64,000 nt of DNA, from positions 86,536 through 150,535 of the forward strand of contig JAFGJS010000054.1 of assembly GCA_016928995.1 (NCBI GenBank). The letters are read 5' to 3'. Positions 1 to 64,000 of this stretch are shown one piece after another. This DNA comes from Candidatus Sumerlaeota bacterium (GTDB lineage Bacteria > Sumerlaeota > Sumerlaeia > JAFGJS01). The stretch's first letter is position 1. The number at the start of each line of letters is the position of its first letter. Under the pieces are notes generated by a model that was not told the DNA's origin, did no database searches, and worked only from the letters and a program-made list of their open reading frames with translations. The position numbers and the translations under genes were made by a program.

Positions 1-591
1 CTGAGTTATAGAAATAGCAATCTTCAACATTCACCGGGCATTGGGAGCGAACAATAATGCACCGAGAGTAATCGCCCGCCGCGCTGTATGTATCGCCAAT
101 ATTTAGTCTTTTTCCGTTGAAATTTTCGATTCGAGTGACATAGATGGTGTCGTCACAACCACTGAATTTTCAATCTTCCACAGTCACAACGGAAGATTGC
201 AGCCTCATGCCTTGACTGAAGCCATCGATAAAAAATCCACGGATTTTCAAAGAATTTTGATACAGGATCGAGACGCCTGTTCCTGCGGTTTGCATTGTGG
301 GATCATCGAAATTTTTTCGTTTTTTTCGAGGCTCCAGCCAACCACTATTAAATCACCACAAAGACACGATGGCACAAGAAACCGAATTTAAAATTATGTA
401 AATGCCATTATTTATACTTTGTGCGCTTTATGTGTTCATTGCAAAACATCGGTTTTTGCAGCTCCCTTCAGTTTAATGGTTGTCTTTATCTTTATTGGCT
501 TGAATCGCGTTGCCATTCGTTTGTTGAATTATTGCTTGAAATGTGCAAAAAAGGCAATTATATATTATGTATAAAATAATATGTTATATCT

Positions 592-933
592 ATGTTTATC
601 CAACGTGAAATTCTTAAAGGGATTATGCCGCTGATCGTTCTGTCGGTTTTACGCCGGGAACCGATGCATGGCTATGCTTTGCTGGTTGAACTGGAGCGAG
701 ATTACGGTCAGATGCTTCGGCTGGGCGCCGGGACGCTTTATCCGTTGCTTAAACGGTTGGAGCGGCGAGGTTTGCTGGAAAGCCATGAAGCTGATGAATC
801 GTCTGGGAGAAGCCGGAGAATCTATAGCATCACGGCTGCCGGAGTGGCGTATTTCAAGGAAAACCGGCTTCAGATCCGCGCGCTAGCCGGTGTATTGCGT
901 CAGGCTCTGGGTAAAAAATGGTTGCGGGGATAA
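592..933 (+). CDS. PadR family transcriptional regulator
   Basis: 113 aa. It has a winged-helix PadR signature (GYALLVELERDYG...GTLYPLLKRLERRGLLES). An AT-rich promoter-like region lies upstream. Confidence 0.75.
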   Translation: MFIQREILKGIMPLIVLSVLRREPMHGYALLVELERDYGQMLRLGAGTLYPLLKRLERRGLLESHEADESSGRSRRIYSITAAGVAYFKENRLQIRALAGVLRQALGKKWLRG

Positions 934-1084
934 GGGAAAAAACACGCAAAACCGATAGGGCATTTCTCGAGAAAAGTTACGGCGATTTGGCCAACGGCCA
1001 CAGCCGAGAGCGGCAGTAGCGTTAGAGGTATGAAGCGCACAAAGCGCCTTTGGCGCTGATGAAGGTGAAGTTAAGAGAAATAAA

Positions 1085-1380
1085 ATCTATAACGCTAATG
1101 TCGTCCTCGGCTATGCCACATCTCAGGGGATGCGGATAAAACTATCGAGAAATGTATAGAACGACTCTTGCCCTGTCGAAAACCTTGAAAAATTGCACTC
1201 AACCTCGTTCTCGTCCTCGTTCTCGAAAATCAGTTCCAAATGAGAGAGATAGCGATCGAATCGATTACGAGTACGAGTGCCGCTACGCTGAGTACGAGTA
1301 CGAAAAAGGTTTTCAATAGAGCTAATGTCTCTCAAGAGTTCTTGCCACATTCAAGGGATGCGGCAATAAAGTTCGAGAGA
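1085..1380. repeat. interspersed composite repeat element (copy in padR-aroA spacer, reverse orientation)
   Basis: Contains CCTCGTTCTCGTCCTCGTTCTCG and GATTACGAGTACGAGTGCCGCTACGCTGAGTACGAGTACG modules. Their reverse complements recur at 4380-4440 and 11500-11620. Confidence 0.55.
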
Positions 1381-1383
1381 CGT

Positions 1384-2667
1384 TTACTCGGAGAGCTGAA
1401 TCCTGGCGCCCAGGGCTTGCATCTTTTCGACGAAGCCGGGGAAGGTGACGGCGACGGATTCGGCGGTGTCGATCTCGGTGCGTCCTTCCGCGGCCATGCC
1501 GGCCAGGGCCAGCGACATGACGACGCGGTGGTCATGATGTCCGTTGAGCTTGGCGCCGCGCAGGGAGCCGCCCTGTACGATCAGGCCGTCTTCAAGCTCC
1601 TCGATTCGCGCGCCCATTTTGGTCAGTTCGGCGTTCATCACGGCCAGGCGGTCGGTCTCCTTGACGCGGGCTTGAGGGACGTTGAGCAGGCGCGTTTCGC
1701 CTTCGGCCAGCGCGGCAGCCACAGCCATGGCGGGCAGGGCGTCGGGGGTGGCGTTCAGGTCGAGCTCGCAGCCGCGCAGCTCGGCTCGTTTCACGGCGAT
1801 CGATCCGGCTTCGGGCTTCACATTGACGGCAGCGCCGAATTGCTGCACGTAATCGACGACGGCTTTGTCGCCCTGTGAGTCTTCCATGTCCAATCCGCGC
1901 AGTTCGATCTCGGCATCGAGCGCGGCGCCGGCGGCGAGGAAGAAGGTGGCCGTGGAAAAGTCGCCGGGCACGCGGCGCTCAAAGGCTTTGTAGGACTGGC
2001 GTCCGGGGATATGGAAGCGCTTCATCGCTTCGTCGTGCTCGTAGCGGATGCCGAGGTAATCGAGCCAGTCGAGGGTCATGCGCACATAGGGCGCTTCGTT
2101 GAGCAGGGGGACGTCGATGTTGGAGCCGCCCTGCGCCAAGGGGCAGTTGATCAGCAGGCTGGTGAGCCATTGCGATGTGATCGCTTCCAGTGATGTGCGT
2201 CCGCCTTTCAGCGGGCCTTGGATCACAAGCGGGCAGCAGTCGTTGCCGCGCGTGCTGAAGGCCTCGGCGCCAAGGTCATTCAGGCATTTGAGCAGGCGGT
2301 CGGCGGGCCGGCGGCGGATGGATGCGTCGCCGGTCAGCACGGTCCAGCCGTGGATCAAGGCGGCCGTGCTCATCACGATATACAGCGTGGTGCCGGAGTT
2401 CATAACGTCGATGACGTTTTCGGGGGCGGCGAGTTTTCCGCCGGCGCCTTTGACGCGCCAGTCGCCGCCGGGCGTGATAGCGAATTCCGCGCCTAAGGCC
2501 TGGCATGCGCCAACGGCGGCTTGGGTGTCCAGCGAATCAAGCGGCGATCGCACGGTGCTCTCGCCTTCGGCGAGCGTGGCGAACACGGCCGCCCGGACGG
2601 AATGTGATTTGCTGGCGGGGATTTCGACCGCTCCGCGCAACTGCGATTTTTCGACGATTAGTTTCAT
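1384..2667 (-). CDS. aroA: 3-phosphoshikimate 1-carboxyvinyltransferase (EPSP synthase)
   Basis: 427 aa. The N-terminal KSHSVRA motif and length are typical of AroA. Confidence 0.9.
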   Translation of the reverse strand: MKLIVEKSQLRGAVEIPASKSHSVRAAVFATLAEGESTVRSPLDSLDTQAAVGACQALGAEFAITPGGDWRVKGAGGKLAAPENVIDVMNSGTTLYIVMSTAALIHGWTVLTGDASIRRRPADRLLKCLNDLGAEAFSTRGNDCCPLVIQGPLKGGRTSLEAITSQWLTSLLINCPLAQGGSNIDVPLLNEAPYVRMTLDWLDYLGIRYEHDEAMKRFHIPGRQSYKAFERRVPGDFSTATFFLAAGAALDAEIELRGLDMEDSQGDKAVVDYVQQFGAAVNVKPEAGSIAVKRAELRGCELDLNATPDALPAMAVAAALAEGETRLLNVPQARVKETDRLAVMNAELTKMGARIEELEDGLIVQGGSLRGAKLNGHHDHRVVMSLALAGMAAEGRTEIDTAESVAVTFPGFVEKMQALGARIQLSE

Positions 2668-2758
2668 GCGCTGATATAACTCCGAATATTTGCATTACGA
2701 TATGAAACTTATTTCACGCAAAGCCGCGAAGAACGCAAAGAAAAAATGAAGTCATTTT

Positions 2759-4123
2759 TCATGAAGCATCTCGGCAGAGATCTATCGCAAGGCGCTGTCC
2801 GGCTTGGAGGCGGTCGGGGATGGAGATGCCGTCGATGTAATTGCCGATGATGCGGATGCCAGGGGGCAACGACTCACATGCGGCGCGGAGGCGTTCGCGA
2901 TGTCCGACGCGGAAAACCGGAAGCGCACGTTCCCAGCGCGTGAGGTTGAAGAGGGCGAAATCGCCGCCGGCGTAGCCCATGGTCTTCTCCAGGTCGCGGC
3001 GCACGTGATCGAGCACTTCGGCGTCGCTCCATTCGACGGCCGAGGGATCCTTTTCGCCGCCGTAAAAGCAGGTGAGGAGGCGATGGCCTTCCGGGGCGAA
3101 GCAGGGGAAGATCCGGTCGGTCCAGATCACGCCCAGCGCGCGGATGCCTTCATCGGCGACGGCGAGGAAGCCGAAGCCTTTGTCGCGATTGCGGAGCTGC
3201 TCTTCGCGCAGGCCGACGTGGACGATGTTCAGGCGGGCGTACTCGACTTCCGCGAAGGCTTGGGCGGCCTGCGGATAGCCGGTCAGAAGGAATTCCGCCA
3301 GCGTCCAGGCGGGCAGGGCCAGCGCAAGGCTGCCGGTGAAGATGCGTTCGCCGTCGCCGAGGCGCAAGGCGATTTCGCTTTCCGTGCCGCCGCTGAGCCG
3401 GGCTTCGGTGTTGAGCAGCAGCTCGCCGCCGCGCTCCAGGAATTTCATGGTAAGCTGCTGGGCCAATTGGCTCAGCCCCTGGTCGAAGGAGACCAGGCCC
3501 TTGGGCGTTTTTTTCTTCGAGGTTCTGGGTGCGCGCATGGCCTTCAGGCCTTTGATCAGGCTGCCGTGCGCCTGGATGCCATCGTAGAGTTTGGGCAGCG
3601 TGGCGGAGAAACTGACCCGGTCGGCGTCGGCGGCGTAGATGCCGGCGAGCATCGGCTTGAGCAGGCGGTCCACGGGCAGGCCGCCGATGAGCTGGCGGAA
3701 GAACTTGCCGATTTCAAGGTCTTGCTGCGGCGCGATTCCTTTTTTGATCGCGGCGCGGAAGAGTTTGAGTTTCATGCCGAACGGCAGGATTTCGGAAAAC
3801 ATAAAGGCGAACGGCGAAATGGGCGCCTTGTGCAGCGCTCCGCCGTACCAGATGAAGCGGTCGTAATCGCGCAGCCGTTCGTGACGCGTTGCGTCCTCGA
3901 GTCCGAGTTCGCGGATCAGCTCCATCGCCAACGGCGAGGAGACGAAGCTGTTCGGTCCGTCTTCGAGGAGAAAACCGTTTTGCCAGCGGCTGTGTATCAC
4001 GCCGCCGGTGCGCGGGGCTTTTTCGATCAGCAGCGTTTTTTGGCCAGCCTTGGCGAGATGATAGGCGACGCTGAGGCCGCTGATACCGCTGCCGAGAACT
4101 GTCGCGTCGTATTTGCCAGTCAT
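2759..4123 (-). CDS. FAD-dependent protoporphyrinogen/coproporphyrinogen III oxidase (HemY family)
   Basis: ~455 aa. Rossmann dinucleotide motif VLGSGISGLSVAYHL, then ...R.GG.i.s....G...EDGPNSF as in HemY/PPO. The ORF-track start is TTG at 4207; the internal ATG (Met29) at ~4123 is more plausible. Confidence 0.6.
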   Translation of the reverse strand: MTGKYDATVLGSGISGLSVAYHLAKAGQKTLLIEKAPRTGGVIHSRWQNGFLLEDGPNSFVSSPLAMELIRELGLEDATRHERLRDYDRFIWYGGALHKAPISPFAFMFSEILPFGMKLKLFRAAIKKGIAPQQDLEIGKFFRQLIGGLPVDRLLKPMLAGIYAADADRVSFSATLPKLYDGIQAHGSLIKGLKAMRAPRTSKKKTPKGLVSFDQGLSQLAQQLTMKFLERGGELLLNTEARLSGGTESEIALRLGDGERIFTGSLALALPAWTLAEFLLTGYPQAAQAFAEVEYARLNIVHVGLREEQLRNRDKGFGFLAVADEGIRALGVIWTDRIFPCFAPEGHRLLTCFYGGEKDPSAVEWSDAEVLDHVRRDLEKTMGYAGGDFALFNLTRWERALPVFRVGHRERLRAACESLPPGIRIIGNYIDGISIPDRLQAGQRLAIDLCRDAS

Positions 4124-4194
4124 GGAGCCGTCCTTGATGCGAGATGCGCCGGGCGACGGTTTTTTTCCGGCGGTTATATATGAACTCGTTTTTT

Positions 4195-4445
4195 GGGATA
4201 GGATCAACAGGATTATTGGGATTCGGGTTGGTTTTTCTGATGGCGCAGGCGTTATTTGTTGATGGCTGCTTTATGGTTCACCACAGGACACAGAGAAGCA
4301 ATACTGTTTCTGCAGTAATTACCATCATTAAATTCTCCGCGCGCTCCGTGTCTCTGTGCGAGAACCGGAATTTTAAGGGTTCTCCGAGAACGAGAACGAG
4401 GACGAGAACGAGTGTGATTACCAAAGGTTTTCAACAAGGAAAGGT
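4195..4445. repeat. interspersed composite repeat element (hemY-mnmG spacer)
   Basis: TTCACCACAGGACACAGAGAAG ... CTCCGTGTCTCTGTGCGAGAACC inverted termini plus the GAGAACGAGAACGAGGACGAGAACGAG module. Confidence 0.55.
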
Positions 4446-4450
4446 CGCTT

Positions 4451-6337
4451 TTATAACGATTCTGGCGAACGCAGGGCGTTGCGGCGTTTGAGGAAAATCA
4501 GCAGCACGGAGATGTCCGCCGGATTCACGCCGGGGATGCGTCCGGCCTGGCCGATGCTGACCGGCCGCACGGCGTTCAATTTTTCCCTAGCCTCGTTGGT
4601 CAGACCGCGCACTTCGGCATAATCGATCCAGTCCGGTATCGGCTGACTCTCCAGCGCGGCATGACGGTCGATCTCCGCCTGCTGCCGGGCGATGTAGCCC
4701 GCATAGCGAATTTGAATCTCGATCTGACGCCGCGCGCGCGGCTCGATCTCCCCGGAGCCTAGCCCTAGTTCAATCAGCGCCTCATAGGTCATGTCCGGAC
4801 GGGCGAGGAGTTGCGCGATGGCGCCGCTGTTCTCCAGGTTTTTCAGTTCAAGGCGCGCCAGCGTGTCCCGGTCCAGCTCGCTCGGGCGCACAATCGTGGT
4901 CCGCAGGCGTTGCGTTTCGCCTTCGACCTGCTCACGATGGCGTTGGAAACGGGCGTACTGCTCCTCTTCGAGCAGCCCCAGACGCCGTCCATCTTCGCAA
5001 AGCCGCAAGTCCGCGTTGTCGCAACGCAGCAGCAGACGATATTCCGCGCGCGCCGTGAACATGCGATACGGCTCGCGATGTTCCTTGGTGATCAGATCGT
5101 CGATCATCACGCCGAGGTAGGCCTCATTGCGCTTGAGCACGAACGGCTCTTCGCCGCGTAGCGTCAGCACGGCGTTGATCGCCGCATGCAAACCCTGTCC
5201 CGCCGCTTCTTCGTAGCCCGTGGTCGCGTTGATCTGCCCGGCCAGATAGAGTCCAGGCACGGTCTTGGTCTCGAAGGTCGGTTTGAGCTGGATCGGCGGA
5301 ACATAGGTGTATTCCACGGCATAGCCGTAGCGGAGGAACCGCGCGTTTTCCAGTCCGTGGATCGAACGCACGTAGCGCTCCTGCACCTCGCGCGGCAGAC
5401 TCGTGCTGATGCCGTTGGGGTAGACCGAACCGGCGTTGCGGCCTTCCGGTTCGAGGAAAATCTGATGCCGTTCCTTGTCCTTGAAGCGCACACATTTGTC
5501 CTCGATGCTGGGACAATAGCGCGGTCCCACGCCTTCGATCTTGCCGGTGAAGAGCGGCGATTGGTCCAGGCTGCCCAAGATGATTTCATGTGTGCGGGCG
5601 TTGGTGTGCGTGATGTGGCAGGGAACCTGCTCGACGTCGATGCGATCCGTGCGGAAGGAAAACGGAACCGGCTCCGGGTCGCCGTGCTGAACTTCGCAAA
5701 CGGAATAGTCGATGGAATCGCGATGCAACCGCGCGGGTGTGCCGGTTTTCAACCGGCGGATTTCCAGGCCGGCCTCGCGCAAACTTTCGCCCAGGCCGAT
5801 GGCGGCCGGTTCGTCGATGCGCCCGCCCTGCACGGATTCCATGCCGAAATGCAGCTTGCCGTCGAGGAACGTGCCCGTGGTGAGGATGACGGCGCGCGCC
5901 TTGAGCGATTCGCCGGTTTTCAGCCGTACGCCGGTGGCGCGGCAGCTCTCGATGATCAGGCCGGTCGCTTCGCCCTGCGCCACGGTCAGATTCGGCCAAC
6001 GGCGCAGATAAGCCTGCACCCAGCGCTCGTAGTCCCATTTGTCCGATTGGCAACGCGGCGCCTGCACCGCCGGACCTTTGCGTGTGTTGAGCTGCCGGAA
6101 TTGAATGCCCGTCGCATCGGCGGCCATGCCCATCATTCCGCCTAACGCGTCCAGTTCCAGCACAATCTGGCTTTTGCCTAATCCGCCGATGGCGGGATTG
6201 CACGACATGCGCGCGATCGCGTCCACGTCGAGCGTCAGCAATAGCGTCTGGCAGCCCATACGCGCCGCCGCCGCAGCAGCCTCGGCGCCGGCATGGCCTC
6301 CGCCGACAACGATAATTTCGTAGCGATCCGCGAACAT
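4451..6337 (-). CDS. mnmG: tRNA uridine 5-carboxymethylaminomethyl modification enzyme MnmG (GidA)
   Basis: ~628 aa. FAD motif YEIIVVGGGHAGAEAA and full-length similarity to MnmG. The ORF-track start is GTG at 6367; the ATG at Met11 is preferred. Confidence 0.9.
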   Translation of the reverse strand: MFADRYEIIVVGGGHAGAEAAAAAARMGCQTLLLTLDVDAIARMSCNPAIGGLGKSQIVLELDALGGMMGMAADATGIQFRQLNTRKGPAVQAPRCQSDKWDYERWVQAYLRRWPNLTVAQGEATGLIIESCRATGVRLKTGESLKARAVILTTGTFLDGKLHFGMESVQGGRIDEPAAIGLGESLREAGLEIRRLKTGTPARLHRDSIDYSVCEVQHGDPEPVPFSFRTDRIDVEQVPCHITHTNARTHEIILGSLDQSPLFTGKIEGVGPRYCPSIEDKCVRFKDKERHQIFLEPEGRNAGSVYPNGISTSLPREVQERYVRSIHGLENARFLRYGYAVEYTYVPPIQLKPTFETKTVPGLYLAGQINATTGYEEAAGQGLHAAINAVLTLRGEEPFVLKRNEAYLGVMIDDLITKEHREPYRMFTARAEYRLLLRCDNADLRLCEDGRRLGLLEEEQYARFQRHREQVEGETQRLRTTIVRPSELDRDTLARLELKNLENSGAIAQLLARPDMTYEALIELGLGSGEIEPRARRQIEIQIRYAGYIARQQAEIDRHAALESQPIPDWIDYAEVRGLTNEAREKLNAVRPVSIGQAGRIPGVNPADISVLLIFLKRRNALRSPESL

Positions 6338-6889
6338 GACTCTTTCAATACGTCTCGAGTTAATCACTCATGCTTCACGCGGCGTGTTTCTTTGGACTGC
6401 GCAGGCCATGCCGGCGCCTTGAAACACGAAATGAGATTGCCAGATATCTTTGCTTAGCCGCTTCGCAAAGGCGGCCGCATGGCCGCCGCAGTCCAAGGAA
6501 TCGCGCAACACCAGCTGGTAAGCGGCAGAGTGTAATCGGCTCCGGCGCAGGATGCAATGATATTTGCCGGTTGAAACGACGTGGATGAAGGAGTTTTCAT
6601 CAATGCCCATCGGGATCGGGATCGCTATCGCAATCGGGATCGAAACGGATATTGAGAGAAGAAAATGAAGCAACAAACGCTTGCGATCCCGATGATGATT
6701 AGCGCGGCCTAAACAACTGTAAATTCGAGAGATATACATTTTCATGTGCATGTAACTTTTCCTTCTCATTTGCCTGATCGGTGGCAATAAAAAAGCAACC
6801 AGCATCTTTTTTTTGCTTGCAATGTCAGGTTTCGGGGCTAAAATGGGACTAAAAAAGTACTGATTGTTGCGAGCGGAGCGTTTTGATTT

Positions 6890-7354
6890 ATGTTTCGGAT
6901 GACTAAATTCACTGGTTACGGGGTTGTGCTGCTCATGCATATGGCGCGGCAACCCGATGATGAAACACATAGCGTGACGGAACTGGCCAACGAAGCTTAT
7001 TTGCCGTTGCCCATGGCGCAAAAGGTGCTTAAACGACTGGCGCGAAAGGGTTTGGTCGAGTCGCAGCGCGGCGTAAACGGCGGTTATCGGCTGGCCCGGC
7101 CGGCGGATCGGATCACCGCCCTCGACATCATCGACGCTCTGGAAGGCGCTGTGGCGTTGACGCAATGTGCCGCTGAGCTGGATCTTGGCTCGAAACACGA
7201 TCGCTGCGAGCGCGAGGCGTATTGCGCCGCGAGTCATGCGTGGCAGGAAATCAATCTTATCGTTCAGAACGCGCTGCGCAATGTATCGCTCCGCGATATG
7301 GTTGCGCTGGAATGGGAGAAAAGCGGCCTGCGGATCACTATATCTGGAGAATAA
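6890..7354 (+). CDS. Rrf2 family transcriptional regulator (IscR/SufR-like), upstream of suf operon
   Basis: 154 aa. Rrf2 HTH (ELANEAYLPLPMAQKVLKRLARKGLVESQRGVNGGYRLARP). Cys residues in LTQCA...DRCEREAYC are available for an Fe-S cluster. Sits immediately 5' of sufB. Confidence 0.8.
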   Translation: MFRMTKFTGYGVVLLMHMARQPDDETHSVTELANEAYLPLPMAQKVLKRLARKGLVESQRGVNGGYRLARPADRITALDIIDALEGAVALTQCAAELDLGSKHDRCEREAYCAASHAWQEINLIVQNALRNVSLRDMVALEWEKSGLRITISGE

Positions 7355-7361
7355 CATTTTT

Positions 7362-7405
7362 TTGAGTGAGATTAAGAGCAAGAGCGAGAGCAAGAGTTTA
7401 CACAC
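7362..7405. repeat. AGAGCAAGAGCGAGAGCAAGAG hexamer-periodic repeat (rrf2-sufB spacer)
   Basis: Same motif family as 32283-32432 and 55335-55420. Confidence 0.5.
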
Positions 7406-7435
7406 GAGCAAATTTCATCCGAGGGAATCGTTACT

Positions 7436-8887
7436 ATGGGCAAGGATGACGCCAAAATTTTAGAAGACGCGGCAGGCGGCGAATATAAATGGGGGTTCGT
7501 GACGGATATCGAGTCGGACACGTTTCCGCCGGGGCTGAATGAGGACGTGGTTCGGGCGCTTTCGGCCAAGAAAAAGGAGCCGGAGTGGCTGACCGAATGG
7601 CGGCTCAAGGCGCTGCGGCATTGGCAAACGCTGACCGAACCGAAGTGGGGCTTCGTGAATTATCCTGAAATCGACTATCAGGCGATCAGTTATTATTCCG
7701 CGCCAAAATCGGAAAAAGACGGCCCCAAGAGCCTGGACGACATCGATCCGAAACTCCGCGAGACTTACGAGAAACTCGGCATTCCGCTGGAAGAGCAGTT
7801 GAAGTTGGCCGGGGTGGCCGTGGACGCGGTGTTCGACAGCGTGTCAGTGGCCACGACGTTCAAAAAGGAATTGGAAAAGCGCGGCATCATCTTCTGCTCA
7901 TTCAGCGAGGCGGTGCAGCGGCACCCCGAACTGGTGCGGAAGTACCTGGGCAGCGTGGTGCCGATGACGGACAACTACTTCGCCGCGCTGAATTCGGCGG
8001 TGTTCTCCGATGGATCGTTCTGCTACGTGCCGAAGGGCGTGCGTTGCCCGATGGAGCTCAGCACGTACTTCCGCATCAACGCGGCCATGACCGGACAGTT
8101 CGAGCGCACGCTGTTGATCGCCGACGAAGACGCGTACGTGAGCTATCTCGAAGGTTGCACGGCGCCGATGCGCGACGAGAACCAGCTGCACGCCGCCGTG
8201 GTGGAACTCATCGCGATGGACAACGCGGAGATCAAGTACAGCACGGTGCAGAACTGGTATCCGGGCGACGACGACGGCAAGGGCGGCATCTATAATTTCG
8301 TCACCAAGCGCGCGCTTTGCGCGGGCGTGAACAGCAAAATCAGCTGGACGCAAGTGGAGACCGGTTCGCTGATCACGTGGAAATATCCCTCGTGCATCCT
8401 GAAGGGCGACGGCTCCAGCGGCGAGTTTTACAGCGTGGCGCTCTCCAGCAAGAAGCAGCAGGCCGACACCGGTTCGAAGATGATCCACATCGGCAAAAAC
8501 ACCAAGAGCACGATCATCAGCAAGGGCATCAGCGCGAAAAACGGCAACAACACGTATCGCGGGCTGGTGCAGATCGGCAAGAACGCGGAAAACGCGCGAA
8601 ACTACAGCCAGTGCGACTCGATGTTGATGGGCGATCAGTGCGGCGCGCACACCTTCCCGTACATCGACGTGCGCAACCGGTCGGCGAAGATGGAGCATGA
8701 AGCGAGCACCAGCAAGATCGGCGAGGATCAGATTTTTTATTGTCAGCAGCGCGGCATCAAGGAAGAGGACGCGATCAACATGATCGTCAACGGCTTCTGT
8801 AAGGAAGTCTTCAACGAGCTGCCGATGGAGTTCGCCGTGGAAGCGCAGAAACTGCTGGCGATCAGTCTCGAAGGCAGCGTGGGATGA
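7436..8887 (+). CDS. sufB: Fe-S cluster assembly protein SufB
   Basis: 483 aa. Full-length SufB, including the C-terminal ...[13 protein letters not shown]... region. Confidence 0.9.
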
Positions 8888-8904
8888 GTAGTAAATTCAG
8901 GAGC

Positions 8905-8998
8905 AAAATAATTCACCACAGAGCGCACAGAGGGCACAGAGAACGAATGATATACGGAATAAACACGATTGCTTAATCTCTGCGCCACTGCGTCTCTG
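8905..8998. repeat. short TIR-bounded MITE-like element (sufB-sufC spacer)
   Basis: TTCACCACAGAGCGCACAGAGGGCACAGAG ... CTCTGCGCCACTGCGTCTCTGCGTGAA imperfect terminal inverted repeats. Confidence 0.55.
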
Positions 8999-9071
8999 CG
9001 TGAATATTGCAGTTCTATTAAGTTCTGAAATATTGAAATATCGCACTACTTTTAATACGGAGCATATCAAC

Positions 9072-9836
<765 letters not shown>

Positions 9837-9888
9837 CCGCGATTAAATGCAAAGGCGCAAGGGCGCGAAGGCGCAAGTAAATATAAAA

Positions 9889-10005
9889 GGAGATATGGGG
9901 ATGTTGGGGATGTGGAGATAAAAAATTTGCGGTTGGTGATAGTTGGAGAACTTGAAGCTAGTTCTATTGTTTATCTCCAATATCCCCTGTATCCCCCTAT
10001 CTCCT
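9889..10005. repeat. short TIR-bounded element (sufC-sufD spacer)
   Basis: GGAGATATGGGGATGTTGGGGATGTGGAGAT ... ATCTCCAATATCCCCTGTATCCCCCTATCTCC inverted arms. The GCGCAAGG direct repeats lie upstream of the element. Confidence 0.5.
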
Positions 10006-10059
10006 TTATCCAGCTGTGCTGCGTCGTTGCACAAAGCAATAAATAAAAGGTTAAACGAA

Positions 10060-11376
10060 ATGTCAAAAATGGAAGTCGCAAAATATATCGAGCCTTACGT
10101 CGAGGCGTATCGGCGGCTGGCCGCGGAACCGGAACTCTGGCTGAAGGAGATGCGCGAAGCGGCGATCACTCAATTCGCGCTGATTGGTTTTCCGGAGACG
10201 CGCCAGGAAAATTGGCGTCATACGGAGCTGAGCCGCCTGACCGGTTACACTTTCGCCACGGCGCGGGATTATCCGCTGGATGACGCGGACATCGCTGAAA
10301 TTCAGTCGCATTATCACGACATCGACGGCGGCGCGCGGCTGGTGTTCGTCAACGGCTGGCTGCATGACGAACTTTCCACGCTCGGACGCCTGCCGGACGC
10401 GGTTGTAATCAGCAGTTTGAGCAACGCGCGCGAGGCGCTGGGCGCTGAAATCGACGAACACCTGGCGAATTACGCCTGCTACGACCGGCACGCCTTCATC
10501 CAACTGAACACGGCGTTCATGACCGATGGATTGTTCCTGAAAATTCCGGATGGCGTGGAGCTGGAGCCGCCGGTTCAGTTGATTTTCTACAGCAAGAGCG
10601 AGGATGCGCCGTCGATCAATCATCCCCGCAATCTGATCATCCTTGGAAAGAGCGCCAGGGCGACGGTTGTCGAAACATACATCGGCTCGCCAGACGCCGT
10701 TTATCTGGCGAATCCCGTGACGGAGATCGACCTCGCGGAAAACGCCGCCCTGGATCATTATAAGATTCAGCTCGAGTCCGGCGCGGCGTTTCATATGGCG
10801 ACGATTCAAGCGCGTCAGGCGCGCGACAGCCGCATGCGTCAGACGGCGATCAACAATGGCGCATTGATCATGCGCAACGACCTCGGTTCGGTGATGATCG
10901 GCGAAGGCGGCGACTGCAAGTTCTTCGGGCTTTATCTGCCCCAGGGCGAGCAGCACATGGACACGCATTCCCGGTTGGATCACGCCGCGCCGCATTGCAC
11001 GAGCACCGAGCTCTATAAGGGCGTGCTGGACGACCGGGCTACTGGCGTCTTCAACGGCAAGATCGACGTGCGGCGCGGCGCGCAGAAAACCGACGCCGTG
11101 CAAAGCAATCATGCGCTGTTGCTGACCGACGAGGCGCGCGTGAATGCGCGGCCGCAATTGGAGATCTACGCCGACGACGTGAAATGCACGCATGGCGCCA
11201 CGGCGGGCGAGCCGGACACGGATGCGTTGTATTATTTGCAGACCAGAGGCATTGACAAGGAAACGGCAAAGGCGATGATTATCGCGGCGTTTGCGTCCGA
11301 AATCATCGAGGAAATCGCGGTCGATGCAGTCCGCGAGCGCATCCAGCAAATTGTGTGGGACCGCTTTTTGCCATAA
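10060..11376 (+). CDS. sufD: Fe-S cluster assembly protein SufD
   Basis: C-terminal EIYADDVKCTHGATAG motif. The ATG at 10060 (MSKMEVAKY) was verified in sequence. The longer ORF start at 9943 would run through the repeat element. Confidence 0.85.
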   Translation: MSKMEVAKYIEPYVEAYRRLAAEPELWLKEMREAAITQFALIGFPETRQENWRHTELSRLTGYTFATARDYPLDDADIAEIQSHYHDIDGGARLVFVNGWLHDELSTLGRLPDAVVISSLSNAREALGAEIDEHLANYACYDRHAFIQLNTAFMTDGLFLKIPDGVELEPPVQLIFYSKSEDAPSINHPRNLIILGKSARATVVETYIGSPDAVYLANPVTEIDLAENAALDHYKIQLESGAAFHMATIQARQARDSRMRQTAINNGALIMRNDLGSVMIGEGGDCKFFGLYLPQGEQHMDTHSRLDHAAPHCTSTELYKGVLDDRATGVFNGKIDVRRGAQKTDAVQSNHALLLTDEARVNARPQLEIYADDVKCTHGATAGEPDTDALYYLQTRGIDKETAKAMIIAAFASEIIEEIAVDAVRERIQQIVWDRFLP

Positions 11377-11384
11377 GGATATGA

Positions 11385-11745
11385 ATGAACCACAGAGGAC
11401 GCAGAGGATTTTTTTTGACAGGATGAACAGGATTGGCAGGATTTTTCGTCACGATGTTCATAAGGATGCGGACAAGATTTTTGAGAGATGCTTGCTTTGT
11501 TGAAAAGCTGTTTTCGTACTCGTACTCAACGTAGCGGCACTCGTACTCGATTTTATCGTTATCTCGCTCGTTTGAAACTGATTTTCGAGAACGAGGACGA
11601 GAACGAGAACGAGACAGAGCGAGATATCCCAAGGTTTTCAACAAAGCAAGAGATGCTTTAAATACTTTTTGTGCATGTTAGTAGTGACAAACTATTAAAA
11701 GCTGGTTCTCTGTGATCTCTGTGCGCTCTGTGGTGAAATAATATC
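11385..11745. repeat. full-length composite MITE-like element (sufD-sufS spacer)
   Basis: Bounded by AACCACAGAGGACGCAGAGG and CTCTGTGATCTCTGTGCGCTCTGTGGTGAA. Internal GGATGAACAGGATTGGCAGGATT, TACTCGTACTC and GAGAACGAGGACGAGAACGAG modules. Confidence 0.6.
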
Positions 11746-11771
11746 GCCCCATTGAATTTGGGAGTTCGAAC

Positions 11772-13037
11772 ATGAGCACTGCGAATATTTACAAAATTAT
11801 GGACGACCCGAATTCGCTCGATATCGACGTGGAGCGGGTGCGGCGCGATTTCCCCATGCTTTCGCAACGGGTGCACGGCGTGCCGTTAGTGTATCTGGAC
11901 AATGCGGCATCCACGCATAAGCCGACGCTGGTGATCGACGCGATCCGGCGGGTGTATGAGCAGGATTACTCGAACATTCATCGCGGCGTGCACGAGCTCA
12001 GCCAGCGCCTGACCATGCAATACGAGGAGGCGCGGGAAAAGATCCGCGTGTTTCTCAACGCCCGCAGCCGCGCGGAGATCGTCTTCACTTATGGCACGAC
12101 GGACAGCATCAACCTTGTGGCGCAGACCTTCGGCCGGGCCAACATCGGTAAGGGCGATGAGATTCTGATTTCTGAAATGGAGCATCACAGCAATATCGTG
12201 CCGTGGCAGCTGCTGTGCGAACAAACCGGCGCGACGCTGAAGGTGATTCCCTTCAACGACCAGGGCAACCTGGCGATGAGCGACGTGGAGGCGTTGCTCA
12301 GCGAACGCACGAAGCTCGTCGCGCTCGTGCATGTGTCCAACGCCCTCGGCACGATCAATCCCATCGGTCCGATCATCAAACTGGCCCACGACGCCGGCGC
12401 GAAAGTGCTGGTGGACGGCGCGCAGGCCGTGGCGCACATGAAGACAGACGTGCAGAAATCGGACGTGGATTTCTACGCCTTTTCCGGGCATAAGGTTTTC
12501 GGGCCGACCGGCATCGGCGTGCTGTACGGCAAGGAAGACCTGCTTGAGGCGATGCCGCCCTGGCGCGGCGGCGGCGATATGATCCGCACCGTCACGTTCG
12601 AAAAAACCACCTACGCCGATCTGCCATACAAGTTCGAAGCGGGCACGCCGAACATCGCCGGCGGCATCGGTCTGGGGGCGGCCATCGACTATGTGCACGA
12701 CATTGGCCTGAAGCACATCAATCATTATGAGAATTCGCTGCTGGCATACATGACGCGTCAATTGCTCAACGTGGAATGGCTGAAGATCATCGGCAACGCG
12801 CCGTGCAAGTCCGGCGCGATTTCATTCATGATCGAAGGCGTGCACCATAACGATCTGGGCCAGTATATCGACCACCTGGGCGTGGCGATCCGCACCGGCC
12901 ATCATTGCGCGCAGCCGGTCATGCAGCATTACGGCGTCACCGGCACGGCGCGCGCTTCGCTGGCGTTTTACAACAATACCCAGGACATTGATCGCTTCAT
13001 CGAAGCCCTCGAGAAGGCGAAGAAATTCCTTCTATAG
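11772..13037 (+). CDS. sufS: cysteine desulfurase SufS (class V PLP aminotransferase)
   Basis: 421 aa. PLP-lysine motif FYAFSGHKVFGPTGIGVLYGK and the RTGHHCAQP region. Confidence 0.9.
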   Translation: MSTANIYKIMDDPNSLDIDVERVRRDFPMLSQRVHGVPLVYLDNAASTHKPTLVIDAIRRVYEQDYSNIHRGVHELSQRLTMQYEEAREKIRVFLNARSRAEIVFTYGTTDSINLVAQTFGRANIGKGDEILISEMEHHSNIVPWQLLCEQTGATLKVIPFNDQGNLAMSDVEALLSERTKLVALVHVSNALGTINPIGPIIKLAHDAGAKVLVDGAQAVAHMKTDVQKSDVDFYAFSGHKVFGPTGIGVLYGKEDLLEAMPPWRGGGDMIRTVTFEKTTYADLPYKFEAGTPNIAGGIGLGAAIDYVHDIGLKHINHYENSLLAYMTRQLLNVEWLKIIGNAPCKSGAISFMIEGVHHNDLGQYIDHLGVAIRTGHHCAQPVMQHYGVTGTARASLAFYNNTQDIDRFIEALEKAKKFLL

Positions 13038-13159
13038 TATCTATCAAAGTTCTTGCGTATTGGTCAGCGGTCACAGCCGAGGGCGGCTGTGCCACATTTT
13101 TCAGAAAGCGCTATTTCTTTCGAGAACCGTTCCAGGTCTTACGGGGCAAACAGAAGCTG

Positions 13160-16100
13160 CTATGACTTCGGTGTTCGGCCGAAAATCACGGGCGAAGAAT
13201 CGTCACGGCCTGCGGGGGAGAAAGAGGGCGCATCGGAGGATTGGATTTTGACCGCCATGTCGCGGATCATACGCGGCAGTTCGATCGTCATGCGCCCTCC
13301 GCGGCATTCCGCGCCCCTCGTTTCGATCTTGCCGTAATACCATGTGTCCCAAAATTCAAGGGTGTAATGACCGTCGCGCAACTCGCTGTCGAAAATGAAT
13401 TCGGCGTTGTCCACGGGCGGATTGAACAGCATGGCGTCTTGATCTCCGGTGAACATCCAGGGCGCTTCATAGAACTTGTCCACGATGTCTTTATTATGGA
13501 ACCATAGGAAAGCCGTATGCTGGCCCGTGCGGCTCATGCAGTAAATGCCATTGGCGTTGTTCACGGGCTGGCGATACATGTACTTCCATTCCTGTTCGCG
13601 CAGGTCGACGCCCTCGATATAGTCGGCGAAAATTTTCAATTGCTCGTCGAGTTTTTCCTGGAAAATCAAATTCCACCACCACGGCATCGGCGCGCCGGAG
13701 GCCGGCATGTGCCAGACGATCCAGGGGCCGTTGTGGAGTTGCAGTTTGAGATGCGGGATCGATGTGCCTTTGGGGTGTCCGCCGTACTCCTCGATGATCC
13801 TGGGCTTGTCGACGCTGGACAGGAAGTAAAGGCGTTTGAACATGACGCTGCTGAAGTCGTCGACCGTATAGGCCGCGGCCTGGGTGTATGTGATGTCGTC
13901 CAGTTGCCAGGTTTGAATATCGCCCGCGTCTTTCACGAATTCGGTGGAGATCAGATGGCGGTCCTGGTCGATTTCGCGGAGATATCCGGCCATTTCCTTG
14001 TGCCAGTTGGCGCGGATGTTTGGATTCGGATTGGTCGTGTCGTTCTCGATCCACAGCGTGTAGCCGAAAAGATTAGGATAAGCGCCCCAGCGCGCGGCCA
14101 CATAACGATGGCGCCGTTTGAAGAGATCGCGCGTTTTCTGGTCGGTCATCGCTTCGGTGTAATGCTTGAGCCACCCGCCGTTTTCAACGCGATAGGGATT
14201 GTTGGTCCACTGGTCGTCCCAGCGTTGGGTGAACGGACCGTGGTGGTTGAGGGCGAGCTCGATCATGATGTCTTTCCGCAGCGCCGCCTCCATCAGATAA
14301 TCCAGTTCCCAGGCGCGTTGCATGCTGTAGCGTCCGACGCCGTGGAAGGTCGGGTATTCCTTGTACCATTCCAGGCCGCACCACCACGCGGTCATCCAGA
14401 CGCGCCCCATGTCGATCTTGTTGCGCTGCATCTGCTGAAAGAAATCGTCGTAAAGATAGGTGCCAGTTTTGGGGTTCAGATAAGTGAAATTTTTCAGGTC
14501 GTAGAACGTGCGGTTGTCGCGCGGCCAGCAAAGATTGATCGCCATCGGGTAGTAAAACTCGCCGTTGCTGAACGCGAAGTATTCGGGGTGCTCCGGATCG
14601 GACTTCAGATAACCGCGAGCATACTCCGAGGGATGAACATCCAGCTCGCAGTATGAGGTGTCGAGCGCGTCGCCATACCGGTCGCTGCCCGTAAGGCGCC
14701 AGCGATATTGCCCTGGCTCGTCCGGCATGAATCGCACAGCCCACTGCGGCGTTCCGATCGCCCGCAAGACTTCGGCGTTGTTGCGAAAGTTGCGGACGTA
14801 GTCCTGCTTATAAAACGCAGGGAGGCGGGTCGTCTTTCCGGACGGCGCGATAAACTCCGCCATCAGGTCGATTTCATCCGGATCGAAAGGATTGTCGTAT
14901 TCGCGATTGAGCGTGAAGTTCGCTTCGTACACCTGATTGCACAGCGCGTCGTCCGGGGCGTCCAGGGAGGCGAGCGTGAAATTCCCCAACGGAGCTTCGC
15001 CTCCAGGGGTGGCGCTCATCAGCGAGGCGCCCTGCACATAGCTATCTCCGGTGTAAACCTTCACTCCGATCTCGCGGACACGCCGCAATTGCCATCGCCC
15101 CCAGACGTCTTCTTGATGCCGGCCTCTCCATGGTTTGGACAGCGAAGCGTGCATATGCAGCGTCGATCCCTTCAGGTGGCTTGAATCGGGTTCGGCTTGA
15201 AACCATTCTCCGTCGTTCACCTTGATGTAGATCATCGGGCGGATCGACTTCATCGAATTCGGGGGAATGCCTTCAAGGAACAGCTCAAGATTCACATATT
15301 GATAGGCGAACCAATCTTCTTCGATCTTGATTTCATTCGCTACGGCGGAGCTGTCGAGACGGATCTCCCGCTGAGAGAGCTGCTCCGGCAATCCCATCCA
15401 GATCGGGATGACGATCGTGGCGATCCCCAGCAGCAGCAGGCCAATACAGAACGGCAGCACGGTCCATGCCGGTCCGAGCGAGGATTCATTCGCATAGGCG
15501 CCGTGGAATCCCTGCTCATGTTTGCGTCCGAACAACGTGGAGAGTCCGTGCGGCGTTTTCATCCATTGGAACGGCGCCCAGAAAAACTGAAGGAATCCGC
15601 GCCATGCGCCCCAGCTCATCAAGAGCCAGTAAATCGGCATGAACAAACCGGGAAACAGCATGCGGTAATACTGGCGCCGCAAGCCGGCGATGAGATGAAT
15701 CAGCACAAAGAAGCCATTGAGCAGCATAAGCAACAGCGCGCCGGCGAAAAGCCATGCCGTCCAGGGCCGGCTGGGATCGAACAACTCCCATTCCCAGGTC
15801 AGCCATGCCCCGATCACCACCCAACAAATGGGCATGACGATCATCGAGTACACCTGGCCGCCGATCACCGCGAGCAGCAGGAGAAATTCCCATGGTCCGA
15901 GCGTCAGCATCGACTTCAGCGGTGAACGGGTATGGATCAGCAGCGTCTGCCAGTAGCCCTTGATCCAGCGCGAACGCTGGCGCAGCCATGGACGCAGCTT
16001 GCAGCAGGCTTCTTCCCACGTCGTGGAATCCAGAATGCGGATGTCGCGGCGGGCGAGGCTTAACCGAATGCCCAGATCACAATCCTCGGTCACATTGTAC

Positions 16101-16897
16101 GCGTCCCAGCCCCCCAGCGTCTTCAGGGCTGAAGTGCGAAAATGATTCGATGTGCCACCAAGCGGGATCGGCGAGCGCAGGGCGTGCAGACCGGGAAGAT
16201 ACAGGTCGAACCACGCGGAGTATTCCAGCGTGAACCACTTCGCCAGCAGATTCTGATGGCCGTTGTAATAATTCAGCTTGGCCTGCAGGCAGTCCACCTT
16301 GTCCGGAAGTTTCCGGAAGGCGCAGATGGCTTTTTTCAGCTGATCGGGCTCCGGCCGGTCTTCGGCGTCGAAGATGACAAGAAACTCGCCGCGTGCGCGC
16401 TCCAGGCCGTAATTGCAGGCGCGCGGTTTGGTTTTGGGATAGCCTTCCGGCACGATGACGATTTCGATGCTTGGCGGCAGCTGCTGCGCCCGCGCGGCGC
16501 GCAAGGTGGCTTCGTCGTCCTGCTCCAACAGCAATTTGATGTCCAACTTGTCCTGCGGATAGTCCAGGCGCTTCATGGCCTGTACGAAATCGCCGACGAC
16601 TTCCGGCTCGCGATACATCGGCGCCAGGATGGTGTAAACCGGCAGCGTGGACTCGTCGAGCGCGGCGAGCTCCTCCGCCGAACACGAGACGGTGAAGCGA
16701 CGGAACTGACCGATGAAGACGGCGATAACTTTAATCAGGATGATAATGGAAAAAAACGTGAGGGTGGTGATGTTCCAAAATTGGATAAACGCTTTCAGGC
16801 TCAGGCTTGCCTGTACGACAAGTCCAATGATGATGCCGATGAAAACACTACGCTGCCAGGGCCGCCAAGGATGTTTGGCTTCGTCGAAAAATTTCAC
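13160..16897 (-). CDS. processive family-2 glycosyltransferase (cellulose-synthase-like) fused to a C-terminal glycoside-hydrolase-like (DUF5060/DUF4038-GH5/GH140-type) domain
   Basis: 1245 aa, GTG start. The N-terminal part has GT2 motifs YTILAPMYRE, FDAED (DxD), VTEDCDLGIRL (TED) and QRSRW (QxxRW), then several hydrophobic TM helices. The last ~700 aa are hydrophilic with Ig-like plus TIM-barrel hydrolase-like sequence. Confidence 0.75.
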   Translation of the reverse strand: MKFFDEAKHPWRPWQRSVFIGIIIGLVVQASLSLKAFIQFWNITTLTFFSIIILIKVIAVFIGQFRRFTVSCSAEELAALDESTLPVYTILAPMYREPEVVGDFVQAMKRLDYPQDKLDIKLLLEQDDEATLRAARAQQLPPSIEIVIVPEGYPKTKPRACNYGLERARGEFLVIFDAEDRPEPDQLKKAICAFRKLPDKVDCLQAKLNYYNGHQNLLAKWFTLEYSAWFDLYLPGLHALRSPIPLGGTSNHFRTSALKTLGGWDAYNVTEDCDLGIRLSLARRDIRILDSTTWEEACCKLRPWLRQRSRWIKGYWQTLLIHTRSPLKSMLTLGPWEFLLLLAVIGGQVYSMIVMPICWVVIGAWLTWEWELFDPSRPWTAWLFAGALLLMLLNGFFVLIHLIAGLRRQYYRMLFPGLFMPIYWLLMSWGAWRGFLQFFWAPFQWMKTPHGLSTLFGRKHEQGFHGAYANESSLGPAWTVLPFCIGLLLLGIATIVIPIWMGLPEQLSQREIRLDSSAVANEIKIEEDWFAYQYVNLELFLEGIPPNSMKSIRPMIYIKVNDGEWFQAEPDSSHLKGSTLHMHASLSKPWRGRHQEDVWGRWQLRRVREIGVKVYTGDSYVQGASLMSATPGGEAPLGNFTLASLDAPDDALCNQVYEANFTLNREYDNPFDPDEIDLMAEFIAPSGKTTRLPAFYKQDYVRNFRNNAEVLRAIGTPQWAVRFMPDEPGQYRWRLTGSDRYGDALDTSYCELDVHPSEYARGYLKSDPEHPEYFAFSNGEFYYPMAINLCWPRDNRTFYDLKNFTYLNPKTGTYLYDDFFQQMQRNKIDMGRVWMTAWWCGLEWYKEYPTFHGVGRYSMQRAWELDYLMEAALRKDIMIELALNHHGPFTQRWDDQWTNNPYRVENGGWLKHYTEAMTDQKTRDLFKRRHRYVAARWGAYPNLFGYTLWIENDTTNPNPNIRANWHKEMAGYLREIDQDRHLISTEFVKDAGDIQTWQLDDITYTQAAAYTVDDFSSVMFKRLYFLSSVDKPRIIEEYGGHPKGTSIPHLKLQLHNGPWIVWHMPASGAPMPWWWNLIFQEKLDEQLKIFADYIEGVDLREQEWKYMYRQPVNNANGIYCMSRTGQHTAFLWFHNKDIVDKFYEAPWMFTGDQDAMLFNPPVDNAEFIFDSELRDGHYTLEFWDTWYYGKIETRGAECRGGRMTIELPRMIRDMAVKIQSSDAPSFSPAGRDDSSPVIFGRTPKS

Positions 16898-16928
16898 CTG
16901 TACGCGCCTATGCTGTTGAGAAAATCAA

Positions 16929-17005
16929 ACCCGTTTTTAACAATTAACGGGGCGGCTGTCAAGAGGCCGTATTCACGGGCAAAGATGAAAAGACAGCCGC
17001 CCCGT
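16929..17005. promoter_or_regulatory. long structured element in divergent promoter region between GT2-hydrolase fusion gene and GT4 gene
   Basis: Perfect 15-bp inverted repeat AACGGGGCGGCTGTC (16945-16959) / GACAGCCGCCCCGTT (16991-17005) with a 31-nt loop. A CCCGTT/AACGGG mini-stem lies just upstream. Confidence 0.35.
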
Positions 17006-17160
17006 TCCTCGCGTAAGGTACCATACTTAACTCAGCTTATCGTCAAAAAGTTTGGCCAGCGGTAAAAAAAACATGATTTATTTTTCAGGTTGCGCACATT
17101 GCCCGGTTTTGTTTCGCTGGAGCCTGATTGCGGCGAAATTGACGGAGGATCCGAGCAAGC

Positions 17161-18261
17161 GTGAAAACGGCCCTGATTCAGGATTGGCTGAACGGCATGC
17201 GCGGCGGGGAAAAGGTGCTGGAGGAGCTCATCGCGCTCTATCCCGGCGCGGATGTGTTTACCTTGTTTTACGAGCCGGACCGCATCAGCGCAACGATCAA
17301 CGCGCAACGGGTGATCGTCTCGCCGTTGCAGCGTCTGCCGTTGGCCCGCACGCATTACCGCTATTACCTCCCGCTGTTTCCCTGGGGCGTGGAGCGTTTT
17401 GATCTGCGCGGTTACGACCTGATTATCTCTTCGAGCCACTGCGCGGCCAAGGGTGTGCGCGTGCCTAGAGGCATTCCGCATCTCTGCTATTGCCATTCGC
17501 CGATGCGCTATGTCTGGGATATGTACGATGCCTATTTTGGCGGGCGCAATCGCTGGAAGCCGGGCGGTTTGGTTATGCCGCTGTTTCGCGGCCGCTTGCA
17601 GCGCTGGGACGTGCGCACGGCCCGGTCGGTCGATCAATTCATTTGCAACAGCCGGCATATCGCGAACAAAATCAAACAATTCTACGGCCGCGAGGCCATT
17701 GTCTGCAATCCGCCGGTGGATCTGGAGAAATTCTCCATCGCCCCGGACGGCCCGGAGGATTATTTTCTGGCGGTCTCCGCGCTCGTACCGTATAAACGGA
17801 TCGATCTGGCCGTGGCGGCCTGCAACCGGCTGCAGCGGCGGTTGATCGTGGCCGGACGCGGGCCGGAGGCGCAACGGATCCGGGCGCTCGCCGGACCGAC
17901 CGTCGAGGTGCGCGACTGGGTGAGCGACGAAGAGCTGGTGCGGCTGTATCAACGCTGCCAGGCCTTCCTCATGCCCGGTCCGGAGGACTTCGGCATCACA
18001 CCCCTGGAGGCCATGGCTTGCGGACGGCCGGTGATCGCCTTGGCCGAAGGCGGCGCGCTGGAGACCGTCGTCGCTGGCAAGACCGGCGAATTTCATAAGG
18101 AGCAGACAACGGAGAGTTTGCTGGAAGTTCTGAAAGCGTTCGATTCCGGAAAATACGATCCGGACGCCATCCGCGCCCACGCCATGACTTTCGGCCAGGA
18201 GCGCTTCAGGGAAGAGATGCGGCAGATCATCGATCAATGCCTCAAGAATACGACGCGATGA
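17161..18261 (+). CDS. glycosyltransferase family 4 (GT-B)
   Basis: 366 aa, GTG start. GT4 C-terminal motif EDFGITPLEAMACGRPVIAL. Confidence 0.75.
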   Translation: MKTALIQDWLNGMRGGEKVLEELIALYPGADVFTLFYEPDRISATINAQRVIVSPLQRLPLARTHYRYYLPLFPWGVERFDLRGYDLIISSSHCAAKGVRVPRGIPHLCYCHSPMRYVWDMYDAYFGGRNRWKPGGLVMPLFRGRLQRWDVRTARSVDQFICNSRHIANKIKQFYGREAIVCNPPVDLEKFSIAPDGPEDYFLAVSALVPYKRIDLAVAACNRLQRRLIVAGRGPEAQRIRALAGPTVEVRDWVSDEELVRLYQRCQAFLMPGPEDFGITPLEAMACGRPVIALAEGGALETVVAGKTGEFHKEQTTESLLEVLKAFDSGKYDPDAIRAHAMTFGQERFREEMRQIIDQCLKNTTR

Positions 18262-18337
18262 AACATATCAAAAATCAAAAAAACTCGGAACTTCTTGCAG
18301 CAGATTCCTGCATAAATCTGGGCGGTGTATATATTCA

Positions 18338-19732
18338 ATGGCTTTTTCTCTTCGAACGATGACTAAAGCGACAAGCATGCCGGGGAAACTGATGCAATGG
18401 CGAGCTGCGTCTGACAATCACGCAGAGGAGGCGCCTGCTGGCTTGCGTTTGATGCATCCGTGTGAAAACTGGGCCGCGATGGGTTTGTTCGCGGTCGTCG
18501 CGCTGGCGCTGAATTCCTTTTATCTGCGTTACAGTCTTCCTCTGGTCGAAGACACGGAGGTGTTGTTTGGCGCGGCGCTGAATGGGCAGTTTGAGTTTTT
18601 TAAGGAATATGCGGGATATATTGCCATCCCGCCCAGAGTATTTTGTCTGATCTGCCAGGTCTTGCCCGTTATGCTGATCCCGAAGGCTTATGTCTTCATC
18701 GCCACAATGTGCAACGCCTTGTGCGCGATGTCGTTTTACCTGCAAATGGCGCATTGGATGCGTTGCTCCCGCCGTTCCGCCGTGGCGTTTTCCTTGCTGT
18801 ACCTGTTCATGTCGAGCGGATGCATCACGTCCTACAACCTGATGTACTGCATCTGGCCGTTATCGCTGGCCGCGATCAATCTTTCGCTGATCTTGCCTCA
18901 ACTCAAAGGCTGGCGCTGGTGGGCGCTGGCGGCGCTGATCGTCTTCGCCGGAATATCGTCGAATCCCCTTTGCGTCATTCTCCCCGCCGGCGCGGCGGTG
19001 TATGCGGTCATGGAGTGCGCCAGGGCAAACTGGAAAAACGCGGCAAGGTATGCTTTTTTCGCCGTGATTCAAATCGTGGTTTTATTGGCCATCATTGAAT
19101 CGCCGCCCGTGACGGTCCTGACCTATACGGATGTCGTCAAAAGGGCTGTTGATGCGATGTATCTGATCCTGGCGCGCGTCATCTCTCCCGTTTCCGGCGC
19201 CATCCATCCGCTGGATTTACAGTTCGTGTTTTTAACGTCCGGTTTTGCGCTGGGCTTCCTGTTTGTGATGCTCTCCAAGGATCGCAGCCGCCACATACAG
19301 TATTACATTTTTGCTGCCATCATCTGCGTGTTCACGTTTCTGCTATGCCTCACCAACCGGTACAATATCTATTATCCGGAAATGATGCATGATGCGGCGC
19401 GGGGGAACAGGTATGTCTATATTCAGTTTTTTTTGTTTCTCGAGCTGCTCTGGATCGCGATCCTGCTGATTCGAAAATCCTTGCCGCGATACGCCGTTCT
19501 TGCTTTATTTGTCGCGCACCTTTGCGGTCCGATTTTGTATTATCCGGCTTTGGTGCAAACGTATGGCGAGCTGGATTATAACGGCGGGGACGATTGGATC
19601 GACCGCAGCAACAGATATAACGACGTGCTTGAAAGTTACGTCCGGCGGATCAATCAAAACGGCGAAGCGAGCGAATTTTACTTGTCGGGATACTGGCGGG
19701 ATCGAGTCTATAAATTGGTGAAGAAAGACTGA
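18338..19732 (+). CDS. polytopic membrane protein of polysaccharide locus (possible GT-C/polymerase-like)
   Basis: 464 aa with at least 10 hydrophobic segments. Sits between GT4 and the priming transferase. No catalytic motif was recognised. Confidence 0.5.
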   Translation: MAFSLRTMTKATSMPGKLMQWRAASDNHAEEAPAGLRLMHPCENWAAMGLFAVVALALNSFYLRYSLPLVEDTEVLFGAALNGQFEFFKEYAGYIAIPPRVFCLICQVLPVMLIPKAYVFIATMCNALCAMSFYLQMAHWMRCSRRSAVAFSLLYLFMSSGCITSYNLMYCIWPLSLAAINLSLILPQLKGWRWWALAALIVFAGISSNPLCVILPAGAAVYAVMECARANWKNAARYAFFAVIQIVVLLAIIESPPVTVLTYTDVVKRAVDAMYLILARVISPVSGAIHPLDLQFVFLTSGFALGFLFVMLSKDRSRHIQYYIFAAIICVFTFLLCLTNRYNIYYPEMMHDAARGNRYVYIQFFLFLELLWIAILLIRKSLPRYAVLALFVAHLCGPILYYPALVQTYGELDYNGGDDWIDRSNRYNDVLESYVRRINQNGEASEFYLSGYWRDRVYKLVKKD

Positions 19733-19735
19733 CGC

Positions 19736-21166
19736 ATGCATCCGCCTGTTCGACATATGGCCAATGTGAAGGCCGTGCAGCACCGGCTGCTGCAGCGGCG
19801 CTTCATTCTGGATTGCGTCATGATTCTCGCCGGCATGCTGTTCGCTTACGCCTTGCGGTTTTATGTGTTGCATTGGCTTAACATCCTGCCCGTCGAAAAG
19901 GGCTACGATCCGCGCGATTACGCCTGGCTGCTGGCCTATGCGCTGCCGGTGATGGTGATGTCTTACAGCTGGACCGGCATGTACGGCTTGCGCGATCCGG
20001 TGTTCAACTACGACATCGGTAAGCGCGTGATTCGCGGAACGCTGCTTGGCGTCGCGCTGGTTCTGACGATCAACTTCTTCTTTCGCGAGGCGGAATACGC
20101 CCGTCCGGTGTTCATGACGGCTCCGTTCAGCGTGATCGGATTCGTCTTCGCCGGGCGGCTCTATTTGCGGCAGTATGTGGACCGCTTGCGCGCTGAACGC
20201 CGCATCGGCGACATCGGCACGCTGATCGTCGGCGCGGGCGACTCCGCACGGCTGCTGATCCGCAAGATCCACGAGCATCCCGAATGCGGCCTTGAGGTTG
20301 GCGGCGCCGTGGCCGCGCAAACCAGCGACGCTCCGGACGAAGTGGAAGGAGTCCCGGTGCTGGGGACGATCAGCGACATGATGCAGATCGTCCGGGAAAA
20401 GAAAATCCGGCGCGTGATTTTCGCCCAGCCGAATCTGACCAATAAGGAAATCTTCGACCTGATGGCGGAATTGGAAAAAGAACTGGTCGATGCGCGCTTC
20501 GTGCCGAATCTGCTGGAGAGCCACTTGACGGATTGTTCGTTCGAGAACCTGGACGGCCTGCCGCTTTTCGGCCTGAAGGATACTCCGTTGCAAGGAATGA
20601 ACCTGGTGGTGAAAAATCTCTTCGACAAAATCGTCAGTTCGATCATGCTGCTGCTGGGCGCGCCGTTCTACGCCTTGATCGCCCTGGCTGTCTGGCTCGA
20701 CTCGGGAAGGCCGCTGTTTTATAAACAGCGCCGCCTGGGCATGGACGGCCGGTCGTACAACATGTATAAATTTCGCTCCATGCGGCTCAACGCGGAGCAG
20801 AACGGACCGGGGTGGACGCGGCCGGACGACGACCGGGTGACGCGGATCGGGCGATTTCTGCGGCGATGGAATTTGGATGAGTGGCCGCAGCTGATCAACG
20901 TCTGGCGCGGCGATATGAGTCTGGTCGGGCCTCGTCCCGAGCGTCCGGAATGGGCGCAAAAATTCAAGGAGGAGTTTCCGCATTACATGATGCGCCACAC
21001 CGTGAAAAGCGGGATGACGGGCTGGGCGCAGGTGAACGGGCTGCGCGGCGACACAGATCTTCAAGCTCGACTTGACGCGGACCTCTATTATATAGAGAAT
21101 TGGACGCTATGGCTTGATATTAAGATTTTGCTGATGACCATGCGAGCGACGAAAAACGCGTATTGA
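19736..21166 (+). CDS. undecaprenyl-phosphate sugar phosphotransferase (WbaP/EpsL-type bacterial sugar transferase)
   Basis: 476 aa. N-terminal TM helices and a C-terminal bacterial sugar-transferase domain (...DEWPQLINVWRGDMSLVGPRPERP...KSGMTGWAQVNG). Confidence 0.85.
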   Translation: MHPPVRHMANVKAVQHRLLQRRFILDCVMILAGMLFAYALRFYVLHWLNILPVEKGYDPRDYAWLLAYALPVMVMSYSWTGMYGLRDPVFNYDIGKRVIRGTLLGVALVLTINFFFREAEYARPVFMTAPFSVIGFVFAGRLYLRQYVDRLRAERRIGDIGTLIVGAGDSARLLIRKIHEHPECGLEVGGAVAAQTSDAPDEVEGVPVLGTISDMMQIVREKKIRRVIFAQPNLTNKEIFDLMAELEKELVDARFVPNLLESHLTDCSFENLDGLPLFGLKDTPLQGMNLVVKNLFDKIVSSIMLLLGAPFYALIALAVWLDSGRPLFYKQRRLGMDGRSYNMYKFRSMRLNAEQNGPGWTRPDDDRVTRIGRFLRRWNLDEWPQLINVWRGDMSLVGPRPERPEWAQKFKEEFPHYMMRHTVKSGMTGWAQVNGLRGDTDLQARLDADLYYIENWTLWLDIKILLMTMRATKNAY

Positions 21167-21199
21167 CGCTAAACCGGCGATCACACGGAAGGAGACGCG

Positions 21200-21598
21200 A
21201 TGCAATTTCTTTCCTTTGAAACGGACCACTTCAACCGGACAGAAGTGCGTGATTACTTCATCAATCCCTGCTGCTTTGGCGACGACGTCGCCACGTGGCT
21301 GATGGCGCAACTGGAAAAGCGCCACGTCAACGTGGCGAAAATCTACCAGGAAGACTGGGGCTGGGAGCTCGATTGCGAGTTCGGCGGCTCCCGGTACTTT
21401 CTCAGCATTGTGCTCGTGGCTGGAGACCAGGATGGGGACTATGGCGAGTGGCGCATTTACGTGACCAAGCAGTGCTCCCTGATCGGGCGCATCTTCGGCA
21501 AGGACAAAATGGTTCGCGAAGAAGCCATCATCGCCGTCGCTCACACAATTTTAAGCGAGGCTCAATTCGGCAACATCCATTGCCTGGCGGAGGTGTAG
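21200..21598 (+). CDS. hypothetical protein (132 aa), convergent with DNA methyltransferase
   Basis: Intact ORF with host-like GC content. No recognisable motifs. Confidence 0.4.
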   Translation: MQFLSFETDHFNRTEVRDYFINPCCFGDDVATWLMAQLEKRHVNVAKIYQEDWGWELDCEFGGSRYFLSIVLVAGDQDGDYGEWRIYVTKQCSLIGRIFGKDKMVREEAIIAVAHTILSEAQFGNIHCLAEV

Positions 21599-21657
21599 CC
21601 TCGCGATAGACTTTGCCGCCGTCCGTGGAGGCATATTGATTCGAGGGCTTCTATTGA

Positions 21658-22629
21658 TTATTTTTTATCAATAACATTCAGGATGGAAAAATAGCCGCGT
21701 CCATATTCCTCGCAGAGCAAATCGATCGCCTGCCGCTTGGTTCCGCATTGTTTTTTATATTGGATGTATTTCTTTTTCACATCACGAAGGTCATGGGGCG
21801 ACCAAGCCTTGCCTTGATTCCTCGGCGTTGAATTTTGAGGAGCAATTAAGGATGATTCATCAAGCTCAACGGCATTCAGTTTGCGTTGCAATCCCTCGAA
21901 TGATTTTGAATTGATTTCAAAGCCGAGAACTCGCCGTTTGAGTCTGAGAGCGGCGAATGCGGTCGAGAAGCTCCCCATGAACAAATCCAAAACGCCGCTG
22001 CCCTCATTGCTGCTGTATAGCAGCATCTTCTTGAGCAATTCATACGGCAGTTCATTTTTGTTCTTCGCTTTGCCCGGTTTATATTCCCGGCGAATCTCCC
22101 AGACGTCTTCCCGGTCGGCATAGTTTTTTTTCTGTCCCGATCCGTTCTGTTCATTTGCGCCGAAGCGGCAGTAGGTGTTGAATGTATGCCTGGCGCCGGG
22201 CTTCACGTAGAACAGAATATGGTAATGCGAGGAGACGTACTTATAGCGCGTGTGCACGCCGAAGTTGTACTTCCAGATGATGTGGTTGACTTCTTCGAGC
22301 GGCGAGTCGGCCAGCGCGTTGAGGATGTGGCGCAGGTTGGTGTAGCCGGAGACGATGTAGATGCTGCCGCCGGGCTTGAGGATACGCGCGGCTTGCTCGA
22401 TCCAGCGGCGGCTGAACTCGGCATAGTCTTCCGCCGGAACTTCGACGTAACCGTCGAGCACGAAGGATTCATCGCGGTTGTAGTGCTTGTGAAGTTTGTC
22501 GCCGTTGATGCCGTAGGGCGGATCGGTGATGATCAGGTCCACGCTATCAGCATCGAGGTGCTTGCAGCCTTCGACACAGTCTTCATTGTAAAACCGATAC
22601 CATTCGGTTTCAATCGGCGGGTGGGGCAT
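21658..22629 (-). CDS. DNA methyltransferase, beta-class (DPPY motif; N6-adenine or N4-cytosine)
   Basis: Motif IV IITDPPYG precedes the AdoMet motif LDLFMGSFSTAFAA (beta permutation). The gene is clearly AT-richer than its flanks. The ATG at ~22629 has an AGGAAG RBS upstream; the ORF-track TTG start is at 22659. Confidence 0.8.
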   Translation of the reverse strand: MPHPPIETEWYRFYNEDCVEGCKHLDADSVDLIITDPPYGINGDKLHKHYNRDESFVLDGYVEVPAEDYAEFSRRWIEQAARILKPGGSIYIVSGYTNLRHILNALADSPLEEVNHIIWKYNFGVHTRYKYVSSHYHILFYVKPGARHTFNTYCRFGANEQNGSGQKKNYADREDVWEIRREYKPGKAKNKNELPYELLKKMLLYSSNEGSGVLDLFMGSFSTAFAALRLKRRVLGFEINSKSFEGLQRKLNAVELDESSLIAPQNSTPRNQGKAWSPHDLRDVKKKYIQYKKQCGTKRQAIDLLCEEYGRGYFSILNVIDKK

Positions 22630-22680
22630 ATACGGCTTCCTGCGTTTTAGCGGAATCAAAGCATCGCCGGACGCGGATTG

Positions 22681-23511
22681 TCAACCTGCGGTTTCTTCGT
22701 CCTGCTCGTCGCGGATCGCTTCGATGTCCAGTGATGCGGCGATCTGCTCGCGCAGGGGATCGAGCCATTCATACGCAGTCCATTCCACGCGCAGCGGCGT
22801 GATCGAGACGCAGCCGCGGCGAACCACGTTCGAATCGGAGTCCGGGATGCGATCCATGGTGATTTGCGTCCCGCTGTTGCAGTAAACCGGCAGGCCGTTG
22901 CGTTCGCCGCTTGGCGTGAAGATGTCCGAATACCAGGCATGGCCCTGGCGTGTCGCCTCGACGCCGCGAATCGTTTCGACGCTCCCGCTGGGCGCGTTGA
23001 CGTTGAGGATCGCGCGCTCCGGGATCCCGCGTTCCAGCGCCATGCGGATGATCTGCGGAAGCACGGCGCAAATGCCGCTGAAATCCGGACGCTCGCGGTT
23101 GAAATCGTAGCACAGCGAAACCGCGATGGCCGGAATGCCGAACATCGCAGCCTCCAGCGCCGCGGCCACGGTTCCCGAATATTGGATGTTGTTGCCCGTG
23201 TTCGAGCCGTTGTTGATGCCGGAGACCACCAGGTCCGGCCGCGGCAGATCAAGGGCAGTGAGGGCGAATTTCACGCAGTCGGCGGGCGTGCCGTCCACGG
23301 CATAGCCCCACACGCGGCCGGAGGAATCGCGGCGCTCCTGCATCGTAAAGTCGTTGAACACTGTCACGGCATGGCTGGCCGCGCTGCGTTCGCGGGAAGG
23401 CGCAACGACATACAGCTCGCCCATGCCGGCGACGGCCTCGCGCAACGCCGTCATCCCCGGCGCGTCGATGCCGTCGTCATTGCAGAGTAAAATGTTTGGA
23501 ATTGTTGACAT
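22681..23511 (-). CDS. surE: 5'/3'-nucleotidase SurE
   Basis: 276 aa. N-terminal ILLCNDDGIDAPG and GINNGSNTG motifs. Confidence 0.9.
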   Translation of the reverse strand: MSTIPNILLCNDDGIDAPGMTALREAVAGMGELYVVAPSRERSAASHAVTVFNDFTMQERRDSSGRVWGYAVDGTPADCVKFALTALDLPRPDLVVSGINNGSNTGNNIQYSGTVAAALEAAMFGIPAIAVSLCYDFNRERPDFSGICAVLPQIIRMALERGIPERAILNVNAPSGSVETIRGVEATRQGHAWYSDIFTPSGERNGLPVYCNSGTQITMDRIPDSDSNVVRRGCVSITPLRVEWTAYEWLDPLREQIAASLDIEAIRDEQDEETAG

Positions 23512-23640
23512 AAACCTTGCTCATTTTTGACTGGAAAAAAGGGAGTTTAATCGTTGGAACAAAGAAGATCAAGACCGGGTTGAAGCTTTTACGAACGGCC
23601 GACAATCCGGGAGACTGTGCGAGTTCCGTCGTGGCGCAAT

Positions 23641-24678
23641 CTATACGTTGGCGATCTCGAACGCTTCGGCTTTGTGCAGGAGTTGCTCTTCCTGTTTCAG
23701 CAGCTTGAGGATGGCGGCGTTGGGATTATGCTTGATGGTCTCTTCGGCGCGGATGATGGCATTGCTGATGGCCTTGGCGTCGCTGGAGCCGTGGCAGATG
23801 ACGCAGTTGCCGTTGACGCCGAGCAGCGGCGCGCCGCCCATTTCGGATTTATCCACGCGCTTCATCAGGTTTTTCAGCGATGGCTTGGCGATGAGTCCGC
23901 CGAGCATCGCGATGGGATTGCGCTTGAGCTCGCGTTTCATTTCGCTGAAGAGGAACTTGACCACGGAGGAGCCGAATTTCAGCACGATGTTGCCGACAAA
24001 GCCGTCGCACACGATGACGTCGAACTTGCCGGAGAGGACATCGTTGCCTTCGGCGTTGCCGCCGAAATTCAGCGTGGACTCCTTGAGCAGTTTATACGCC
24101 TGGAGCGTCGTTTCGTCGCCCTTGGTGTCTTCCTCGCCGATGTTGAGCAGCCCGACCAGCGGATTTTCCCGTCCCATCACTTCGTGGGCGTACATGGCGC
24201 CCATCAGCGCGAACTGCAGGAGATTTTCCGGCTTGCAGTCCACAGTCGCGCCGACATCGAGAATCAGAACGGGCCGTAGATGCGTGGGAAAAAGCGTGCT
24301 GATGGCCGGCTTTTTAATGCCTTCCAGCCGGCCGAGTCCGAACAGGGCGTGCGCGGCGGTGGCGCCGGTGGCGCCCGCGGAGATCATCGCGCCGGCCTGG
24401 CCCGCTTTCACCAGTCCCACGGCGACCGCCACGGAGGAGTCTTTCATTTTGAGGGCTTCGCGCGGCTTGATGTGCATGTCCACCACGACGGGCGCGTGAG
24501 CGTAATCGAACGCATCCTCGCTCACGCCGTTCTGGCGCACGATGTCGCGAAGGCGTTGTTCATCGCCAACGAGTGTGATGCGGCTCTCGACGCGATCCAT
24601 CGCCTTCACCGCGCCTGCAATCAACACGCCGGGGCCGTTGTCGCCGCCGAGAGCGTCGAGTGCGATGCGCGAAGTCAT
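23641..24678 (-). CDS. plsX: phosphate acyltransferase PlsX
   Basis: Full-length PlsX similarity (IALDALGGDNGP...). The ATG overlaps the rpmF stop (ATGA), which agrees with the conserved rpmF-plsX order. Confidence 0.9.
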   Translation of the reverse strand: MTSRIALDALGGDNGPGVLIAGAVKAMDRVESRITLVGDEQRLRDIVRQNGVSEDAFDYAHAPVVVDMHIKPREALKMKDSSVAVAVGLVKAGQAGAMISAGATGATAAHALFGLGRLEGIKKPAISTLFPTHLRPVLILDVGATVDCKPENLLQFALMGAMYAHEVMGRENPLVGLLNIGEEDTKGDETTLQAYKLLKESTLNFGGNAEGNDVLSGKFDVIVCDGFVGNIVLKFGSSVVKFLFSEMKRELKRNPIAMLGGLIAKPSLKNLMKRVDKSEMGGAPLLGVNGNCVICHGSSDAKAISNAIIRAEETIKHNPNAAILKLLKQEEQLLHKAEAFEIANV

Positions 24679-24860
24679 GAGTGCACGACGACCCGGTAGG
24701 ACTTGCCTTTGTATTGGCCGCAGGATTTGCAGGCGCGATGCGGCAGTTTCGGTTCGCCGCAGTTTTCGCATTTACTCACGTTCGTGATTTCCTTCATTTT
24801 CAGGTGCGAACGGCGTTTGTCGCTGCGAGCACGGCTGTGTCGTCTTCTTGGTGTGGGCAT
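24675..24860 (-). CDS. rpmF: 50S ribosomal protein L32
   Basis: 61 aa, MPTPRRRHSRARSDKRRSH... with the CxxC...CxxC zinc ribbon. Confidence 0.85.
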   Translation of the reverse strand: MPTPRRRHSRARSDKRRSHLKMKEITNVSKCENCGEPKLPHRACKSCGQYKGKSYRVVVHS

Positions 24861-24866
24861 CTTTCT

Positions 24867-25436
24867 TTACTCCTCATCATCTGGTAGATGAATTTGATTC
24901 AGTTGTTCCTGCCAGTCGGGATTTTTGTCCGATTCGGCTTCTTCATCGCCGCAGGCGGGAGGCAAGCTCTCCGTGAACGGCGATTCGTCGTATTTATGCG
25001 GAAACGCTGGAACTTCAAGCAATAACAATTCGCGCAATTCGTTGTCCAGCGTCAGCTCATCGTGAATGTAGTAAGCGAAGTCCTCGTCTTCCAGGGCGAC
25101 GGTGACGACGCGTTCGCCGGTTTCCTCGTCTTCCGTTCGAGGAGGAGCGGGAATGTACATCAGTTCGATGTTTTCCACGTTCAATTCCTGCTCGAACGGC
25201 TCCAGCGTCCGCACGCATTCCAGCCGCACTTTCGCGCTCATCCTGCCGGTCACGCGAATCCGCTGGCCGATCTTTTTGAGCCGCAGATCCACTTCGATCG
25301 GGGCGATGAATTCGACCGGCTGAGCCAGATGCGTGTCACCCGCAAGCGCTTCCTCCAAACCGAGCTCTTTTGGCGGCAGCGTTTGCTGGAGCTCCAGGGG
25401 CTGGAGGTCGCCGATTAAATGCACTTTAACTTTCAT
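24867..25436 (-). CDS. YceD/DUF177 family protein (large-subunit rRNA accumulation protein)
   Basis: Acidic ~190-aa protein immediately upstream of rpmF, as in the conserved yceD-rpmF-plsX cluster. The internal ATG (MKVKVHL) is preferred over the ORF-track start at 25514. Confidence 0.7.
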   Translation of the reverse strand: MKVKVHLIGDLQPLELQQTLPPKELGLEEALAGDTHLAQPVEFIAPIEVDLRLKKIGQRIRVTGRMSAKVRLECVRTLEPFEQELNVENIELMYIPAPPRTEDEETGERVVTVALEDEDFAYYIHDELTLDNELRELLLLEVPAFPHKYDESPFTESLPPACGDEEAESDKNPDWQEQLNQIHLPDDEE

Positions 25437-25633
25437 AAAACGGCCCTCCTCCAACCGCAAAAGGAGCGGTATTCCATTGAGAATGCGCCCGGAAGTCAAG
25501 TCCAAATTTAGCAAGTTCGCCGCGATTCGGTCAATTTTTCGTTTTTTTGGCTGAAAGATCCGCTGCGTTGTATTTTACTGATTGTAAGATCAGCAGATCT
25601 CGCGATCCATCCTTTTTTACCAGGAATCAAACG

Positions 25634-28600
25634 ATGCATCCGATATGGCGTTGTGGTTCTTTTATATTCATTTTATGGGCGTTAGGCTTCGATGCAGGTT
25701 CTTTTCGAATGCTTCATGCCGCCACGCCGCGGCTTGACAGCGACGTGCCGGTCCAGGAGACGATCCTCGATGACGATCAATATGGCCATCGCGCCGTAGC
25801 CGAAGTGAATGGCGACGGCTATAATGATATTGTAGGGCTCAATTACGGCAGCGGAAACGGCGATCTCGTCTGGTATCGCTATCCGGACTGGACCCGTTTC
25901 GTCATCGCGCAACCGAGTCTGTATGCGGATTACCAGTGGTATCGCTCGGACGATCTTGCGGTCGCGGACATCGACAACGATGGCGACGACGACATTGCCG
26001 GGCGGGTCGGTCCGAACAGCGACGCCGCGGGTCCGATCTGCTGGTGGGAGAATCCGCTGCCGTCGGGCGATCCTTCGCTGCCGGGCTGGACGCGGCATGA
26101 CATCGGCATCACGGATTACAACAAGGACCTGGGCCTGGCGGATTATAATATGGATGGCAAGATCGATGTGGCCGGACGGGAAAACGCGGAAACCCACGTC
26201 TTCATTCAGGGCGGCACGCCGCTGGAATGGACGCTGGTGATGCAAACCAGCCACTACCACCACGAAGGCATGGCCATCGGCGACTTGGACAATGACGGCG
26301 ACATCGACCTCGCGCTCAATGGCTTCTGGTTCGAGAATCCGCATCCGGATCCGATCACCAACACCTGGGTCTTTCACGATGTCGATGCTAAGTGGTATAC
26401 GCAAAGCGGCTATGGCTGGCAGGACAATAACAGCAACATCGAGGTGGCGGACGTCAACGGCGACGGCAAGGCGGAGTTCCTGATCTCGCAATCCGAGCTG
26501 CCGGGATTCCCACTTTCGATCTACTCGGCGGGCGATCCGATAAACGGCCCCTGGACGGAATTTCAACTGGAGCCGGTGGCGGATTATTATCAGACGCTGA
26601 AGGCCGCGGATTTCGACAACGACGGCGACACGGACATCTTCTCCGGCGAATTTCCGCGTTATCCCGATGCGGCGCCATGGAATGTGTATATCTACCTGAA
26701 TGAAGGCAACTCCGGGAGTTGGACCAGGCAGCTGCTGACGCAGGATGGCGTGTATCACGGCTCCATCGGCGACGTGGGCAGCGACGGCGACATCGACCTG
26801 ATCGGCACGCGCAGCTACGATACAGCGCCGCTGTTTCTCTGGGAAAACCTGACCGCCGACACGAGCGTGCATTCGCTGGATAAATGGACCTACATTGAAG
26901 TGGACAACTCGCGCCAGAGCTGGGGGGACTTCGACACGCCGAGTTGGGTGCGGTATTTCGGCCTGGCGTTCGGCGACGTGGACGGCGACGGGAATAAGGA
27001 CATCATCTCCGGCCGCTATTGGTATCGCAACCCCGGCGGCGGCATGACCGGCGTCTGGACGCGCACGGACCTGGGTTTGAACTGCGACGCCAGCTTGTTC
27101 GTCGATGTGGATGACGACGCGTTCGCCGATCTGATCGCTTCGGCCGGCACGACGATCTATTGGCTCGAAGCGCAGGACGCCAACGGGACGTTATGGACGC
27201 CCACGGCCATTGACACCGCTTTTCCCGGAACCGATCACGTCAACACGCAGGGCTATGAAATCGTGGAACTGATCGGCGGGGGCAAGCCGGAATTATTGCT
27301 TCACGCCGATGGTGTCTATATGTACCAGATCCCCGCGAATCCCTCGTCAACGGCTTGGACGCGCACGAAGATCGTCTCCAATTCGAATGGCGAGGCGATC
27401 GGCATCGGCGACATCGACGGCGACGGCTGGACGGACGTCGCCGTGGCTCATTCTCCCGCTGAATCCACAACCTGCCGCATCAAATGGTGCAAGCATCCCG
27501 GCGCAAGCGGCGGCGCATGGGCGGAGCATTTCATCGGCTACTTCGACGGATTGTATCCTGATCGAGTGGAAGTTGGAGACTTGAATGGCGACGGCCGCCC
27601 GGACATCGCGGTCAGCGAAGAGGGGCAAGTGGAGCAGCCGATTTATCAGACCGCCTGGTTTGAAGCTCCGGCCGATCCCACACAGGACAACTGGACGCGC
27701 CGCACGATCGTCACGCAGCACACGACCAACGCGATGGACGCGGCGGACATGGACAACGACGGAGATTTGGATTTAATCACCGGCGAGCATCGCGGCACGG
27801 AGAAGGTGGCCATCTGGGCCAGCGACAATGCGGGCAATTTCACCGAGTATGTGGTGCCGGAAGGCCGCGAAAGTCATCTTGGCGCGCGCGCCGTGGACCT
27901 GGACGGCGACGGCGATTATGAGATCGTCAGCATCGCCTGGGATGATTATCAATACCTGCATCTCTGGCGCAACGACAACGTCGGGATCATCGTCCCGCCG
28001 CCGGCTGAAAACCGCCCGCCTAGTGTCAGCGCGGGTTCGGACCGGTTGATCGTGGCGCCGGAGAATTCAACAACTTTAAACGGCTCGGTTTTCGATGACG
28101 GACTGCCCGCCACAGGGACGTTGACGGTTCAATGGAGCCAGGTCAGCGGGCCGGGAAATGTGACTTTCGGATCGCCCGATACCCCTGGCACCACCGCGGT
28201 TTTCAGCATTTCGGGCGCTTATGTCGTGCAATTGAGCGCGAGCGATGGAGCGTTAAGCGCATCCGCTCATGCGACGGTGTCGTTCCTGCCAGCCAGCGCC
28301 AATCAAGTTTTGCATTGGCGGTTTGATGACGTCAGCGGGGCCAGCGCGACCGATTCGAGTCCATTCGGCAATCATGGCACAGTGTCCGGCGCGACCTGGA
28401 CAGACGGTTATTACGGCGGCGCGTTGACTTTCAACGGCTCAAGCGATTACGTCGCCATCTCCGATATCGCCATCAACGGCGATTTCCCCGGCTGCACGGC
28501 GGGTCAGACCGGCGACTTCACCCTTTGCGCCTGGATCAAGCGCGGCAGCAGTGGTTCTCGTCATCCGGTTGTTTCCAAACAGGGCGATCTGGGCAGTGCG

Positions 28601-29113
28601 GCGCGCGGTTTCGTGTTTGAAATCACCGACGCCGATTATCTGAAGATTGAATTATTCAACGGCGACGACAGCGACCTTAATCGCACGGACGTGTTCAGCT
28701 CACAGCAGATTCCTACCGGCATCTGGACGCATGTCGCCGTGACTTATGAATATATCAGCGACGGCGCGTCAAAAGTCCGGTTGTACATCAACGGCGTGAA
28801 TGACGGCGCCAGCGACATGGCGCATGGTCCGTTGCAGCAGAATTCCAGAGCGTTTGAGGCAGGGCGCTACTATTGGTCAAACAGCTACAGCGCTTTCTGG
28901 CACGGCGAAATCGACGATGTGCGGGTGTATAACGTCGCGCTGACCGCGACCGAGATCGCCCGCATCCTCATCGGGCCGCTCGTTCGTCCGGATCTGCAGG
29001 ATCATCTGCTGGGAGTGGATACGATGACCAGCCAGCAGCAGACCGAGGCTGAAATAAACGGCGATTCGCAACTGGATATCGGCGACTTGCTGGAATGGTC
29101 GCGCTTCGATTAA
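25634..29113 (+). CDS. secreted multi-domain protein: FG-GAP/VCBS-type beta-propeller repeats + PKD/Ig-like domain + LamG/concanavalin-like lectin domain + C-terminal dockerin-like Ca-binding segment
   Basis: N-terminal signal peptide (MHPIWRCGSFIFILWALGF). More than 15 D-x-D/N-x-D-G-D repeats (DIDNDGDDDI, DLDNDGDIDL, DVNGDGKAEF, DFDNDGDTDI...). PKD-like segment TLTVQWSQVSGPGNVTF. LamG-like segment (FGNHGTVSGATWTDGYYGGALTFNGSSDYV...VRLYINGV...VRVYNVALTATEI). Tail EINGDSQLDIGDLLEW. Confidence 0.7.
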   Translation: MHPIWRCGSFIFILWALGFDAGSFRMLHAATPRLDSDVPVQETILDDDQYGHRAVAEVNGDGYNDIVGLNYGSGNGDLVWYRYPDWTRFVIAQPSLYADYQWYRSDDLAVADIDNDGDDDIAGRVGPNSDAAGPICWWENPLPSGDPSLPGWTRHDIGITDYNKDLGLADYNMDGKIDVAGRENAETHVFIQGGTPLEWTLVMQTSHYHHEGMAIGDLDNDGDIDLALNGFWFENPHPDPITNTWVFHDVDAKWYTQSGYGWQDNNSNIEVADVNGDGKAEFLISQSELPGFPLSIYSAGDPINGPWTEFQLEPVADYYQTLKAADFDNDGDTDIFSGEFPRYPDAAPWNVYIYLNEGNSGSWTRQLLTQDGVYHGSIGDVGSDGDIDLIGTRSYDTAPLFLWENLTADTSVHSLDKWTYIEVDNSRQSWGDFDTPSWVRYFGLAFGDVDGDGNKDIISGRYWYRNPGGGMTGVWTRTDLGLNCDASLFVDVDDDAFADLIASAGTTIYWLEAQDANGTLWTPTAIDTAFPGTDHVNTQGYEIVELIGGGKPELLLHADGVYMYQIPANPSSTAWTRTKIVSNSNGEAIGIGDIDGDGWTDVAVAHSPAESTTCRIKWCKHPGASGGAWAEHFIGYFDGLYPDRVEVGDLNGDGRPDIAVSEEGQVEQPIYQTAWFEAPADPTQDNWTRRTIVTQHTTNAMDAADMDNDGDLDLITGEHRGTEKVAIWASDNAGNFTEYVVPEGRESHLGARAVDLDGDGDYEIVSIAWDDYQYLHLWRNDNVGIIVPPPAENRPPSVSAGSDRLIVAPENSTTLNGSVFDDGLPATGTLTVQWSQVSGPGNVTFGSPDTPGTTAVFSISGAYVVQLSASDGALSASAHATVSFLPASANQVLHWRFDDVSGASATDSSPFGNHGTVSGATWTDGYYGGALTFNGSSDYVAISDIAINGDFPGCTAGQTGDFTLCAWIKRGSSGSRHPVVSKQGDLGSAARGFVFEITDADYLKIELFNGDDSDLNRTDVFSSQQIPTGIWTHVAVTYEYISDGASKVRLYINGVNDGASDMAHGPLQQNSRAFEAGRYYWSNSYSAFWHGEIDDVRVYNVALTATEIARILIGPLVRPDLQDHLLGVDTMTSQQQTEAEINGDSQLDIGDLLEWSRFD

Positions 29114-29223
29114 AGCGATGAAAGAGACGACAAAATTCGTAAAAACTCTTGCAGCTGCGTTGTGCAATCCGCTAGATTCACCCAGATGGCAGGCTATTTT
29201 TATTTCTTAAAAGGTTGCAGACG

Positions 29224-29499
29224 ATGAGCGACGATATTATCAAAATTGTGCAGGATAAACTTGATGAGAAAAATGAAGTCATCAAAGAGCAACAGGTGCA
29301 GATCCAGGAGCAGGATCAGAAGATCGAGGAAATCAAAGAGGAACTTGAAGATAAAAACAATGTGATCAAAGAGCAGCAGCTGCAAATCGCGGAACTCGAG
29401 GGCAAGCTGGAAGAGATGCAGGCGCGCATTGCGGAACTCGAACAAACCGCCACGAGTCATGATGAGTTGGTCAAGCGCCTTAAGGAAGCCATTGAATAG
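29224..29499 (+). CDS. small coiled-coil protein with internal duplication (hypothetical)
   Basis: 91 aa, E/K/Q-rich. Two near-identical halves (DEKNEVIKEQQVQIQEQ versus EDKNNVIKEQQLQIAEL). AT-rich. AAGG RBS before the ATG at 29224. Confidence 0.4.
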   Translation: MSDDIIKIVQDKLDEKNEVIKEQQVQIQEQDQKIEEIKEELEDKNNVIKEQQLQIAELEGKLEEMQARIAELEQTATSHDELVKRLKEAIE

Positions 29500-29542
29500 C
29501 GTTATCGCAAATTAGAATTGAATAGCGTTATCGCAAATTAGA
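29491..29542. repeat. perfect 26-bp tandem duplication (ATTGAATAGCGTTATCGCAAATTAGA x2)
   Basis: Two identical adjacent copies read directly in the sequence. The first copy includes the TAG stop of the coiled-coil ORF. Confidence 0.8.
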
Positions 29543-29553
29543 TCGGAAAACAG

Positions 29554-29597
29554 AACGCCGCCGAGCGTCAGTATATGCCACGGCGGCGTTTGGTTTG
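29554..29597. terminator. candidate bidirectional terminator hairpin between convergent genes
   Basis: AACGCCGCCG ... CGGCGGCGTT 10-bp stem with TGGTTTG following. Lies between the coiled-coil ORF (+) and the aminotransferase (-). Confidence 0.45.
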
Positions 29598-29615
29598 ATA
29601 GACTCAACGTCCGAC

Positions 29616-30806
29616 TTACAGCACGCCGGCGATGGCCTGAGTCAAGTAGTCCATGTTCGCTTCGGTCATGCCAGCCACGTTGATGCGGCCGCTGCCGACG
29701 ATGTAGATTGCGTATTTCTCGCGCAGTTGATCGACCTGATCGCGATTCAATCCGCTGAACGAGAACATGCCGTTTTGCCGCGTGATGAAGGAGAAGTCGC
29801 GCTCCACGCCTTTTTCCTTCAGCGCGTCCACGAAGCGCCGGCGCATGAGATTGATCCGGTCGCGCATCTCTTTCAGTTCACCGAGCCATTCCTGATGGAG
29901 CTGCTTGTCGCTCAGGATTTCGCGCACAATCAGTCCGCCATGCGCAGGCGGATTCGAGTAATTCACGCGAATCACGCGCTTGATCTGACTGAAGGCGGAA
30001 TCCGCCGCAGCCGAGTCCGCCGCGACCAGTGTCAATGCGCCCACGCGATCCTGGTACAGGCCGAAGTTTTTCGAGAAGGAGCTACAGATCAGCAGTTCAC
30101 ATCCGGCCGTGAGGAATTCGCGCAAGCCGGCCGCGTCTTCTTCCATTCCGGCGGCCAGGCCTTGATAGGCGAAGTCGATCAGGGGCATCGCGCCGCCTTC
30201 CGACAATGTCGCGGCGATCTGTTTCCATTGTTCCTGCGTGGGATCCATGCCTGTTGGATTGTGGCAACAGCCATGCAGCAGCACCATGTCGCCTTTGGGG
30301 ATCTGCTTCAACGCAGCGATCATGCCTTCGAAGTCCAGCCGCTGATTCGCCGCGTCGTAATACGGATACGCGACGGTCTCCAGTCCGGCTGCCTCGAAGA
30401 TTCCCTTGTGATTCGCCCAGGTCGGATCGCTGATCCAAACCCTGGCGCCGGGCAGCTGCGTGTGGATGAAGTCGCCCGCCACGCGAAGCGCGCCGGTTCC
30501 GCCGGGAGTATGCGCGGTGCGCGCACGGTTCGAGGCGATGATCTCGTGATCCGCGCCGAACAGCATTCGCTGCGCGTGCAGGGCGTACTGCGGATCGCCG
30601 TTGATCGGCATGTAGCTCTTCGAGTCGGCCGATTTCAAAATGCGCTCTTCGGCTTTCTTGACGGAATTCAACACCGGCGTTTTGCCGTTGGCGTCTTTGT
30701 ACACCCCTACGCCGAGATTGACTTTCTTGGGATTGGGATCCTGTTTGAAGGCTTCGGTCAGCCCCAGAATCGGATCCGCGGGCGCGGCTTGAATGCGTTC
30801 CAGCAT
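29616..30806 (-). CDS. aspartate/aromatic amino acid aminotransferase (class I, AspC family)
   Basis: ~396 aa. PLP-lysine region SFSKNFGLYQDRVG, and NPTG and GRINVAGM motifs typical of AspC/TyrB. Start taken at Met12 (MLERIQ). Confidence 0.85.
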   Translation of the reverse strand: MLERIQAAPADPILGLTEAFKQDPNPKKVNLGVGVYKDANGKTPVLNSVKKAEERILKSADSKSYMPINGDPQYALHAQRMLFGADHEIIASNRARTAHTPGGTGALRVAGDFIHTQLPGARVWISDPTWANHKGIFEAAGLETVAYPYYDAANQRLDFEGMIAALKQIPKGDMVLLHGCCHNPTGMDPTQEQWKQIAATLSEGGAMPLIDFAYQGLAAGMEEDAAGLREFLTAGCELLICSSFSKNFGLYQDRVGALTLVAADSAAADSAFSQIKRVIRVNYSNPPAHGGLIVREILSDKQLHQEWLGELKEMRDRINLMRRRFVDALKEKGVERDFSFITRQNGMFSFSGLNRDQVDQLREKYAIYIVGSGRINVAGMTEANMDYLTQAIAGVL

Positions 30807-30850
30807 GATCGTGCTCCAGTCATAAAAATTATAACGCAAAGTCGCTAAGA

Positions 30851-30886
30851 CGCAAAGAAGCGCTAAGTTTTATCGCTTTCTTTGCG
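30851..30886 (-). terminator. candidate hairpin downstream of argG (CGCAAAGAAGCG / CGCTTTCTTTGCG)
   Basis: 12-bp near-perfect stem. Additional CTTTGCG repeats follow. Confidence 0.35.
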
Positions 30887-30919
30887 AAACTTTGCGACTT
30901 TGCCTCTTTGCGTTAATTT

Positions 30920-32161
30920 CTATTCCTTCGAGGCCAGGCCCTTGCGCGCCAGGATGCGCGCGCTCACGGCCAGCACATTTAAAAAGCCTTCGCTGTCGGC
31001 GTGATTGAACTCGCCAATGCTTTCCATTGATGCGGCGGATTCGCTGTAGATGCTGTGCGGGCAGTCCGTGGCGGCCTCGAACACCACGTTGCCCTTGTAG
31101 CAGCGCACCTTGATCGCGCCGGTGGCCAGTTTGGCGAAATGCGCCGTCGTGGCCCGCGCCGCCGCGCTGGCCGCGTCATACCAGTAGCCCTGGTAAATCT
31201 GCTCGGCCAGCGTTTCGCTCGCTGCACGGAAAACCTTGCGCGCACGGCGGTCGAGAATCAATTGAAGCAGGTAGTCGTAGCACTCGCCAAGCAGCGCGAG
31301 TCCGGGCTGCTCATACACGCCGCGGGATTTGATGCCGACGAAACGGTTTTCCACGACGTGCTTGCAGATGCCTACGCCGTTGCGGCCGGCGATGGCGTTG
31401 GCCTGTTCAAAGGCTTGCAGCACGCTGACGGGCTGGCCGTTCACCGACACGGGGCGTCCGGCTTCGAAGCGCACCTCGAAGGTCTCCGCAGTGTCCGGGG
31501 CTTGATCGGGACGCACGCCGAATTCCGGCTCGACTTCCCATGCGCCGACTTCGAGCGACTCCAGTTTGCCGGCCTCGTGCGTCAGTCCGAGGAAATTGGC
31601 GTCCGTGCTATATGGTTTGTCATGCGAGTGCTTGATTTGCAGACCGTGCTGCTGGCAGAAGTCGATCATCTCCTTGCGTCCGCCGAATGCGCCGAGGAAT
31701 TCCTCGTCGCGCCAGGGAGCGTAAACCGAAAAGTCCGGTTCGACCATGTTCGTGGCGAGCTGAAAGCGCACCTGATCGTTGCCGCGCCCCGTGGCGCCGT
31801 GGCTGATGACGCTGATTCCGCGTTTTTTCATTTCATCCAGAATCAGGCTCGTGGTGACGAAACGGGCGATACCGGTGGTGTTCCAGTAGCCGCCCTCGTA
31901 GGCCGCCTGGGCCTGCACGACGCGCAAGCCTTCTTCGGCCAGCGCTTCGCGGCCGTCGAGCACCACGGCGTCCTGCGCTCCAGCGGCGAGCATGCGTTGC
32001 CGCACGGCTTCCAGATCGGGATCATCGGGCTGGCCCAAGTCAACCGTCATGCTGATGACCTTGACTCCCAGGTCCGTCAGCCAGCGGGTGATGGTCATGC
32101 TATCCAGTCCGCCGGAACCGGCAAAGGCGATGGTTTGGCCCTTTAATTCGCTTGCTTTCAT
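30920..32161 (-). CDS. argG: argininosuccinate synthase
   Basis: 413 aa. PP-loop AFAGSGGLDS and ISHGATGRGNDQVRF motifs. Confidence 0.9.
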   Translation of the reverse strand: MKASELKGQTIAFAGSGGLDSMTITRWLTDLGVKVISMTVDLGQPDDPDLEAVRQRMLAAGAQDAVVLDGREALAEEGLRVVQAQAAYEGGYWNTTGIARFVTTSLILDEMKKRGISVISHGATGRGNDQVRFQLATNMVEPDFSVYAPWRDEEFLGAFGGRKEMIDFCQQHGLQIKHSHDKPYSTDANFLGLTHEAGKLESLEVGAWEVEPEFGVRPDQAPDTAETFEVRFEAGRPVSVNGQPVSVLQAFEQANAIAGRNGVGICKHVVENRFVGIKSRGVYEQPGLALLGECYDYLLQLILDRRARKVFRAASETLAEQIYQGYWYDAASAAARATTAHFAKLATGAIKVRCYKGNVVFEAATDCPHSIYSESAASMESIGEFNHADSEGFLNVLAVSARILARKGLASKE

Positions 32162-32282
32162 GGCAGCGCCTCCTAAAACGCGATCGGCGGCCGCTGAGCC
32201 GCCCTGTTAAATTCCGCAAACCATATAGACGCGGGAAGCTCCGTGTCAAGCAATGGTTGCGTGGAAGGATGTTCTTGATTTT

Positions 32283-32432
32283 GCCCTGTGTCATTTCTTG
32301 CTCTTGATCTTGCTCCTGCTCTTGCTCTGAGATTACGGCACAGTCATGGATTTTGCTCTCGCGGTGTCAGTCATCCAGTCCTAAAACCTGAATTCATAGC
32401 GTTGAGACGGATTGGGAGCAAGAGCAAGAAAT
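32283..32432. repeat. TCTTGCTCTTG / GAGCAAGAGCAAG inverted hexamer-periodic repeat element (argG-secG spacer)
   Basis: TCATTTCTTGCTCTTGATCTTGCTCCTGCTCTTGCTC ... GAGCAAGAGCAAGAAATGA inverted arms. Confidence 0.5.
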
Positions 32433-32593
32433 GAAAAATCGGGTTAAACTTGAGAGCCTGCCGCGTGGAACATCGTGTCGTTTCTTGCTTGACATTCGAT
32501 TGCGGCGCGAGTTGACTCTTCGTTCCGTCCGAGCGTAAAGCCTTGGGCGAAATGGATTTTGCATAACGTTTTGATTCGCAGGGAGAGAATGCG

Positions 32594-33001
32594 ATGAAAT
32601 TGTTTTTCGCGTTGTTGATAGTCGCCTATATTCCGGCTTGTCTGTTGCTGATCGTCGTCGTGCTGGCGCAGGAAGGCAAGGGCGGTGGAGTTTCCGGTTT
32701 GATCGGCGGCGGCTCGCCGCTGGGCGACACGTTGGGCGCATCCGGCGCCGAGGCGGTGTATCGCAAGTGGACCCGCATCATCGCGGCCATCTTTCTCGCG
32801 GGTTCTTTGTTAATCACGCTGAGTTTCCAGGGCATCGCGAAACAAAGCGACCAGTCTGATTCGCTGGCGGGCGTGAAGGATGAATCGCAGACGGCTGTCA
32901 CGACTCAGGAAGCGGCTCCGGCCGATACGGGCGGAGAAGAGCCAGCCGCGACGAATCTGCTGGAAACGATCAGCGACTCTGAGCCAACTACAAACCAGTG
33001 A
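32594..33001 (+). CDS. secG: preprotein translocase subunit SecG
   Basis: 135 aa. Two TM helices with Gly-rich loop LAQEGKGGGVSGLIGGG and a low-complexity C-terminal tail. Confidence 0.8.
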   Translation: MKLFFALLIVAYIPACLLLIVVVLAQEGKGGGVSGLIGGGSPLGDTLGASGAEAVYRKWTRIIAAIFLAGSLLITLSFQGIAKQSDQSDSLAGVKDESQTAVTTQEAAPADTGGEEPAATNLLETISDSEPTTNQ

Positions 33002-34410
33002 ATGTCTTTGGACGAATCGCCCTCCTTTGCGGATTGACCTTGCTGTTGAGCGGATGCGCGCGTTTGGCGCCTTCGCTTCAATCGAAGTCCCGAGCATTTT
33101 CCGTGGAACAACACACCCTCGACAACGGCCTGACCGTGCTGATTAATGAATCGCATGCCCATCCGCTTGTGACCATTGATCTGTGGGTTGAGGTCGGGTC
33201 GGCGTATGAGCCGGAAGAGCTGGCGGGCGTTTCGCATTATCTTGAGCATATGCTGTTTAAGGGCACGCCGGAGCACAAGGTCGGCGATATCGACCGCATC
33301 GTGGAAAACATGGGCGGCTTGTGGAACGCAGGAACCTCGCGCGATTACACTCATTTTTACATCACGGTCGGCTCGTCCTTTTTCGAACCGGCGCTGAAAA
33401 TCCTGACGGACGTGGTGTTGCGTCCGAGCATCGACGCAAACGAGTTTGAGCGGGAGCGCTCCGTGATCCTTGAGGAGATCCGCCGCAAGCAGGACAATCC
33501 CTCGGCGTCGCTGTGGGATGAAACTTACGCCCGCGCGTATGAAAAAAGCCCGTATAAGGGAAGCGTGCTGGGACCGGCGGAATCGATCAAGGCGATGCCG
33601 CATTCCGGCATGCTCGGTTATTACGCGGAGCATTATCAGCCGGGCAGGATGACGCTGGCGCTCGTGGGCGACGTTGAAACGTCGCATGCGCTGAGCTGCA
33701 TCGAGAGCGTATTTGACGCCGCGCTGGCGGACCGTCCGGCGATCCGGCCCAAAGAAGAAGCCGGCGTTGAATTTGATTCTCTGGGCGAGCTGTCGATCAA
33801 TGCGGTATATGCCTCGCGCGGCCGGACGGACCTGCGCCGCGATACGCAGGAGGCTTACGTGGCGATCGCCTGGCCTGCCGCGGGCATGGATCAACTCGAT
33901 GATGTGTATCCGCTCGATGCGCTGGCCACGATTCTGGGCGATGGCCGCACGTCCCGCTTGTACCGCACGATCCGCGAGGAGAAACAGCTCGCGACTGCAA
34001 TCAGTTGCTCGTATTTGACGCAAAAGGGGCCGTCGCTTATGGTTGTGGTTGCTGCTACGGCGCCGGACAAGGTTGATGCGCTGATCGAGGCCGTGGAGGA
34101 TGAGATGGAGCGGATGCGCCAAGATCCCGTGGAGAGCAAGGAGTTGGATCGCGTCCGCGCGATGCTGCGCAATCAGCGTATTTTCGCCACGGAAACCACC
34201 TCGGGCGAGGCGTCGTTGATCGGTTATGGGTACACGGTCAGCGGCGGAGTGGAGTTTGAGCAGACATATCTGGATCGTATCGAAGCATTGAACGCGGGCG
34301 ATTTACGCCGCGCTGCAATGCGTTATCTCAAACCGGAACACCGTGTTGTCACTGTGATTCTGCCGCAGCAAACCGCGTCAGAGGAGCCGCCTGCCGGCGA
34401 GTCGAATTGA
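32998..34410 (+). CDS. M16 family zinc metallopeptidase (insulinase-like), lipoprotein
   Basis: HxxEH zinc motif HYLEHMLFKG. Lipobox LLSGCA. GTG start overlapping the secG stop. Confidence 0.85.
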   Translation: MNVFGRIALLCGLTLLLSGCARLAPSLQSKSRAFSVEQHTLDNGLTVLINESHAHPLVTIDLWVEVGSAYEPEELAGVSHYLEHMLFKGTPEHKVGDIDRIVENMGGLWNAGTSRDYTHFYITVGSSFFEPALKILTDVVLRPSIDANEFERERSVILEEIRRKQDNPSASLWDETYARAYEKSPYKGSVLGPAESIKAMPHSGMLGYYAEHYQPGRMTLALVGDVETSHALSCIESVFDAALADRPAIRPKEEAGVEFDSLGELSINAVYASRGRTDLRRDTQEAYVAIAWPAAGMDQLDDVYPLDALATILGDGRTSRLYRTIREEKQLATAISCSYLTQKGPSLMVVVAATAPDKVDALIEAVEDEMERMRQDPVESKELDRVRAMLRNQRIFATETTSGEASLIGYGYTVSGGVEFEQTYLDRIEALNAGDLRRAAMRYLKPEHRVVTVILPQQTASEEPPAGESN

Positions 34411-34675
34411 CCTGCGCATTCAATAAAATCAAACAGCGACGGTTGAAAAACACACAAAGCGCTTGATTTTTCTCCAAAAAATAACGATATAGCTGTGTCC
34501 GTAGATGAATGTAGTTCCGGACAATGACCGCGGAAGCCTTCATAAGATCTTCATTTTCGCGTCTTAAGTGATAGCGAAAACGCTTCCGCGAAAAGCCGCG
34601 AAAGGCAGGCGGGGCGAGCGGCGCCATACGGAGCACGGCTGAACCGAAGGCGACCAGCCCTGAACGAGGCGAGCC

Positions 34676-34927
34676 ATGAGCGGCGAGAACGACGAAGAGC
34701 ATAAAGAAAAAGAGAAGCAGCGGAAATTGCCCGTGGCGCCGGAGGCGTTGGAGGCGCTGATGATTCCGTTTTTACTCGGCGCCGGACCGATCGTCGGCTG
34801 GTATCTGGGCAATCAGGCGGATCAGTGGTTTGGCAGCAGTCCCTGGGGGCAATTCATCGGACTTGGCTTCGGCCTCGGCGCTGGCGTCCATCAAGCAGTG
34901 ATCATCATCCGGCGGATTTCACGATGA
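34676..34927 (+). CDS. AtpZ/AtpR-like small membrane protein preceding ATP synthase operon
   Basis: 83 aa with two hydrophobic helices. Positioned at the head of the atp operon. Its stop overlaps the atpI start (ATGA). Confidence 0.55.
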   Translation: MSGENDEEHKEKEKQRKLPVAPEALEALMIPFLLGAGPIVGWYLGNQADQWFGSSPWGQFIGLGFGLGAGVHQAVIIIRRISR

Positions 34928-35364
34928 ATGGAAATACGACACCCCAAACGCCCCCGAGCGAAAGCATCGGCCGGGATGTGGCCCAGCGCGCGGCGATCAT
35001 GGCAGGCTGGATCACGCTCTGCGGTTTTTGTTGTTATGCAGCGTTCGGTTCATGGCAGAATGGCGCGCAGTACGCCATGTTCAGTCTTTGGGGCGTGTTT
35101 TTTCTGCTGGTGATCCGCCGTTTCATTATGGCGATCTTCCGCAAGGACGGTCTGTCCACGGCGGGCTGGGGCGCGGCCAATGCGGGGATGATGCTGGCGC
35201 TGCTGGGATTGTGCCTGCTGTTCACGGCGCTGGAGCGCCTCAGCGCGGCGGCCATGTTGCTCGGGATTCATACGATCTATCTGGCGCTGATTTGGAAAGC
35301 ATTGCGCAGCGGATCGCAAGGCGCCGGCGTCAAGCCCAATGAAAACGGCACGATATGCGAATGA
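34924..35364 (+). CDS. atpI: ATP synthase protein I (AtpI)
   Basis: ~146-aa hydrophobic protein between atpZ and atpB. The ATG at 34924 was chosen over the extended ORF-track start at 34825. Confidence 0.55.
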   Translation: MNGNTTPQTPPSESIGRDVAQRAAIMAGWITLCGFCCYAAFGSWQNGAQYAMFSLWGVFFLLVIRRFIMAIFRKDGLSTAGWGAANAGMMLALLGLCLLFTALERLSAAAMLLGIHTIYLALIWKALRSGSQGAGVKPNENGTICE

Positions 35365-35450
35365 AAATGAGATAATAAGAGGATAGATTTTGACATTCAT
35401 ACGCGGTTTATTTTTGATGCCAGAAGCAGGCGTGGGAGATTGATTTCAGA

Positions 35451-36374
35451 ATGGCAGCATTGGATACGCAACATAACACGCTGAATGAGCATGAGGGCGC
35501 CGCCGCAGCCGGTGAACACGGCGAGACGGGAGCGGGCGCCGAACACTCGAATGGCGAAGAGGGGCATGGCGCCGGCGGGCAAGATATTCATGAAGTGCCG
35601 CATGTGCTTTACGTCGTAACGGAAAGTTTGAACCGGTCGGGGCATGCTCACGCCGCGCACGTCATCGAGCGATATGAAAACACGATCTACTCGTTTGGCT
35701 TTGTGATTATTTTCTGCCTGTTCGTGCGGATCGCCATGAAGCAGCGCCGCGTGATTCCAGGCAAACTGCAAAACGCCGTCGAGGCCGTGGTGGAGCTGTT
35801 CTATAACTTTTTCCGCGAGCTCCTCGGCGATAAGCACGCCCAGCGATTTCTGCCGTTCCTCGGCAGTCTCTTTTTATTCATCATCTGCAATAATTACATG
35901 GGGCTTGTGCCGGGATTAAAGGCCCCGACTTCCGTGCCGCAGACCACGTTCGCGCTGGCGGCGTGCGTGTTTGTCTATGTGCAATACATCGGGATCCAGT
36001 TGAACGGCATCGGCGGCTACATCTTTCATCTGATGGGTTCGCCGCGCAGCGTCGTGGAATGGTGTTTGATGCCGTTCATGTTTGTGCTGCACACCATCGG
36101 CGAGTTGATCAAGCCGGTCTCGTTGGCCTTGCGTCTTATGGGCAATATCATGGGCGAGGACATTCTGATTTTCGTGATGGCGACGCTGGGCACGGCGCTG
36201 GCCGCGGCGATCGGATTGGGCGCGCTGCATATCGGGCTGCCGTTGCAGCTGCCGTTCATGTTTCTCTCGCTGTTGCTGGGCGGAATTCAGGCGCTGGTGT
36301 TCACGCTGCTGGCGGCGATTTATTTCCTGCTGATGTTCCCGCATGAGGAGCATCATGGCGAGGAAGAGCATTAA
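35451..36374 (+). CDS. atpB: F0F1 ATP synthase subunit a, with His/Gly/Glu-rich N- and C-terminal extensions
   Basis: 307 aa. The conserved a-subunit core (...[15 protein letters not shown]...) is flanked by [30 protein letters not shown] at the N-terminus and [10 protein letters not shown] at the C-terminus. Confidence 0.9.
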
Positions 36375-36442
36375 CAGAAATCAAGATCGGGAATTATACG
36401 AACAATCATCATAATCCAACAATCGTACGCGGAGGATTGATC

Positions 36443-36721
36443 ATGGAAAATTTCCAGTGGGTGTTCGCTCTGATGGCCATTGGCTACCCGCTCGGGCTGG
36501 GCATTGCGGCTTTGGGCAGCGGTCTGGGTCTGGGCAAGGCGGTGAGTTCGGCTTTGGAGGCCGCCGGTCGTCAGCCGGAGGCCGCCGGCAAGCTGCAGAC
36601 GATGATGATCATCGGCGCAGCGTTCATTGAGGCGTTGACGATCTATGCGCTGATCAGCCCGTTCCTGGCCAAGGCCACTTTTATGGACGTCATCATCAAA
36701 GCGGCGGAAAAGATCCAGTAA
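36443..36721 (+). CDS. atpE: F0F1 ATP synthase subunit c
   Basis: Hairpin c-subunit with [14 protein letters not shown] and the ion-binding E in [19 protein letters not shown] six nt before the ATG at 36443. Confidence 0.9.
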
Positions 36722-36850
36722 GCTGGAGCGGAATTCGAAGAGACCGGCGACGGCATAGCTGCCGTTGTCCTGCGCCATCGGCGTGGCAGGTCGCCGTTCC
36801 GGCGGCGGCCTTCTCAGCCATGCAGCGAAAAATGCAAGGAGCCCGTCATC

Positions 36851-37348
36851 ATGGGTGCAATCATACTTGAAAATCTCGGGCCGATCTCGGCGCAAGTGAT
36901 TTCGTTTTTGATCTTTTACTGGCTGCTGAAGCGCTTTGCCTGGGGTCCGGTGATGGTTCTGCTGGAGGAGCGCCGCAAGCGGATCAAGGGCGAATACGAC
37001 AAGGTCAGCGCGCTCCAGAAGCAGATGGAAGAGCTCAAGACGGACTATGAGAAGCGCATCGGGGCGATTGAGGCCGAGGCGCGCGAGCGCGTGCAGGAGG
37101 GCGTGAAGGAAGGCCGCCGCGTGGCGGAGGAGATCGCCGAAAAAGCCCGCGCCGAGGCGCGCGAGCGCGTCGAGAAGTCCAAGCAGATGATCGATCTGGA
37201 GATGATCAAGGCGCGCAAGGAACTGCGCGAGCAGATCGTTGATATCGCGATGAAGACTTCGGAGCTGGCTGTGCGTGAACGGCTGGACCGCACCAAGCAT
37301 GATGAATTAGTGGGGCGGTTTATCGATGAGCTGAACGCGAAGAATTAG
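36851..37348 (+). CDS. atpF: F0F1 ATP synthase subunit b
   Basis: 165 aa. N-terminal TM helix followed by a long charged helix. Confidence 0.85.
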   Translation: MGAIILENLGPISAQVISFLIFYWLLKRFAWGPVMVLLEERRKRIKGEYDKVSALQKQMEELKTDYEKRIGAIEAEARERVQEGVKEGRRVAEEIAEKARAEARERVEKSKQMIDLEMIKARKELREQIVDIAMKTSELAVRERLDRTKHDELVGRFIDELNAKN

Positions 37349-37485
37349 GGATAGTGGTCCGAGTTTAGAGTTTAGAGGTTAGAAGTCAGGATCAGTCGGA
37401 CGGGTCGGACATGTCGAACTCGTCTGACGGATTTGAAGCCGGAAGAATGCCGTTTAGAATTTAGAGTATCGGATATTGGAAGAAG

Positions 37486-38034
37486 ATGATTCTTGATCCC
37501 GAAGTGGCTGAACGTTATGGCGATGCGCTGTTTGCGGTGGCGAAACGGCGCAACGAGCTGGATGCGATCTGGCAAGATGCGGAAGAGCTGATGGCGCTCG
37601 TGCCGCGCGGCAGCCAGATCCGCACGTTTCTCGAAGGTCCGCAGTTCAACACGGCGGATCAGGAGCGCGTGGTGGAGAAGGTGTTCAAGGGGCAGTTGCA
37701 CGAGCTGCTGACGAATCTGCTGCATCTGCTGATCCACCGCCGACGGATTTATTATCTGGAGGCGATTCTGGAGACCTTCCAGCGCCTGGTGGAGGAAAGC
37801 CGCGGGATTTATCCGGCGGAGGTCGTCAGCGCAGTGGAACTGAACGAGGCGCAGAAGAGGGACGTGGAGGCGTGTATGGAGCGCTATACGCAAACCGATC
37901 TGCGCATCCACTGGCGCGTGGAGGAAAATTTGATCGGCGGGCTGGTGGTGAAGTTCAAGGATTTGCTGATCGACGACAGCGTCAGCACGCGATTTGCGAA
38001 ATTGAAACATGATATGATGGCGGTCAGGGTTTGA
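37486..38034 (+). CDS. atpH: F0F1 ATP synthase subunit delta
   Basis: 182 aa, OSCP/delta-like. Placed between atpF and atpA. Confidence 0.85.
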   Translation: MILDPEVAERYGDALFAVAKRRNELDAIWQDAEELMALVPRGSQIRTFLEGPQFNTADQERVVEKVFKGQLHELLTNLLHLLIHRRRIYYLEAILETFQRLVEESRGIYPAEVVSAVELNEAQKRDVEACMERYTQTDLRIHWRVEENLIGGLVVKFKDLLIDDSVSTRFAKLKHDMMAVRV

Positions 38035-38135
38035 GCTTGGAAACGAGTGAACGGAAAGCGGAAGGCGCGGCGAACGCGGCGCAGCCGTCAATAGAGTGAA
38101 TCAACGAATCATTTATCATAAAGAGGTACGCGTCC

Positions 38136-39653
<1,518 letters not shown>

Positions 39654-39671
39654 GCGGCCAGGAAGCGACTT

Positions 39672-40562
39672 ATGGCGGAAAACCTGAAAGCATTACGGCG
39701 GCGCATCCGCTCCATCGGCAACACGATGAAGATCACGCGCGCGATGGAGATGGTCTCCGCGGCGAAGCTGCGCCGCACGCAGTCGATCTTGCACGCCGGT
39801 CAACCGTATGCTGAAAAATTGCAGGAGTTGCTGCAGCGCCTGGCCGGCGCCGCGGGCGATTCCGATCCGCTGTTCGCGCGCCGCGAGGCCGGACGCATCG
39901 CCATCGTCGTCTTCACCGGCGACCGCGGATTGTGCGGCGGCTTCAACAACAACCTGCTGCAAATGGCCGAACGCTGGATCAAGGAACGCGGCAAGGATAA
40001 CGTCGATGTCGTCTGCATGGGCAAAAAGGCCCGCGACTATCTCGGCAAGCGCGGATATAAAATCCTCAACGCTCACATCGATCTGGGCGGACTGCCCGAG
40101 GCGCCGTTGGCGCGCGAGACCGCCAACGAGCTCCGGGATTGCTTCCTGGCCGAGGATTATAATCGCGTTTTCCTGCTGTATAATTGTTTCATCAGCCAGG
40201 CGCAGTATGAGCCGGTGGTCGAGCAGTTCCTGCCGCTGAGTCCGGATGAGATCTCCGAGGAAGGCGATGGAGACGAACAGAAAAAGGGCTTGCACGCCGA
40301 AGTGGAGTATATCTACGAGCCGGATCAGAAGCAGCTGTTCGCCCGTTTGCTGCCGGCGTACCTGGAGTCGATGATGTACATCACGCTGGCGCAGAGCATG
40401 ACGGCCGAGCATAGCGCGCGGATGATGGCGATGAACAATGCGACGAAGAATTGCGGCGAGCTGATCGACAGTCTGACGCTGAAGATGAACAAGGCGCGGC
40501 AGGCGGCGATCACGACGGAAATTCTTGAGGTTGTCGGCGGGGCTGACGCGCTGAAGGGATGA
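39672..40562 (+). CDS. atpG: F0F1 ATP synthase subunit gamma
   Basis: 296 aa. MAENLKALRRRIRSIGNTMKITRAMEMVSAAKLRR N-terminus typical of gamma. Confidence 0.9.
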   Translation: MAENLKALRRRIRSIGNTMKITRAMEMVSAAKLRRTQSILHAGQPYAEKLQELLQRLAGAAGDSDPLFARREAGRIAIVVFTGDRGLCGGFNNNLLQMAERWIKERGKDNVDVVCMGKKARDYLGKRGYKILNAHIDLGGLPEAPLARETANELRDCFLAEDYNRVFLLYNCFISQAQYEPVVEQFLPLSPDEISEEGDGDEQKKGLHAEVEYIYEPDQKQLFARLLPAYLESMMYITLAQSMTAEHSARMMAMNNATKNCGELIDSLTLKMNKARQAAITTEILEVVGGADALKG

Positions 40563-40564
40563 TT

Positions 40565-40790
40565 TTTTAATTCACCACAGAGGACACAGAGAACTGATTT
40601 TTTTTGACGGGATGAACAGGATTCGCAGGATTTGAAAACTGGCATCAGCCGAAAAATAATGACCGGCTGAAGTTGAGTTTAAGCAAGGCGCGGGAAGACG
40701 AGGGCAGGCAATAAGGTTTTATTGCTCGAACAATAAAAAAACCCTCAGTGCTCTCTGTGTGCTCTGTGGTAAAAAAAGAAGTTTCGAATC
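40565..40790. repeat. TIR-bounded MITE-like element inserted between atpG and atpD
   Basis: TTCACCACAGAGGACACAGAGAAC ... TCAGTGCTCTCTGTGTGCTCTGTGG inverted termini. Internal GGATGAACAGGATTCGCAGGATT module shared with the 11385-11745 copy. Confidence 0.6.
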
Positions 40791-40828
40791 AGCATTCAAC
40801 GATAAGGAAATATTTTTCACAGGACTGA

Positions 40829-42268
<1,440 letters not shown>

Positions 42269-42275
42269 TTCGAAT

Positions 42276-42557
42276 ATGGCGAAGACGTTCAAACTGCAGA
42301 TCGTGACGCAGGAGAAGGTGGCCTTCGACGGCGACATCGAGTCGTTGGTGGTTCCGGCGGAAAACGGATATCTCGGCGTACTGGCGCATCACGCTCCGCT
42401 GTTGGCCGCGCTGACGCATGGCCGCGTCACGGTTGACACCGGTCTGCGTACGCTGGAGGGCGAAGTCAACGACGGCTTCATCGAGGTTCAGAACAACACC
42501 GCCACGATTCTCACCAGCGATATTTCCGGCGATTTCGCAAAGAATGCGGCAAACTGA
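42276..42557 (+). CDS. atpC: F0F1 ATP synthase subunit epsilon (short form lacking C-terminal helical hairpin)
   Basis: 93 aa, covering only the beta-sandwich domain. Directly follows atpD. Confidence 0.8.
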   Translation: MAKTFKLQIVTQEKVAFDGDIESLVVPAENGYLGVLAHHAPLLAALTHGRVTVDTGLRTLEGEVNDGFIEVQNNTATILTSDISGDFAKNAAN

Positions 42558-42625
42558 AACATTCCAATGAAAAGGCTCACAGCCCAAGGGCATGTGCGGC
42601 TTTTTGCCATAGAACACAAGGGTCT

Positions 42626-44950
42626 TCAGTCCGTGCGTGACGCAGTCGTCGATACCCGGTACGCTACCGCCGCCATCCGCCCATCGCCGCTCATGCAGGC
42701 CAGCCGATGATCGCCCGGCGTCAGCGCAATCAACGGTCCATTGCCGTCTTGCGATCGCGCTAAAAAACACCCATCCAAATACCAGAACAATTCAATCCCG
42801 TGATCATCCAACGATGTGCGCGGACGCAGTTCCCGCTCACGCGCCGCGCCAAGCAGGACATATTCCCCGCGATCCGCCGGAGCGTATATCCGTAAATCCG
42901 TCGCACCCCTTTCTCCTTCATTCGCCGTCGCAGTCAGGGCGTAAGCGCGAGAGCGCACATTCGCCAAATCCCAGCCGCGCGCTCCAGACGGCCATTGCTC
43001 CGTGACGTACGTTTCACCATTCGGGCGAGTCGCCCCTTTATGCACATCGCAAACCCGGTTGAGAAAAAGTTCACGGGGCAATTGGGCCTCGCGCGTATGG
43101 CGGCACCACGGCCCCGCAGGCAATCCGCTCTGCGCGCAAACTTGCGTCAGGCGCAGCCCCTCTTGAAATTCCGGCCATTCCGTTCCAGCGCCGGGAGGCA
43201 GGCGCCGGAAAATTTCCGCAGCTAACGGCAGCGCCGCGCCGGCCCCGTTCAATGCTTCCGACGGCCGCCCGTCATTGTTCCCCAGCCACACGCCGACGAC
43301 ATAACGCCGGTTGAACATCAAGCACCATGCGTCGCGATGATTGGCGGACGTTCCGGTTTTCCAGCAGATCCGCGGTTCGCGCGACAGCGTCCCGCTTGAG
43401 TCCGTGAATTCGCCCGGCAACGGCTGCTCCAGCATCTGGAATAGCGCCAGCGCCACGCCGCGATGCAGCACGCGCGCGCCAAGCGCCGCCGGTTCGTCCG
43501 CCCGCCAGCGCAAAGGGCGCCATGCTCCTTCGGCGGCGATCATCGCATAGCCGCCAGCCAGGTTCTCCAGCGTCGTCTCGCAGCCGCCCAGAACCAAGCC
43601 CAGACCGTAATGCTCCGCCGGTTGATCCAGCGCGCCGAAATGCATTTTGCGCAATGTCTCCAGCGCCGCGTCCGTCCCGATGCGCTCCAACACGATCACG
43701 GCCGGCACATTCAACGACTCCCGCAACGCCTCATCCGCCGCAACTCGGCCGTGATGTTCGCCATCATAATTCTCCGGCTCGTACAAACCAAAATCGAGCC
43801 GCGCGTCCATCAACATCTCAGTGGGATACAATCGCTGCCGATCTATCGCCGCGGCGTATACGAACGGCTTCAGCGTCGAGCCTGGCGAACGCGCCGCGCG
43901 GCAGGCGTCCACTTGACCGCCGCCGGGGGTGTTGAAAAAATCAACCGAACCGCACCAGGCCAGCGCCTTCGCGCTTTGCGCATCGAGCACGATGCACGCT
44001 CCGTTTCCGGCTTCGCCCTGCAAGCCGGCCACGCGCCGCTTCAGATAATCCTGCGTCATCCGTTGCACGTCCTCGCGCAATGTGACACGGACGGTTGCTC
44101 CGTCTTTCGCGCCGGTCAATGCGCGCTGAGCCAAATGCGGCGCATCGAAGGGAAACTCGCGCCACGCCGCGTCCACTGGACGCTCGAGCGCCCGGTCGCA
44201 TTCCGCGGCGCCGATCCGTCCGTCTTCAAGCATCCGCCGGAGCACGTAATCGCGCCGTTCCCGCGCCCGTTCCGGATGCTTGAGCGGCATCAGCGAGTTC
44301 GGCGAACACGGCAATCCCGCCAGCAACGCCGCCTCGTCCAGCGTGAGCTCCCGCGCGGGCTTGCCGAAATAGCGCCGCGCCGCCGCCTCGCACCCCACAA
44401 GATTCATCCCATACGGCGCGGAGTTCAGGTATGCTTGCAGCAACGCGTCCTTGTCCGCGCGCCGCTCCAGCCGCAACGCCTGCCACGCCTGTCGCGCCTT
44501 GCCCGCCAGAGTGCGCGGATTGCGCTCGCGCCATTTCACCAGTTGCATGGTCAGCGTCGACGCGCCGGATACGATCCGTCCTCCGCGCAGATTCTGCCAT
44601 GCCGCCCGCCCCGCCGCGATGAAATCCACCCCCCAATGCTCGCGGAAACGTTGGTCCTCCGCCGCCAGCGTCGCTTCAATCAGCCACGGGCTGACCGCGC
44701 CGAGTTTCACCGGCAGCTGCCATTGCTCCTCGCTGTTCGGCCGCGCGGCGAGCAAACGTCCCATCGCGTCCAGCATTTGCGGGGAGCCCTTCGACGCCAG
44801 GTACGGCGCCGGGTTCATCGGCCATAGCATCCCCAGCGCGGCCATCGCTCCGGCGGCCACCGTTGCCAGGGCGAAACGCCGCATCCAACGCTGGAACGGC
44901 GCCTTTGCGCAAACGGCTCGCCAGTTTATTGTGATCGTCGCAAGTTTCAT
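42626..44950 (-). CDS. pbpC: penicillin-binding protein 1C (bifunctional glycosyltransferase/transpeptidase)
   Basis: 774 aa. GT51 motif AAEDQRFREHWGVD and transpeptidase STLKP. The ATG overlaps the stop of the upstream alpha-2-macroglobulin gene (ATGA). Confidence 0.9.
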   Translation of the reverse strand: MKLATITINWRAVCAKAPFQRWMRRFALATVAAGAMAALGMLWPMNPAPYLASKGSPQMLDAMGRLLAARPNSEEQWQLPVKLGAVSPWLIEATLAAEDQRFREHWGVDFIAAGRAAWQNLRGGRIVSGASTLTMQLVKWRERNPRTLAGKARQAWQALRLERRADKDALLQAYLNSAPYGMNLVGCEAAARRYFGKPARELTLDEAALLAGLPCSPNSLMPLKHPERARERRDYVLRRMLEDGRIGAAECDRALERPVDAAWREFPFDAPHLAQRALTGAKDGATVRVTLREDVQRMTQDYLKRRVAGLQGEAGNGACIVLDAQSAKALAWCGSVDFFNTPGGGQVDACRAARSPGSTLKPFVYAAAIDRQRLYPTEMLMDARLDFGLYEPENYDGEHHGRVAADEALRESLNVPAVIVLERIGTDAALETLRKMHFGALDQPAEHYGLGLVLGGCETTLENLAGGYAMIAAEGAWRPLRWRADEPAALGARVLHRGVALALFQMLEQPLPGEFTDSSGTLSREPRICWKTGTSANHRDAWCLMFNRRYVVGVWLGNNDGRPSEALNGAGAALPLAAEIFRRLPPGAGTEWPEFQEGLRLTQVCAQSGLPAGPWCRHTREAQLPRELFLNRVCDVHKGATRPNGETYVTEQWPSGARGWDLANVRSRAYALTATANEGERGATDLRIYAPADRGEYVLLGAARERELRPRTSLDDHGIELFWYLDGCFLARSQDGNGPLIALTPGDHRLACMSGDGRMAAVAYRVSTTASRTD

Positions 44951-47900
44951 GGCTGAATCATAACCTTGCCCGCCGCGGAGCGTGCGCGCACCCGCGCATC
45001 ATACATGCATTCCGCTTCCAGCCCCGGATGAGCATATTCACCCGGCGCCATCGCCGTTACAGTATAATAAAAGCGGCTCGTTCCCTGCGGTAGTTCATTA
45101 TACGCCAGGATCAGCCGGTCGTCGCGTAAATCCTGGAACGATGGATGACGCAGCTCCGACATGAATCCCAACACGCCGCCGCCGCCCATTTCGAGCCGCG
45201 GATTTTCCACTTCCAAGCCGGCGGGCAGCAGCTCCGACACGATGATATTGTGGCGCGGCAATGTGGTTTTCAGCGTCAGTTCCATCACGTATGTCCGGCC
45301 TGTATGCAGCTGTTGTTGATCCGCCGCCGCGCCATCAGTGGTCAGCAATCGCCGCTCCACAGTCAATCCTTCGCTGATGGCTTCCAGGTTGGGCTTCAGC
45401 GGCACGCCGCGCGTCGTGCAATTCAAGATCAAGTTCGTTTTGCCTGCATTGCGCACAATGAATTGTTTGTTCGATCCGGCGCACTTGCCGTGATAAGTTT
45501 CCGTTCCGGACGCTGTATGCTCACCGTCCGGCGCCTCGATCATGGCGCGCGTCTCGCCGGACTCCGCCGCATGCATCCGTTTATAATACAACGCCCAGGC
45601 CGAAAGCGCCAGCGCCCGCTGATGCGTGTTCCAGCGCGCATCGTCCTGCGTCAGCGCATCGGCCAGCTCATACGCGAGTTTCTCGCACTCCGCTTCCGTA
45701 TCCTGCATTGCCGTGAGCGCCATCAACCGCACGGCCTTGTTGCGCAATTCCGAATTCAACGCGCCATAAGCATATGGTTCATTGTATGGATGCGACGGCG
45801 TTTCATTCAGGTATTGCCGTACGCGCGCCGGATCCTTCGTGCCTACGGCCAACGCCGCCGCCAGCAGATAGCGTCCGGCTTCGGGCAGGTCGATGTTGTC
45901 GAAGCGCTCGATTGTTCGCAGCGCCTCGCCGTCGCCATCCAATGCCAGCGTGTAGATCGCATAGCATCGCGTGTAGCGCTGGTCGTCACTGTCCGCCCCG
46001 TTGTAATCCAGCGCAATTTGCCGCACGTATTGCTGCAAATCGCGGAAGTTCGCCTCCGGCACATCGAAGCGGGCGTCGCCGCGAATCAGCGTCAGGCAGT
46101 TGAGCGCATAGATCGAACCGTAGGGATACGGATACGCATCACCCGCCCAAGATCCCAGTCCGCCAGTCGCGGTCTGCATGGAAAACAACCGGTCGATTCC
46201 GCCCTGAATCATCCGTTCAATATCTGTCGTTTCGTCCAGCAGCGCATCGAGCGCCTCCGGCTGGCCGCTCATCACATACAGCGGCATCAACCGCGACGTC
46301 GTTTGCTCCACGCAGCCATAAGGATAGCTCAGCAGATACTTCATCGAGCGGCGCAAGTACAGCAGCGGCGAAGATCCCAGGCTAAGTTCCAGTTCCAGGC
46401 GGTCATCCGGCAGGTAGCCTTCCGCTTTGAACGTGTAAGACTCGCCCGGTTTGAGGACTTGAACGTGGTGCTCCGCTTGATATGCCGCAGGCGTCAGGAT
46501 CGGCAGTTTCAACTCTTCGTTGTACTGCTCCAATTCCTCGCCGTCCGCGCCGGAGAAACTGACGTTCCATTTCATCATGCCGCTGCCTGGAGCATCGCCC
46601 GCCGCGATCTGTGCGGAGTTTGAGGATTCTGCATTTGCCGGAAGTTCCATATGCGACTTGCCGGCGTCACGTTTCAACCGGCCGTCCGCCTGCCAGCGCA
46701 ATTCCGCCGTGACGGGCTGCGTCGTCGTATTGAACAGCACGGCGCGGCACTCTGTCGCATCGCCGGGATATAGGAAGCGCGGCAGGCTCGTGCGCAGCAT
46801 ATACGGCCGCCGGATTAATACGCTGTCCGCCGCAGCGCCCAACGCATGCTCCGAACAGGCCACGGCCACGATGCGTAGCCGTCCATTGAACTCCGGCACA
46901 GTGAAATGCGCCTCGGCCTCTCCGTTATTGTCCGTCGTTAATTCGCCGGACCAGAGCGCTACGGTCTTGATCCAGTTCGACGCGTTTTCCGAGAGGCGCT
47001 TTTCCGAACTCAACTCCTCGCCGCCGTCGCCGCCGGTTTGGGGCTTGTCGAATTCATACGCCACCCGATCGTAGTAATAAGTGTAGTTCAGGTCCGGCTT
47101 GCGCACGCGACGCAGCCAGGCGTATGGATCAGGGTTCTGATAGCCGCTCAGCAGATGGATGCCGTCATCCACCGCCGCCAGCGTGACGTTGCCGTGCACG
47201 GGTTTGCCGCGATAGTCGGTCACACGGAGCTGAAAATTCACCGCCTGGAGCGGACGCAGTTCCTGCGGCGCGCCGGGCAATTCCACGTTGAGCCGCCGTT
47301 TCGGTTCGTTCACACGCAAATCCGCCGCGCCGAAGCTGGACAGCGGCATGACCTCCTTCGCGCCGTTGTCTGTCGAGTGCGCCACCGTGGCTTGCAGCCA
47401 GACGTTGGGAAAGAATCCAGGTTCGACTTTAAGGCGCGCCACGCCGCGATTGTCCTTCACGTCCACGGGGATCATCTTCTCGAAGCGCTCTCCCTGCACG
47501 ACGATCACGCCGTGCCCGTCGAACGGCGCTTCGAGTTGAATCTCGGCCACATCGCCCGGTTCGTACTCATCGCGATCCAGCGTCACCTTCAACAGATTGG
47601 GCTTGGTTTTCGTGTCCGCGCCGTAAGTGTAGAGGTAATTCCAGCCGGAATAAAAGTCGCGCTCGCAGGCCAGCGCGCCGTCGCCTGCCGAGGCGTTCAG
47701 CCGGAAATCGCCATAGGAACTGGGCAGACTTAAAGTGACGGCGCCGTGTCCGTCTTTCAAGTCCACGTCCACCTGCTGCGCGGTTTCATAGCGCGTTTCC
47801 CATTCCCAGCCGTAATGCGAGTAATAGCGGCGGAAGTAACCGTTGCCATAGACCTTCCGCTGCAACATGAGCGTCGCCTGGGCGAGGTCCGCTGGAGCGC

Positions 47901-50664
47901 CGTCCGGCTGCACCGCGGCCACTTGCACGTCAACGGCCCGTGGATCTGTTTCCGAGCGAGTGATTTGCAGGCCGAGCATGATGCCGGCCGGAAAGTACAC
48001 CGCCGATGCGCGGGCCGATGCCGCGCGGCCGCCGATTTCATGCACCGCGCCGATGATTGTGATCCGCAGAGGGCTGGGGACATTGCCGCCGGGTCGCGGA
48101 GCATATTCAAACACCGTCCGGCCTTCCGCGTCCGTGATCTGCTCGCCGAGTGAAACCAGATTCGGCTTGTATCCATCGCGCAGGCCGAAGCCAAAGCCCT
48201 CCCAGCCATCCGGCTTCCAGTCCAGCGGCTCGAAGCGCACTTGCGCGCTGGCCTGCCGATCCGCCGCCGGCGCGCCGAACAAATGGCGTCCGGTCACTTC
48301 GATCTTGACCGTATCGGCCGCCCGCCAGAGCGATGAATCCGCCGAGACTTTCGCCTCCATGCGCAACGGCACGAATTCTTCCAGTTGGAAGGCATAACTG
48401 CCGATGGGTTCGTCTTCGCCTGGAACTTTCAGCTGAATGGTGTAGCGCCCCGTGGGATGGCTGCGTTGCGTGGGCGCGTCGATGGTGAACGCGCCGAATT
48501 CGTCCGGCGTCACAGTCCGCGTGAAGAGCGGCTTGCCGTCCGGCTTGAGCGTCTCCAAGAGCAGCGGGACGGCGGCCACGGCGTCTCCGTGGCGCTCGCG
48601 TACGATGCCGCAAATCCGCGCTGTTTCTCCCGGACGGTATAGGTCGCGTTCGCCGTAAAAAAACGCTTCATACTTGTCGCCCGGATACGGCGCGCCAGCG
48701 ATCTTGGCCGCGGCGTAGTCTTCCGTGCGCGATTTCAGTTCGAGAAAGGTAAAGTCGTCTTTGCGCTCGATGGCCGCTACGACCGGTTGGCCTAACGATG
48801 TGTCGAAGCCGCGCAGCAAGATCAATCCTTGACGGTCGGCTTTTCCTTCTCCCAGCAGCTGATTTTTATCCGAGTACACCCGCACGTTCGCTCCGCCCAG
48901 CGGCTCCAGCGTGTAGAGATCGTGCGCAAACAGCGCCAGTTCGTCCGCCTGCCAGTGGGCCATCGCGCCAATGCGCGTGAGCAATGCGATCTTGCGGTCC
49001 ATATCGGAGGCTTGTCCGTCTGCGTCGTGCGCGACAAGCTGCAAGGCGAACACGCCGTTTATGTCTTCTCCGAGCAATGCGGCCAGATCGAACGAGCCGT
49101 TCGTGATCGCATCGGCCGGGCCGTTCAGCTCGATTTCTTGCTCCGCGGCCTGCAGGCACCATGAACTTTCAAATTGCCAGCCGCCCTTGCCGTCATTCAC
49201 TTCTTTGACGGCCAGCGCGATGTTATTCGGAAAAACTTTGTATGCGGTCAATTTTACTTTTGCGGCGTTGCGAGCGCGGAATCGGGCCTGCATCGAGGCC
49301 TGGCGCGGAAGATAGTATTGACCCGGAGCATCGAATTCGATTTTCACGGGAACGCGCGGCGCTTGAAAGGTGTGTGTGAACGGTTGCTTCAGCGTGCTGC
49401 CGTCGCCCAGCGGCATGCCCGCTTTGAGCCGCATCGTGTACAGTTGAGATGAGCGGAATTCGCCCGACAGGCGGTATGAGCGGTCCCATTGACGTTCGAA
49501 TCGCGCGTTTTCGATTGGCGGCTCGAATTCCGCGTATTGCTCCAGCTGCTTCGGCTCGAGCGCATGCGTAGTGTTGATTTGGTAAAACAATGGATCGTCC
49601 ATGGAGCCGCCCCAGGTCTGCCAGGAGGCGTAGGTGATCTGCAATGGCGCGGCGCGGTGAAGCAATGTGACGCTGTATGGCTGCGGCAACAGGCGGTCGC
49701 CTTGCGACACCAGGTCCGCCTTTACTTCCACGCGGATCTGCGCATTGGCCGCGTCCGGCAATGCATCCAATTCCAGTTCCAGGCGCGAGCGCGCCTCATC
49801 CGTCGTCACCTGATAATTCAATGGCTGGCCGCTGGGAACGTCCGTCAATGTCACGTTCGGCTTGATCTGCGAGGGATCGACGCCGTCATTGAATTGCAGG
49901 GCGATGCGTTGCGTTTCCGCCGTGTATTCCGACCAGAGGGCGCGGACGCTTAGCGTCTGATTCTGCGGATAGACCAGTTTCTTTGTCTCACGCTGCACGC
50001 GTTCATGTTTCGCATCCCAGAGTCCATAGGCGAAGCGCAAAGTGAGCGGCGCCGCCGCATCGGCCGGCACGGCGAGCGCGATCCGGTCGGCCTCGTCCGT
50101 GGGAACTCGTTCAAACTTCACTGGCCGGCGTTCCCGGTCGGAGATGGAGAGCATTGCGGCGGCTTCATCGGCTTTCACGGCGCCGGGATAGCGCACGCGC
50201 AAGATGAGCTGTCGGGCGTCCGCTTCATGCTTCCACACGGCCATTGGCGCGAATTCGTCGTAAAAGCTGAAACTGCGCGAATCCGCGGCCAGAGCGCGTC
50301 CATCCGCACTACGCAGGCTGGCGTCCAGCGTGGCGCGCACGGTCTGGCCTTTTTGCGATTTGTTTGCGATGAACTGGATGTAGCGCGGGCCGGTGAAAAA
50401 GCGGCCCTCCATCGCCGGTTCAAAATGTATCGGGCGTTCCAGCGCCGCGCTTTCACGCGACAAATCCGCGTTAAAGAAGAATGTGATCTCGCGGTCAAAG
50501 GCCTGGCCCAACACGGGCGCCACGCCGGCGACATGCAAGGTCGGAGAACTGGGCGCGTCTCCCTGCGCTCGCGCAATGGTTCCGATCGCCAAGAGCGCCA
50601 GCAGAATCAGCCAGCATTCGCATGCGGAACGGGAACGGTTTGCAACATCAACGGCATGCTTCAT
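44947..50664 (-). CDS. bacterial alpha-2-macroglobulin family protein (thioester-containing, YfhM-like)
   Basis: ~1900 aa. Thioester motif YPYGCVEQTTSRL. Signal peptide after Met15 (GGAGGT RBS upstream). Conserved pairing with pbpC downstream. Confidence 0.9.
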   Translation of the reverse strand: MKHAVDVANRSRSACECWLILLALLAIGTIARAQGDAPSSPTLHVAGVAPVLGQAFDREITFFFNADLSRESAALERPIHFEPAMEGRFFTGPRYIQFIANKSQKGQTVRATLDASLRSADGRALAADSRSFSFYDEFAPMAVWKHEADARQLILRVRYPGAVKADEAAAMLSISDRERRPVKFERVPTDEADRIALAVPADAAAPLTLRFAYGLWDAKHERVQRETKKLVYPQNQTLSVRALWSEYTAETQRIALQFNDGVDPSQIKPNVTLTDVPSGQPLNYQVTTDEARSRLELELDALPDAANAQIRVEVKADLVSQGDRLLPQPYSVTLLHRAAPLQITYASWQTWGGSMDDPLFYQINTTHALEPKQLEQYAEFEPPIENARFERQWDRSYRLSGEFRSSQLYTMRLKAGMPLGDGSTLKQPFTHTFQAPRVPVKIEFDAPGQYYLPRQASMQARFRARNAAKVKLTAYKVFPNNIALAVKEVNDGKGGWQFESSWCLQAAEQEIELNGPADAITNGSFDLAALLGEDINGVFALQLVAHDADGQASDMDRKIALLTRIGAMAHWQADELALFAHDLYTLEPLGGANVRVYSDKNQLLGEGKADRQGLILLRGFDTSLGQPVVAAIERKDDFTFLELKSRTEDYAAAKIAGAPYPGDKYEAFFYGERDLYRPGETARICGIVRERHGDAVAAVPLLLETLKPDGKPLFTRTVTPDEFGAFTIDAPTQRSHPTGRYTIQLKVPGEDEPIGSYAFQLEEFVPLRMEAKVSADSSLWRAADTVKIEVTGRHLFGAPAADRQASAQVRFEPLDWKPDGWEGFGFGLRDGYKPNLVSLGEQITDAEGRTVFEYAPRPGGNVPSPLRITIIGAVHEIGGRAASARASAVYFPAGIMLGLQITRSETDPRAVDVQVAAVQPDGAPADLAQATLMLQRKVYGNGYFRRYYSHYGWEWETRYETAQQVDVDLKDGHGAVTLSLPSSYGDFRLNASAGDGALACERDFYSGWNYLYTYGADTKTKPNLLKVTLDRDEYEPGDVAEIQLEAPFDGHGVIVVQGERFEKMIPVDVKDNRGVARLKVEPGFFPNVWLQATVAHSTDNGAKEVMPLSSFGAADLRVNEPKRRLNVELPGAPQELRPLQAVNFQLRVTDYRGKPVHGNVTLAAVDDGIHLLSGYQNPDPYAWLRRVRKPDLNYTYYYDRVAYEFDKPQTGGDGGEELSSEKRLSENASNWIKTVALWSGELTTDNNGEAEAHFTVPEFNGRLRIVAVACSEHALGAAADSVLIRRPYMLRTSLPRFLYPGDATECRAVLFNTTTQPVTAELRWQADGRLKRDAGKSHMELPANAESSNSAQIAAGDAPGSGMMKWNVSFSGADGEELEQYNEELKLPILTPAAYQAEHHVQVLKPGESYTFKAEGYLPDDRLELELSLGSSPLLYLRRSMKYLLSYPYGCVEQTTSRLMPLYVMSGQPEALDALLDETTDIERMIQGGIDRLFSMQTATGGLGSWAGDAYPYPYGSIYALNCLTLIRGDARFDVPEANFRDLQQYVRQIALDYNGADSDDQRYTRCYAIYTLALDGDGEALRTIERFDNIDLPEAGRYLLAAALAVGTKDPARVRQYLNETPSHPYNEPYAYGALNSELRNKAVRLMALTAMQDTEAECEKLAYELADALTQDDARWNTHQRALALSAWALYYKRMHAAESGETRAMIEAPDGEHTASGTETYHGKCAGSNKQFIVRNAGKTNLILNCTTRGVPLKPNLEAISEGLTVERRLLTTDGAAADQQQLHTGRTYVMELTLKTTLPRHNIIVSELLPAGLEVENPRLEMGGGGVLGFMSELRHPSFQDLRDDRLILAYNELPQGTSRFYYTVTAMAPGEYAHPGLEAECMYDARVRARSAAGKVMIQP

Positions 50665-51004
50665 CATCGCACCTCCAAAGCCGGAAATAATATCGTTGGC
50701 GCTCATTGAGCGCGTGGTTTGCAGTTAATCAATACGTGGAGAAACGGACCGCGGCATCAGCACTGCTGCCGTTGTAAATGCAAACGGCCTATCGCCGCTG
50801 CGGCCGGTGCGGCGATTCGTCATCCTGCTGTTGAGTTGTTCAATGCTGCGCTATAGGTTCGCGCCCAGGCAACGGGCAAAGAAGCCGGTTGAAACCTGCT
50901 TGTCCATCTTGACTCAACCAGCCCATGTAAGTTTGCCGCAGATCGAAAAAATTATCAACAGTTGTTTCATTCTATCGTTGAGGGGCAAACGCTGATCACG
51001 TCCG

Positions 51005-51955
51005 TCATGTTGAGGAAGTTTTTTGGCCTGGACTCTTTTTCGCTTTCGAAGCGGCCAAAGTTTCGCCAGCCGGGGAGGCTTCTGCTTCGCCGGTCTCCTC
51101 GAGGGTCCAGCGGAAGTCGGACACCCTGCCGACAATCAGCGGATCCGGCACGTGCGCAATCTCGGGGTTCTTGTTCGTGTAATCCAGCCGATGCAGCAGA
51201 TGCAGCATGCAATTGATCCGGGCGCGCTTTTTGTCGTTCGACTTAATCACGGTCCACGGCGCCTTGGCGGTGTCCGTGCGGGCGAACATGGCGTTTTTCG
51301 CCTCGGTGAATTCTTCCCATAACTCCTGCGCCTTCTTATCCACCGGACTCAGCTTCCATTGCTTCAGCGGATCGTGCTGGCGCGATTCGAACCGGCGCCG
51401 TTGCTCGGCTTGCGTGACGGAAAACCAGTATTTAAACAGGATGATCCCGCTATTCACCAGCATCGTTTCAAACTGCGGCACGGCGCGCATGAATTCCCGA
51501 TATTCCTGATTCGTGCAAAACCCCATCACGCGCTCCACGCCCGCCCGGTTGTACCATGAGCGGTCGAAGAAGACGATTTCGCCGTGCGTCGGCAGCTGCG
51601 CGACATAGCGCTGAAAATACCACTGGCCCTGCTCGTTCTCCGTGGGCTTTTCCAGAGCCACCACGCGCGCGCTACGCGGATTGAGATGCTCCATGAAGCG
51701 TTTGATCGTCCCGCCTTTGCCTGCGGCATCGCGGCCCTCGCAAACCACGACGATTTTCTGGCCCGTCTCGCGCACCCAGGATTGCATTTTGAGCAGCTCG
51801 ATCTGCAGCTCGGCTTTGAGTTGCTCGTACTCCTTCCGCCGCATCTTTTGAATGCCCGGATACGTCGAGTCGATGAAGTGTTTTTGCGTCAGCGGCAAGG
51901 ACTCCGCGTGCACGACGATCGAAGGCTCATGTTGTCCTTTTTTGCGGTCCATCAT
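51005..51955 (-). CDS. polyphosphate kinase 2 (PPK2)
   Basis: 316 aa. Walker A-like GRDAAGKGG and the PPK2 fold region (...FDRSWYNRAGVERVMGF...). Confidence 0.85.
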   Translation of the reverse strand: MMDRKKGQHEPSIVVHAESLPLTQKHFIDSTYPGIQKMRRKEYEQLKAELQIELLKMQSWVRETGQKIVVVCEGRDAAGKGGTIKRFMEHLNPRSARVVALEKPTENEQGQWYFQRYVAQLPTHGEIVFFDRSWYNRAGVERVMGFCTNQEYREFMRAVPQFETMLVNSGIILFKYWFSVTQAEQRRRFESRQHDPLKQWKLSPVDKKAQELWEEFTEAKNAMFARTDTAKAPWTVIKSNDKKRARINCMLHLLHRLDYTNKNPEIAHVPDPLIVGRVSDFRWTLEETGEAEASPAGETLAASKAKKSPGQKTSST

Positions 51956-51979
51956 TCACTCCTGATAACGATTTTATTT

Positions 51980-52449
51980 AACGCAGAGACGCGGAGGCGC
52001 GGAGTTTTTTTCAGGTATAACTTTGCGTCGAAATGCTTTCGTATAAAGTTATTTTGCTGTTTAGCGTTCATGCTGATGGCGCTCAACCGGCGTGTTGCTG
52101 ATCGTTCCAATTGATTTCTGATTTTTGAGTTGTAGAATGCAAAACACTCCCGTCGCTGCAAGAATCTGGATCAATGCGGCCAGTGCAGACGCCGAATGGA
52201 ATTCGCCAAGCCGGATATTACGGATCACGTCTGTAATTCCTCCGCCCTGGACCGCATATTGCAGACCGTATCGAATGCTAATACTTGGCGTATCCCCTTG
52301 TCCATGCATCAAGATCAGCCCTGAAATAATGGCGACAACCACGTATGCAAGGATTGCGAAGAAAATATTCCGAAGCATCTTCATATCATTTGCTCGTGGG
52401 CGACCTTTTGAAGTATGAATAAAACTCTGCGCCTTTGCGTCTCTGCGTT
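51980..52449. mobile_element. TIR-bounded ~470-bp element carrying a small AT-rich ORF
   Basis: AACGCAGAGACGCGGAGGCGCGGAG at the left, and the reverse complement of CTCTGCGCCTTTGCGTCTCTGCGTT at the right, matching at about 21 of 25 positions. They enclose ORF 52061-52384. The TIRs resemble the right arm of the 8905-8998 element. Confidence 0.35.
52061..52384 (-). CDS. small membrane protein (hypothetical), AT-rich, inside TIR-bounded element
   Basis: 107 aa with two hydrophobic segments. AT-richer than its surroundings. Flanked by inverted repeats at 51980-52004 and 52425-52449. Confidence 0.35.
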   Translation of the reverse strand: MKMLRNIFFAILAYVVVAIISGLILMHGQGDTPSISIRYGLQYAVQGGGITDVIRNIRLGEFHSASALAALIQILAATGVFCILQLKNQKSIGTISNTPVERHQHER

Positions 52450-52460
52450 TATTCGTTTAC

Positions 52461-53930
52461 TTAAGCCCATAAGAGATTCTTCAGGCGTTTGATGCCGGCC
52501 TGGAGATAATTGCTTAGCGTGCCTTCGCGTCGTGCGCGGTTCAGCGTGCGGAAAATATAGCCGGGATTGAGGCTCATTTTCAGCAGCGCGCGCTTGCGCC
52601 AGCGGCTGAGCTCGTCCGCGCTCAATGTAAACGTGCGCACAGCGGCCTTATGATATCCTACATCGGTGTTTAACTCCGATGCCATAAGCCCTTCGCGCTG
52701 CACGATGTCGTAGAGTTCCGTCCCTGGCAGCGGCGTGGCGATGTTGAAATCGAAGAAGTCCAGCTGGAGCGACCGGGCGAAGCGGTACGTCTGCTCAATG
52801 GTTTCGCGCGTGTCCCACGGCATCCCGACCACGAAAAAGCCATGCACGCACAGTCCGGCTTCCTTGCAGATGCGCACGGCCTGCGGGGCGCGATCCACCT
52901 TGGCCTGCTTCTTCATCTTATCCATGATTTCCTGGCTGCCGGTCTCTAGTCCGAAGGCGACAACCCAACAACCGGCCTGCCTCATTCTTTGCGCCCGCTC
53001 CGCGCAGATCGTGTCCACCCGGCTGTTGCAGCCCCAGCGAACCGGCAGCTGCGCCTCGATGAGGCGGTCGCAGAGCTCCAGCGTCCATTTTTTGTTGATT
53101 GTAAATGTGTCGCCGTGAAACAGGAATTCCCGCACGCCGTGCCGCTCCACGCACTCGCGGATTTCCTCGACCACCTTCGCCGGATCGCGAAAACGGACGC
53201 GGTAATTGCTGATCGTTCCGGCGGGGCAAAAGATGCATTTCGACGGACAGCCGCGATTGGCGTAGACCACCGTGATCGGCTGATGCGTGTCCGGGCTGCG
53301 ATAGCGTTCGTTCGCCAGCAGATCGCGCGCGGGAAAGGGCAGGCTGTCCAGCGATTCGAGCAGTTCGCGCTCCGGCGTGCGCCGCACCTCGCCCGCTTCG
53401 GCGCCGCACCAGGCCAAGCCTTTCACTTCCGTCACGGGCTGGCCCTTCGTCAACGCGAATAGCGTCATTTCCGGTTCGCCCAGCAAGACCAGGTCGAGCT
53501 CCGGATGGTGCGGCAAGATCCGTTCGCAATTCACCGTGAGGTATTCTCCGCGCCCCACGTTGACGATATCCGGGCAGAGCTCGCGCGCCAGACGCATCGC
53601 CTGCAGATCGCCCTCGATCGTGCCGGTGGTCGCGCTGACCAGCAGCAGGTCCGGCTTGAATTCGCGCAGTTCGCGCTCGAACTCCGGCCACGACTGGCCC
53701 AGCGCGGGGTAGTCGCCGATGCGGCATTCCACGCCGTTCTGCCGCAGCACCGCCGCGTCGTACGCCAATTCAATCGGAGGAAAATTCACGGCGACCGTTT
53801 GCTCTTCCACCTTGACCTGGCAGCGGTCGTCGCGCCGGTAATTGCCTGAGGGTGGATTCACGAGCAATGCGCGGCGGATGTTCAGGCTCTCATGCCTCAT
53901 GGAATGATGTTCAATGCAGGCGCTCAGCAT
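52461..53930 (-). CDS. B12-binding domain radical SAM enzyme (class B)
   Basis: 489 aa. N-terminal cobalamin-binding-like domain followed by the radical SAM CxxxCxxC motif (CPSKCIFC). Confidence 0.8.
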   Translation of the reverse strand: MLSACIEHHSMRHESLNIRRALLVNPPSGNYRRDDRCQVKVEEQTVAVNFPPIELAYDAAVLRQNGVECRIGDYPALGQSWPEFERELREFKPDLLLVSATTGTIEGDLQAMRLARELCPDIVNVGRGEYLTVNCERILPHHPELDLVLLGEPEMTLFALTKGQPVTEVKGLAWCGAEAGEVRRTPERELLESLDSLPFPARDLLANERYRSPDTHQPITVVYANRGCPSKCIFCPAGTISNYRVRFRDPAKVVEEIRECVERHGVREFLFHGDTFTINKKWTLELCDRLIEAQLPVRWGCNSRVDTICAERAQRMRQAGCWVVAFGLETGSQEIMDKMKKQAKVDRAPQAVRICKEAGLCVHGFFVVGMPWDTRETIEQTYRFARSLQLDFFDFNIATPLPGTELYDIVQREGLMASELNTDVGYHKAAVRTFTLSADELSRWRKRALLKMSLNPGYIFRTLNRARREGTLSNYLQAGIKRLKNLLWA

Positions 53931-54002
53931 GCCTGTCGCTTTTCAATTCAGCGCGATGAATCGCTTGATCTATGAAACAAGATAGTTTAATCTGCCAGCG
54001 AA

Positions 54003-55301
54003 ATGACGTCAATAAGAACCCGTATCAAAAGCATGCAAGCATGGCGTTGGCGCGTTGTGTTGTTGATGACTGCGCTGGCGGCGCCGGTGTTGCTTTATTC
54101 CGCAATGGCGCAAGTGGATGAGCCGGCCTCGGTCGAACTGCGCGTGAACTTGCCCGGCGGCGAGTATTTTCCGCTTCCCGTGCGCGTGTTGAACCTGAAA
54201 TCCGGCGAGCAGACCGCGCAACTGGAGTGCATCGCGGCGGATGAGCTGGAGACGGCGTTGCGGGAAATCGATCCGGATAGCTCCGTGACGTGGTACGAGC
54301 GCGACGCCGTGCTGCGCATCGAGCTGCGCGGGAAACGGCTCTCGCTGTATAAGCGTAAAATCATCGCCGGCGGCGAGCTCGATGAGCTGACGCATCCCCT
54401 GCAGAGCGCCGACGGCAACGTCTATCTTCCGCTGAAGTCGGTCGAAGCGCTGTTCGGCCATCTGCCGGACGTGACCGCGCAACGCGTCGAGCAAAAGCCT
54501 CTGCCGGAGGAGCCGCCGGCGCAGAATCAAACCGAGGAACAGCCGCCCGTGGGCATCGCGTCACTGGAGTCTGAGGAAATAACGCCAACGCCTTCGACAG
54601 AACCGTTGCAGGCCATGGAGACGGACAAGCTTCCGCTGCTGCCGCCCGTCGCCGCGCTGTTGCCGCTGGCGCGTCCGAATCGCGCAAAGCCCCTCATCGC
54701 GCTGGATGTCAGCGGTTTACGGCTGGCTGTCGAGCCGGAATACGCGCATGGCCTTCGCAACGCCCTTGCGGCCTTATCACGGAGGCTGGAGCAATCCATC
54801 GAGTCGGATTTGGGCGCCGATTGCGAGCTTGTCGGGCTCGACGCGGCGATGACGCCCGAGCAGCGCCTGGCGCGCCTGGCGGAAATGCGGCCGGATGCGC
54901 TGCTGATCCTTCGCGTTGGACAAGGCGGCGCCGAGGAATCGGGCGGCGTATTGATTTGCTATCCGACGAACCTGCTCGACGCCTCCAGCGCGCTGCCGCC
55001 CGGAGGGAAATCCTCGCGCAAACTATACTTCCGCCCTTACGCGGAACGATCCCGGCGGCTTGCCGAGGCTCTGCAGAGCCGTTTTGCCGCCGCTGGAGAG
55101 CGTCCGGTGAGCGCAGTGCAGGCCGCTCCCCTGTACATCCCCCGCCGGATGGATTGCCCTTCCGTGCTCATCGAAATCGGCCGCATAGCCAACGCCGCCG
55201 ACCGCGACTGGTTCAATCAACGTCCGGATTATTACGCCGATGCAATCGTTCAGGCGCTGAAAAAAAACGTCTATTCTTCAACCGGCGACGCCGTCCGCTG
55301 A
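54003..55301 (+). CDS. AMIN-domain + Amidase_3-like cell-wall protein with apparently degenerate zinc site
   Basis: 432 aa with a signal peptide and an AMIN-like N-terminal beta domain. A Pro/Glu-rich linker precedes a C-terminal Amidase_3-like domain ending PSVLIEIGRIANAADRDWF. The expected His ligands (GHGG / SIHAD) are replaced by VSG / RVG. Confidence 0.6.
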   Translation: MTSIRTRIKSMQAWRWRVVLLMTALAAPVLLYSAMAQVDEPASVELRVNLPGGEYFPLPVRVLNLKSGEQTAQLECIAADELETALREIDPDSSVTWYERDAVLRIELRGKRLSLYKRKIIAGGELDELTHPLQSADGNVYLPLKSVEALFGHLPDVTAQRVEQKPLPEEPPAQNQTEEQPPVGIASLESEEITPTPSTEPLQAMETDKLPLLPPVAALLPLARPNRAKPLIALDVSGLRLAVEPEYAHGLRNALAALSRRLEQSIESDLGADCELVGLDAAMTPEQRLARLAEMRPDALLILRVGQGGAEESGGVLICYPTNLLDASSALPPGGKSSRKLYFRPYAERSRRLAEALQSRFAAAGERPVSAVQAAPLYIPRRMDCPSVLIEIGRIANAADRDWFNQRPDYYADAIVQALKKNVYSSTGDAVR

Positions 55302-55334
55302 GTAAAATTGCCGCGACTAGTCTGGATTTCTCAG

Positions 55335-55420
55335 CGTCGCCCGCTTGCTCTTGCCCCTGCTCTTTTGGACGGATAACACACTGTTTTTTTTGAGCAAGAG
55401 CGAGAGCAGGAGCAAGACAA
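55335..55420. repeat. GCTCTTGCCCCTGCTCTT / GAGCAAGAGCGAGAGCAGGAGCAAGA inverted hexamer-periodic repeat (amidase-mntR spacer)
   Basis: Same family as 7362-7405 and 32283-32432. Flanked by CCGCGACTAG direct repeats (near 55310 and 55470). Confidence 0.5.
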
Positions 55421-55557
55421 TTCGGCTTGAAGCATTCGACAATTACAATTTCACTCACCGTGTTGAGAAAACCGCGACTAGAATCAGCTTGCGAGAATGA
55501 GCGCTTAATGATAATTTTATCATCTCATGCAATCAATGCGGGCGATGGATTTTCATT

Positions 55558-56124
55558 GTGACGAACGATAGCGAATATTGGCGCAAATACGAAGAAGCCA
55601 AGGTGACGCATTCCGCGGCGCACTACCTGATGGCGATCATCAACCTGCGCAAACAGCAGGGCTACGCCCGGATCACCGACGTCGCGGATTACCTGCGCGT
55701 TTCGCGCGGCGCCGCTAGCAAAGCAATCGCCCTGCTGCGCGAAAGGGAATACATCTGCGAAGATCCGAATCGCATGCTTGAACTGACGCGCAAGGGTTTC
55801 AACGTCACCCATGCCGTGGAGCGCAACTTCGCTGTCGTGGAATGCTTCTTCAAGGACATCCTTAAGATCGAAGAAACCATCGCGCGCGAAAACGCCTGCA
55901 AACTTGAGCATCTCCTCAGCCCTTCGGTCACTGAGTCTCTCTTCCGCTTTGTGCGCGCGCTGGAGGAAAATCCGGCCTTGATGGATCAGATCCGGCGTAA
56001 AATCGACACGGATGACAATCCATGCGTGGATAAAACCGGATGCATGGTCTGCAACGAATATGACGGTTGTCTTGACGCCGATCTGCAAGACATGAGCAGA
56101 ACGGATACCGGCAGCGCGGAATAA
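55558..56124 (+). CDS. DtxR/MntR family metal-dependent transcriptional regulator with C-terminal Cys cluster
   Basis: 188 aa with an N-terminal HTH (ITDVADYLRVSRGAASKAIALLREREYI). C-terminal CVDKTGCMVCNEYDGC. Confidence 0.8.
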   Translation: MTNDSEYWRKYEEAKVTHSAAHYLMAIINLRKQQGYARITDVADYLRVSRGAASKAIALLREREYICEDPNRMLELTRKGFNVTHAVERNFAVVECFFKDILKIEETIARENACKLEHLLSPSVTESLFRFVRALEENPALMDQIRRKIDTDDNPCVDKTGCMVCNEYDGCLDADLQDMSRTDTGSAE

Positions 56125-56246
56125 ATCACTGATATAAGCATGACGTAGATGCTCATGCTGTATCCGAGCCCTCCCTCAGGTCGGGCTATGGCATTTCATG
56201 CGGCGATGCGGTAAAAACTATTCACTTTCCCACAGGATACTACAAT

Positions 56247-56326
56247 CCGTACCGCGACCATCTGGGAGCGGTCCGCAATTCTTTCCGCAAGGTCGTTCGG
56301 GCTGCTCCCTGACGGTCGCGGTACGG
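56247..56326. terminator. large hairpin between convergent mntR-like and GH30 genes
   Basis: CCGTACCGCGACC (56247-56259) pairs with GGTCGCGGTACGG (56314-56326). Nested GGGAGC/GCTCCC pairing lies inside. Confidence 0.4.
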
Positions 56327-56358
56327 TTTCGAAATCATCAGGAATTCTGCGGAGCAGT

Positions 56359-57573
56359 CTAAAACTGGTGGGCCGTGCTGATACTCTTTGGCCACAGATA
56401 CATGCCGAAGGTATCGCCGGAAAATGTTGATGTTCCCATATACTCCATGTTCAGACTGGCGGCTGTCCGATGGACCTGCATCGAAGTAAATCCCCCGAGA
56501 TTCTTGATGCTGAATGTTTGCCATACATAATTGTCGGTTGTGTTGACTGCGACAATCACCACCCCGTAATTGCGATATGCAGTGACATAAACTCCGGAAG
56601 TGGGTTGATAGGTGCATGAAATGCGCTGTTTGCCTGGAACCACCCACTTGGCAAACTGGCCGATTGTATAGGCGTTCTTGTTAATGGTTCCGCCATTGGT
56701 GACGAGATTGACATCGCTATCATCATCATTAGCCCACCACCAGAAATACGCGCTCATGCTGGCGTTCATGCAATCGCTGATTTCTTTAGCGATAGCCACG
56801 CAGTTGTTGATATCATTGGCGCCGTCTCTGAAATGCTCGGTCATCCAGACTTTTTTTCCGTAGTTGAGCGCGTTTGTATGGGTGTAAAGGCCGCTGCCAT
56901 AAATGTGACCGCCGATGATGTCGATGTTATTACGGGCCGCGGCATTGTTCAAAGTGGGATCCGAATACGAGTCGTTGAATTGATAGGATTCGGGCATCAG
57001 CACGGGTATGTTGATGGAGCCTGCGTTATTCTGGCAGAAGCTGAGCAATTGCGTTGGCGTCCAGTCGCAGGACTCGTAGGTGACGTCGATATCCGGTTCA
57101 TTTTGGATGGAAACGTAATCCAAGTCGATGTAACTCGCTGCGCCATTCAACCAGTTGGCGTAGTTGCTATAATATGAGCTCAGCAGCGATCCGCCGATAT
57201 AATCATTGTTGTCCTTATACCACGGGGGGGGCGTCCAGGGCGTGCCCAGCACCTCGGCGCCGTAGGAATGCGCCGCAGAGGCGTTGTTCTTTTCTGCGTC
57301 CCATCGGCCATTCGAGGAACTGCCCCATGGATCGATGCGGACGCGCAACAGCGAAAATCCGAGTGTGTTGTACAGCGCGTAGTTTTTGGCGGAGCTGAAC
57401 TGTCCGCACCAGGCGCTGGAGCATCCGAATCCATCAATTGATTGATACCTGATGTCGCCGTCGATAATGCAACTGCCCGCATTGGCGTTGATAGAGAGCG
57501 CAGTCATCGCCAGAATGACAAGAAAACTGACGATATTACACGTAGATCTTTTCCAGTCCGTTGCTAATTGCAT
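56359..57573 (-). CDS. glycoside hydrolase family 30 (glucuronoxylanase XynC-like, GH30_8), secreted
   Basis: Signal peptide. DGFGCSSAW, the acid/base motif SIQNEP and the nucleophile region VWMTEH. The gene is AT-rich. The ATG at ~57573 is preferred over the ORF-track start at 57660. Confidence 0.8.
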   Translation of the reverse strand: MQLATDWKRSTCNIVSFLVILAMTALSINANAGSCIIDGDIRYQSIDGFGCSSAWCGQFSSAKNYALYNTLGFSLLRVRIDPWGSSSNGRWDAEKNNASAAHSYGAEVLGTPWTPPPWYKDNNDYIGGSLLSSYYSNYANWLNGAASYIDLDYVSIQNEPDIDVTYESCDWTPTQLLSFCQNNAGSINIPVLMPESYQFNDSYSDPTLNNAAARNNIDIIGGHIYGSGLYTHTNALNYGKKVWMTEHFRDGANDINNCVAIAKEISDCMNASMSAYFWWWANDDDSDVNLVTNGGTINKNAYTIGQFAKWVVPGKQRISCTYQPTSGVYVTAYRNYGVVIVAVNTTDNYVWQTFSIKNLGGFTSMQVHRTAASLNMEYMGTSTFSGDTFGMYLWPKSISTAHQF

Positions 57574-58309
57574 TTTGTTTCTCCTTGGTATGATTTGTTC
57601 AAGCAAACAACATGTTGGCGTACTGCGAAATGACATAACCGCAGTAATGTGCCGATTCATTGCCGTGCTTACCAGAAACCATATTTACTGATTCAATGGC
57701 GCCTCAATGACAGGATCGACAATCTGCTCCATAAACATTGGCGGCTGTTGAATGCCTCCTTTCTTCTTGCCATCGAGTTGGATTGGTATCGGAGTGTGAT
57801 CAATGCAATCCATTGCATAACATGTCACGATGCTGGACTGAATGTATGTCGCGCCGGGGGTTGGCGTTCATCTGGTAGAATCTCATCCCTTTTCCACGGG
57901 CACACACTTTTTGAGCAAAGCGTCAAAAATAATGCAATTGTCTGGTTTGTTTATTTATTTGTATTTTCTGATGAGCACGAGAGGGTTGCACGATATCGAG
58001 GTTTGCCCGCATTCCTGCTTGTATTGGGTATTTTCCGTGTTCATTGGGGAGAAGAAACCTGCATTGCAGTGGATCATAATACGAGCAGTTTGGCTTATCG
58101 TTGCGCATATGGCGACGGCTAATGGCTGATCTGCGGCGCGATAATCACTTGCCTCACTGGCGTTGCATGGCGTAATCTGAGGGCAGCCTGGATTTCTTTC
58201 GTCTAACTTCTAATTGTGTTCATCGTTATTGTAGTAAGAACTTTTTTTCGCATACGTTGTCAGTGGTATAATATTGGCGCTGCATCCCAATCTATGGAGG
58301 ACTCGCACC

Positions 58310-61300
58310 GTGTCGCTCAGAGCATCTATTCTCGCATTGATCGCATTGCTGGCGGCAATGCCGCGATCGCCGTTGGCTCAGGCGGCTGATCGCACGCCAT
58401 CGGCGGACGCCGAACGGGTCGTGTTTGTGCCTTATGAGAAGGCGTCCGGTCCGGAATGGGGCCTGGATCAGTCGGTATTGATCCCTTATGCGGAGTTTTT
58501 GAAGTTGAAGAACGCGGGCGCGGATCCGGCGGCCGCCGCGGATTTTCATCCTGCCGCCGCCATTGCCCAGGCGACGCTGAAGGGGCGAGTGGAAGGGGAT
58601 GTCGCGGTTTTTGACGCGGAGTATGTGATCGAGGTGATGGCGCGCCAGGATGATTTGCTGAAGCTGCGCTTGCCGTTCGAAAATGTTTCGGTGGAGAGCG
58701 TCCAGGTCGAGGGACCGCAGGCGCTGCTGTCGCCTTTCACGAAGACATCGGGCTTTCAGCTGGAGCTGTTGGGGCCGGAGCGGCGGACGTTGCGGATACG
58801 GATGGCGGCGGCGATCCATCAGCAGGGCGCGGCGCAGATCCTGGATTTTCAATTGCCGCGAGCGGCCGCGGCTTCGATGGAGCTCATCGTGGATGAGGAT
58901 GTGGCGCTGGAGAAGATTCCGGACGGCCTGGCCACGGCGATGATAGCGCCGGCGGAAGAGGGGAAGTTTAAAATCACCGCGTCGCTGGGCTCGCAAGGGC
59001 ATGTGCGGCTGGGATACCGTCCGCGTGTGTTGAAAACCGGCGCGGCGGCGCAGAAGAGGATGGCGGTGGATCAGCAGTATCAGCTGTCCGTTTCGCGGCA
59101 GGGCGCGAGGGCCGGCGTGAAGCTGCATGTCGAGCTGCTTTCCGGCGAGATCGATTCGTTTCAGCTCACGCTGCCGGAAGGCGCGCGGTTGCTGAGCGTT
59201 GCCGGGGATTATGTCAAGGACTGGAAGGCGTTGTCCGAGCCGGGAGCGGTTGAGGTGGCTTTGATCGAAAGCATGTCCGAGCCGTTTGAGGTCGCATTGG
59301 ATGTTCAGTATGTGGGCGCGGCGGACGACGGCCGGCTGAATGTGCTTGAGCTGCGTTTGCCCGAGGCGCTGAGAGAGTCGGGGACTATCATCGTGACTCC
59401 GGATCCTGAGGTTTCGGTTTGGCCGGAGCAATCGGCGGGGCTGGATGAGGTTGCGCCGCCGGCTTCGTCCGGGGCGATGGCTCGCGCGTATCAGTTTTCG
59501 CAGCCGGGCTGGACGCTGGAGCTGACGCGCCGCCCGAAGGATGCGCGCGTGCAGTCTTCTTCGATCGTGTTATATGAAGCGACGGAGGATTGGATTCGTT
59601 TAAAGTCGCAGCACCGGCTGGCGATTTTTTCGCGCAGTATTTTCGGTGTGAGTTTTGAAGTTCCGGAGGGCTTTCAATTGCGCGAGGCGGGGCCGCCGGA
59701 GCTGGTGGCCGGTTTCCGGCAGGAGGGCCGCTTGATCGAGCTGACCTTTAACCGGGAACAGAGCGATGCCTGCGAAGTGCGCTTGAGCTTGCAGCGTCCG
59801 CGCGAGGCCGGCGAGGCGGCGTTGCAGTTGCAGCCGATTCGCGTGCAGGGAGCGGAGGAGGACACCGGCGGACTGGCCTTGGCCGCGCCGTTGGCGCTGC
59901 GCGTGGCTGAAGTGGAATCGAGCGGGCTGCATGGGGCGGATGTGCGCACGTTGCAGTCGCGCATCGCGCCGTTGCTTTCGCCGGATTTGACGCCGGCGCT
60001 GGGGTATCAGTTTTTTCAACCGGAATTCGAGGCGACGATATCCATCGAGCGTCAGCGCACGCGGATCAGCTGCGAGACTTCGATTTTGACCTCGATCATG
60101 CCGAATCTGCTGAAGGTGCACGCGACGCTGAATTACAACATCGAGTTTTCGGCGACGGATGAATTGCATCTTCGTGTTCCGGCGAGCATCGGCGAGGACG
60201 TAGTGATCTCCGGCGCGGACATCAAGGAGCGCACGCCAATGAAGGCGCCGGATGATCGCGCTGTTCCGGGCGTGTTGACGATGTGGACGGTGAAGTTGCA
60301 GCGCCGCGTGATCGGCCCGTACCGTTTGCATGTGACTTTTGACGTTCCGCTGAAGGAGGCGGAGCAAGGCAAGCCGATGATTGTCGTGGCGCCAGTGGTC
60401 AGCGCGGCGGACGTGGTTCGCGAGACGGGCTATGCCGGCGTTTCGCGCGGCGAGAATCTGGAGGTGCGCATCGCGAAAAAAGCGGATGCGCTGGAGCTGC
60501 GGGACGTGAAGGAACTGCCGGGCGATTTGGCGAGCGCTTCGCTGGGCTTTCGATATTTTGATCCGAAGGATTTTCAGCTGGAGTTGGAATTGATCCGGCA
60601 TGAGCTGGAGAGCGTGCTGGGGGCGCTGGTGCGCAGGATGCATATCGACACAGTGTTGACGAATCAGCGCGAGGCCGTGCATGAGGCGGTCTTTGAGGTG
60701 CAGAATAACAGCAAACAATACCTGGAGCTGGATCTGCCCGTTGGAATGAAGATCTGGTCGGCGTTCGTGCGGGGCGCGCCGGTGCGGGCCACCAAGCGTC
60801 AGGAGGACGGGGCGTATTTAATCGCGCTGCCCAAATCGCCTTCGATGGACGAGGCTTTTCGCGTGCGGCTGATCCTGCGCGAGACGCTGCCGGGCGGCGC
60901 CATGGGCATATTCGGCAAACTGAAGTTTGATCCGCCGCAGCTAATACAAGGGACGATCCCTGTCTTGCGAGTGACGTGGAAGCTGTATCTTCCGCCGGAT
61001 TATCATTATGTGAAGTTTCGCGGCGGAATGCGGCATGAGACGGGCGGGAGTTCGCCGTGGATCGAGCCGGCGATGGAGAAGCTGCTGAATGATCTTCCGG
61101 CCGGCCTGGCCGGGGGCATCGCGCAACCGGCGCTGAGGCCGAATCAGGCGCGAGTGGGAGTGGCGTATAATTTGCAGGAGACGAACGCGGAGCGGGAGGC
61201 GCGGGTGCAGGGAACCGCGCTGGAAATTCCGATCGTGCGCGAGGGGCTGCAATTTCAATTCAGCAAGCTGAGCGGAACCGGCGACATCCAGGTTGCGTTC

Positions 61301-61687
61301 TGGAAGCGCAAGCCGCTGTTGCTGTTGCAGGGGGCGGTGGGTCTGGCGTTGCTGGTTGGATTGCTCTGGTGGATGCTGCGGGGCGGCGGAAGATTGCGGG
61401 ATTGCTTGCTCGCCGCCGTGGTCTTGTTTATCGCCGCCAGTCTGATGGATGGATTGCTGGGGCGTTTGTTCGCCACAGCGTTCGGCGGTTCCGCCGTAGC
61501 GGTGATCGCTGGCGCGTTCATCGAAGTCCAGCGCCGCGCGAAAATGGCGAAGAAGGATGATGGTTTGCCGCCTTCATCTTCGCCACCGCCTCCGCCAAGC
61601 TCGAGTCAAGCGGATCTGGCTGACGGACCGGATGGAGCGGAGAGCATTGAAGGAGCGGATGATCCCATAACTTCAAACGACGACTGA
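58310..61687 (+). CDS. giant secreted/membrane-anchored protein of unknown function (paralog A)
   Basis: ~1125 aa. GTG start with a GGAGGA RBS (the ORF-track TTG start is at 58274). Signal peptide. Two C-terminal TM helices followed by a Pro/Ser-rich acidic tail. N-terminal module homologous to the next gene. Confidence 0.6.
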   Translation: MSLRASILALIALLAAMPRSPLAQAADRTPSADAERVVFVPYEKASGPEWGLDQSVLIPYAEFLKLKNAGADPAAAADFHPAAAIAQATLKGRVEGDVAVFDAEYVIEVMARQDDLLKLRLPFENVSVESVQVEGPQALLSPFTKTSGFQLELLGPERRTLRIRMAAAIHQQGAAQILDFQLPRAAAASMELIVDEDVALEKIPDGLATAMIAPAEEGKFKITASLGSQGHVRLGYRPRVLKTGAAAQKRMAVDQQYQLSVSRQGARAGVKLHVELLSGEIDSFQLTLPEGARLLSVAGDYVKDWKALSEPGAVEVALIESMSEPFEVALDVQYVGAADDGRLNVLELRLPEALRESGTIIVTPDPEVSVWPEQSAGLDEVAPPASSGAMARAYQFSQPGWTLELTRRPKDARVQSSSIVLYEATEDWIRLKSQHRLAIFSRSIFGVSFEVPEGFQLREAGPPELVAGFRQEGRLIELTFNREQSDACEVRLSLQRPREAGEAALQLQPIRVQGAEEDTGGLALAAPLALRVAEVESSGLHGADVRTLQSRIAPLLSPDLTPALGYQFFQPEFEATISIERQRTRISCETSILTSIMPNLLKVHATLNYNIEFSATDELHLRVPASIGEDVVISGADIKERTPMKAPDDRAVPGVLTMWTVKLQRRVIGPYRLHVTFDVPLKEAEQGKPMIVVAPVVSAADVVRETGYAGVSRGENLEVRIAKKADALELRDVKELPGDLASASLGFRYFDPKDFQLELELIRHELESVLGALVRRMHIDTVLTNQREAVHEAVFEVQNNSKQYLELDLPVGMKIWSAFVRGAPVRATKRQEDGAYLIALPKSPSMDEAFRVRLILRETLPGGAMGIFGKLKFDPPQLIQGTIPVLRVTWKLYLPPDYHYVKFRGGMRHETGGSSPWIEPAMEKLLNDLPAGLAGGIAQPALRPNQARVGVAYNLQETNAEREARVQGTALEIPIVREGLQFQFSKLSGTGDIQVAFWKRKPLLLLQGAVGLALLVGLLWWMLRGGGRLRDCLLAAVVLFIAASLMDGLLGRLFATAFGGSAVAVIAGAFIEVQRRAKMAKKDDGLPPSSSPPPPPSSSQADLADGPDGAESIEGADDPITSNDD

Positions 61688-61697
61688 GGATTGCGCC

Positions 61698-64000
61698 ATG
61701 AAGCTTCGAATACAGAGCATGTTCGTTTTTTTCATCGCTGGCGCAATCGGGTCGGCGGCGCCGGCGTTGGCGGCCGCCTCAACGGATGTTGCGCCGGTTG
61801 AGGTTTTCTATATTCCGCAGGAGGATCTGGCGCGCGGACCGGGGTATGCGAGCGAGGGTTTGTATCTGCCGTTGTCCGAGCTGCTGGAGCTGGCGGCGCA
61901 CGCTCAGGGCGCTTCGGAGAAGCGCGAGACCCTGAGCGGCGTCTGCTGCCGGTCGCTGAATTTGTCCGGAACGTTGAAGGAGGGGCTGGCCCTGGAGGGC
62001 GAGCTGTCGTTCGTGGCGGCGGGCGATGGCTGGTCGGCGGTTTTGGTCGATGACGGGGGGATTCCCTGGCTTTCGCAGGCATCGCCGGAGACGGCGCCGG
62101 CGTTTTTGTCTCGCGTACGCGGAAAGACTTTTCTTTTTGCGCGCGGACCGTCCGAGGGTGTGGTTCGGCTGAAGGCGTTTGTTCCGGCGCGGGGCGATGG
62201 CGTTGTTCTCCAGGCGTCGCTGGGGCGGATTTTTGCTCCGTGCCGCGTGACGCTGGATCACGACGAGAGCATCGCGTTTGATACAGCGTCGGCGCCAGCT
62301 GATGCGTCGCCGGCGCAGCTGCGTCTTTGGCCTGCGCAGGGGGCGCCTGTCGAGCTGCGATACCGCATGAAGGCCGGATTTCAGGCGCCGGCCGCTTTGC
62401 GCGTCGAGCATGCGCGCGAGATCAAGGCTGCCGGCGGGGGATTGCAGCTCGAGGATGAGCTGACTCTGGCAGGAAGGTTTTCGCCCGGAGAGCCGATTCA
62501 ATTTGCGCTGCCGGAACAGATGCGGCTGTTGCGCGCGACGACCTCGGATGCGGCGGAGGTTCGTATCGATGACGCCGCGTTGACGGTCGTTCCACTGCAA
62601 CATTGTGAAACGTTGAAGATTTGGGCGTCGTTGGCCGTTGATGCGGTTGAGGGACGGGCGGTGTTGAAGCCGTGGAAGTTCGATGCGCAGGCGGTTTATT
62701 CTAGCGTGCGGCTGATCGCTTCGCCGCAGTATGCGCCTGTGCCGGTGGATTGGCCGGAGGAGCTGTTTCCCGCGGCTGGCGGCGCCGCGGACCGTCATTA
62801 CGAGTGCTGGGGGGCGTTGCCTGAATTGAGCGTCGCGCTGGCGGACGCCTCGCCGCCGCAGCCTTTGCGTGTTTCGGCGCTGCTGACGCTGGCGGAGAAT
62901 GCGGCGACGGTTGAGTATTATGTGGAGCTCACGGATCCCCATCAGCGCGAGATTCGATTTCAACTGCCGGTGGATTGGGTTTTGACGGAGCTGACGGCGA
63001 CGCGCGGCAAACAAATCGCGCCCGTGGCCGTTCAGCAGGAAGACGACCGCTGGTGGCGAGTGACCGGCGCTCCGTCGCAGAATCCGGGAGCGGTTCGTTT
63101 TTCTTTGCGGCGGATGGAGCAATGGGGCCGGGCGGATGAGGCGACGACGCTGGAACTGCCGCTGGCGCGGTTCGTTGGATTGCGTCCGTCGCTTTATGAG
63201 CTGCGGATCGCCTGGCCGGAAGGCCTGGAAGCGCGCGTGGCGCAGTTGTCGTCGATGGTTGTGACGCCGGTGGGCGGAAGTTTTGTCTTGCCGTCGCCGG
63301 GCGACCGTGAGGCTCAGCTGGCATTGCAGGCGGAGGGGGATGCGCCGTCCGGCTCGCTGGCCGTGCGGATGCGTGAGGCGGAGCAACGGGTGACGGTGGT
63401 GACGGTTCTTTCCGTGCAGGAGGATCGGGCCAACATCCGGGCCTTGCTGTCTTATGAGACGCGGTTTGCGCCCAGCCGCGCGTTCCGTTTTAGCTTGCCT
63501 GCGGGCACGGGCTCGAACGTGCGCATTGAGGGCGAGGGAATCCGCGAGACATCGCTGCAGGAGACAGCGGAAGGCGACGTCTGGACCGTGATTGCGCAGC
63601 GCGATGTGCTGGGCGAGTTTCAATTGACGTTGGAGTGGAGTCTGGACGCCAAGCCAGGCGCGAAGGCGATTCAGGCGCCGGAGATCCGGCTGCCGGACAT
63701 TGCGATGCAACAGGGTTTCATTGTGCTGGAAGGCTCCCAGACCTTGCTGCTGAATACGGAAAGCAAGAATCTGGCTGAGACGGAGCTGTCCGAGCTGCCG
63801 CCGTTGCCCTGGCCCCGAGAGAACCGGCTGCTGGCGGTGTATCGCTATATTGAACCGCCGTTTTTGTTGAGCGTGCAGGCGGAGAAACTGGAGCCGGAGC
63901 CGGCGCTGGAAGGCTTGGCGGATAAGGCGGAACTGGTGACGACGGTGGCCGCGAACGGTGAGCGTTTAACGCGGGCGCGGTACGATGTGAAGCCGACGAA
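61698..64000 (+). CDS. giant secreted protein of unknown function (paralog B), 3'-truncated by window edge
   Basis: ATG at 61698, signal peptide MKLRIQSMFVFFIAGAIGSAAPALAAAS. Open to the end of the window (>760 aa). N-terminal VEVFYIPQEDLARGPGYASEGLYLPLSELLEL aligns with VVFVPYEKASGPEWGLDQSVLIPYAEFLKL of paralog A. Confidence 0.55.
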   Translation, partial: MKLRIQSMFVFFIAGAIGSAAPALAAASTDVAPVEVFYIPQEDLARGPGYASEGLYLPLSELLELAAHAQGASEKRETLSGVCCRSLNLSGTLKEGLALEGELSFVAAGDGWSAVLVDDGGIPWLSQASPETAPAFLSRVRGKTFLFARGPSEGVVRLKAFVPARGDGVVLQASLGRIFAPCRVTLDHDESIAFDTASAPADASPAQLRLWPAQGAPVELRYRMKAGFQAPAALRVEHAREIKAAGGGLQLEDELTLAGRFSPGEPIQFALPEQMRLLRATTSDAAEVRIDDAALTVVPLQHCETLKIWASLAVDAVEGRAVLKPWKFDAQAVYSSVRLIASPQYAPVPVDWPEELFPAAGGAADRHYECWGALPELSVALADASPPQPLRVSALLTLAENAATVEYYVELTDPHQREIRFQLPVDWVLTELTATRGKQIAPVAVQQEDDRWWRVTGAPSQNPGAVRFSLRRMEQWGRADEATTLELPLARFVGLRPSLYELRIAWPEGLEARVAQLSSMVVTPVGGSFVLPSPGDREAQLALQAEGDAPSGSLAVRMREAEQRVTVVTVLSVQEDRANIRALLSYETRFAPSRAFRFSLPAGTGSNVRIEGEGIRETSLQETAEGDVWTVIAQRDVLGEFQLTLEWSLDAKPGAKAIQAPEIRLPDIAMQQGFIVLEGSQTLLLNTESKNLAETELSELPPLPWPRENRLLAVYRYIEPPFLLSVQAEKLEPEPALEGLADKAELVTTVAANGERLTRARYDVKPT

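Follow-up and report, generated by a model that had tools for sequence, protein, structure and literature searches.

Exopolysaccharide systems of the BcsA/BcsZ, PgaC/PgaB, Psl/PslG, Pel/PelA, and Alg8/AlgL type pair a processive GT2-type synthase with an extracytoplasmic enzyme that cleaves the polymer. Cleavage there falls to a protein of its own (BcsZ, PgaB, PslG, PelA, and AlgL, of families GH8, GH153, GH39, GH166, and PL5), and the systems further include porin/TPR components of the outer membrane and, as a rule, a receptor for c-di-GMP. The Xanthomonas Xag biofilm polysaccharide system (xagABCD) also relies on separate genes: XagB carries an N-terminal, c-di-GMP-binding MshEN domain, and the locus further encodes a GH113 hydrolase, from a mannanase family within clan GH-A, and partners of 340 and 452 amino acids. 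Biofilm that depends on xag has been linked with dispersal by the β-1,4-mannanase ManA (PMC3528676). Similarly, the NfrB/NfrA/YbcH system of E. coli, which makes the N4 glycan receptor, combines an MshEN-regulated GT2 with a putative TIM-barrel accessory encoded in the operon (YbcH, DUF4434). NdvB-type cyclic β-1,3-glucan synthases, by contrast, are single membrane proteins in which a GT2 synthase is joined to a periplasmic clan GH-A domain (GH17); they are known as "Orphan BcsA-like" proteins of Pseudomonas and Bradyrhizobium (PMC10237404).

We analyzed a gene within a 64,000-nucleotide stretch of DNA (the window) from Candidatus Sumerlaeota bacterium. On the minus strand, to which all coordinates below refer, a single open frame (13160..16897) begins at a GTG start and runs for 1,245 codons without interruption, encoding a membrane protein that consists of a polysaccharide-making half and a polysaccharide-cutting half. 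NCBI holds the identical protein on a 169-kb contig, where it is named "glycosyltransferase [Candidatus Sumerlaeota bacterium]". From N to C terminus, an XagB-type GT2 synthase core (residues 1 to 455) is followed by an extra transmembrane (TM) helix and a 740-residue module comprising a β-sandwich, a DUF5060 β-sandwich, a (β/α)8 barrel, and a further β-sandwich. The AlphaFold2 (AF2) model of the protein has a pLDDT of 93 and a pTM of 0.70. The original prediction, that one polypeptide unites a glycosidase with a GT2 synthase of the BcsA/HAS class, was borne out by Pfam domains, by homology to the mannanase ManDH5, and by about 100 fused clusters; the hydrophilic stretch behind its last helix spans about 740 residues, modeled as two β-sandwiches, the barrel, and a C-terminal β-sandwich. 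We consider it probable that this protein is a self-contained synthase with a tethered glycosidase that cuts or transfers its own β-linked product. Like this action on its own product, the topology and the identity of the polymer are predicted, whereas the domains, the conserved Glu pair, the recurrence of the fusion, and its split equivalents were observed.

In the synthase half, three GT2 profiles matched (PF13641, E 1.4e-20; PF13632, E 4.2e-20; PF00535, E 8.8e-8), among them both that had been suggested as a check (PF13641 and PF00535), and all four motifs quoted beforehand were found (YTILAPMYRE, residues 87 to 96; FDAED, 176 to 180; VTEDCDLGIRL, 269 to 279; QRSRW, 307 to 311). Strongly hydrophobic helices, also expected, were located by hydropathy and AF2 at about residues 13 to 63 and 335 to 500. 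The N terminus, net positive across 90 homologues, leads into a hairpin of TM1 and TM2 (residues 13 to 63; 16709..16861; AF2 helices 13 to 32 and 34 to 63). The cytoplasmic GT-A catalytic domain (residues 66 to 300; 15998..16702), recognized by the same three profiles and by Foldseek matches to BcsA and HAS, contains the DxD motif FDAED (16358-16372) and the TED motif VTEDCDLGIRL (16061-16093); when the 90 homologues were aligned, D177, E179, D180, E271, and D272 were invariant and T270 was kept in at least 90%. An amphipathic interface helix (residues 301 to 322; 15932..15997; an AF2 helix with a muH of 1.37) carries QRSRW (15965-15979), in which Q307, R308, and W311 of QxxRW were invariant in this alignment. 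TM3 and TM4 (residues 335 to 407; 15677..15895; AF2 helices 335 to 368 and 380 to 407, supported by hydropathy) are putative translocation-channel helices, with a neutral loop between them and a loop of net charge +2.4 following TM4 across the 90 homologues.

The core ends with a weakly hydrophobic helix (residues 411 to 440) and a W-x-K-T-x-H-G loop (residues 445 to 451; together 15545..15667), identified by hydropathy and conservation. The helix has a mean hydropathy of 0.63, compared with 1.5 to 2.6 in true TM helices, and W424, W445, K447, T448, and H450 are invariant among the 90 aligned homologues. We interpret the helix as an interface helix and the motif as gating-loop-like, and we take the loop to be a putative equivalent of the BcsA gating loop. 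Unfused XagB-type proteins stop just past this motif, a Xanthomonas homologue doing so 13 residues past WEKTTHG. Foldseek retrieved BcsA (9b8v, 4p00, and 4hg6; E 1e-15 to 1e-13) as well as hyaluronan synthases, and interface helices and a TM bundle with a BcsA/HAS-like fold are present behind the GT domain. The best PDB sequence match of the GT2 half was PcManGT, and its best NCBIfam matches were PNAG synthase and cellulose synthase models. Judged by domain, motif, and fold, residues 1 to 455 are a membrane-embedded, processive-class GT2 synthase.

This core belongs to the XagB subfamily. An MshEN-GT2 protein of Xanthomonas cucurbitae is 45% identical over residues 22 to 453, about 430 residues that include the terminal W-E-K-T-x-H-G; many other homologues are 41 to 51% identical, and JGI labels some homologues XagB. 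From genus, architecture, and JGI KO label, we infer that the Xanthomonas locus in our set (L047) is the published xag locus. The window protein differs from XagB in having no MshEN domain (no PF05157 match), and the hydrolase, a separate gene in Xag, is here fused and of a different family. NfrB belongs to a different subfamily and is just 22% identical to the GT2 half, so its proposed ManNAc product is not transferable.

The C-terminal module opens with a juxtamembrane β-sandwich (residues 518 to 632; 15002..15346; AF2 strands) that matches no Pfam family and is also found at the N terminus of stand-alone homologues of about 770 amino acids. Next comes a DUF5060 Ig-like β-sandwich (residues 642 to 755; 14633..14974), aligned with ManDH5 residues 27 to 128; PF16586 matched at residues 655 to 736 with 45.3 bits against a gathering cutoff of 27.2 (E 1e-11), as anticipated for this module. 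The GH5-like (β/α)8 barrel (residues 774 to 1100; 13598..14578), assigned by phmmer and Foldseek to ManDH5, precedes a C-terminal β-sandwich (residues 1105 to 1198; 13304..13585; AF2 strands) with conserved W1183 and T1185, which recurs in stand-alone homologues and is followed here by a short low-complexity tail. ManDH5 (9gmj/9gpc) is the closest solved relative (phmmer E 1.5e-49; Foldseek E 4e-39, TM-score 0.85), and the next Foldseek matches of the barrel were many GH5 endo-mannanases, including 1rh9, 4qp0, 9m20, and 8gf3. PF00150 (Cellulase/GH5) had no match in this protein at E≤1 and gave weak or faint matches in some homologues. A DUF4038/GH140 identity, as first suggested, was ruled out by the homology to ManDH5 and by PF13204, which had no match at E≤1 and among the relatives is carried only by a distant one (P0206); the barrel is instead a GH5 relative of ManDH5.

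A clan GH-A TIM barrel with two catalytic Glu residues had also been forecast, and AF2 modeled the (β/α)8 barrel. The putative acid/base E951 (14045-14047), within WIEND, has as its ManDH5 counterpart E303, which was changed to Gln in the E303Q structures, and the putative nucleophile E1037 (13787-13789), within IEEYGG, aligns with the Glu of ManDH5 LVGEFG. Both were invariant in 90 of 90 fused and 79 of 79 stand-alone homologues. Y1010, W1059, W1073, and W1074 were likewise invariant, and H1055 was kept in 89 of the 90 fused sequences. On sequence grounds, the C-terminal module is a clan GH-A, GH5-like domain with a retaining-glycosidase catalytic pair. ManDH5, a GH5 β-D-mannanase of Dictyoglomus thermophilum (9gmj, 9gpa, 9gpc-g), shares the DUF5060 β-sandwich, the barrel, and the C-terminal region; however, it is a soluble, stand-alone protein of 568 amino acids with canonical WNE and QTHIY motifs, whereas the fused domain reads WIE and QAAAY at these sites and carries the extra juxtamembrane β-sandwich. 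Because of these differences and an identity of only 24 to 28%, the substrate specificity of ManDH5 is not transferable. The residue before the acid/base, canonically the Asn of "NE", is Ile950 here; fused proteins have mostly Ile (53), Gly (19), Asn (9), or Ser (7) at this position (n = 90), whereas stand-alone relatives have mostly Asn (63) or Ser (15; n = 79). In the His-x-Tyr motif of strand 6, the Tyr (Y1010) is invariant and the His is Ala here, a His being present in none of the 90 fused proteins compared with 69 of the 79 stand-alone ones. Since the canonical Asn and His of the GH5 −1 subsite are lost, the fused domain may turn over slowly, accept a sugar with other substituents, or be no simple hydrolase.

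In a rival reading, the domain would work chiefly by transglycosylation or cyclization, so that the growing chain ends up as cyclic or branched oligosaccharides of defined form or is grafted to a different glycan of the envelope. NdvB offers an architectural analogue, its GH17 being proposed to cut and cyclize the β-1,3-glucan made by the GT2; retaining enzymes, with a catalytic pair intact as here, can transglycosylate; substitution at both −1-subsite positions is specific to the fused clade and could alter how hydrolysis and transfer compete; and an orphan gene without export genes would fit a periplasmic oligosaccharide. We nevertheless regard this role as rather unlikely, as ManDH5, the closest characterized relative, is a hydrolase and some paralogues encoded in split operons keep the canonical NE. 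Less plausible still is a degenerate, essentially noncatalytic module that binds and guides the nascent chain through the periplasm, as BcsB does in cellulose synthase. The loss of the Asn and His in most fused members, the lack of a PF00150 match, and the three β-sandwiches flanking the barrel would suit such a role, but both Glu residues persist in all 90 fused proteins despite identities of 30 to 52%, together with Y1010, W1059, W1073, and W1074, and H1055 persists in 89. Such conservation is unexpected in a pseudoenzyme, and we consider a noncatalytic module improbable.

The extra TM helix that joins the two halves (residues 476 to 500; 15398..15472), identified by hydropathy and loop charges, has the highest hydropathy of the whole protein (2.56). 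Across the 90 homologues, the loop before it is net +2.0 and the segment after it −1.8. In split-gene versions it corresponds to a signal peptide or anchor: the separate hydrolase half has a signal peptide, lipobox, or membrane anchor in all four split loci, and signal-peptide-like N termini occur in 66 of 74 stand-alone hydrolase homologues. From this analogy, and because of the loop charges and hydropathy, the fused module is probably extracytoplasmic, which is well supported indirectly. A cytoplasmic module acting on intracellular substrates, for example in recycling or oligosaccharide priming, would require the helix at residues 420 to 440 to be a true span, and a plain count of hydrophobic helices past the GT domain could indeed reach four. 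This arrangement is very improbable: with a mean hydropathy of 0.63 and a conserved Arg, helix 420 to 438 is too polar for a TM segment, both loops around it are net positive while the segment past the last TM is net negative, stand-alone and split-operon homologues bear export signals or anchors, and some fused homologues have added a CBM9 domain at the C-terminal end.

About 100 fused clusters were found in uncultured bacteria of the Sumerlaeota, Planctomycetota, Kiritimatiellia, and Lentisphaerae, and fused forms made up about 40 of the best 150 cluster representatives (clustered at 50% identity). The 90 full-length fused homologues that were aligned are 1,212 to 1,336 amino acids long, share 30 to 52% identity, and come from several phyla and from independent NCBI, JGI, ENA, and Logan assemblies. 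An assembly chimera or a frameshift joining two adjacent genes, for which one could cite only that two-gene versions exist in some genomes, is thereby ruled out for practical purposes, as these diverged proteins repeat the same continuous architecture and length and conserve the TM linker, and AF2 models the junction with confidence.

In four of the loci (L016, L020, L086, and L091), the XagB-like core stops at WxKTxHG and is encoded beside separate DUF5060-GH5-like genes, and some of these split-operon paralogues retain the canonical NE motif. We read these loci as Rosetta-stone evidence, at the level of gene organization, for a functional linkage of the synthase and hydrolase halves. When flanks of about 6 kb around the XagB-like gene were surveyed in 80 loci, a GH113 gene (a β-mannanase family of clan GH-A) was present in 9, two of them from Xanthomonas. 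Around the fused gene, neither the 64-kb window nor 7 homologous loci revealed a conserved neighbor; this includes outer-membrane porins, co-polymerases, and c-di-GMP receptors. Jackhmmer profiles likewise detected no XagA-, XagC-, or GH113-like partner, including the 340- and 452-amino-acid types, among the open reading frames of the window. The lack of a conserved partner gene suggests a glycan product that stays in the periplasm or diffuses rather than a long exported fiber.

In the mechanism we propose for a synthase that processes its own product, the inverting, XagB-subfamily GT2 half (residues 1 to 455) would polymerize a β-linked glycan from a nucleotide sugar and thread it across the inner membrane. 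TM helix 476 to 500 would bring the chain to the extracytoplasmic side, where the tethered GH5-like barrel, with E951 as acid/base and E1037 as nucleophile, would act on the polymer from its own synthase half. Cleavage would lead to release, chain-length control, and oligosaccharides or short chains; transglycosylation of the polymer would be the other outcome. The tethered domain would take over what a stand-alone GH113 or DUF5060-GH5 gene does in XagB-type loci that lack the fusion. Our best guess for the backbone is something β-mannan-like, to which PF26410 ("GH5_mannosidase") matches in relatives, ManDH5, the GH113 genes, PcManGT as the best PDB match of the GT2 half, and the link between xag-dependent Xanthomonas biofilm and dispersal by ManA faintly point. 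Against a mannan, identity to ManDH5 is just 24 to 28%, GH5 is polyspecific, and the NCBIfam models closest to the GT2 half are those for PNAG and cellulose.

Compared with NdvB, the protein is predicted to follow the same plan of one inner-membrane polypeptide in which a cytoplasmic GT2 is joined to a periplasmic GH-A TIM barrel that processes a nascent β-glycan, and both are encoded by orphan genes without a classical export operon. The two differ in that the glycosidase of NdvB is an N-terminal GH17, a family without a match in the 1,245-amino-acid protein, whereas here a DUF5060 and GH5-like module is C-terminal and attached by one extra TM linker. Their GT2 subfamilies also differ, being XagB-type here and another in NdvB, as do their phyla (Sumerlaeota and the PVC group versus Proteobacteria). 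The view that synthesis and cleavage in one membrane protein is not a described architecture was therefore overstated, with NdvB as a precedent. As for a distinct pathway with built-in processing, processing of the protein's own product remains the best reading, but the pathway is not wholly distinct. The pair occurs split in four operons, and an xag-type locus of Xanthomonas contains a GH113 gene, which marks the fusion as a variant of a two-gene system that already exists. Overall, a synthase and a processing hydrolase in one membrane protein were already known from NdvB, and the version with a C-terminal DUF5060/GH5-like module represents a variant of that theme.

The fused gene is a single unbroken ORF of 1,245 codons with a GTG start, located at positions 13160 to 16897 on the minus strand, and its G+C content resembles that of its surroundings. 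As stated in the original prediction, the N-terminal part of the product carries four motifs of processive GT2 synthases, YTILAPMYRE (residues 87 to 96), FDAED (residues 176 to 180), VTEDCDLGIRL (residues 269 to 279), and QRSRW (residues 307 to 311), and three overlapping Pfam GT2 families cover residues 88 to 390. The anticipated DUF5060 domain (PF16586) was likewise recovered in the C-terminal part, at residues 655 to 736, with a score of 45.3 bits against a cut-off of 27.2. NCBIfam returned only weak matches to PgaC/IcaA and CelA, both below threshold. An AlphaFold2 model computed from residues 1 to 1200 and an alignment of 90 sequences was confident (mean pLDDT of 93, pTM of 0.70). It consists of a transmembrane (TM) hairpin (helices 13 to 32 and 34 to 63), a GT-A domain (residues 66 to 300), an amphipathic helix bearing QRSRW (residues 301 to 322), two long TM helices (residues 335 to 368 and 380 to 407), a helix at residues 411 to 440 followed by a loop with the invariant sequence W445-x-K447-T448-x-H450-G, and an additional TM helix at residues 476 to 500. 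The C-terminal module is modeled as a beta-sandwich (residues 518 to 632), the DUF5060 beta-sandwich (residues 642 to 755), a (beta/alpha)8 barrel (residues ~774 to 1100), and a final beta-sandwich (residues 1105 to 1198). Foldseek matches of the model in the PDB fell into two sets, one of ManDH5 and other GH5 enzymes and one of BcsA and hyaluronan synthases, the latter matching the synthase half with E values of 1e-15 to 1e-12.

The fusion is real and conserved. An identical protein, named 'glycosyltransferase [Candidatus Sumerlaeota bacterium]', is deposited in NCBI from a 169-kb contig, and proteins of equal length with the same domain string were found in about 100 clusters at 90% identity. 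Their hosts include Sumerlaeota, Planctomycetota, Kiritimatiellia, Victivallales/Lentisphaeria, and one 'Deltaproteobacteria' MAG, and the sequences derive from independent NCBI, JGI, ENA, and Logan assemblies, which argues against an assembly or frameshift artifact. End-to-end alignment of 90 fused homologues gave identities of 30 to 52%, with invariant residues in both halves. When residues 505 to 1245 were searched against 1.84 billion cluster representatives (50% identity), 3,087 relatives were found at E ≤ 1e-3 and 964 at E ≤ 1e-30. Fused forms of 1.2 to 1.3 kaa accounted for about 40 of the best 150 cluster representatives, and many other relatives were stand-alone proteins of about 750 to 830 aa that span the entire C-terminal module. 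Three fused homologues (P0060, P0068, and P0076) carry an extra C-terminal CBM9 domain. A full-text literature search found no paper on a GT2-GH5 fusion, nor on ManDH5.

Several features bear on the side of the membrane on which the hydrolase module resides. As a mean of the 90 homologues, the net charge is +2.4 in the loop that follows TM4, +2.0 in the WxKTxHG loop, and −1.8 in the segment after the last TM helix. The helix at residues 420 to 438, in which an Arg is conserved, has a mean hydropathy of 0.63, versus 1.5 to 2.6 for the five unambiguous TM helices; it looks like an interface helix rather than a membrane span. In BcsA, TM7 is preceded by an interface helix and the FxVTxK gating loop, a layout that the fused protein matches. 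Unfused XagB-type proteins, the relatives of the synthase half, stop about 13 residues past the WxKTxHG motif, so the helix at residues 476 to 500 is the element gained with the fusion. Signal-peptide-like N termini were present in 66 of the 74 Met-starting stand-alone relatives of the C-terminal module, and in split operons, in which the two halves are separate genes, the partner hydrolases either bear a signal peptide or lipobox (…AIGC) or are anchored at the N terminus. Some fused homologues also end in a CBM9 domain. Taken together, these features make it highly probable that the hydrolase module is extracytoplasmic.

The closest solved relative of the hydrolase module is ManDH5, a GH5 beta-mannanase of Dictyoglomus. 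Its structures (9gpg, 9gpa, 9gmj, 9gpe, and 9gpc) matched the module in Foldseek with an E value of 4e-39, a target-normalized TM-score of 0.85, and 24 to 25% identity, and were followed in the list by several GH5 endo-mannanases and one exo-mannosidase. The kinship is visible by sequence alone (phmmer E value of 1.5e-49 across 480 residues). Conversely, the assignment to GH140/DUF4038 offered in the original prediction did not hold: PF13204 gave no match in the fused protein even at E ≤ 1, and on these comparisons the protein lies outside that group.

The expected pair of catalytic Glu residues in the barrel could be identified. E951 (in W-I-E-N-D) aligns to ManDH5 E303, the residue altered in deposited E303Q complexes with manno-oligosaccharides, and E1037 (in I-E-E-Y-G) aligns to the Glu of L-V-G-E-F-G in ManDH5. 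Both are invariant across the 90 fused proteins and 79 stand-alone DUF5060-GH5 relatives, and Y1010, W1059, and W1073 are conserved to a similar degree. In clan GH-A, the Asn of the NE motif and the His of the HxY motif touch O2 and O3 of the sugar in the −1 subsite. The residue preceding the acid/base Glu is Asn in ManDH5 and in 63 of the 79 stand-alone relatives; in the fused clade it is Ile (53/90), Gly (19/90), Ser (7/90), and only in 9/90 Asn. Similarly, the His of H-x-Y is kept in 69 of the 79 stand-alone relatives, and its position in the fused clade is taken by Ala, Asn, Pro, or Gly, never His. Judged by its sequence, the module is thus clearly homologous to a GH5 enzyme and lacks two residues conserved in canonical GH5. 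With the Glu pair invariant and these two −1 subsite residues replaced, the domain is very probably catalytic, with a remodeled sugar-binding site. The replacements could mean that the bound sugar carries other substituents, or that the balance has shifted between hydrolysis and transglycosylation.

Four loci encode an XagB-like core of about 500 to 585 aa that ends at WxKTxHG and, no more than two genes away, one or more separate, exported DUF5060-GH5-like proteins. These split pairs come from an unclassified MAG (L016), a Schlesneria MAG (L020), a member of the Lentisphaeria (L086), and a JGI metagenome contig with two hydrolase paralogues (L091), and they provide Rosetta-stone evidence that the synthase and hydrolase halves work together. 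Loss of the Asn and His was considered as a mark of every synthase-associated hydrolase, as the split partners in L016, L020, and L086 are without the NE Asn, and was rejected, as both L091 paralogues keep NE. In a neighbor-joining tree of the GT2 cores, which serves as a rough guide only, most fused cores group apart from most unfused ones, with split forms and unfused forms from the PVC group at the boundary. PA14-domain proteins are repeatedly encoded beside split or stand-alone DUF5060-GH5-like genes (L016, 2498 to 4741; L086, 10666 to 13017; L089, 9313 to 11847; L001, 5277 to 6584; L006, 5075 to 5893); one of them matches GDSL/SGNH weakly, and fused genes in two related loci are flanked by GDSL-like genes. 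Such neighbors may suggest an accessory function in acyl modification or carbohydrate binding.

A scan of species-representative genomes placed the synthase half (residues ~5 to 455) in a very widespread GT2 subfamily, to which it is 41 to 51% identical and whose hosts include Xanthomonas, Devosia, Nocardioides, Paenibacillus, Mucilaginibacter, Chloroflexota, and Patescibacteria, among others. Several members, including two fused ones, are named 'glycosyltransferase XagB' by JGI. The Xanthomonas cucurbitae homologue is a 635-aa MshEN-GT2 protein with 45% identity over residues 22 to 453. Its locus (L047, 3049 to 9579) also encodes a second GT2, 340-aa and 452-aa proteins without a Pfam family, and a GH113 protein (PF22612; E value of 8e-32) whose gene lies two genes downstream of that for the synthase. 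GH113 belongs, like GH5, to clan GH-A, and its characterized members are, as far as is known, beta-mannanases or beta-mannosidases. In profile searches of fetched flanks of about 6 kb, 9 of 80 loci had a GH113 gene near the XagB-like one; these loci come from Gamma- and Alphaproteobacteria and Chloroflexota, and no paper that mentions the association turned up. Other relatives of the core carry, instead of the C-terminal hydrolase, an N-terminal FHA domain (P0103 to P0120, about 700 aa) or six MshEN repeats (P0107, P0108, and P0118, about 1,300 aa). Because FHA, MshEN, or a hydrolase is found on the same core, the GT2 core is, from these domain strings, evidently a module joined with differing accessory domains. 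The array of six tandem c-di-GMP-binding MshEN domains is unusual in itself. For E. coli NfrB, a ManNAc polymer has been proposed as the product. Kinship with this synthase would account for the altered C2-binding residues but was rejected, since at only 22% identity NfrB is too distant to inform the product of the fused protein. The nfrBA exopolysaccharide operon is another GT2 synthase operon with a putative glycosidase-like partner, as its auxiliary gene ybcH (L088, 2092 to 2982, E. coli K-12) encodes a full-length DUF4434 protein (E value of 1.5e-69).

The gene context is that of a self-sufficient orphan. The fused gene and its nearest neighbors are set among housekeeping genes, and it is convergent with a complete suf operon for Fe-S assembly comprising two SufB/SufD-type paralogues (7436 to 8887 and 9943 to 11376, plus strand) that flank sufC (9000 to 9836), followed by sufS (11772 to 13037). 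It is divergent from a small plus-strand glycan cluster (17161 to 21166), which encodes a GT4 glycosyltransferase (17161 to 18261), a 464-aa ORF without a Pfam family (18338 to 19732), and an initiating sugar transferase with Bac_transf and CoA_binding_3 domains (19736 to 21166) and is not conserved at homologous loci. Across seven loci with fused homologues, no neighbor was common with the window or among the loci, except for lineage-specific GDSL-like and GFO/IDH/MocA genes. No outer-membrane TPR/porin, co-polymerase, PilZ, or MshEN domain accompanies the fused gene, and the 64-kb window contains no XagA-, XagC-, or GH113-like partner and no second GT2 core or GH5-like copy. Elsewhere in the window, positions 25547 to 29113 (plus strand) encode an 1,188-aa protein with six FG-GAP/VCBS repeats, a K319L-like PKD domain, and Laminin_G_3 (ConA-like), probably a large secreted or surface protein.

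Rfam and promoter/terminator scans around the fused gene yielded nothing beyond chance. In the intergenic region that separates the fused gene from the divergent GT4 gene, about 50 nt upstream of the GTG, lies a perfect inverted repeat (16946 to 17006) with arms of 15 nt, AACGGGGCGGCTGTC / GACAGCCGCCCCGTT, and a spacer of 31 nt. It had no match in Rfam and could be the remnant of a terminator, or else an element of the 5′-UTR or an operator. On the other side, where sufS and the fused gene converge, the GC-rich hairpin CACAGCCG-AGGG-CGGCTGTG and the T-run behind it (13072 to 13091) lie between the two stops and are likely a bidirectional terminator; the hairpin stem is similar to the upstream repeat (…CGGCTGT…).

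GT2 enzymes invert, forming beta-linkages from alpha-linked nucleotide sugars, and clan GH-A consists of retaining glycosidases that act on beta-glycosidic bonds; the two halves are thus chemically matched. We propose that the synthase half would extrude a beta-glycan through its own TM channel and that, on the outer side of the inner membrane, the tethered domain would cleave or transglycosylate it, thereby releasing the glycan and fixing its length. Because no export partners accompany the fused gene, a long exported fiber is a less likely product than an oligo- or polysaccharide that is periplasmic or diffusible. As to its sugar, weak pointers to a mannan-like one are the ManDH5 and GH5 mannanase folds, the GH113 genes in XagB loci, matches to PF26410 ('GH5_mannosidase') in relatives, and the mannosyltransferase PcManGT, the top PDB sequence match of the GT2 half (E value of 8e-8 versus 5e-5 for BcsA); with these, we regard a mannan-like sugar as a tentative and still rather unlikely assignment. 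Also unlikely is a one-gene pathway for a bacterial beta-mannan-type glycan, possibly modified at C2, in which the domain would cut or cyclize the nascent chain. If that pathway exists, the XagB-type half would become the first synthase of beta-mannan (or of a mannan-like glycan) from bacteria, the remodeled ManDH5-like domain would yield defined periplasmic or secreted oligosaccharides, and the same chemistry would explain the Xag biofilm polysaccharide and its dispersal by ManA in Xanthomonas. Biofilm that depends on xag in Xanthomonas has been associated with dispersal by the beta-1,4-mannanase ManA (PMC3528676).

The proposal that synthesis and cleavage in one membrane protein is not a described architecture was too strong, since the general design of a membrane protein that unites a periplasmic clan GH-A barrel with a GT2 synthase, and is the product of an orphan gene, is on record for NdvB-type cyclic beta-1,3-glucan synthases (PMC10237404). 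Relative to NdvB, the fused family has its domains in another order, its hydrolase from another family, and its synthase from another subfamily, and it occurs in other phyla. If the make-and-size model proposed here is true, the fused gene would be a minimal, genetically portable unit in which one gene without conserved partners makes and sizes a beta-glycan, and would thus be attractive for studying the coupling of synthesis and cleavage at the channel exit and for producing defined oligosaccharides. XagB-type synthases recur beside, or fused with, mannanase-type clan GH-A hydrolases (GH113 and DUF5060-GH5). Three previously unconnected facts, namely the wide spread of XagB-type synthases, their association with mannanase-type hydrolases, and the association of xag-dependent biofilm with dispersal by ManA, can be linked in a concrete hypothesis for the chemistry of Xag-type polysaccharides, and the fused family suggests that Sumerlaeota and the PVC group make an as yet unstudied glycan, either secreted or in the envelope.

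Follow-up and report, generated by a model that had tools for sequence, protein, structure and literature searches.

A probable orphan beta-class DNA methyltransferase with an HTH-like C-terminal domain in a 64-kb window from a Candidatus Sumerlaeota bacterium

The window analysed here, a 64-kb stretch of DNA from a Candidatus Sumerlaeota bacterium, contains a gene that, judging by its sequence, is likely to encode a beta-class DNA amino-methyltransferase (MTase) of Type II, intact and solitary (an 'orphan'). The gene and the elements on which this assignment is based are the following.

21658..22629, minus strand: MTase coding sequence, stop codon counted, 323 aa; beta-class N6/N4 amino-MTase (ORF list, Pfam, PADLOC and Foldseek)
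22636..22641, minus strand: Shine-Dalgarno sequence AGGAAG, 6 nt 5' of the ATG at 22629 (read from the sequence)
22510..22533, minus strand: catalytic motif IV, IITDPPYG, residues 33–40, with T35, D36, P37, P38, Y39 and G40 invariant in a 29-sequence family alignment
21961..21987, minus strand: AdoMet motif I, DLFMGSFST, residues 215–223 (alignment and coordinate check)
21799..21876, minus strand: linker, residues 252–277, coil in the AlphaFold2 model, with a conserved NQGKxW segment at its end
21664..21798, minus strand: three-helix HTH-like domain, residues 278–322 (helices 278–295, 298–309 and 313–322; AlphaFold2 pLDDT 90–94)

The methyltransferase and its family

The first-pass annotation described the gene product as a beta-class DPPY methyltransferase, and this was borne out by Pfam model PF01555 (N6_N4_Mtase; 131.8 bits with a cut-off of 26.7, E = 4.6e-38, residues 30–245), by the position of IITDPPYG ahead of the AdoMet motif and by structural matches. 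The DPPY motif (residues 36–39) lies N-terminal to motif I (residues 215–223), which is the order of beta MTases, in which motif IV precedes motif I (PMC10406627). Motif I has a family-specific form, with D215, F217, G219 and F221 invariant and a serine or glycine at position 220, and all of the approximately 100 invariant columns of the family catalytic core in the 29-sequence alignment are kept by the window MTase. The AlphaFold2 model built on these 29 sequences had a mean pLDDT of 80.6, and Foldseek matched it with a probability of 1.0 to CcrM, M.BceJIV, N4CMT, M.RsrI, M.MboIIA and M.PvuII. The base specificity is most probably N6-adenine, because the motif is DPPY rather than the SPPY that the rotifer cytosine-N4 enzyme N4CMT has at the place of the DPPY of CcrM (PMC10406627), a distinction that is a tendency and not a rule.

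An alternative TTG start at 22659 would add 10 residues to the protein; the aligned homologues begin near the ATG instead. An ORF of 154 aa on the opposite strand within the gene (22186..22650, plus strand) was rejected as a gene and is regarded as a compositional shadow, the antisense open stretch tracking GC content among 83 homologues (median of 76 codons in low-GC and 217 in high-GC members).

The window MTase has more than 3,000 homologues, the closest of which, apart from the protein's own database entry, reaches only 63% identity, and homologues with 53–63% identity are spread over many bacterial and archaeal phyla. Full-length matches with 53–62% identity came from Neomarinimicrobiota, Coatesbacteria, Alpha- and Gammaproteobacteria, Bacteroidota, Calditrichia, Anaerolineae, Planctomycetota, Spirochaetes, Thermoplasmata, Methanoculleus and Methanohalophilus. 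The plasmid (PLSDB) and phage (INPHARED) collections yielded no family members, only distant beta-class MTases (~30–32% identity), and the handful of members in IMG/VR are found in large contigs of 140–330 kb. The PADLOC MTase_II model PDLC03296 matched the protein over its full length (E = 1.2e-114; residues 11–322 on profile positions 9–326 of 336), C-terminal domain included, and by this match the family is already catalogued. The PADLOC output for this model gives neither a recognition sequence nor a named enzyme, and a specificity is therefore not transferable from it to the window MTase, which for its part has no adjacent nuclease. A literature search on Sumerlaeota and restriction-modification (R-M) found no papers.

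Among characterized enzymes, the best structural match was CcrM from Caulobacter crescentus (PDB 6pbd; Foldseek E = 1.3e-17, 301 columns), an orphan GANTC adenine MTase that shares with the window protein the beta-class motif order, the DPPY motif, the solitary state and an extra C-terminal domain past the catalytic core. However, the two proteins are only 22–23% identical, and the CcrM equivalog NF050803, for which the cut-off is 830 bits, gave 87.3 bits and aligned only at profile positions 6–256 of 350. [quoted passage not shown] The best NCBIfam match was YhdJ (NF008572; E = 2.7e-28, residues 12–274), a solitary beta-class adenine MTase of E. coli and Salmonella; the window protein scores 98.9 bits where the equivalog requires 292 and is not its orthologue. 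M.RsrI, M.MboIIA, M.PvuII and rotifer N4CMT share the beta-class fold (16–26% identity) but none of them has the C-terminal domain, and M.PvuII and the SPPY-bearing N4CMT are cytosine-N4 enzymes.

The C-terminal domain

A lysine-rich C-terminal extension had also been noted, and it was confirmed at residues ~252–323, the last 68 residues containing 13% lysine and 19% lysine plus arginine. The domain formed by this region is common to the whole family: K298, R311 and G312 are invariant in the alignment, L305 and G310 are nearly so, and W276, nearly invariant too, belongs to the NQGKxW segment with which the linker ends, just upstream of the three helices. The family consensus of the module reads NQGKPW(T/S)..E...L..RY......TKK..I..L.EEFGRG.F.ILN.

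A profile of the C-terminal domain gave no significant direct match to Pfam or to PDB sequences, the best direct Pfam matches, HTH_58 (E = 0.054) and HTH_41 (E = 0.072), remaining below threshold. Searched against 1.84 billion representatives, the same profile retrieved 160 proteins, which were mostly MTase C-termini. The set also included proteins with 5–7 tandem copies of a related unit of ~70 residues (e.g., P0276, E = 2e-23), and these repeats matched Fe_dep_repress, MarR_2, HTH_24 and other HTH models weakly, in some cases above the cut-offs. From the predicted fold and this remote homology, we infer that the C-terminal domain is an HTH-type DNA-binding module.

CcrM and M.HinfI depend for their activity on a C-terminal domain of 83 residues, unrelated to the present one, which binds the non-target strand (PMC10359602, PMC10406627). 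The bundle of ~45 residues in the window MTase has no sequence match to that of CcrM, but a comparable auxiliary role is plausible for it by analogy, in which the HTH-like domain would serve as an extra DNA-holding module, analogous and not homologous to the CcrM/M.HinfI domain. Tested beta-class enzymes work as a dimer or multimer (PMC10406627), and the window MTase would, like other enzymes of its class, act as a dimer, flipping the target base into the DPPY pocket and passing to it a methyl group from AdoMet bound at DLFMGSFST.

Partner candidates and the convergent gene

The first-pass annotation found no recognisable restriction partner, and our searches agree. The MTase is flanked by surE and by the ORF of 132 aa discussed below (orf132), and no partner was recognised in the whole 64-kb window. 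Neighbour clustering around family MTases in 80 genome loci revealed no universal neighbour, but four recurrent ones:

C1, ~215–230 aa, 20 loci: usually 3 bp upstream of the MTase on the same strand, with a conserved D...D-x-K
C3, ~312 aa, 10 loci: no database match
C4, ~392 aa, 6 loci, one of them in Sumerlaeota: helix-hairpin-helix and four-cysteine motif
C7, 5 loci, Methanoculleus: Dam-type D12 MTase

C1, C3 and C4 are candidate nuclease families, unrelated to one another. Neither C1 nor C3 matched Pfam, PADLOC or PDB profiles, and in the same searches C4 showed only a weak match to the MutY Fe-S loop (E = 0.08). One candidate partner looks like a helix-hairpin-helix iron-sulfur glycosylase. 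The identity of the partners was also considered as a route to the recognition sequence and was set aside, C1, C3 and C4 having yielded no named match. R-M systems are common in this MTase family.

Relatives of C1, C3, C4 and C7 were absent from the 64-kb window by tblastn (best E = 0.15), and PADLOC found no match for 10 further ORFs of the window, comprising eight that lacked a Pfam match or were otherwise unscanned, the weakly GH59-like ORF at 56359–57660 and the membrane ORF at 18338–19732. The orphan reading of the MTase is thus supported within the window. The family as a whole is one of Type II R-M MTases that are often solitary, and an MTase without a nuclease would provide an epigenetic mark, or would protect the genome from any R-M system of matching specificity that enters the cell.

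In other genomes, one of the recurrent candidate partners is present at approximately 45% of the family loci, and R-M ancestry is therefore likely. This proportion also favours an alternative to an intact orphan, in which a formerly complete Type II R-M system lost its nuclease and left the MTase gene behind as a decaying remnant, which persists only by inertia and drifts to inactivity. Such drift would be consistent with the divergence of residues 163–250, which, at 56.8% compared with a family mean of 67.6%, exceed the usual divergence by ~11 points. However, the reading frame is unbroken, none of the family-invariant residues has been lost (motifs IV and I and K298/R311/G312 included), the 64-kb window shows no trace of a nuclease pseudogene, and the recurrence of the surE–MTase pairing in the nearest available relative (L087, SurE 51% identical, described below) argues for long retention under selection. 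We consider a decaying remnant unlikely.

The only adjacent gene other than surE is the following.

21200..21598, plus strand: orf132, conserved small protein, convergent with the MTase and 59 nt from it (ORF list)

Its host-like composition, as first described, was confirmed (GC 0.554, GC3 0.744). It is probably the last gene of a polysaccharide gene run on the plus strand (17161–21598), in which it is preceded by genes for a GT4 glycosyltransferase, a membrane protein and an undecaprenyl-phosphate sugar transferase. We found 35 homologues, with an invariant FN...NPCCFG.D...QEDWGW signature. The first-pass annotation left room for an unrecognised small nuclease encoded by orf132, in which case orf132 and the MTase would form a new R-M or toxin-antitoxin-like pair; the two genes are adjacent and convergent at a distance of 59 nt, and orf132, for which no function is annotated, contains a conserved acidic motif (QEDWGW). 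However, the three readable contexts of its homologues (L084, and L085/L086, which are two copies of one arrangement) contain no MTase, the homologues being located after selA or near ubiX/ubiA, and none of the neighbours of 83 MTase loci is a relative of orf132. In addition, structure prediction, which had been proposed as a way of finding a nuclease fold in this protein, gave a confident model of an alpha/beta sandwich instead, for which a fold search returned no nuclease match. The partner-nuclease claim is refuted by these MTase-free housekeeping contexts, the lack of pairing and the predicted fold. A pairing of orf132 with the MTase is thus extremely improbable and we reject it: orf132 is unrelated to the MTase and forms no part of an R-M pair. 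The earlier reading was said to fail if orf132 proved to be a conserved housekeeping gene elsewhere, and the contexts of its homologues show this at least in part.

Linkage to surE and base composition

The remaining window consists of housekeeping genes (argG, class A PBP, alpha-2-macroglobulin, PPK2 and others), and those upstream of the MTase on the same strand are surE, plsX, rpmF and yceD. Two further features bear on the history of the gene.

22681..23511, minus strand: surE (5'/3'-nucleotidase; Pfam and NCBIfam SurE), directly upstream of the MTase with a 51-nt gap
21661..21969, minus strand: 3' part of the MTase coding sequence (last ~100 codons), where codon usage is anomalous at a GC3 of ~0.37–0.53 (sliding GC3 and codon counts)

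The surE–MTase gap contains only a weak 5-bp hairpin, and the spacing and orientation of the two genes indicate that they are probably co-transcribed; the MTase has its own ribosome-binding site. The SurE, MTase and orf132 proteins each have an identical NCBI entry, all three on a single 169-kb contig. No orthologous surE locus from close relatives was found in the databases, the closest non-self SurE sequences being only 50–52% identical and mostly on contigs of 1–3 kb. In L087 (SRR28370423; SurE ~51% identical), an MTase homologue with 59% identity follows surE, its ATG overlapping the surE stop codon (ATGA); the GC3 of this MTase is 0.856 against 0.833 for its surE, and the contig ends inside the MTase gene. 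Because the surE–MTase pairing recurs in L087, we suggest that the MTase is a long-term resident beside surE in this lineage and not a fresh insertion.

Elsewhere in the family, surE is located within 5 kb of the MTase in two more loci (L003 and L093) and in none of the 80 genome loci, and no surE precedes the MTase in the top match (P0002). The neighbour-joining tree of the family was star-like, with the window and L087 MTases appearing as sisters in 8 of 200 bootstraps, which gives this grouping no support. In other Sumerlaeota, members of the family occupy different loci, and at one of these the MTase has a C4 partner. In P0005 and P0010, the longest contigs in a small neighbour-joining group, the MTase is solitary among housekeeping genes.

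These loci bear on a further alternative: a conserved orphan MTase, specific to the lineage and retained next to surE in a Sumerlaeota sub-lineage, would be an epigenetic regulator like CcrM or Dam and act in the cell cycle or in gene regulation. The coupling to surE in L087, the proximity of surE in L003 and L093, the equally solitary position in P0005 and P0010, and an extra C-terminal domain of DNA-binding type that recalls CcrM are all consistent with such a role. However, the protein fails the CcrM equivalog (87 bits against 830) and its C-terminal domain is unrelated to that of CcrM, the loci in other Sumerlaeota differ, one having C4, and vertical descent is unsupported in the star-like tree. 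A regulator of this kind is accordingly improbable, and the reading of the gene as an intact solitary Type II MTase is preferred.

The gene was initially described as AT-rich. This holds for the gene as a whole (GC 0.512 and GC3 0.657, against a GC of 0.582 for the window; surE, GC 0.635 and GC3 0.794), but the deficit is not uniform. Codons 1–162 have a host-like GC3 (0.72–0.85), whereas the GC3 of the last 80 codons (0.457) is lower than that of all 691 windows of 80 codons from 28 other genes of the window (minimum 0.487). None of 83 family members has a more extreme GC3 gradient within the gene (z = −4.3 for the window MTase), and the synonymous preference changes from AAG/AAC/TAC/ATC to AAA/AAT/TAT at the 3' end (two-fold codons, Fisher p = 1.7e-4). 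In 74 loci, the family MTase averages 4 GC points under its flanks, and the regression obtained (MTase GC = 0.80 × flank GC + 0.05, r = 0.86) predicts 52.3% GC for the present host, where 51.2% is observed.

The AT-richness had been taken to suggest horizontal acquisition, a suggestion that is not supported in view of the family-typical GC, the host codon usage in the 5' 60% of the gene and the homologue of host-like GC after surE in L087. An MTase of normal GC in a complete R-M or CcrM-like context at the orthologous position in close relatives was named at the outset as evidence against that earlier reading, and L087 provides part of this, namely a host-like GC and a position after surE.

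Recent transfer of the whole gene, or of its 3' ~300 nt by recombination with an AT-richer family allele, is a less probable alternative. The family is mobile, its MTases being 53–63% identical over phyla against a maximum of 52% for SurE, and some members lie far under the GC of their flanks (e.g., Alistipes, 36% against 53%). The low GC3 of the last 80 codons, the extreme gradient and the switch in codon preference point in the same direction. Transfer of the whole gene is opposed by the host-like codons 1–162, the family-typical overall GC and the surE linkage in L087. As to partial replacement, no donor for the low-GC3 3' end was found by blastn against the collected loci (best matches of 40–66 nt with 74–85% identity), and no homologue resembles the C-terminal domain more closely than family members usually do. 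The diverged residues 163–250 and the foreign-looking last ~100 codons could reflect either relaxed constraint or a recent partial replacement.

A more elaborate reading combines several of these observations: in a deep Sumerlaeota sub-lineage, the MTase would be a domesticated, permanently solitary epigenetic regulator coupled to surE, in which the HTH-like domain would take the strand-holding role of the CcrM domain and the 3' codons would be the product of a recent recombination with an incoming allele that exchanged this DNA-binding module and possibly the specificity. We regard this combination as quite improbable, and retain the intact solitary Type II MTase as the preferred reading.

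The gene in the window is thus best read as a solitary member of a Type II MTase family that is already catalogued, and the novel nuclease partner that had been suspected is excluded. Within this family, a GC content below that of the host is a family property and is, alone, no sign of recent transfer. The HTH-like C-terminal domain of the family is described by no Pfam model, and the MTases of this single, tightly conserved family are paired in other genomes with candidate nucleases of at least three unrelated and uncharacterised kinds.

The 3' end of the methyltransferase gene and relatives of its C-terminal domain

The last ~100 codons of the beta-class DNA methyltransferase (MTase) gene, at window 21661-21969, displayed a codon usage different from that of the remaining gene and also from that of all the other genes examined in the window. 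Among the proteins found with a profile of the three-helix, HTH-like C-terminal domain of the MTase, P0276, P0323, P0365, P0376 and P0379 consist of 5-7 tandem repeats of ~70 residues each that are related to this domain. The repeats of the P0276 group follow the pattern NPNK..F/Y-S/T..E-I/L..IK.RY.EL...G.....IA..I..ELGRS..SV..KI, and Pfam contains no model describing them as a repeat family.

orf132 and other ORFs of the window

Homologues of orf132, the conserved 132-aa ORF convergent with the MTase gene, were followed in unrelated genomes by a conserved 80-aa ORF, and in unrelated genomes they also lay close to ubiX/ubiA-type genes. The family lacks annotation and has an invariant signature, NPCCFG.D / QEDWGW. 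The coordinates of these homologues are:

L084:6001-6417
L085:1116-1562

Elsewhere in the window, four ORFs had a GC content (0.46-0.52) below the window mean, and some of them may be miscalled shadow ORFs; two large ORFs of host-like GC yielded no match in Pfam or PADLOC.

56359-57660 (-), low GC, weak match to a GH59-like glycosyl hydrolase
57649-58122 (+), low GC, no Pfam or PADLOC match
52061-52384 (-), low GC, no Pfam or PADLOC match
6368-7411 (-), low GC, no Pfam or PADLOC match
58274-61687 (+), large ORF, 1137 aa
61779-63710 (-), large ORF, 643 aa

The longest plsX ORF (23641-24771, -) overlaps rpmF (24675-24860, -) by ~97 nt; its Pfam match begins at residue 35, and the true start of plsX is probably downstream of the longest-ORF start.

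Gene families adjoining methyltransferase homologues

Methanoculleus has a two-methyltransferase arrangement, in which an adenine methyltransferase of the Dam type (Pfam D12 class) comes after the MTase homologue. At L035, L040, L053, L055 and L065, this second enzyme is encoded ~90-170 bp beyond the downstream end of the MTase match or, where the ORF calls are long (L053 and L055), overlaps that end. Three further neighbour families were recurrent:

C1, L062:5351-5995; L047:2335-3027; 18 more loci (alignment A4)
C3, L057:7032-8006; L017:5017-5955; others (alignment A5)
C4, L001:9034-10209; L021:7026-8201; L025:433-1620; L077:4856-5998 (alignment A6)

The conserved C3 family (~312 aa), for which the databases gave no match, adjoins the MTase at 10 loci, among them loci of cultured Methanohalophilus species. 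C4 (~392 aa) is a neighbour in 6 loci, one of them from another Sumerlaeota genome, and combines a helix-hairpin-helix motif (GLGKAIGDKA.HLFAKW) with a cysteine cluster, C-x6-C-x2-C-x5-C, weakly matching the MutY iron-sulfur loop (E=0.08). C4 could be a restriction or repair partner of the glycosylase type.

Neighbour clustering placed C1 (~215-230 aa) directly beside MTase homologues in 20 of the 80 genomes, usually on the same strand and 3 bp upstream. Alignment A4 revealed the invariant motifs D74...D82-x-K84, QMEW and WH..LKGG.S.YE, and searches of Pfam, PADLOC and PDB returned no matches. C1 is a candidate for an uncharacterised restriction enzyme of the PD-(D/E)xK type.

Follow-up and report, generated by a model that had tools for sequence, protein, structure and literature searches.

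The two genes that close the analysed window, a 64,000-nucleotide stretch of a contig from Candidatus Sumerlaeota bacterium, belong to what profile comparisons indicate is a very large, undescribed family of predicted envelope proteins. Together they carry three paralogous modules, namely the whole of the first gene product (A) and the N- and C-terminal halves of the second (B). We propose, with a probability of roughly one half and on the basis of sequence comparisons and structure models, that A and B make up a cassette of two genes, self-contained and probably coupled in translation, whose three modules would form an inner-membrane-anchored periplasmic scaffold. As defined here, the module of this family comprises a signal sequence, a VPY/EF..L motif (in its fuller form hhVPY...hhPY.EF..L), an all-beta array closing with ..L.LP...W.L.LP..Y, a linker, a hairpin and transmembrane (TM) helices, and each cassette holds three such modules.

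Gene A (58310..61687, + strand; NCBI JXA32_05855, 'hypothetical protein', Candidatus Sumerlaeota bacterium) encodes a single-module protein of 1125 aa and ends in a TGA at 61685-61687. The open reading frame holding it spans 58274-61687, and both the NCBI and the Logan gene calls (exact-sequence matches) place its start at the GTG at 58310, 9 nt ahead of which a Shine-Dalgarno-like GGAGG can be read (58296..58300, +). A consensus scan found no full -35/-10 promoter ahead of the gene; a weakly indicated candidate extended -10 element, TGgTATAAT (58264..58272, +), lies 37 nt ahead of the start codon, and because it directly abuts the TTG at 58274, that codon was rejected as the start and the GTG is favoured. 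Three antisense ORFs (58292-59431, 59600-60718 and 61779-63710) were likewise rejected as genes, since the cross-phylum protein conservation falls in the plus-strand frames. An earlier sequence-only reading of this DNA had placed the pair beside an AT-rich islet: there is a modest dip in GC content, to 0.44-0.52 at 57500-58499 against 0.60-0.66 inside A and B, but it is not conserved beside the orthologues.

Protein A starts with a predicted signal peptide (58310..58384, +; aa 1-25, ending ...PLAQA|AD), which reads by eye from the translation as ...LIALLAAMPRSPLAQA|AD and appears as a low-confidence N-terminal helix in the structural model. It is followed by the N-terminal motif common to all three modules (58409..58519, +; aa 34-70, VVFVPYEK...SVLIPYAEFLKLK), in which V38 F39 V40 P41 Y42 ... 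P59 Y60 A61 F63 L64 are invariant among the orthologues of A, these being 41-54% identical to it over the best matching segment among the Sumerlaeota relatives found; in the monomer model this motif has a pLDDT of just ~50-60. The AF2 model was built from a 35-sequence alignment, in which A pairs mainly with module 1 of two-module proteins, and has a pLDDT of 82 and a pTM of just 0.47, so that the mutual placement of the domains is not given by the model. It is all-beta from residue 80 to 910 (58547..61039, +), forming roughly five beta-sandwich domains that resemble, at the level of the fold only, the N-domain of M1 aminopeptidases and Ost1-type beta-sandwiches. The fold-matched domains themselves have no single defined function. 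Conservation across the family peaks in the last sandwich domain of A (aa ~772-905, ...QYLELDLP...RVTWKLYLPPDY).

Behind a disordered linker lies a conserved beta-hairpin (61235..61306, +; aa ~976-999, ALEIPIVREGLQFQFSKLSGTGDIQVAFW), modelled at 980-999 with strands 980-987 and 993-999 at a pLDDT of ~89, and the same motif recurs ahead of the TM helices after each B module and in other family members. Where the sequence-only reading had seen two TM helices at the C-terminus of A, we find three (61307..61549, +; aa ~1000-1080), predicted from sequence as hydrophobic segments at 1003-1021, 1029-1047 and 1053-1071 and modelled as helices at 1000-1024, 1029-1045 and 1049-1080. Its description of what follows, a cytoplasmic, Pro/Ser-rich acidic tail (61550..61684, +; aa 1081-1125), agrees with our prediction: the tail is disordered in the model (pLDDT <50), and the three TM helices together with the basic residues after TM1 and TM3 place it on the cytoplasmic side. 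Both proteins are, as had been remarked, rich in alanine (12%) and leucine (12-13%) and poor in cysteine (0.3-0.5%).

Gene B begins with an ATG at 61698, 10 bp past the TGA of A on the same strand, and is still open at the end of the window, which holds its first 767 codons (61698..64000, +), which specify a signal peptide, the N-terminal motif and the greater part of module 1. The predicted signal peptide (61698..61772, +; aa 1-25, ...AAPALA|AAS, by eye from the translation ...FFIAGAIGSAAPALA|AAS, with a hydrophobic segment at 8-26) precedes the motif (61794..61895, +; aa 33-66, PVEVFYIPQEDLARGPGYASEGLYLPLSELLELA), whose residues P40 D43 G54 P58 L59 E61 L63 L65 are invariant in the B orthologues. 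A Logan contig (L001) that matches the window without a difference along 15,691 bases carries B to aa 980, adding 213 codons that encode a TM helix and then ...SRLVELLVVLLIIAILAAIAVPNFL, the onset of a pilin-like insert. Complete B orthologues measure 2477-2988 aa, and the full protein is accordingly expected to have about 2500 aa with two A-like modules, ~1700 codons lying past the window, in the order module 1, TM helix, uncleavable pilin-like domain, hairpin and TM helices, module 2 and TM helices. The description of the pair as paralogues of more than 1000 aa thus fits A, B being expected to be far longer, and the region beyond 64000, where further components of a system had been anticipated, holds the rest of B. 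One protein, P0007, was rejected as an orthologue of B, the B alignments that were tried showing 12-22% identity.

The paralogy of A and B, proposed from the letters alone, goes beyond chance, distant as it is: BLASTP aligns them over 610 co-linear residues at 24% identity (E 3e-11). The common N-terminal module proposed with it emerges from an hhalign comparison of A-orthologue with B-orthologue profiles (A 34-241 against B 33-227; probability 91%, E 9e-7), in which the motif of A pairs with VEVFYIPQED...LYLPLSELLEL of B. A profile made from A orthologues only finds module 1 in every Sumerlaeota B (E 1e-21 to 1e-35) as well as module 2 (E down to 6.5e-15) and both hairpin/TM regions, and A is co-linear with each half of a full-length B orthologue.

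At 50% identity, the family counts 10,086 representatives at E<=1e-3, of which 4,061 stay within E<=1e-30. The named matches are all hypothetical proteins from Sumerlaeota, Verrucomicrobia or Planctomycetes, including members in the cultivable Symmachiella and Luteolibacter; a scan of genome contigs with A orthologues gave matches in Sumerlaeota only. One JGI label among the named matches ('YjbI with pentapeptide repeats') is spurious, and the names of cluster members added one more match, again from Sumerlaeota. In line with the sequence-only reading, the family is absent from the curated collections: Pfam has nothing for A, a sub-threshold, chance-level match for B and no recurring family over 21 diverse members, NCBIfam has no family for either protein, and the PDB has no sequence relative of the A/B family. 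The EccD model of type VII secretion systems (TIGR03920) reaches 16.3 bits with A, against a cut-off of 94.95, over the TM helices only. In its main text, the essential-gene paper on P. limnophila holds nothing tying to the family.

In every Sumerlaeota locus with room for it, B directly follows A, and the same order occurs in L019, in a planctomycete-type locus (L020) and in a Symmachiella-like one (L007), the two genes being separated by 8-10 bp or overlapping by 4 to ~14 nt. In another locus (L021) each module has a gene of its own (1024, 986 and 1069 aa), with 4-nt overlaps, and this pattern of fusion and fission suggests that the modules work together. The flanks are conserved on neither side, which points to a self-contained two-gene cassette. 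Past B, none of the ORFs is conserved across the orthologous loci that were read; most lie on the opposite strand, as seen in six of eight loci, the other two having short same-strand ORFs only or a gap. Upstream of A the genes differ among orthologous loci, and the 95/157-aa ORF and the GH59-like gene found there in the window were rejected as partners, having no homologue in any related locus. A scan of the window found no further family member and no further pilin-like ORF. Elsewhere, two members have no detectable A-like partner, that in L018 and that in L006, whose 810-aa neighbour is not detectably related.

In three loci from outside the Sumerlaeota (L004, L006 and L021), genes for an ECF sigma factor and a VWA/YfbK_C protein precede the family genes on the same strand; in L021 the genes overlap and the VWA/YfbK_C protein gives a faint match to zf-HC2, of the anti-sigma type. 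The literature on VWA 'force transducers' was set aside, as it concerns another kind of VWA protein. These neighbours would suit a receptor for envelope signals, whose ectodomains would sense a cue that the TM helices relay to low-complexity cytoplasmic tails, after the manner of integrin-like or anti-sigma-coupled receptors. Cytoplasmic tails do exist, though disordered, and the best Foldseek matches of A include the 'legs' of integrin alpha (E 7e-10). We nevertheless regard a receptor as unlikely: the TM-scores of the integrin matches do not exceed 0.16, the tails are neither conserved nor endowed with a recognisable domain, and no sigma/anti-sigma pair or signalling domain stands beside the cassette in the Sumerlaeota or planctomycete loci examined, whose upstream ORFs were Pfam-scanned in part.

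The linker between the B modules is the site of the pilin/GspG-like insert, an uncleavable domain present in all ten Sumerlaeota orthologues (E 1e-52 to 1e-88); in the source genome it sets in just past the window. A pilin-type helix sits at the same inter-module place in 12 other family members. Residues 5-133 of the insert match geopilin (1.3e-11), PilA (2e-10) and GspG (5wda, 4e-7) in a phmmer search of the PDB. The NCBIfam GspG model (TIGR01710) matches at E 2e-10 with 41 bits, under its cut-off of 88.85, Pfam T2SSG lies under its gathering threshold (E 0.01-0.03), and TIGR02532 also scores under its cut-off. The Verru_Chthon cassette models (TIGR02596 and relatives) match neither A nor the window part of B, and Verru_Chthon protein D matches the pilin helix only weakly (E 0.004, 17 bits against a cut-off of 70). 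The insert retains the hydrophobic N-terminal alpha-helix with its Glu5, and this helix starts ~950 residues into B rather than at the protein N-terminus; the Gly(-1) of the processing site is absent from all six inserts read (V, L, C, T, L and L stand in its place), so that the domain is expected to stay tethered and to escape the prepilin peptidase. As the insert brings two membrane passes, a TM helix and the pilin helix, the topology of the flanking parts would be preserved.

This domain is what might recommend placing A and B, as inner-membrane platform or alignment subunits, in a larger type II secretion- or type IV pilus-like apparatus with its other genes elsewhere, and type IV pilus genes are indeed reported in all Sumerlaeota MAGs (PMC8092238). 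Such an assignment seems improbable, given that no gene for an ATPase, secretin, platform protein or prepilin peptidase adjoins any locus examined, that an insert without Gly(-1) would not be processed as pilins are, and that most family members lack the insert altogether. The insert, being confined to certain lineages, cannot be central to what the family does.

The signal peptides of both proteins, noted already in the sequence-only reading, and the C-terminal TM helices predict the envelope location that had been assigned to A and B. Exposure at the surface, which had also been envisaged, is not indicated, the proteins having multi-TM anchors of the inner-membrane type and no outer-membrane or sorting signal. 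The same features make a cell-surface adhesin or an S-layer-like coat protein very unlikely, two to four terminal TM helices being typical of anchoring in the inner membrane. Profiles for Big, cadherin, FG-GAP, autotransporter and T9SS/PEP-CTERM domains find nothing in A or B, and no adhesin repeat, autotransporter or sorting tail recurs among 21 members, a Por_Secre_tail match appearing once, below its cut-off.

Taken together, we favour the inner-membrane-anchored scaffold. Each module brings its own signal or signal-like sequence, the short conserved motif and an ectodomain of ~830 aa, all-beta in its predicted fold and composed of several beta-sandwiches of the M1-aminopeptidase-N-domain/Ost1 type, joined by a flexible linker to the conserved hairpin and two to four inner-membrane helices, with an extra TM helix and the pilin/GspG-like domain put into the linker of the first module in the Sumerlaeota B. 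The three modules may then assemble into a single complex facing the periplasm, which would act as a structural or protein-docking platform rather than as an enzyme, an adhesin or a piece of some larger secretion apparatus. In the Sumerlaeota version, machinery of the type II secretion or type IV pilus kind could dock at the tethered pseudopilin. A bolder version, possible but doubtful, would see in the cassette a tripartite envelope machine with a near-universal housekeeping role in Planctomycetes, Verrucomicrobia and Sumerlaeota, in which three Ost1-like arms, joined through the VPY strands at the N-terminus and the hairpins at the C-terminus, make a platform spanning the periplasm, in some lineages with a permanently tethered pseudopilin. 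Were that so, a pilin fold serving as a fixed membrane base and not as a filament subunit would be a new use of it.

The cell envelopes of Planctomycetes, Verrucomicrobia and related bacteria are unusual, and a large proportion of the genes of these bacteria, essential ones included, is without known function (PMC10632474). With ~10,000 representatives at 50% identity and a conserved three-module arrangement in three phyla or more, yet covered by no curated model, the family is one of the more extensive gaps in what is known of bacterial envelopes, and the module boundaries, topology and fusion/fission pattern given here make the question testable in Symmachiella, Luteolibacter and possibly Planctopirus. 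Even as a mere structural spacer, it would make a new Pfam-type family annotating thousands of 'hypothetical' giant proteins. Students of pili and secretion will find a further curiosity in the pilin domain, which is internal and unprocessable.

Among known systems, BatD of the Bacteroides aerotolerance operon, with its signal peptide, beta-rich ectodomain and TM helix, has the same general layout as A and B, and VWA proteins are adjacent to family genes in the three loci mentioned above. A divergent Bat-type, VWA-associated membrane complex with BatD-like modules is still a slight prospect at best, since neither BatD (PF13584) nor any other Bat Pfam model matches A, B or 21 diverse members at E<=1, and since the MoxR ATPase, DUF58, BatA and BatB (VWA) and BatC (TPR) genes are missing from the A/B neighbourhood, where the upstream genes of the window are unrelated, as they are from the loci of the Sumerlaeota and planctomycete orthologues. 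The sequence-only reading had named membership in a Bat/aerotolerance or adhesin family, with the usual gene neighbourhood, as what would refute it; we looked for both and found neither. Bacterial alpha-2-macroglobulins (A2M) of the YfhM type, which are periplasmic and anchored in the inner membrane, share with A and B a very large, multi-beta-sandwich build and a predicted envelope location, and the window encodes a true one at 44947-50706, with seven A2M Pfam domains above their cut-offs and a sub-threshold Big_5. A periplasmic protease trap related to them is effectively refuted for A and B, which lack the defining MG/A2M Pfam domains and the CxEQ thioester (C[GLSA]EQ absent).

The N-terminal beta-domain of M1 aminopeptidases (LTA4H, tricorn factor F3, ERAP1 and APN) and of M61 peptidases matches in fold at just 8-15% identity, and it is only this non-catalytic domain that matches: A and B have no catalytic domain and no peptidase Pfam match, and HExxH is absent from A, B and a complete B orthologue. 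In A and B the domain is arrayed, exported and membrane-anchored, and no sequence model bridges the two groups. Ost1/ribophorin I, the luminal oligosaccharyltransferase subunit, is a eukaryotic protein of ~430-600 aa whose domain folds are alike and whose arrangement is not (TM-scores 0.2-0.33), and Ribophorin_I (PF04597) gives no Pfam match in A, B or 21 diverse members. With type IV pilins and GspG the insert of B shares the hydrophobic helix, the Glu at +5 and the ...IAILAAIAVPNF... core, after which comes a globular part that may be of the GspG type; in contrast to them, it lies in the middle of a 2500-aa protein, preceded by a TM helix and by a cytoplasmic linker of basic character. Modular pilins carry their pilin module at the N-terminus and have it processed, whereas that of B is internal and tethered on both sides. 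The likeness to one of these, PilB of Streptococcus sanguinis, reported to be itself a pilin and minor pilus subunit with an added module (PMC8179133), lies in the fusion of a pilin module to a large non-pilin module.

Genes A and B, two adjacent forward-strand genes at the end of the window, encode three paralogous modules, each an exported and membrane-anchored beta array, in a cassette that is conserved, self-contained and absent from all curated families. Gene A lies in an ORF at 58274-61687 (+) and in public gene calls starts at the GTG at 58310, yielding a 1125-aa protein identical to NCBI JXA32_05855 (Candidatus Sumerlaeota bacterium, 'hypothetical protein'). It is preceded on the same strand by a TGgTATAAT element (58264-72) and a GGAGG (58296-58300), and a promoter scan found no full consensus promoter at A. 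The start codon of B (ATG, 61698, +) is 10 bases 3' of the A stop codon, and 767 codons of B fall within the window. Both proteins possess signal-peptide-like N-termini. GC skew is +0.15 to +0.26 throughout the two genes (58500-64000), and within about +/-0.1 over the 10 kb upstream; amino-acid composition or purine loading could account for the positive values.

The paralogy of A and B is not a chance effect: BLASTP aligns them over 610 co-linear residues (24% identity, E 3e-11), and hhalign comparison of profiles of their orthologue sets pairs A 34-241 with B 33-227 (probability 91%, E 9e-7), recovering the N-terminal motif pairing proposed in the sequence-only reading. A Logan contig matching the window over 15,691 bases with 0 mismatches takes B on to residue 980: module 1 ends, a TM helix follows (908-926), and then comes '...SRLVELLVVLLIIAILAAIAVPNFL', the helix that characterizes type IV pilins. 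Full-length B orthologues are 2477-2988 aa long. The one at locus L005 comprises a signal peptide, module 1, a TM helix, a basic linker, a pilin-like helix with a globular domain, a low-complexity linker, a conserved hairpin 'GLLSLSVEIPEGGIRRTFERLGGDAGMEIRF' and three to four TM helices, followed by module 2 with a coiled-coil/TPR-like stretch, a further hairpin and two TM helices. A profile restricted to A orthologues matches every Sumerlaeota B protein in module 1 (E 1e-21 to 1e-35), in both hairpin/TM regions and twice in module 2, once in its first half (down to 6.5e-15) and once in its last domain (E 1e-9 to 1e-11); these separate matches within each protein indicate that A and B together make up three paralogous modules.

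The A+B pair occurs in all Sumerlaeota loci with enough room, and also in L019 (1197 and 2483 aa), the planctomycete-type L020 (1152 and 2329 aa) and the Symmachiella-like L007 (1128 and 2240 aa), and the two genes either lie 8-10 bp apart or overlap, by 4 to about 14 nt. One locus, L018, has B alone, and L021 (3205-12442) has three consecutive single-module genes (1024, 986 and 1069 aa) with 4-nt mutual overlaps, the unfused version of the set. The retention of the set either as three genes or as one gene plus a fused pair suggests joint action of the modules, an argument of the Rosetta-stone type. We give about even odds to a reading in which they form one periplasmic complex, anchored at the inner membrane, that would give the envelope a structural or docking scaffold. 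An unlikely alternative is a receptor for envelope signals that is coupled to ECF sigma factors: genes for an ECF sigma factor and for a VWA/YfbK_C membrane protein precede same-strand family genes at L021 (213-3208, with 4-nt gene overlaps), L004 (2949-6598) and L006 (4166-9611), the last with an extra 810-aa protein, lacking any detectable relationship, before the family gene. All three loci are non-Sumerlaeota, and the faint zf-HC2 (anti-sigma type) match of the L021 VWA protein is not listed for those of L004 and L006. Genes 3' of B are mostly on the opposite strand and differ from locus to locus, as do those 5' of A, giving no sign of further conserved components; what the sequence-only reading had supposed to be missing past the window end is just the other two-thirds of gene B.

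PDB matches to the L005 insert are geopilin (E 1.3e-11), PilA (2e-10) and GspG (5wda, 4e-7), the last spanning residues 5-133, with an NCBIfam GspG match (E 2e-10) under the model cut-off and a sub-threshold Pfam T2SSG match. An HMM of the insert detects it, at E 1e-52 to 1e-88, in 10/10 Sumerlaeota B proteins, and also, truncated, in the B of the window genome; of 235 other family proteins, 12 have a pilin-type helix at this inter-module position. Its lineage restriction marks the insert as accessory to the family, and the two membrane passes that it adds preserve the topology of its flanks. Prepilin peptidase processing requires Gly at -1; in the inserts Glu5 is conserved and residue -1 is not Gly in any of six sequences, so that Sumerlaeota carry an accessory pseudopilin domain that should not be processed by this enzyme. 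That the proteins are platform subunits in a machine of the T2SS/T4P kind, which the pilin homology might evoke, is about as doubtful as the receptor. One of the 12 other family proteins, P0019 (L018:8001-15467), has at residues about 1078-1200 a DUF1559-type pilin-like insert (...LLPALSKAKAKS...NNLKQIG...), in the same inter-module position as the GspG-like one of Sumerlaeota; the differing inserts suggest that pilin insertions were independent or exchanged.

An AlphaFold2 model of A, built on a 35-sequence alignment (mean pLDDT 82, pTM 0.47), is all-beta across residues 80-910, mostly above pLDDT 90, with an estimated five or so domains, followed by a disordered linker, a hairpin (980-999), three long helices and a disordered tail. 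The Pro/Ser/acidic tail noted from sequence stands, with three rather than two hydrophobic helices before it. The fold suggests a domain of the protein-scaffold type, non-enzymatic, and assigns no function. Contacts between modules in the scaffold complex might, speculatively, involve the fold-back hairpin and the N-terminal VPY motif, the latter poorly modelled. A surface adhesin is improbable, and a Bat-like complex, despite the VWA proteins at three loci, slightly more so; the pilin-like insert apart, every membership test against known families was negative. An A2M-like protease trap can practically be dismissed. In the fold comparison TAF2 was among the listed matches, and A2M stood at only 7.1. 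A motif search of the sequences found neither HExxH nor a thioester motif.

Elsewhere in the window, genes for a PBP1c-type penicillin-binding protein (42626-44950, -; Transgly, Transpeptidase and BiPBP_C domains) and a 1919-aa bacterial alpha-2-macroglobulin (44947-50706, -) overlap by 4 nt, are unrelated to A and B, and form the classic A2M-PbpC pair. PPK2 (51005-51955, -), a B12-binding radical SAM enzyme (52461-53930, -), an Amidase_3 protein (54003-55301, +) and a DtxR-type metal repressor (55558-56124, +) are ordinary housekeeping context. The GH59-like gene (56359-57660, -; GC 0.48-0.55, below its surroundings) and the AT-rich islet remarked on earlier (57661-58309; GC 0.44-0.52, only unconserved small ORFs) have no homologues adjoining the cassette in related loci. 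Neither the 1188-aa FG-GAP/PKD/LamG protein (25547-29113, +) nor the 1245-aa GT2 glycosyltransferase-DUF5060 fusion (13160-16897, -) is a family member.

A single-sequence search retrieved only 8 relatives, a profile search 85 (mostly 2200-2500 aa with two modules), and an exhaustive HMM search, counted as representatives at 50% identity, 10,086 at E<=1e-3, 7,535 at E<=1e-10 and 4,061 at E<=1e-30. Organisms named among the members are Sumerlaeota/BRC1, Opitutaceae, Verrucomicrobiales, Luteolibacter, Pirellula, Thermoguttaceae, Planctomycetaceae and Symmachiella. All source names are 'hypothetical protein' except that of P0025, whose JGI label 'YjbI with pentapeptide repeats' is spurious. No recurrent Pfam family was found among 21 diverse members, nor any NCBIfam match or PDB sequence match to the family profile. 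The earlier observation holds in substance, and its interpretation in part: the family is unrecognized and has a predicted envelope location, the supposed missing components apart. Given the negative family tests and the lack of a described counterpart in the open-access literature, we rate the three-module architecture as lying outside known kinds. The family, with its odd pilin fusion, marks a large gap in envelope biology that extends across phyla.
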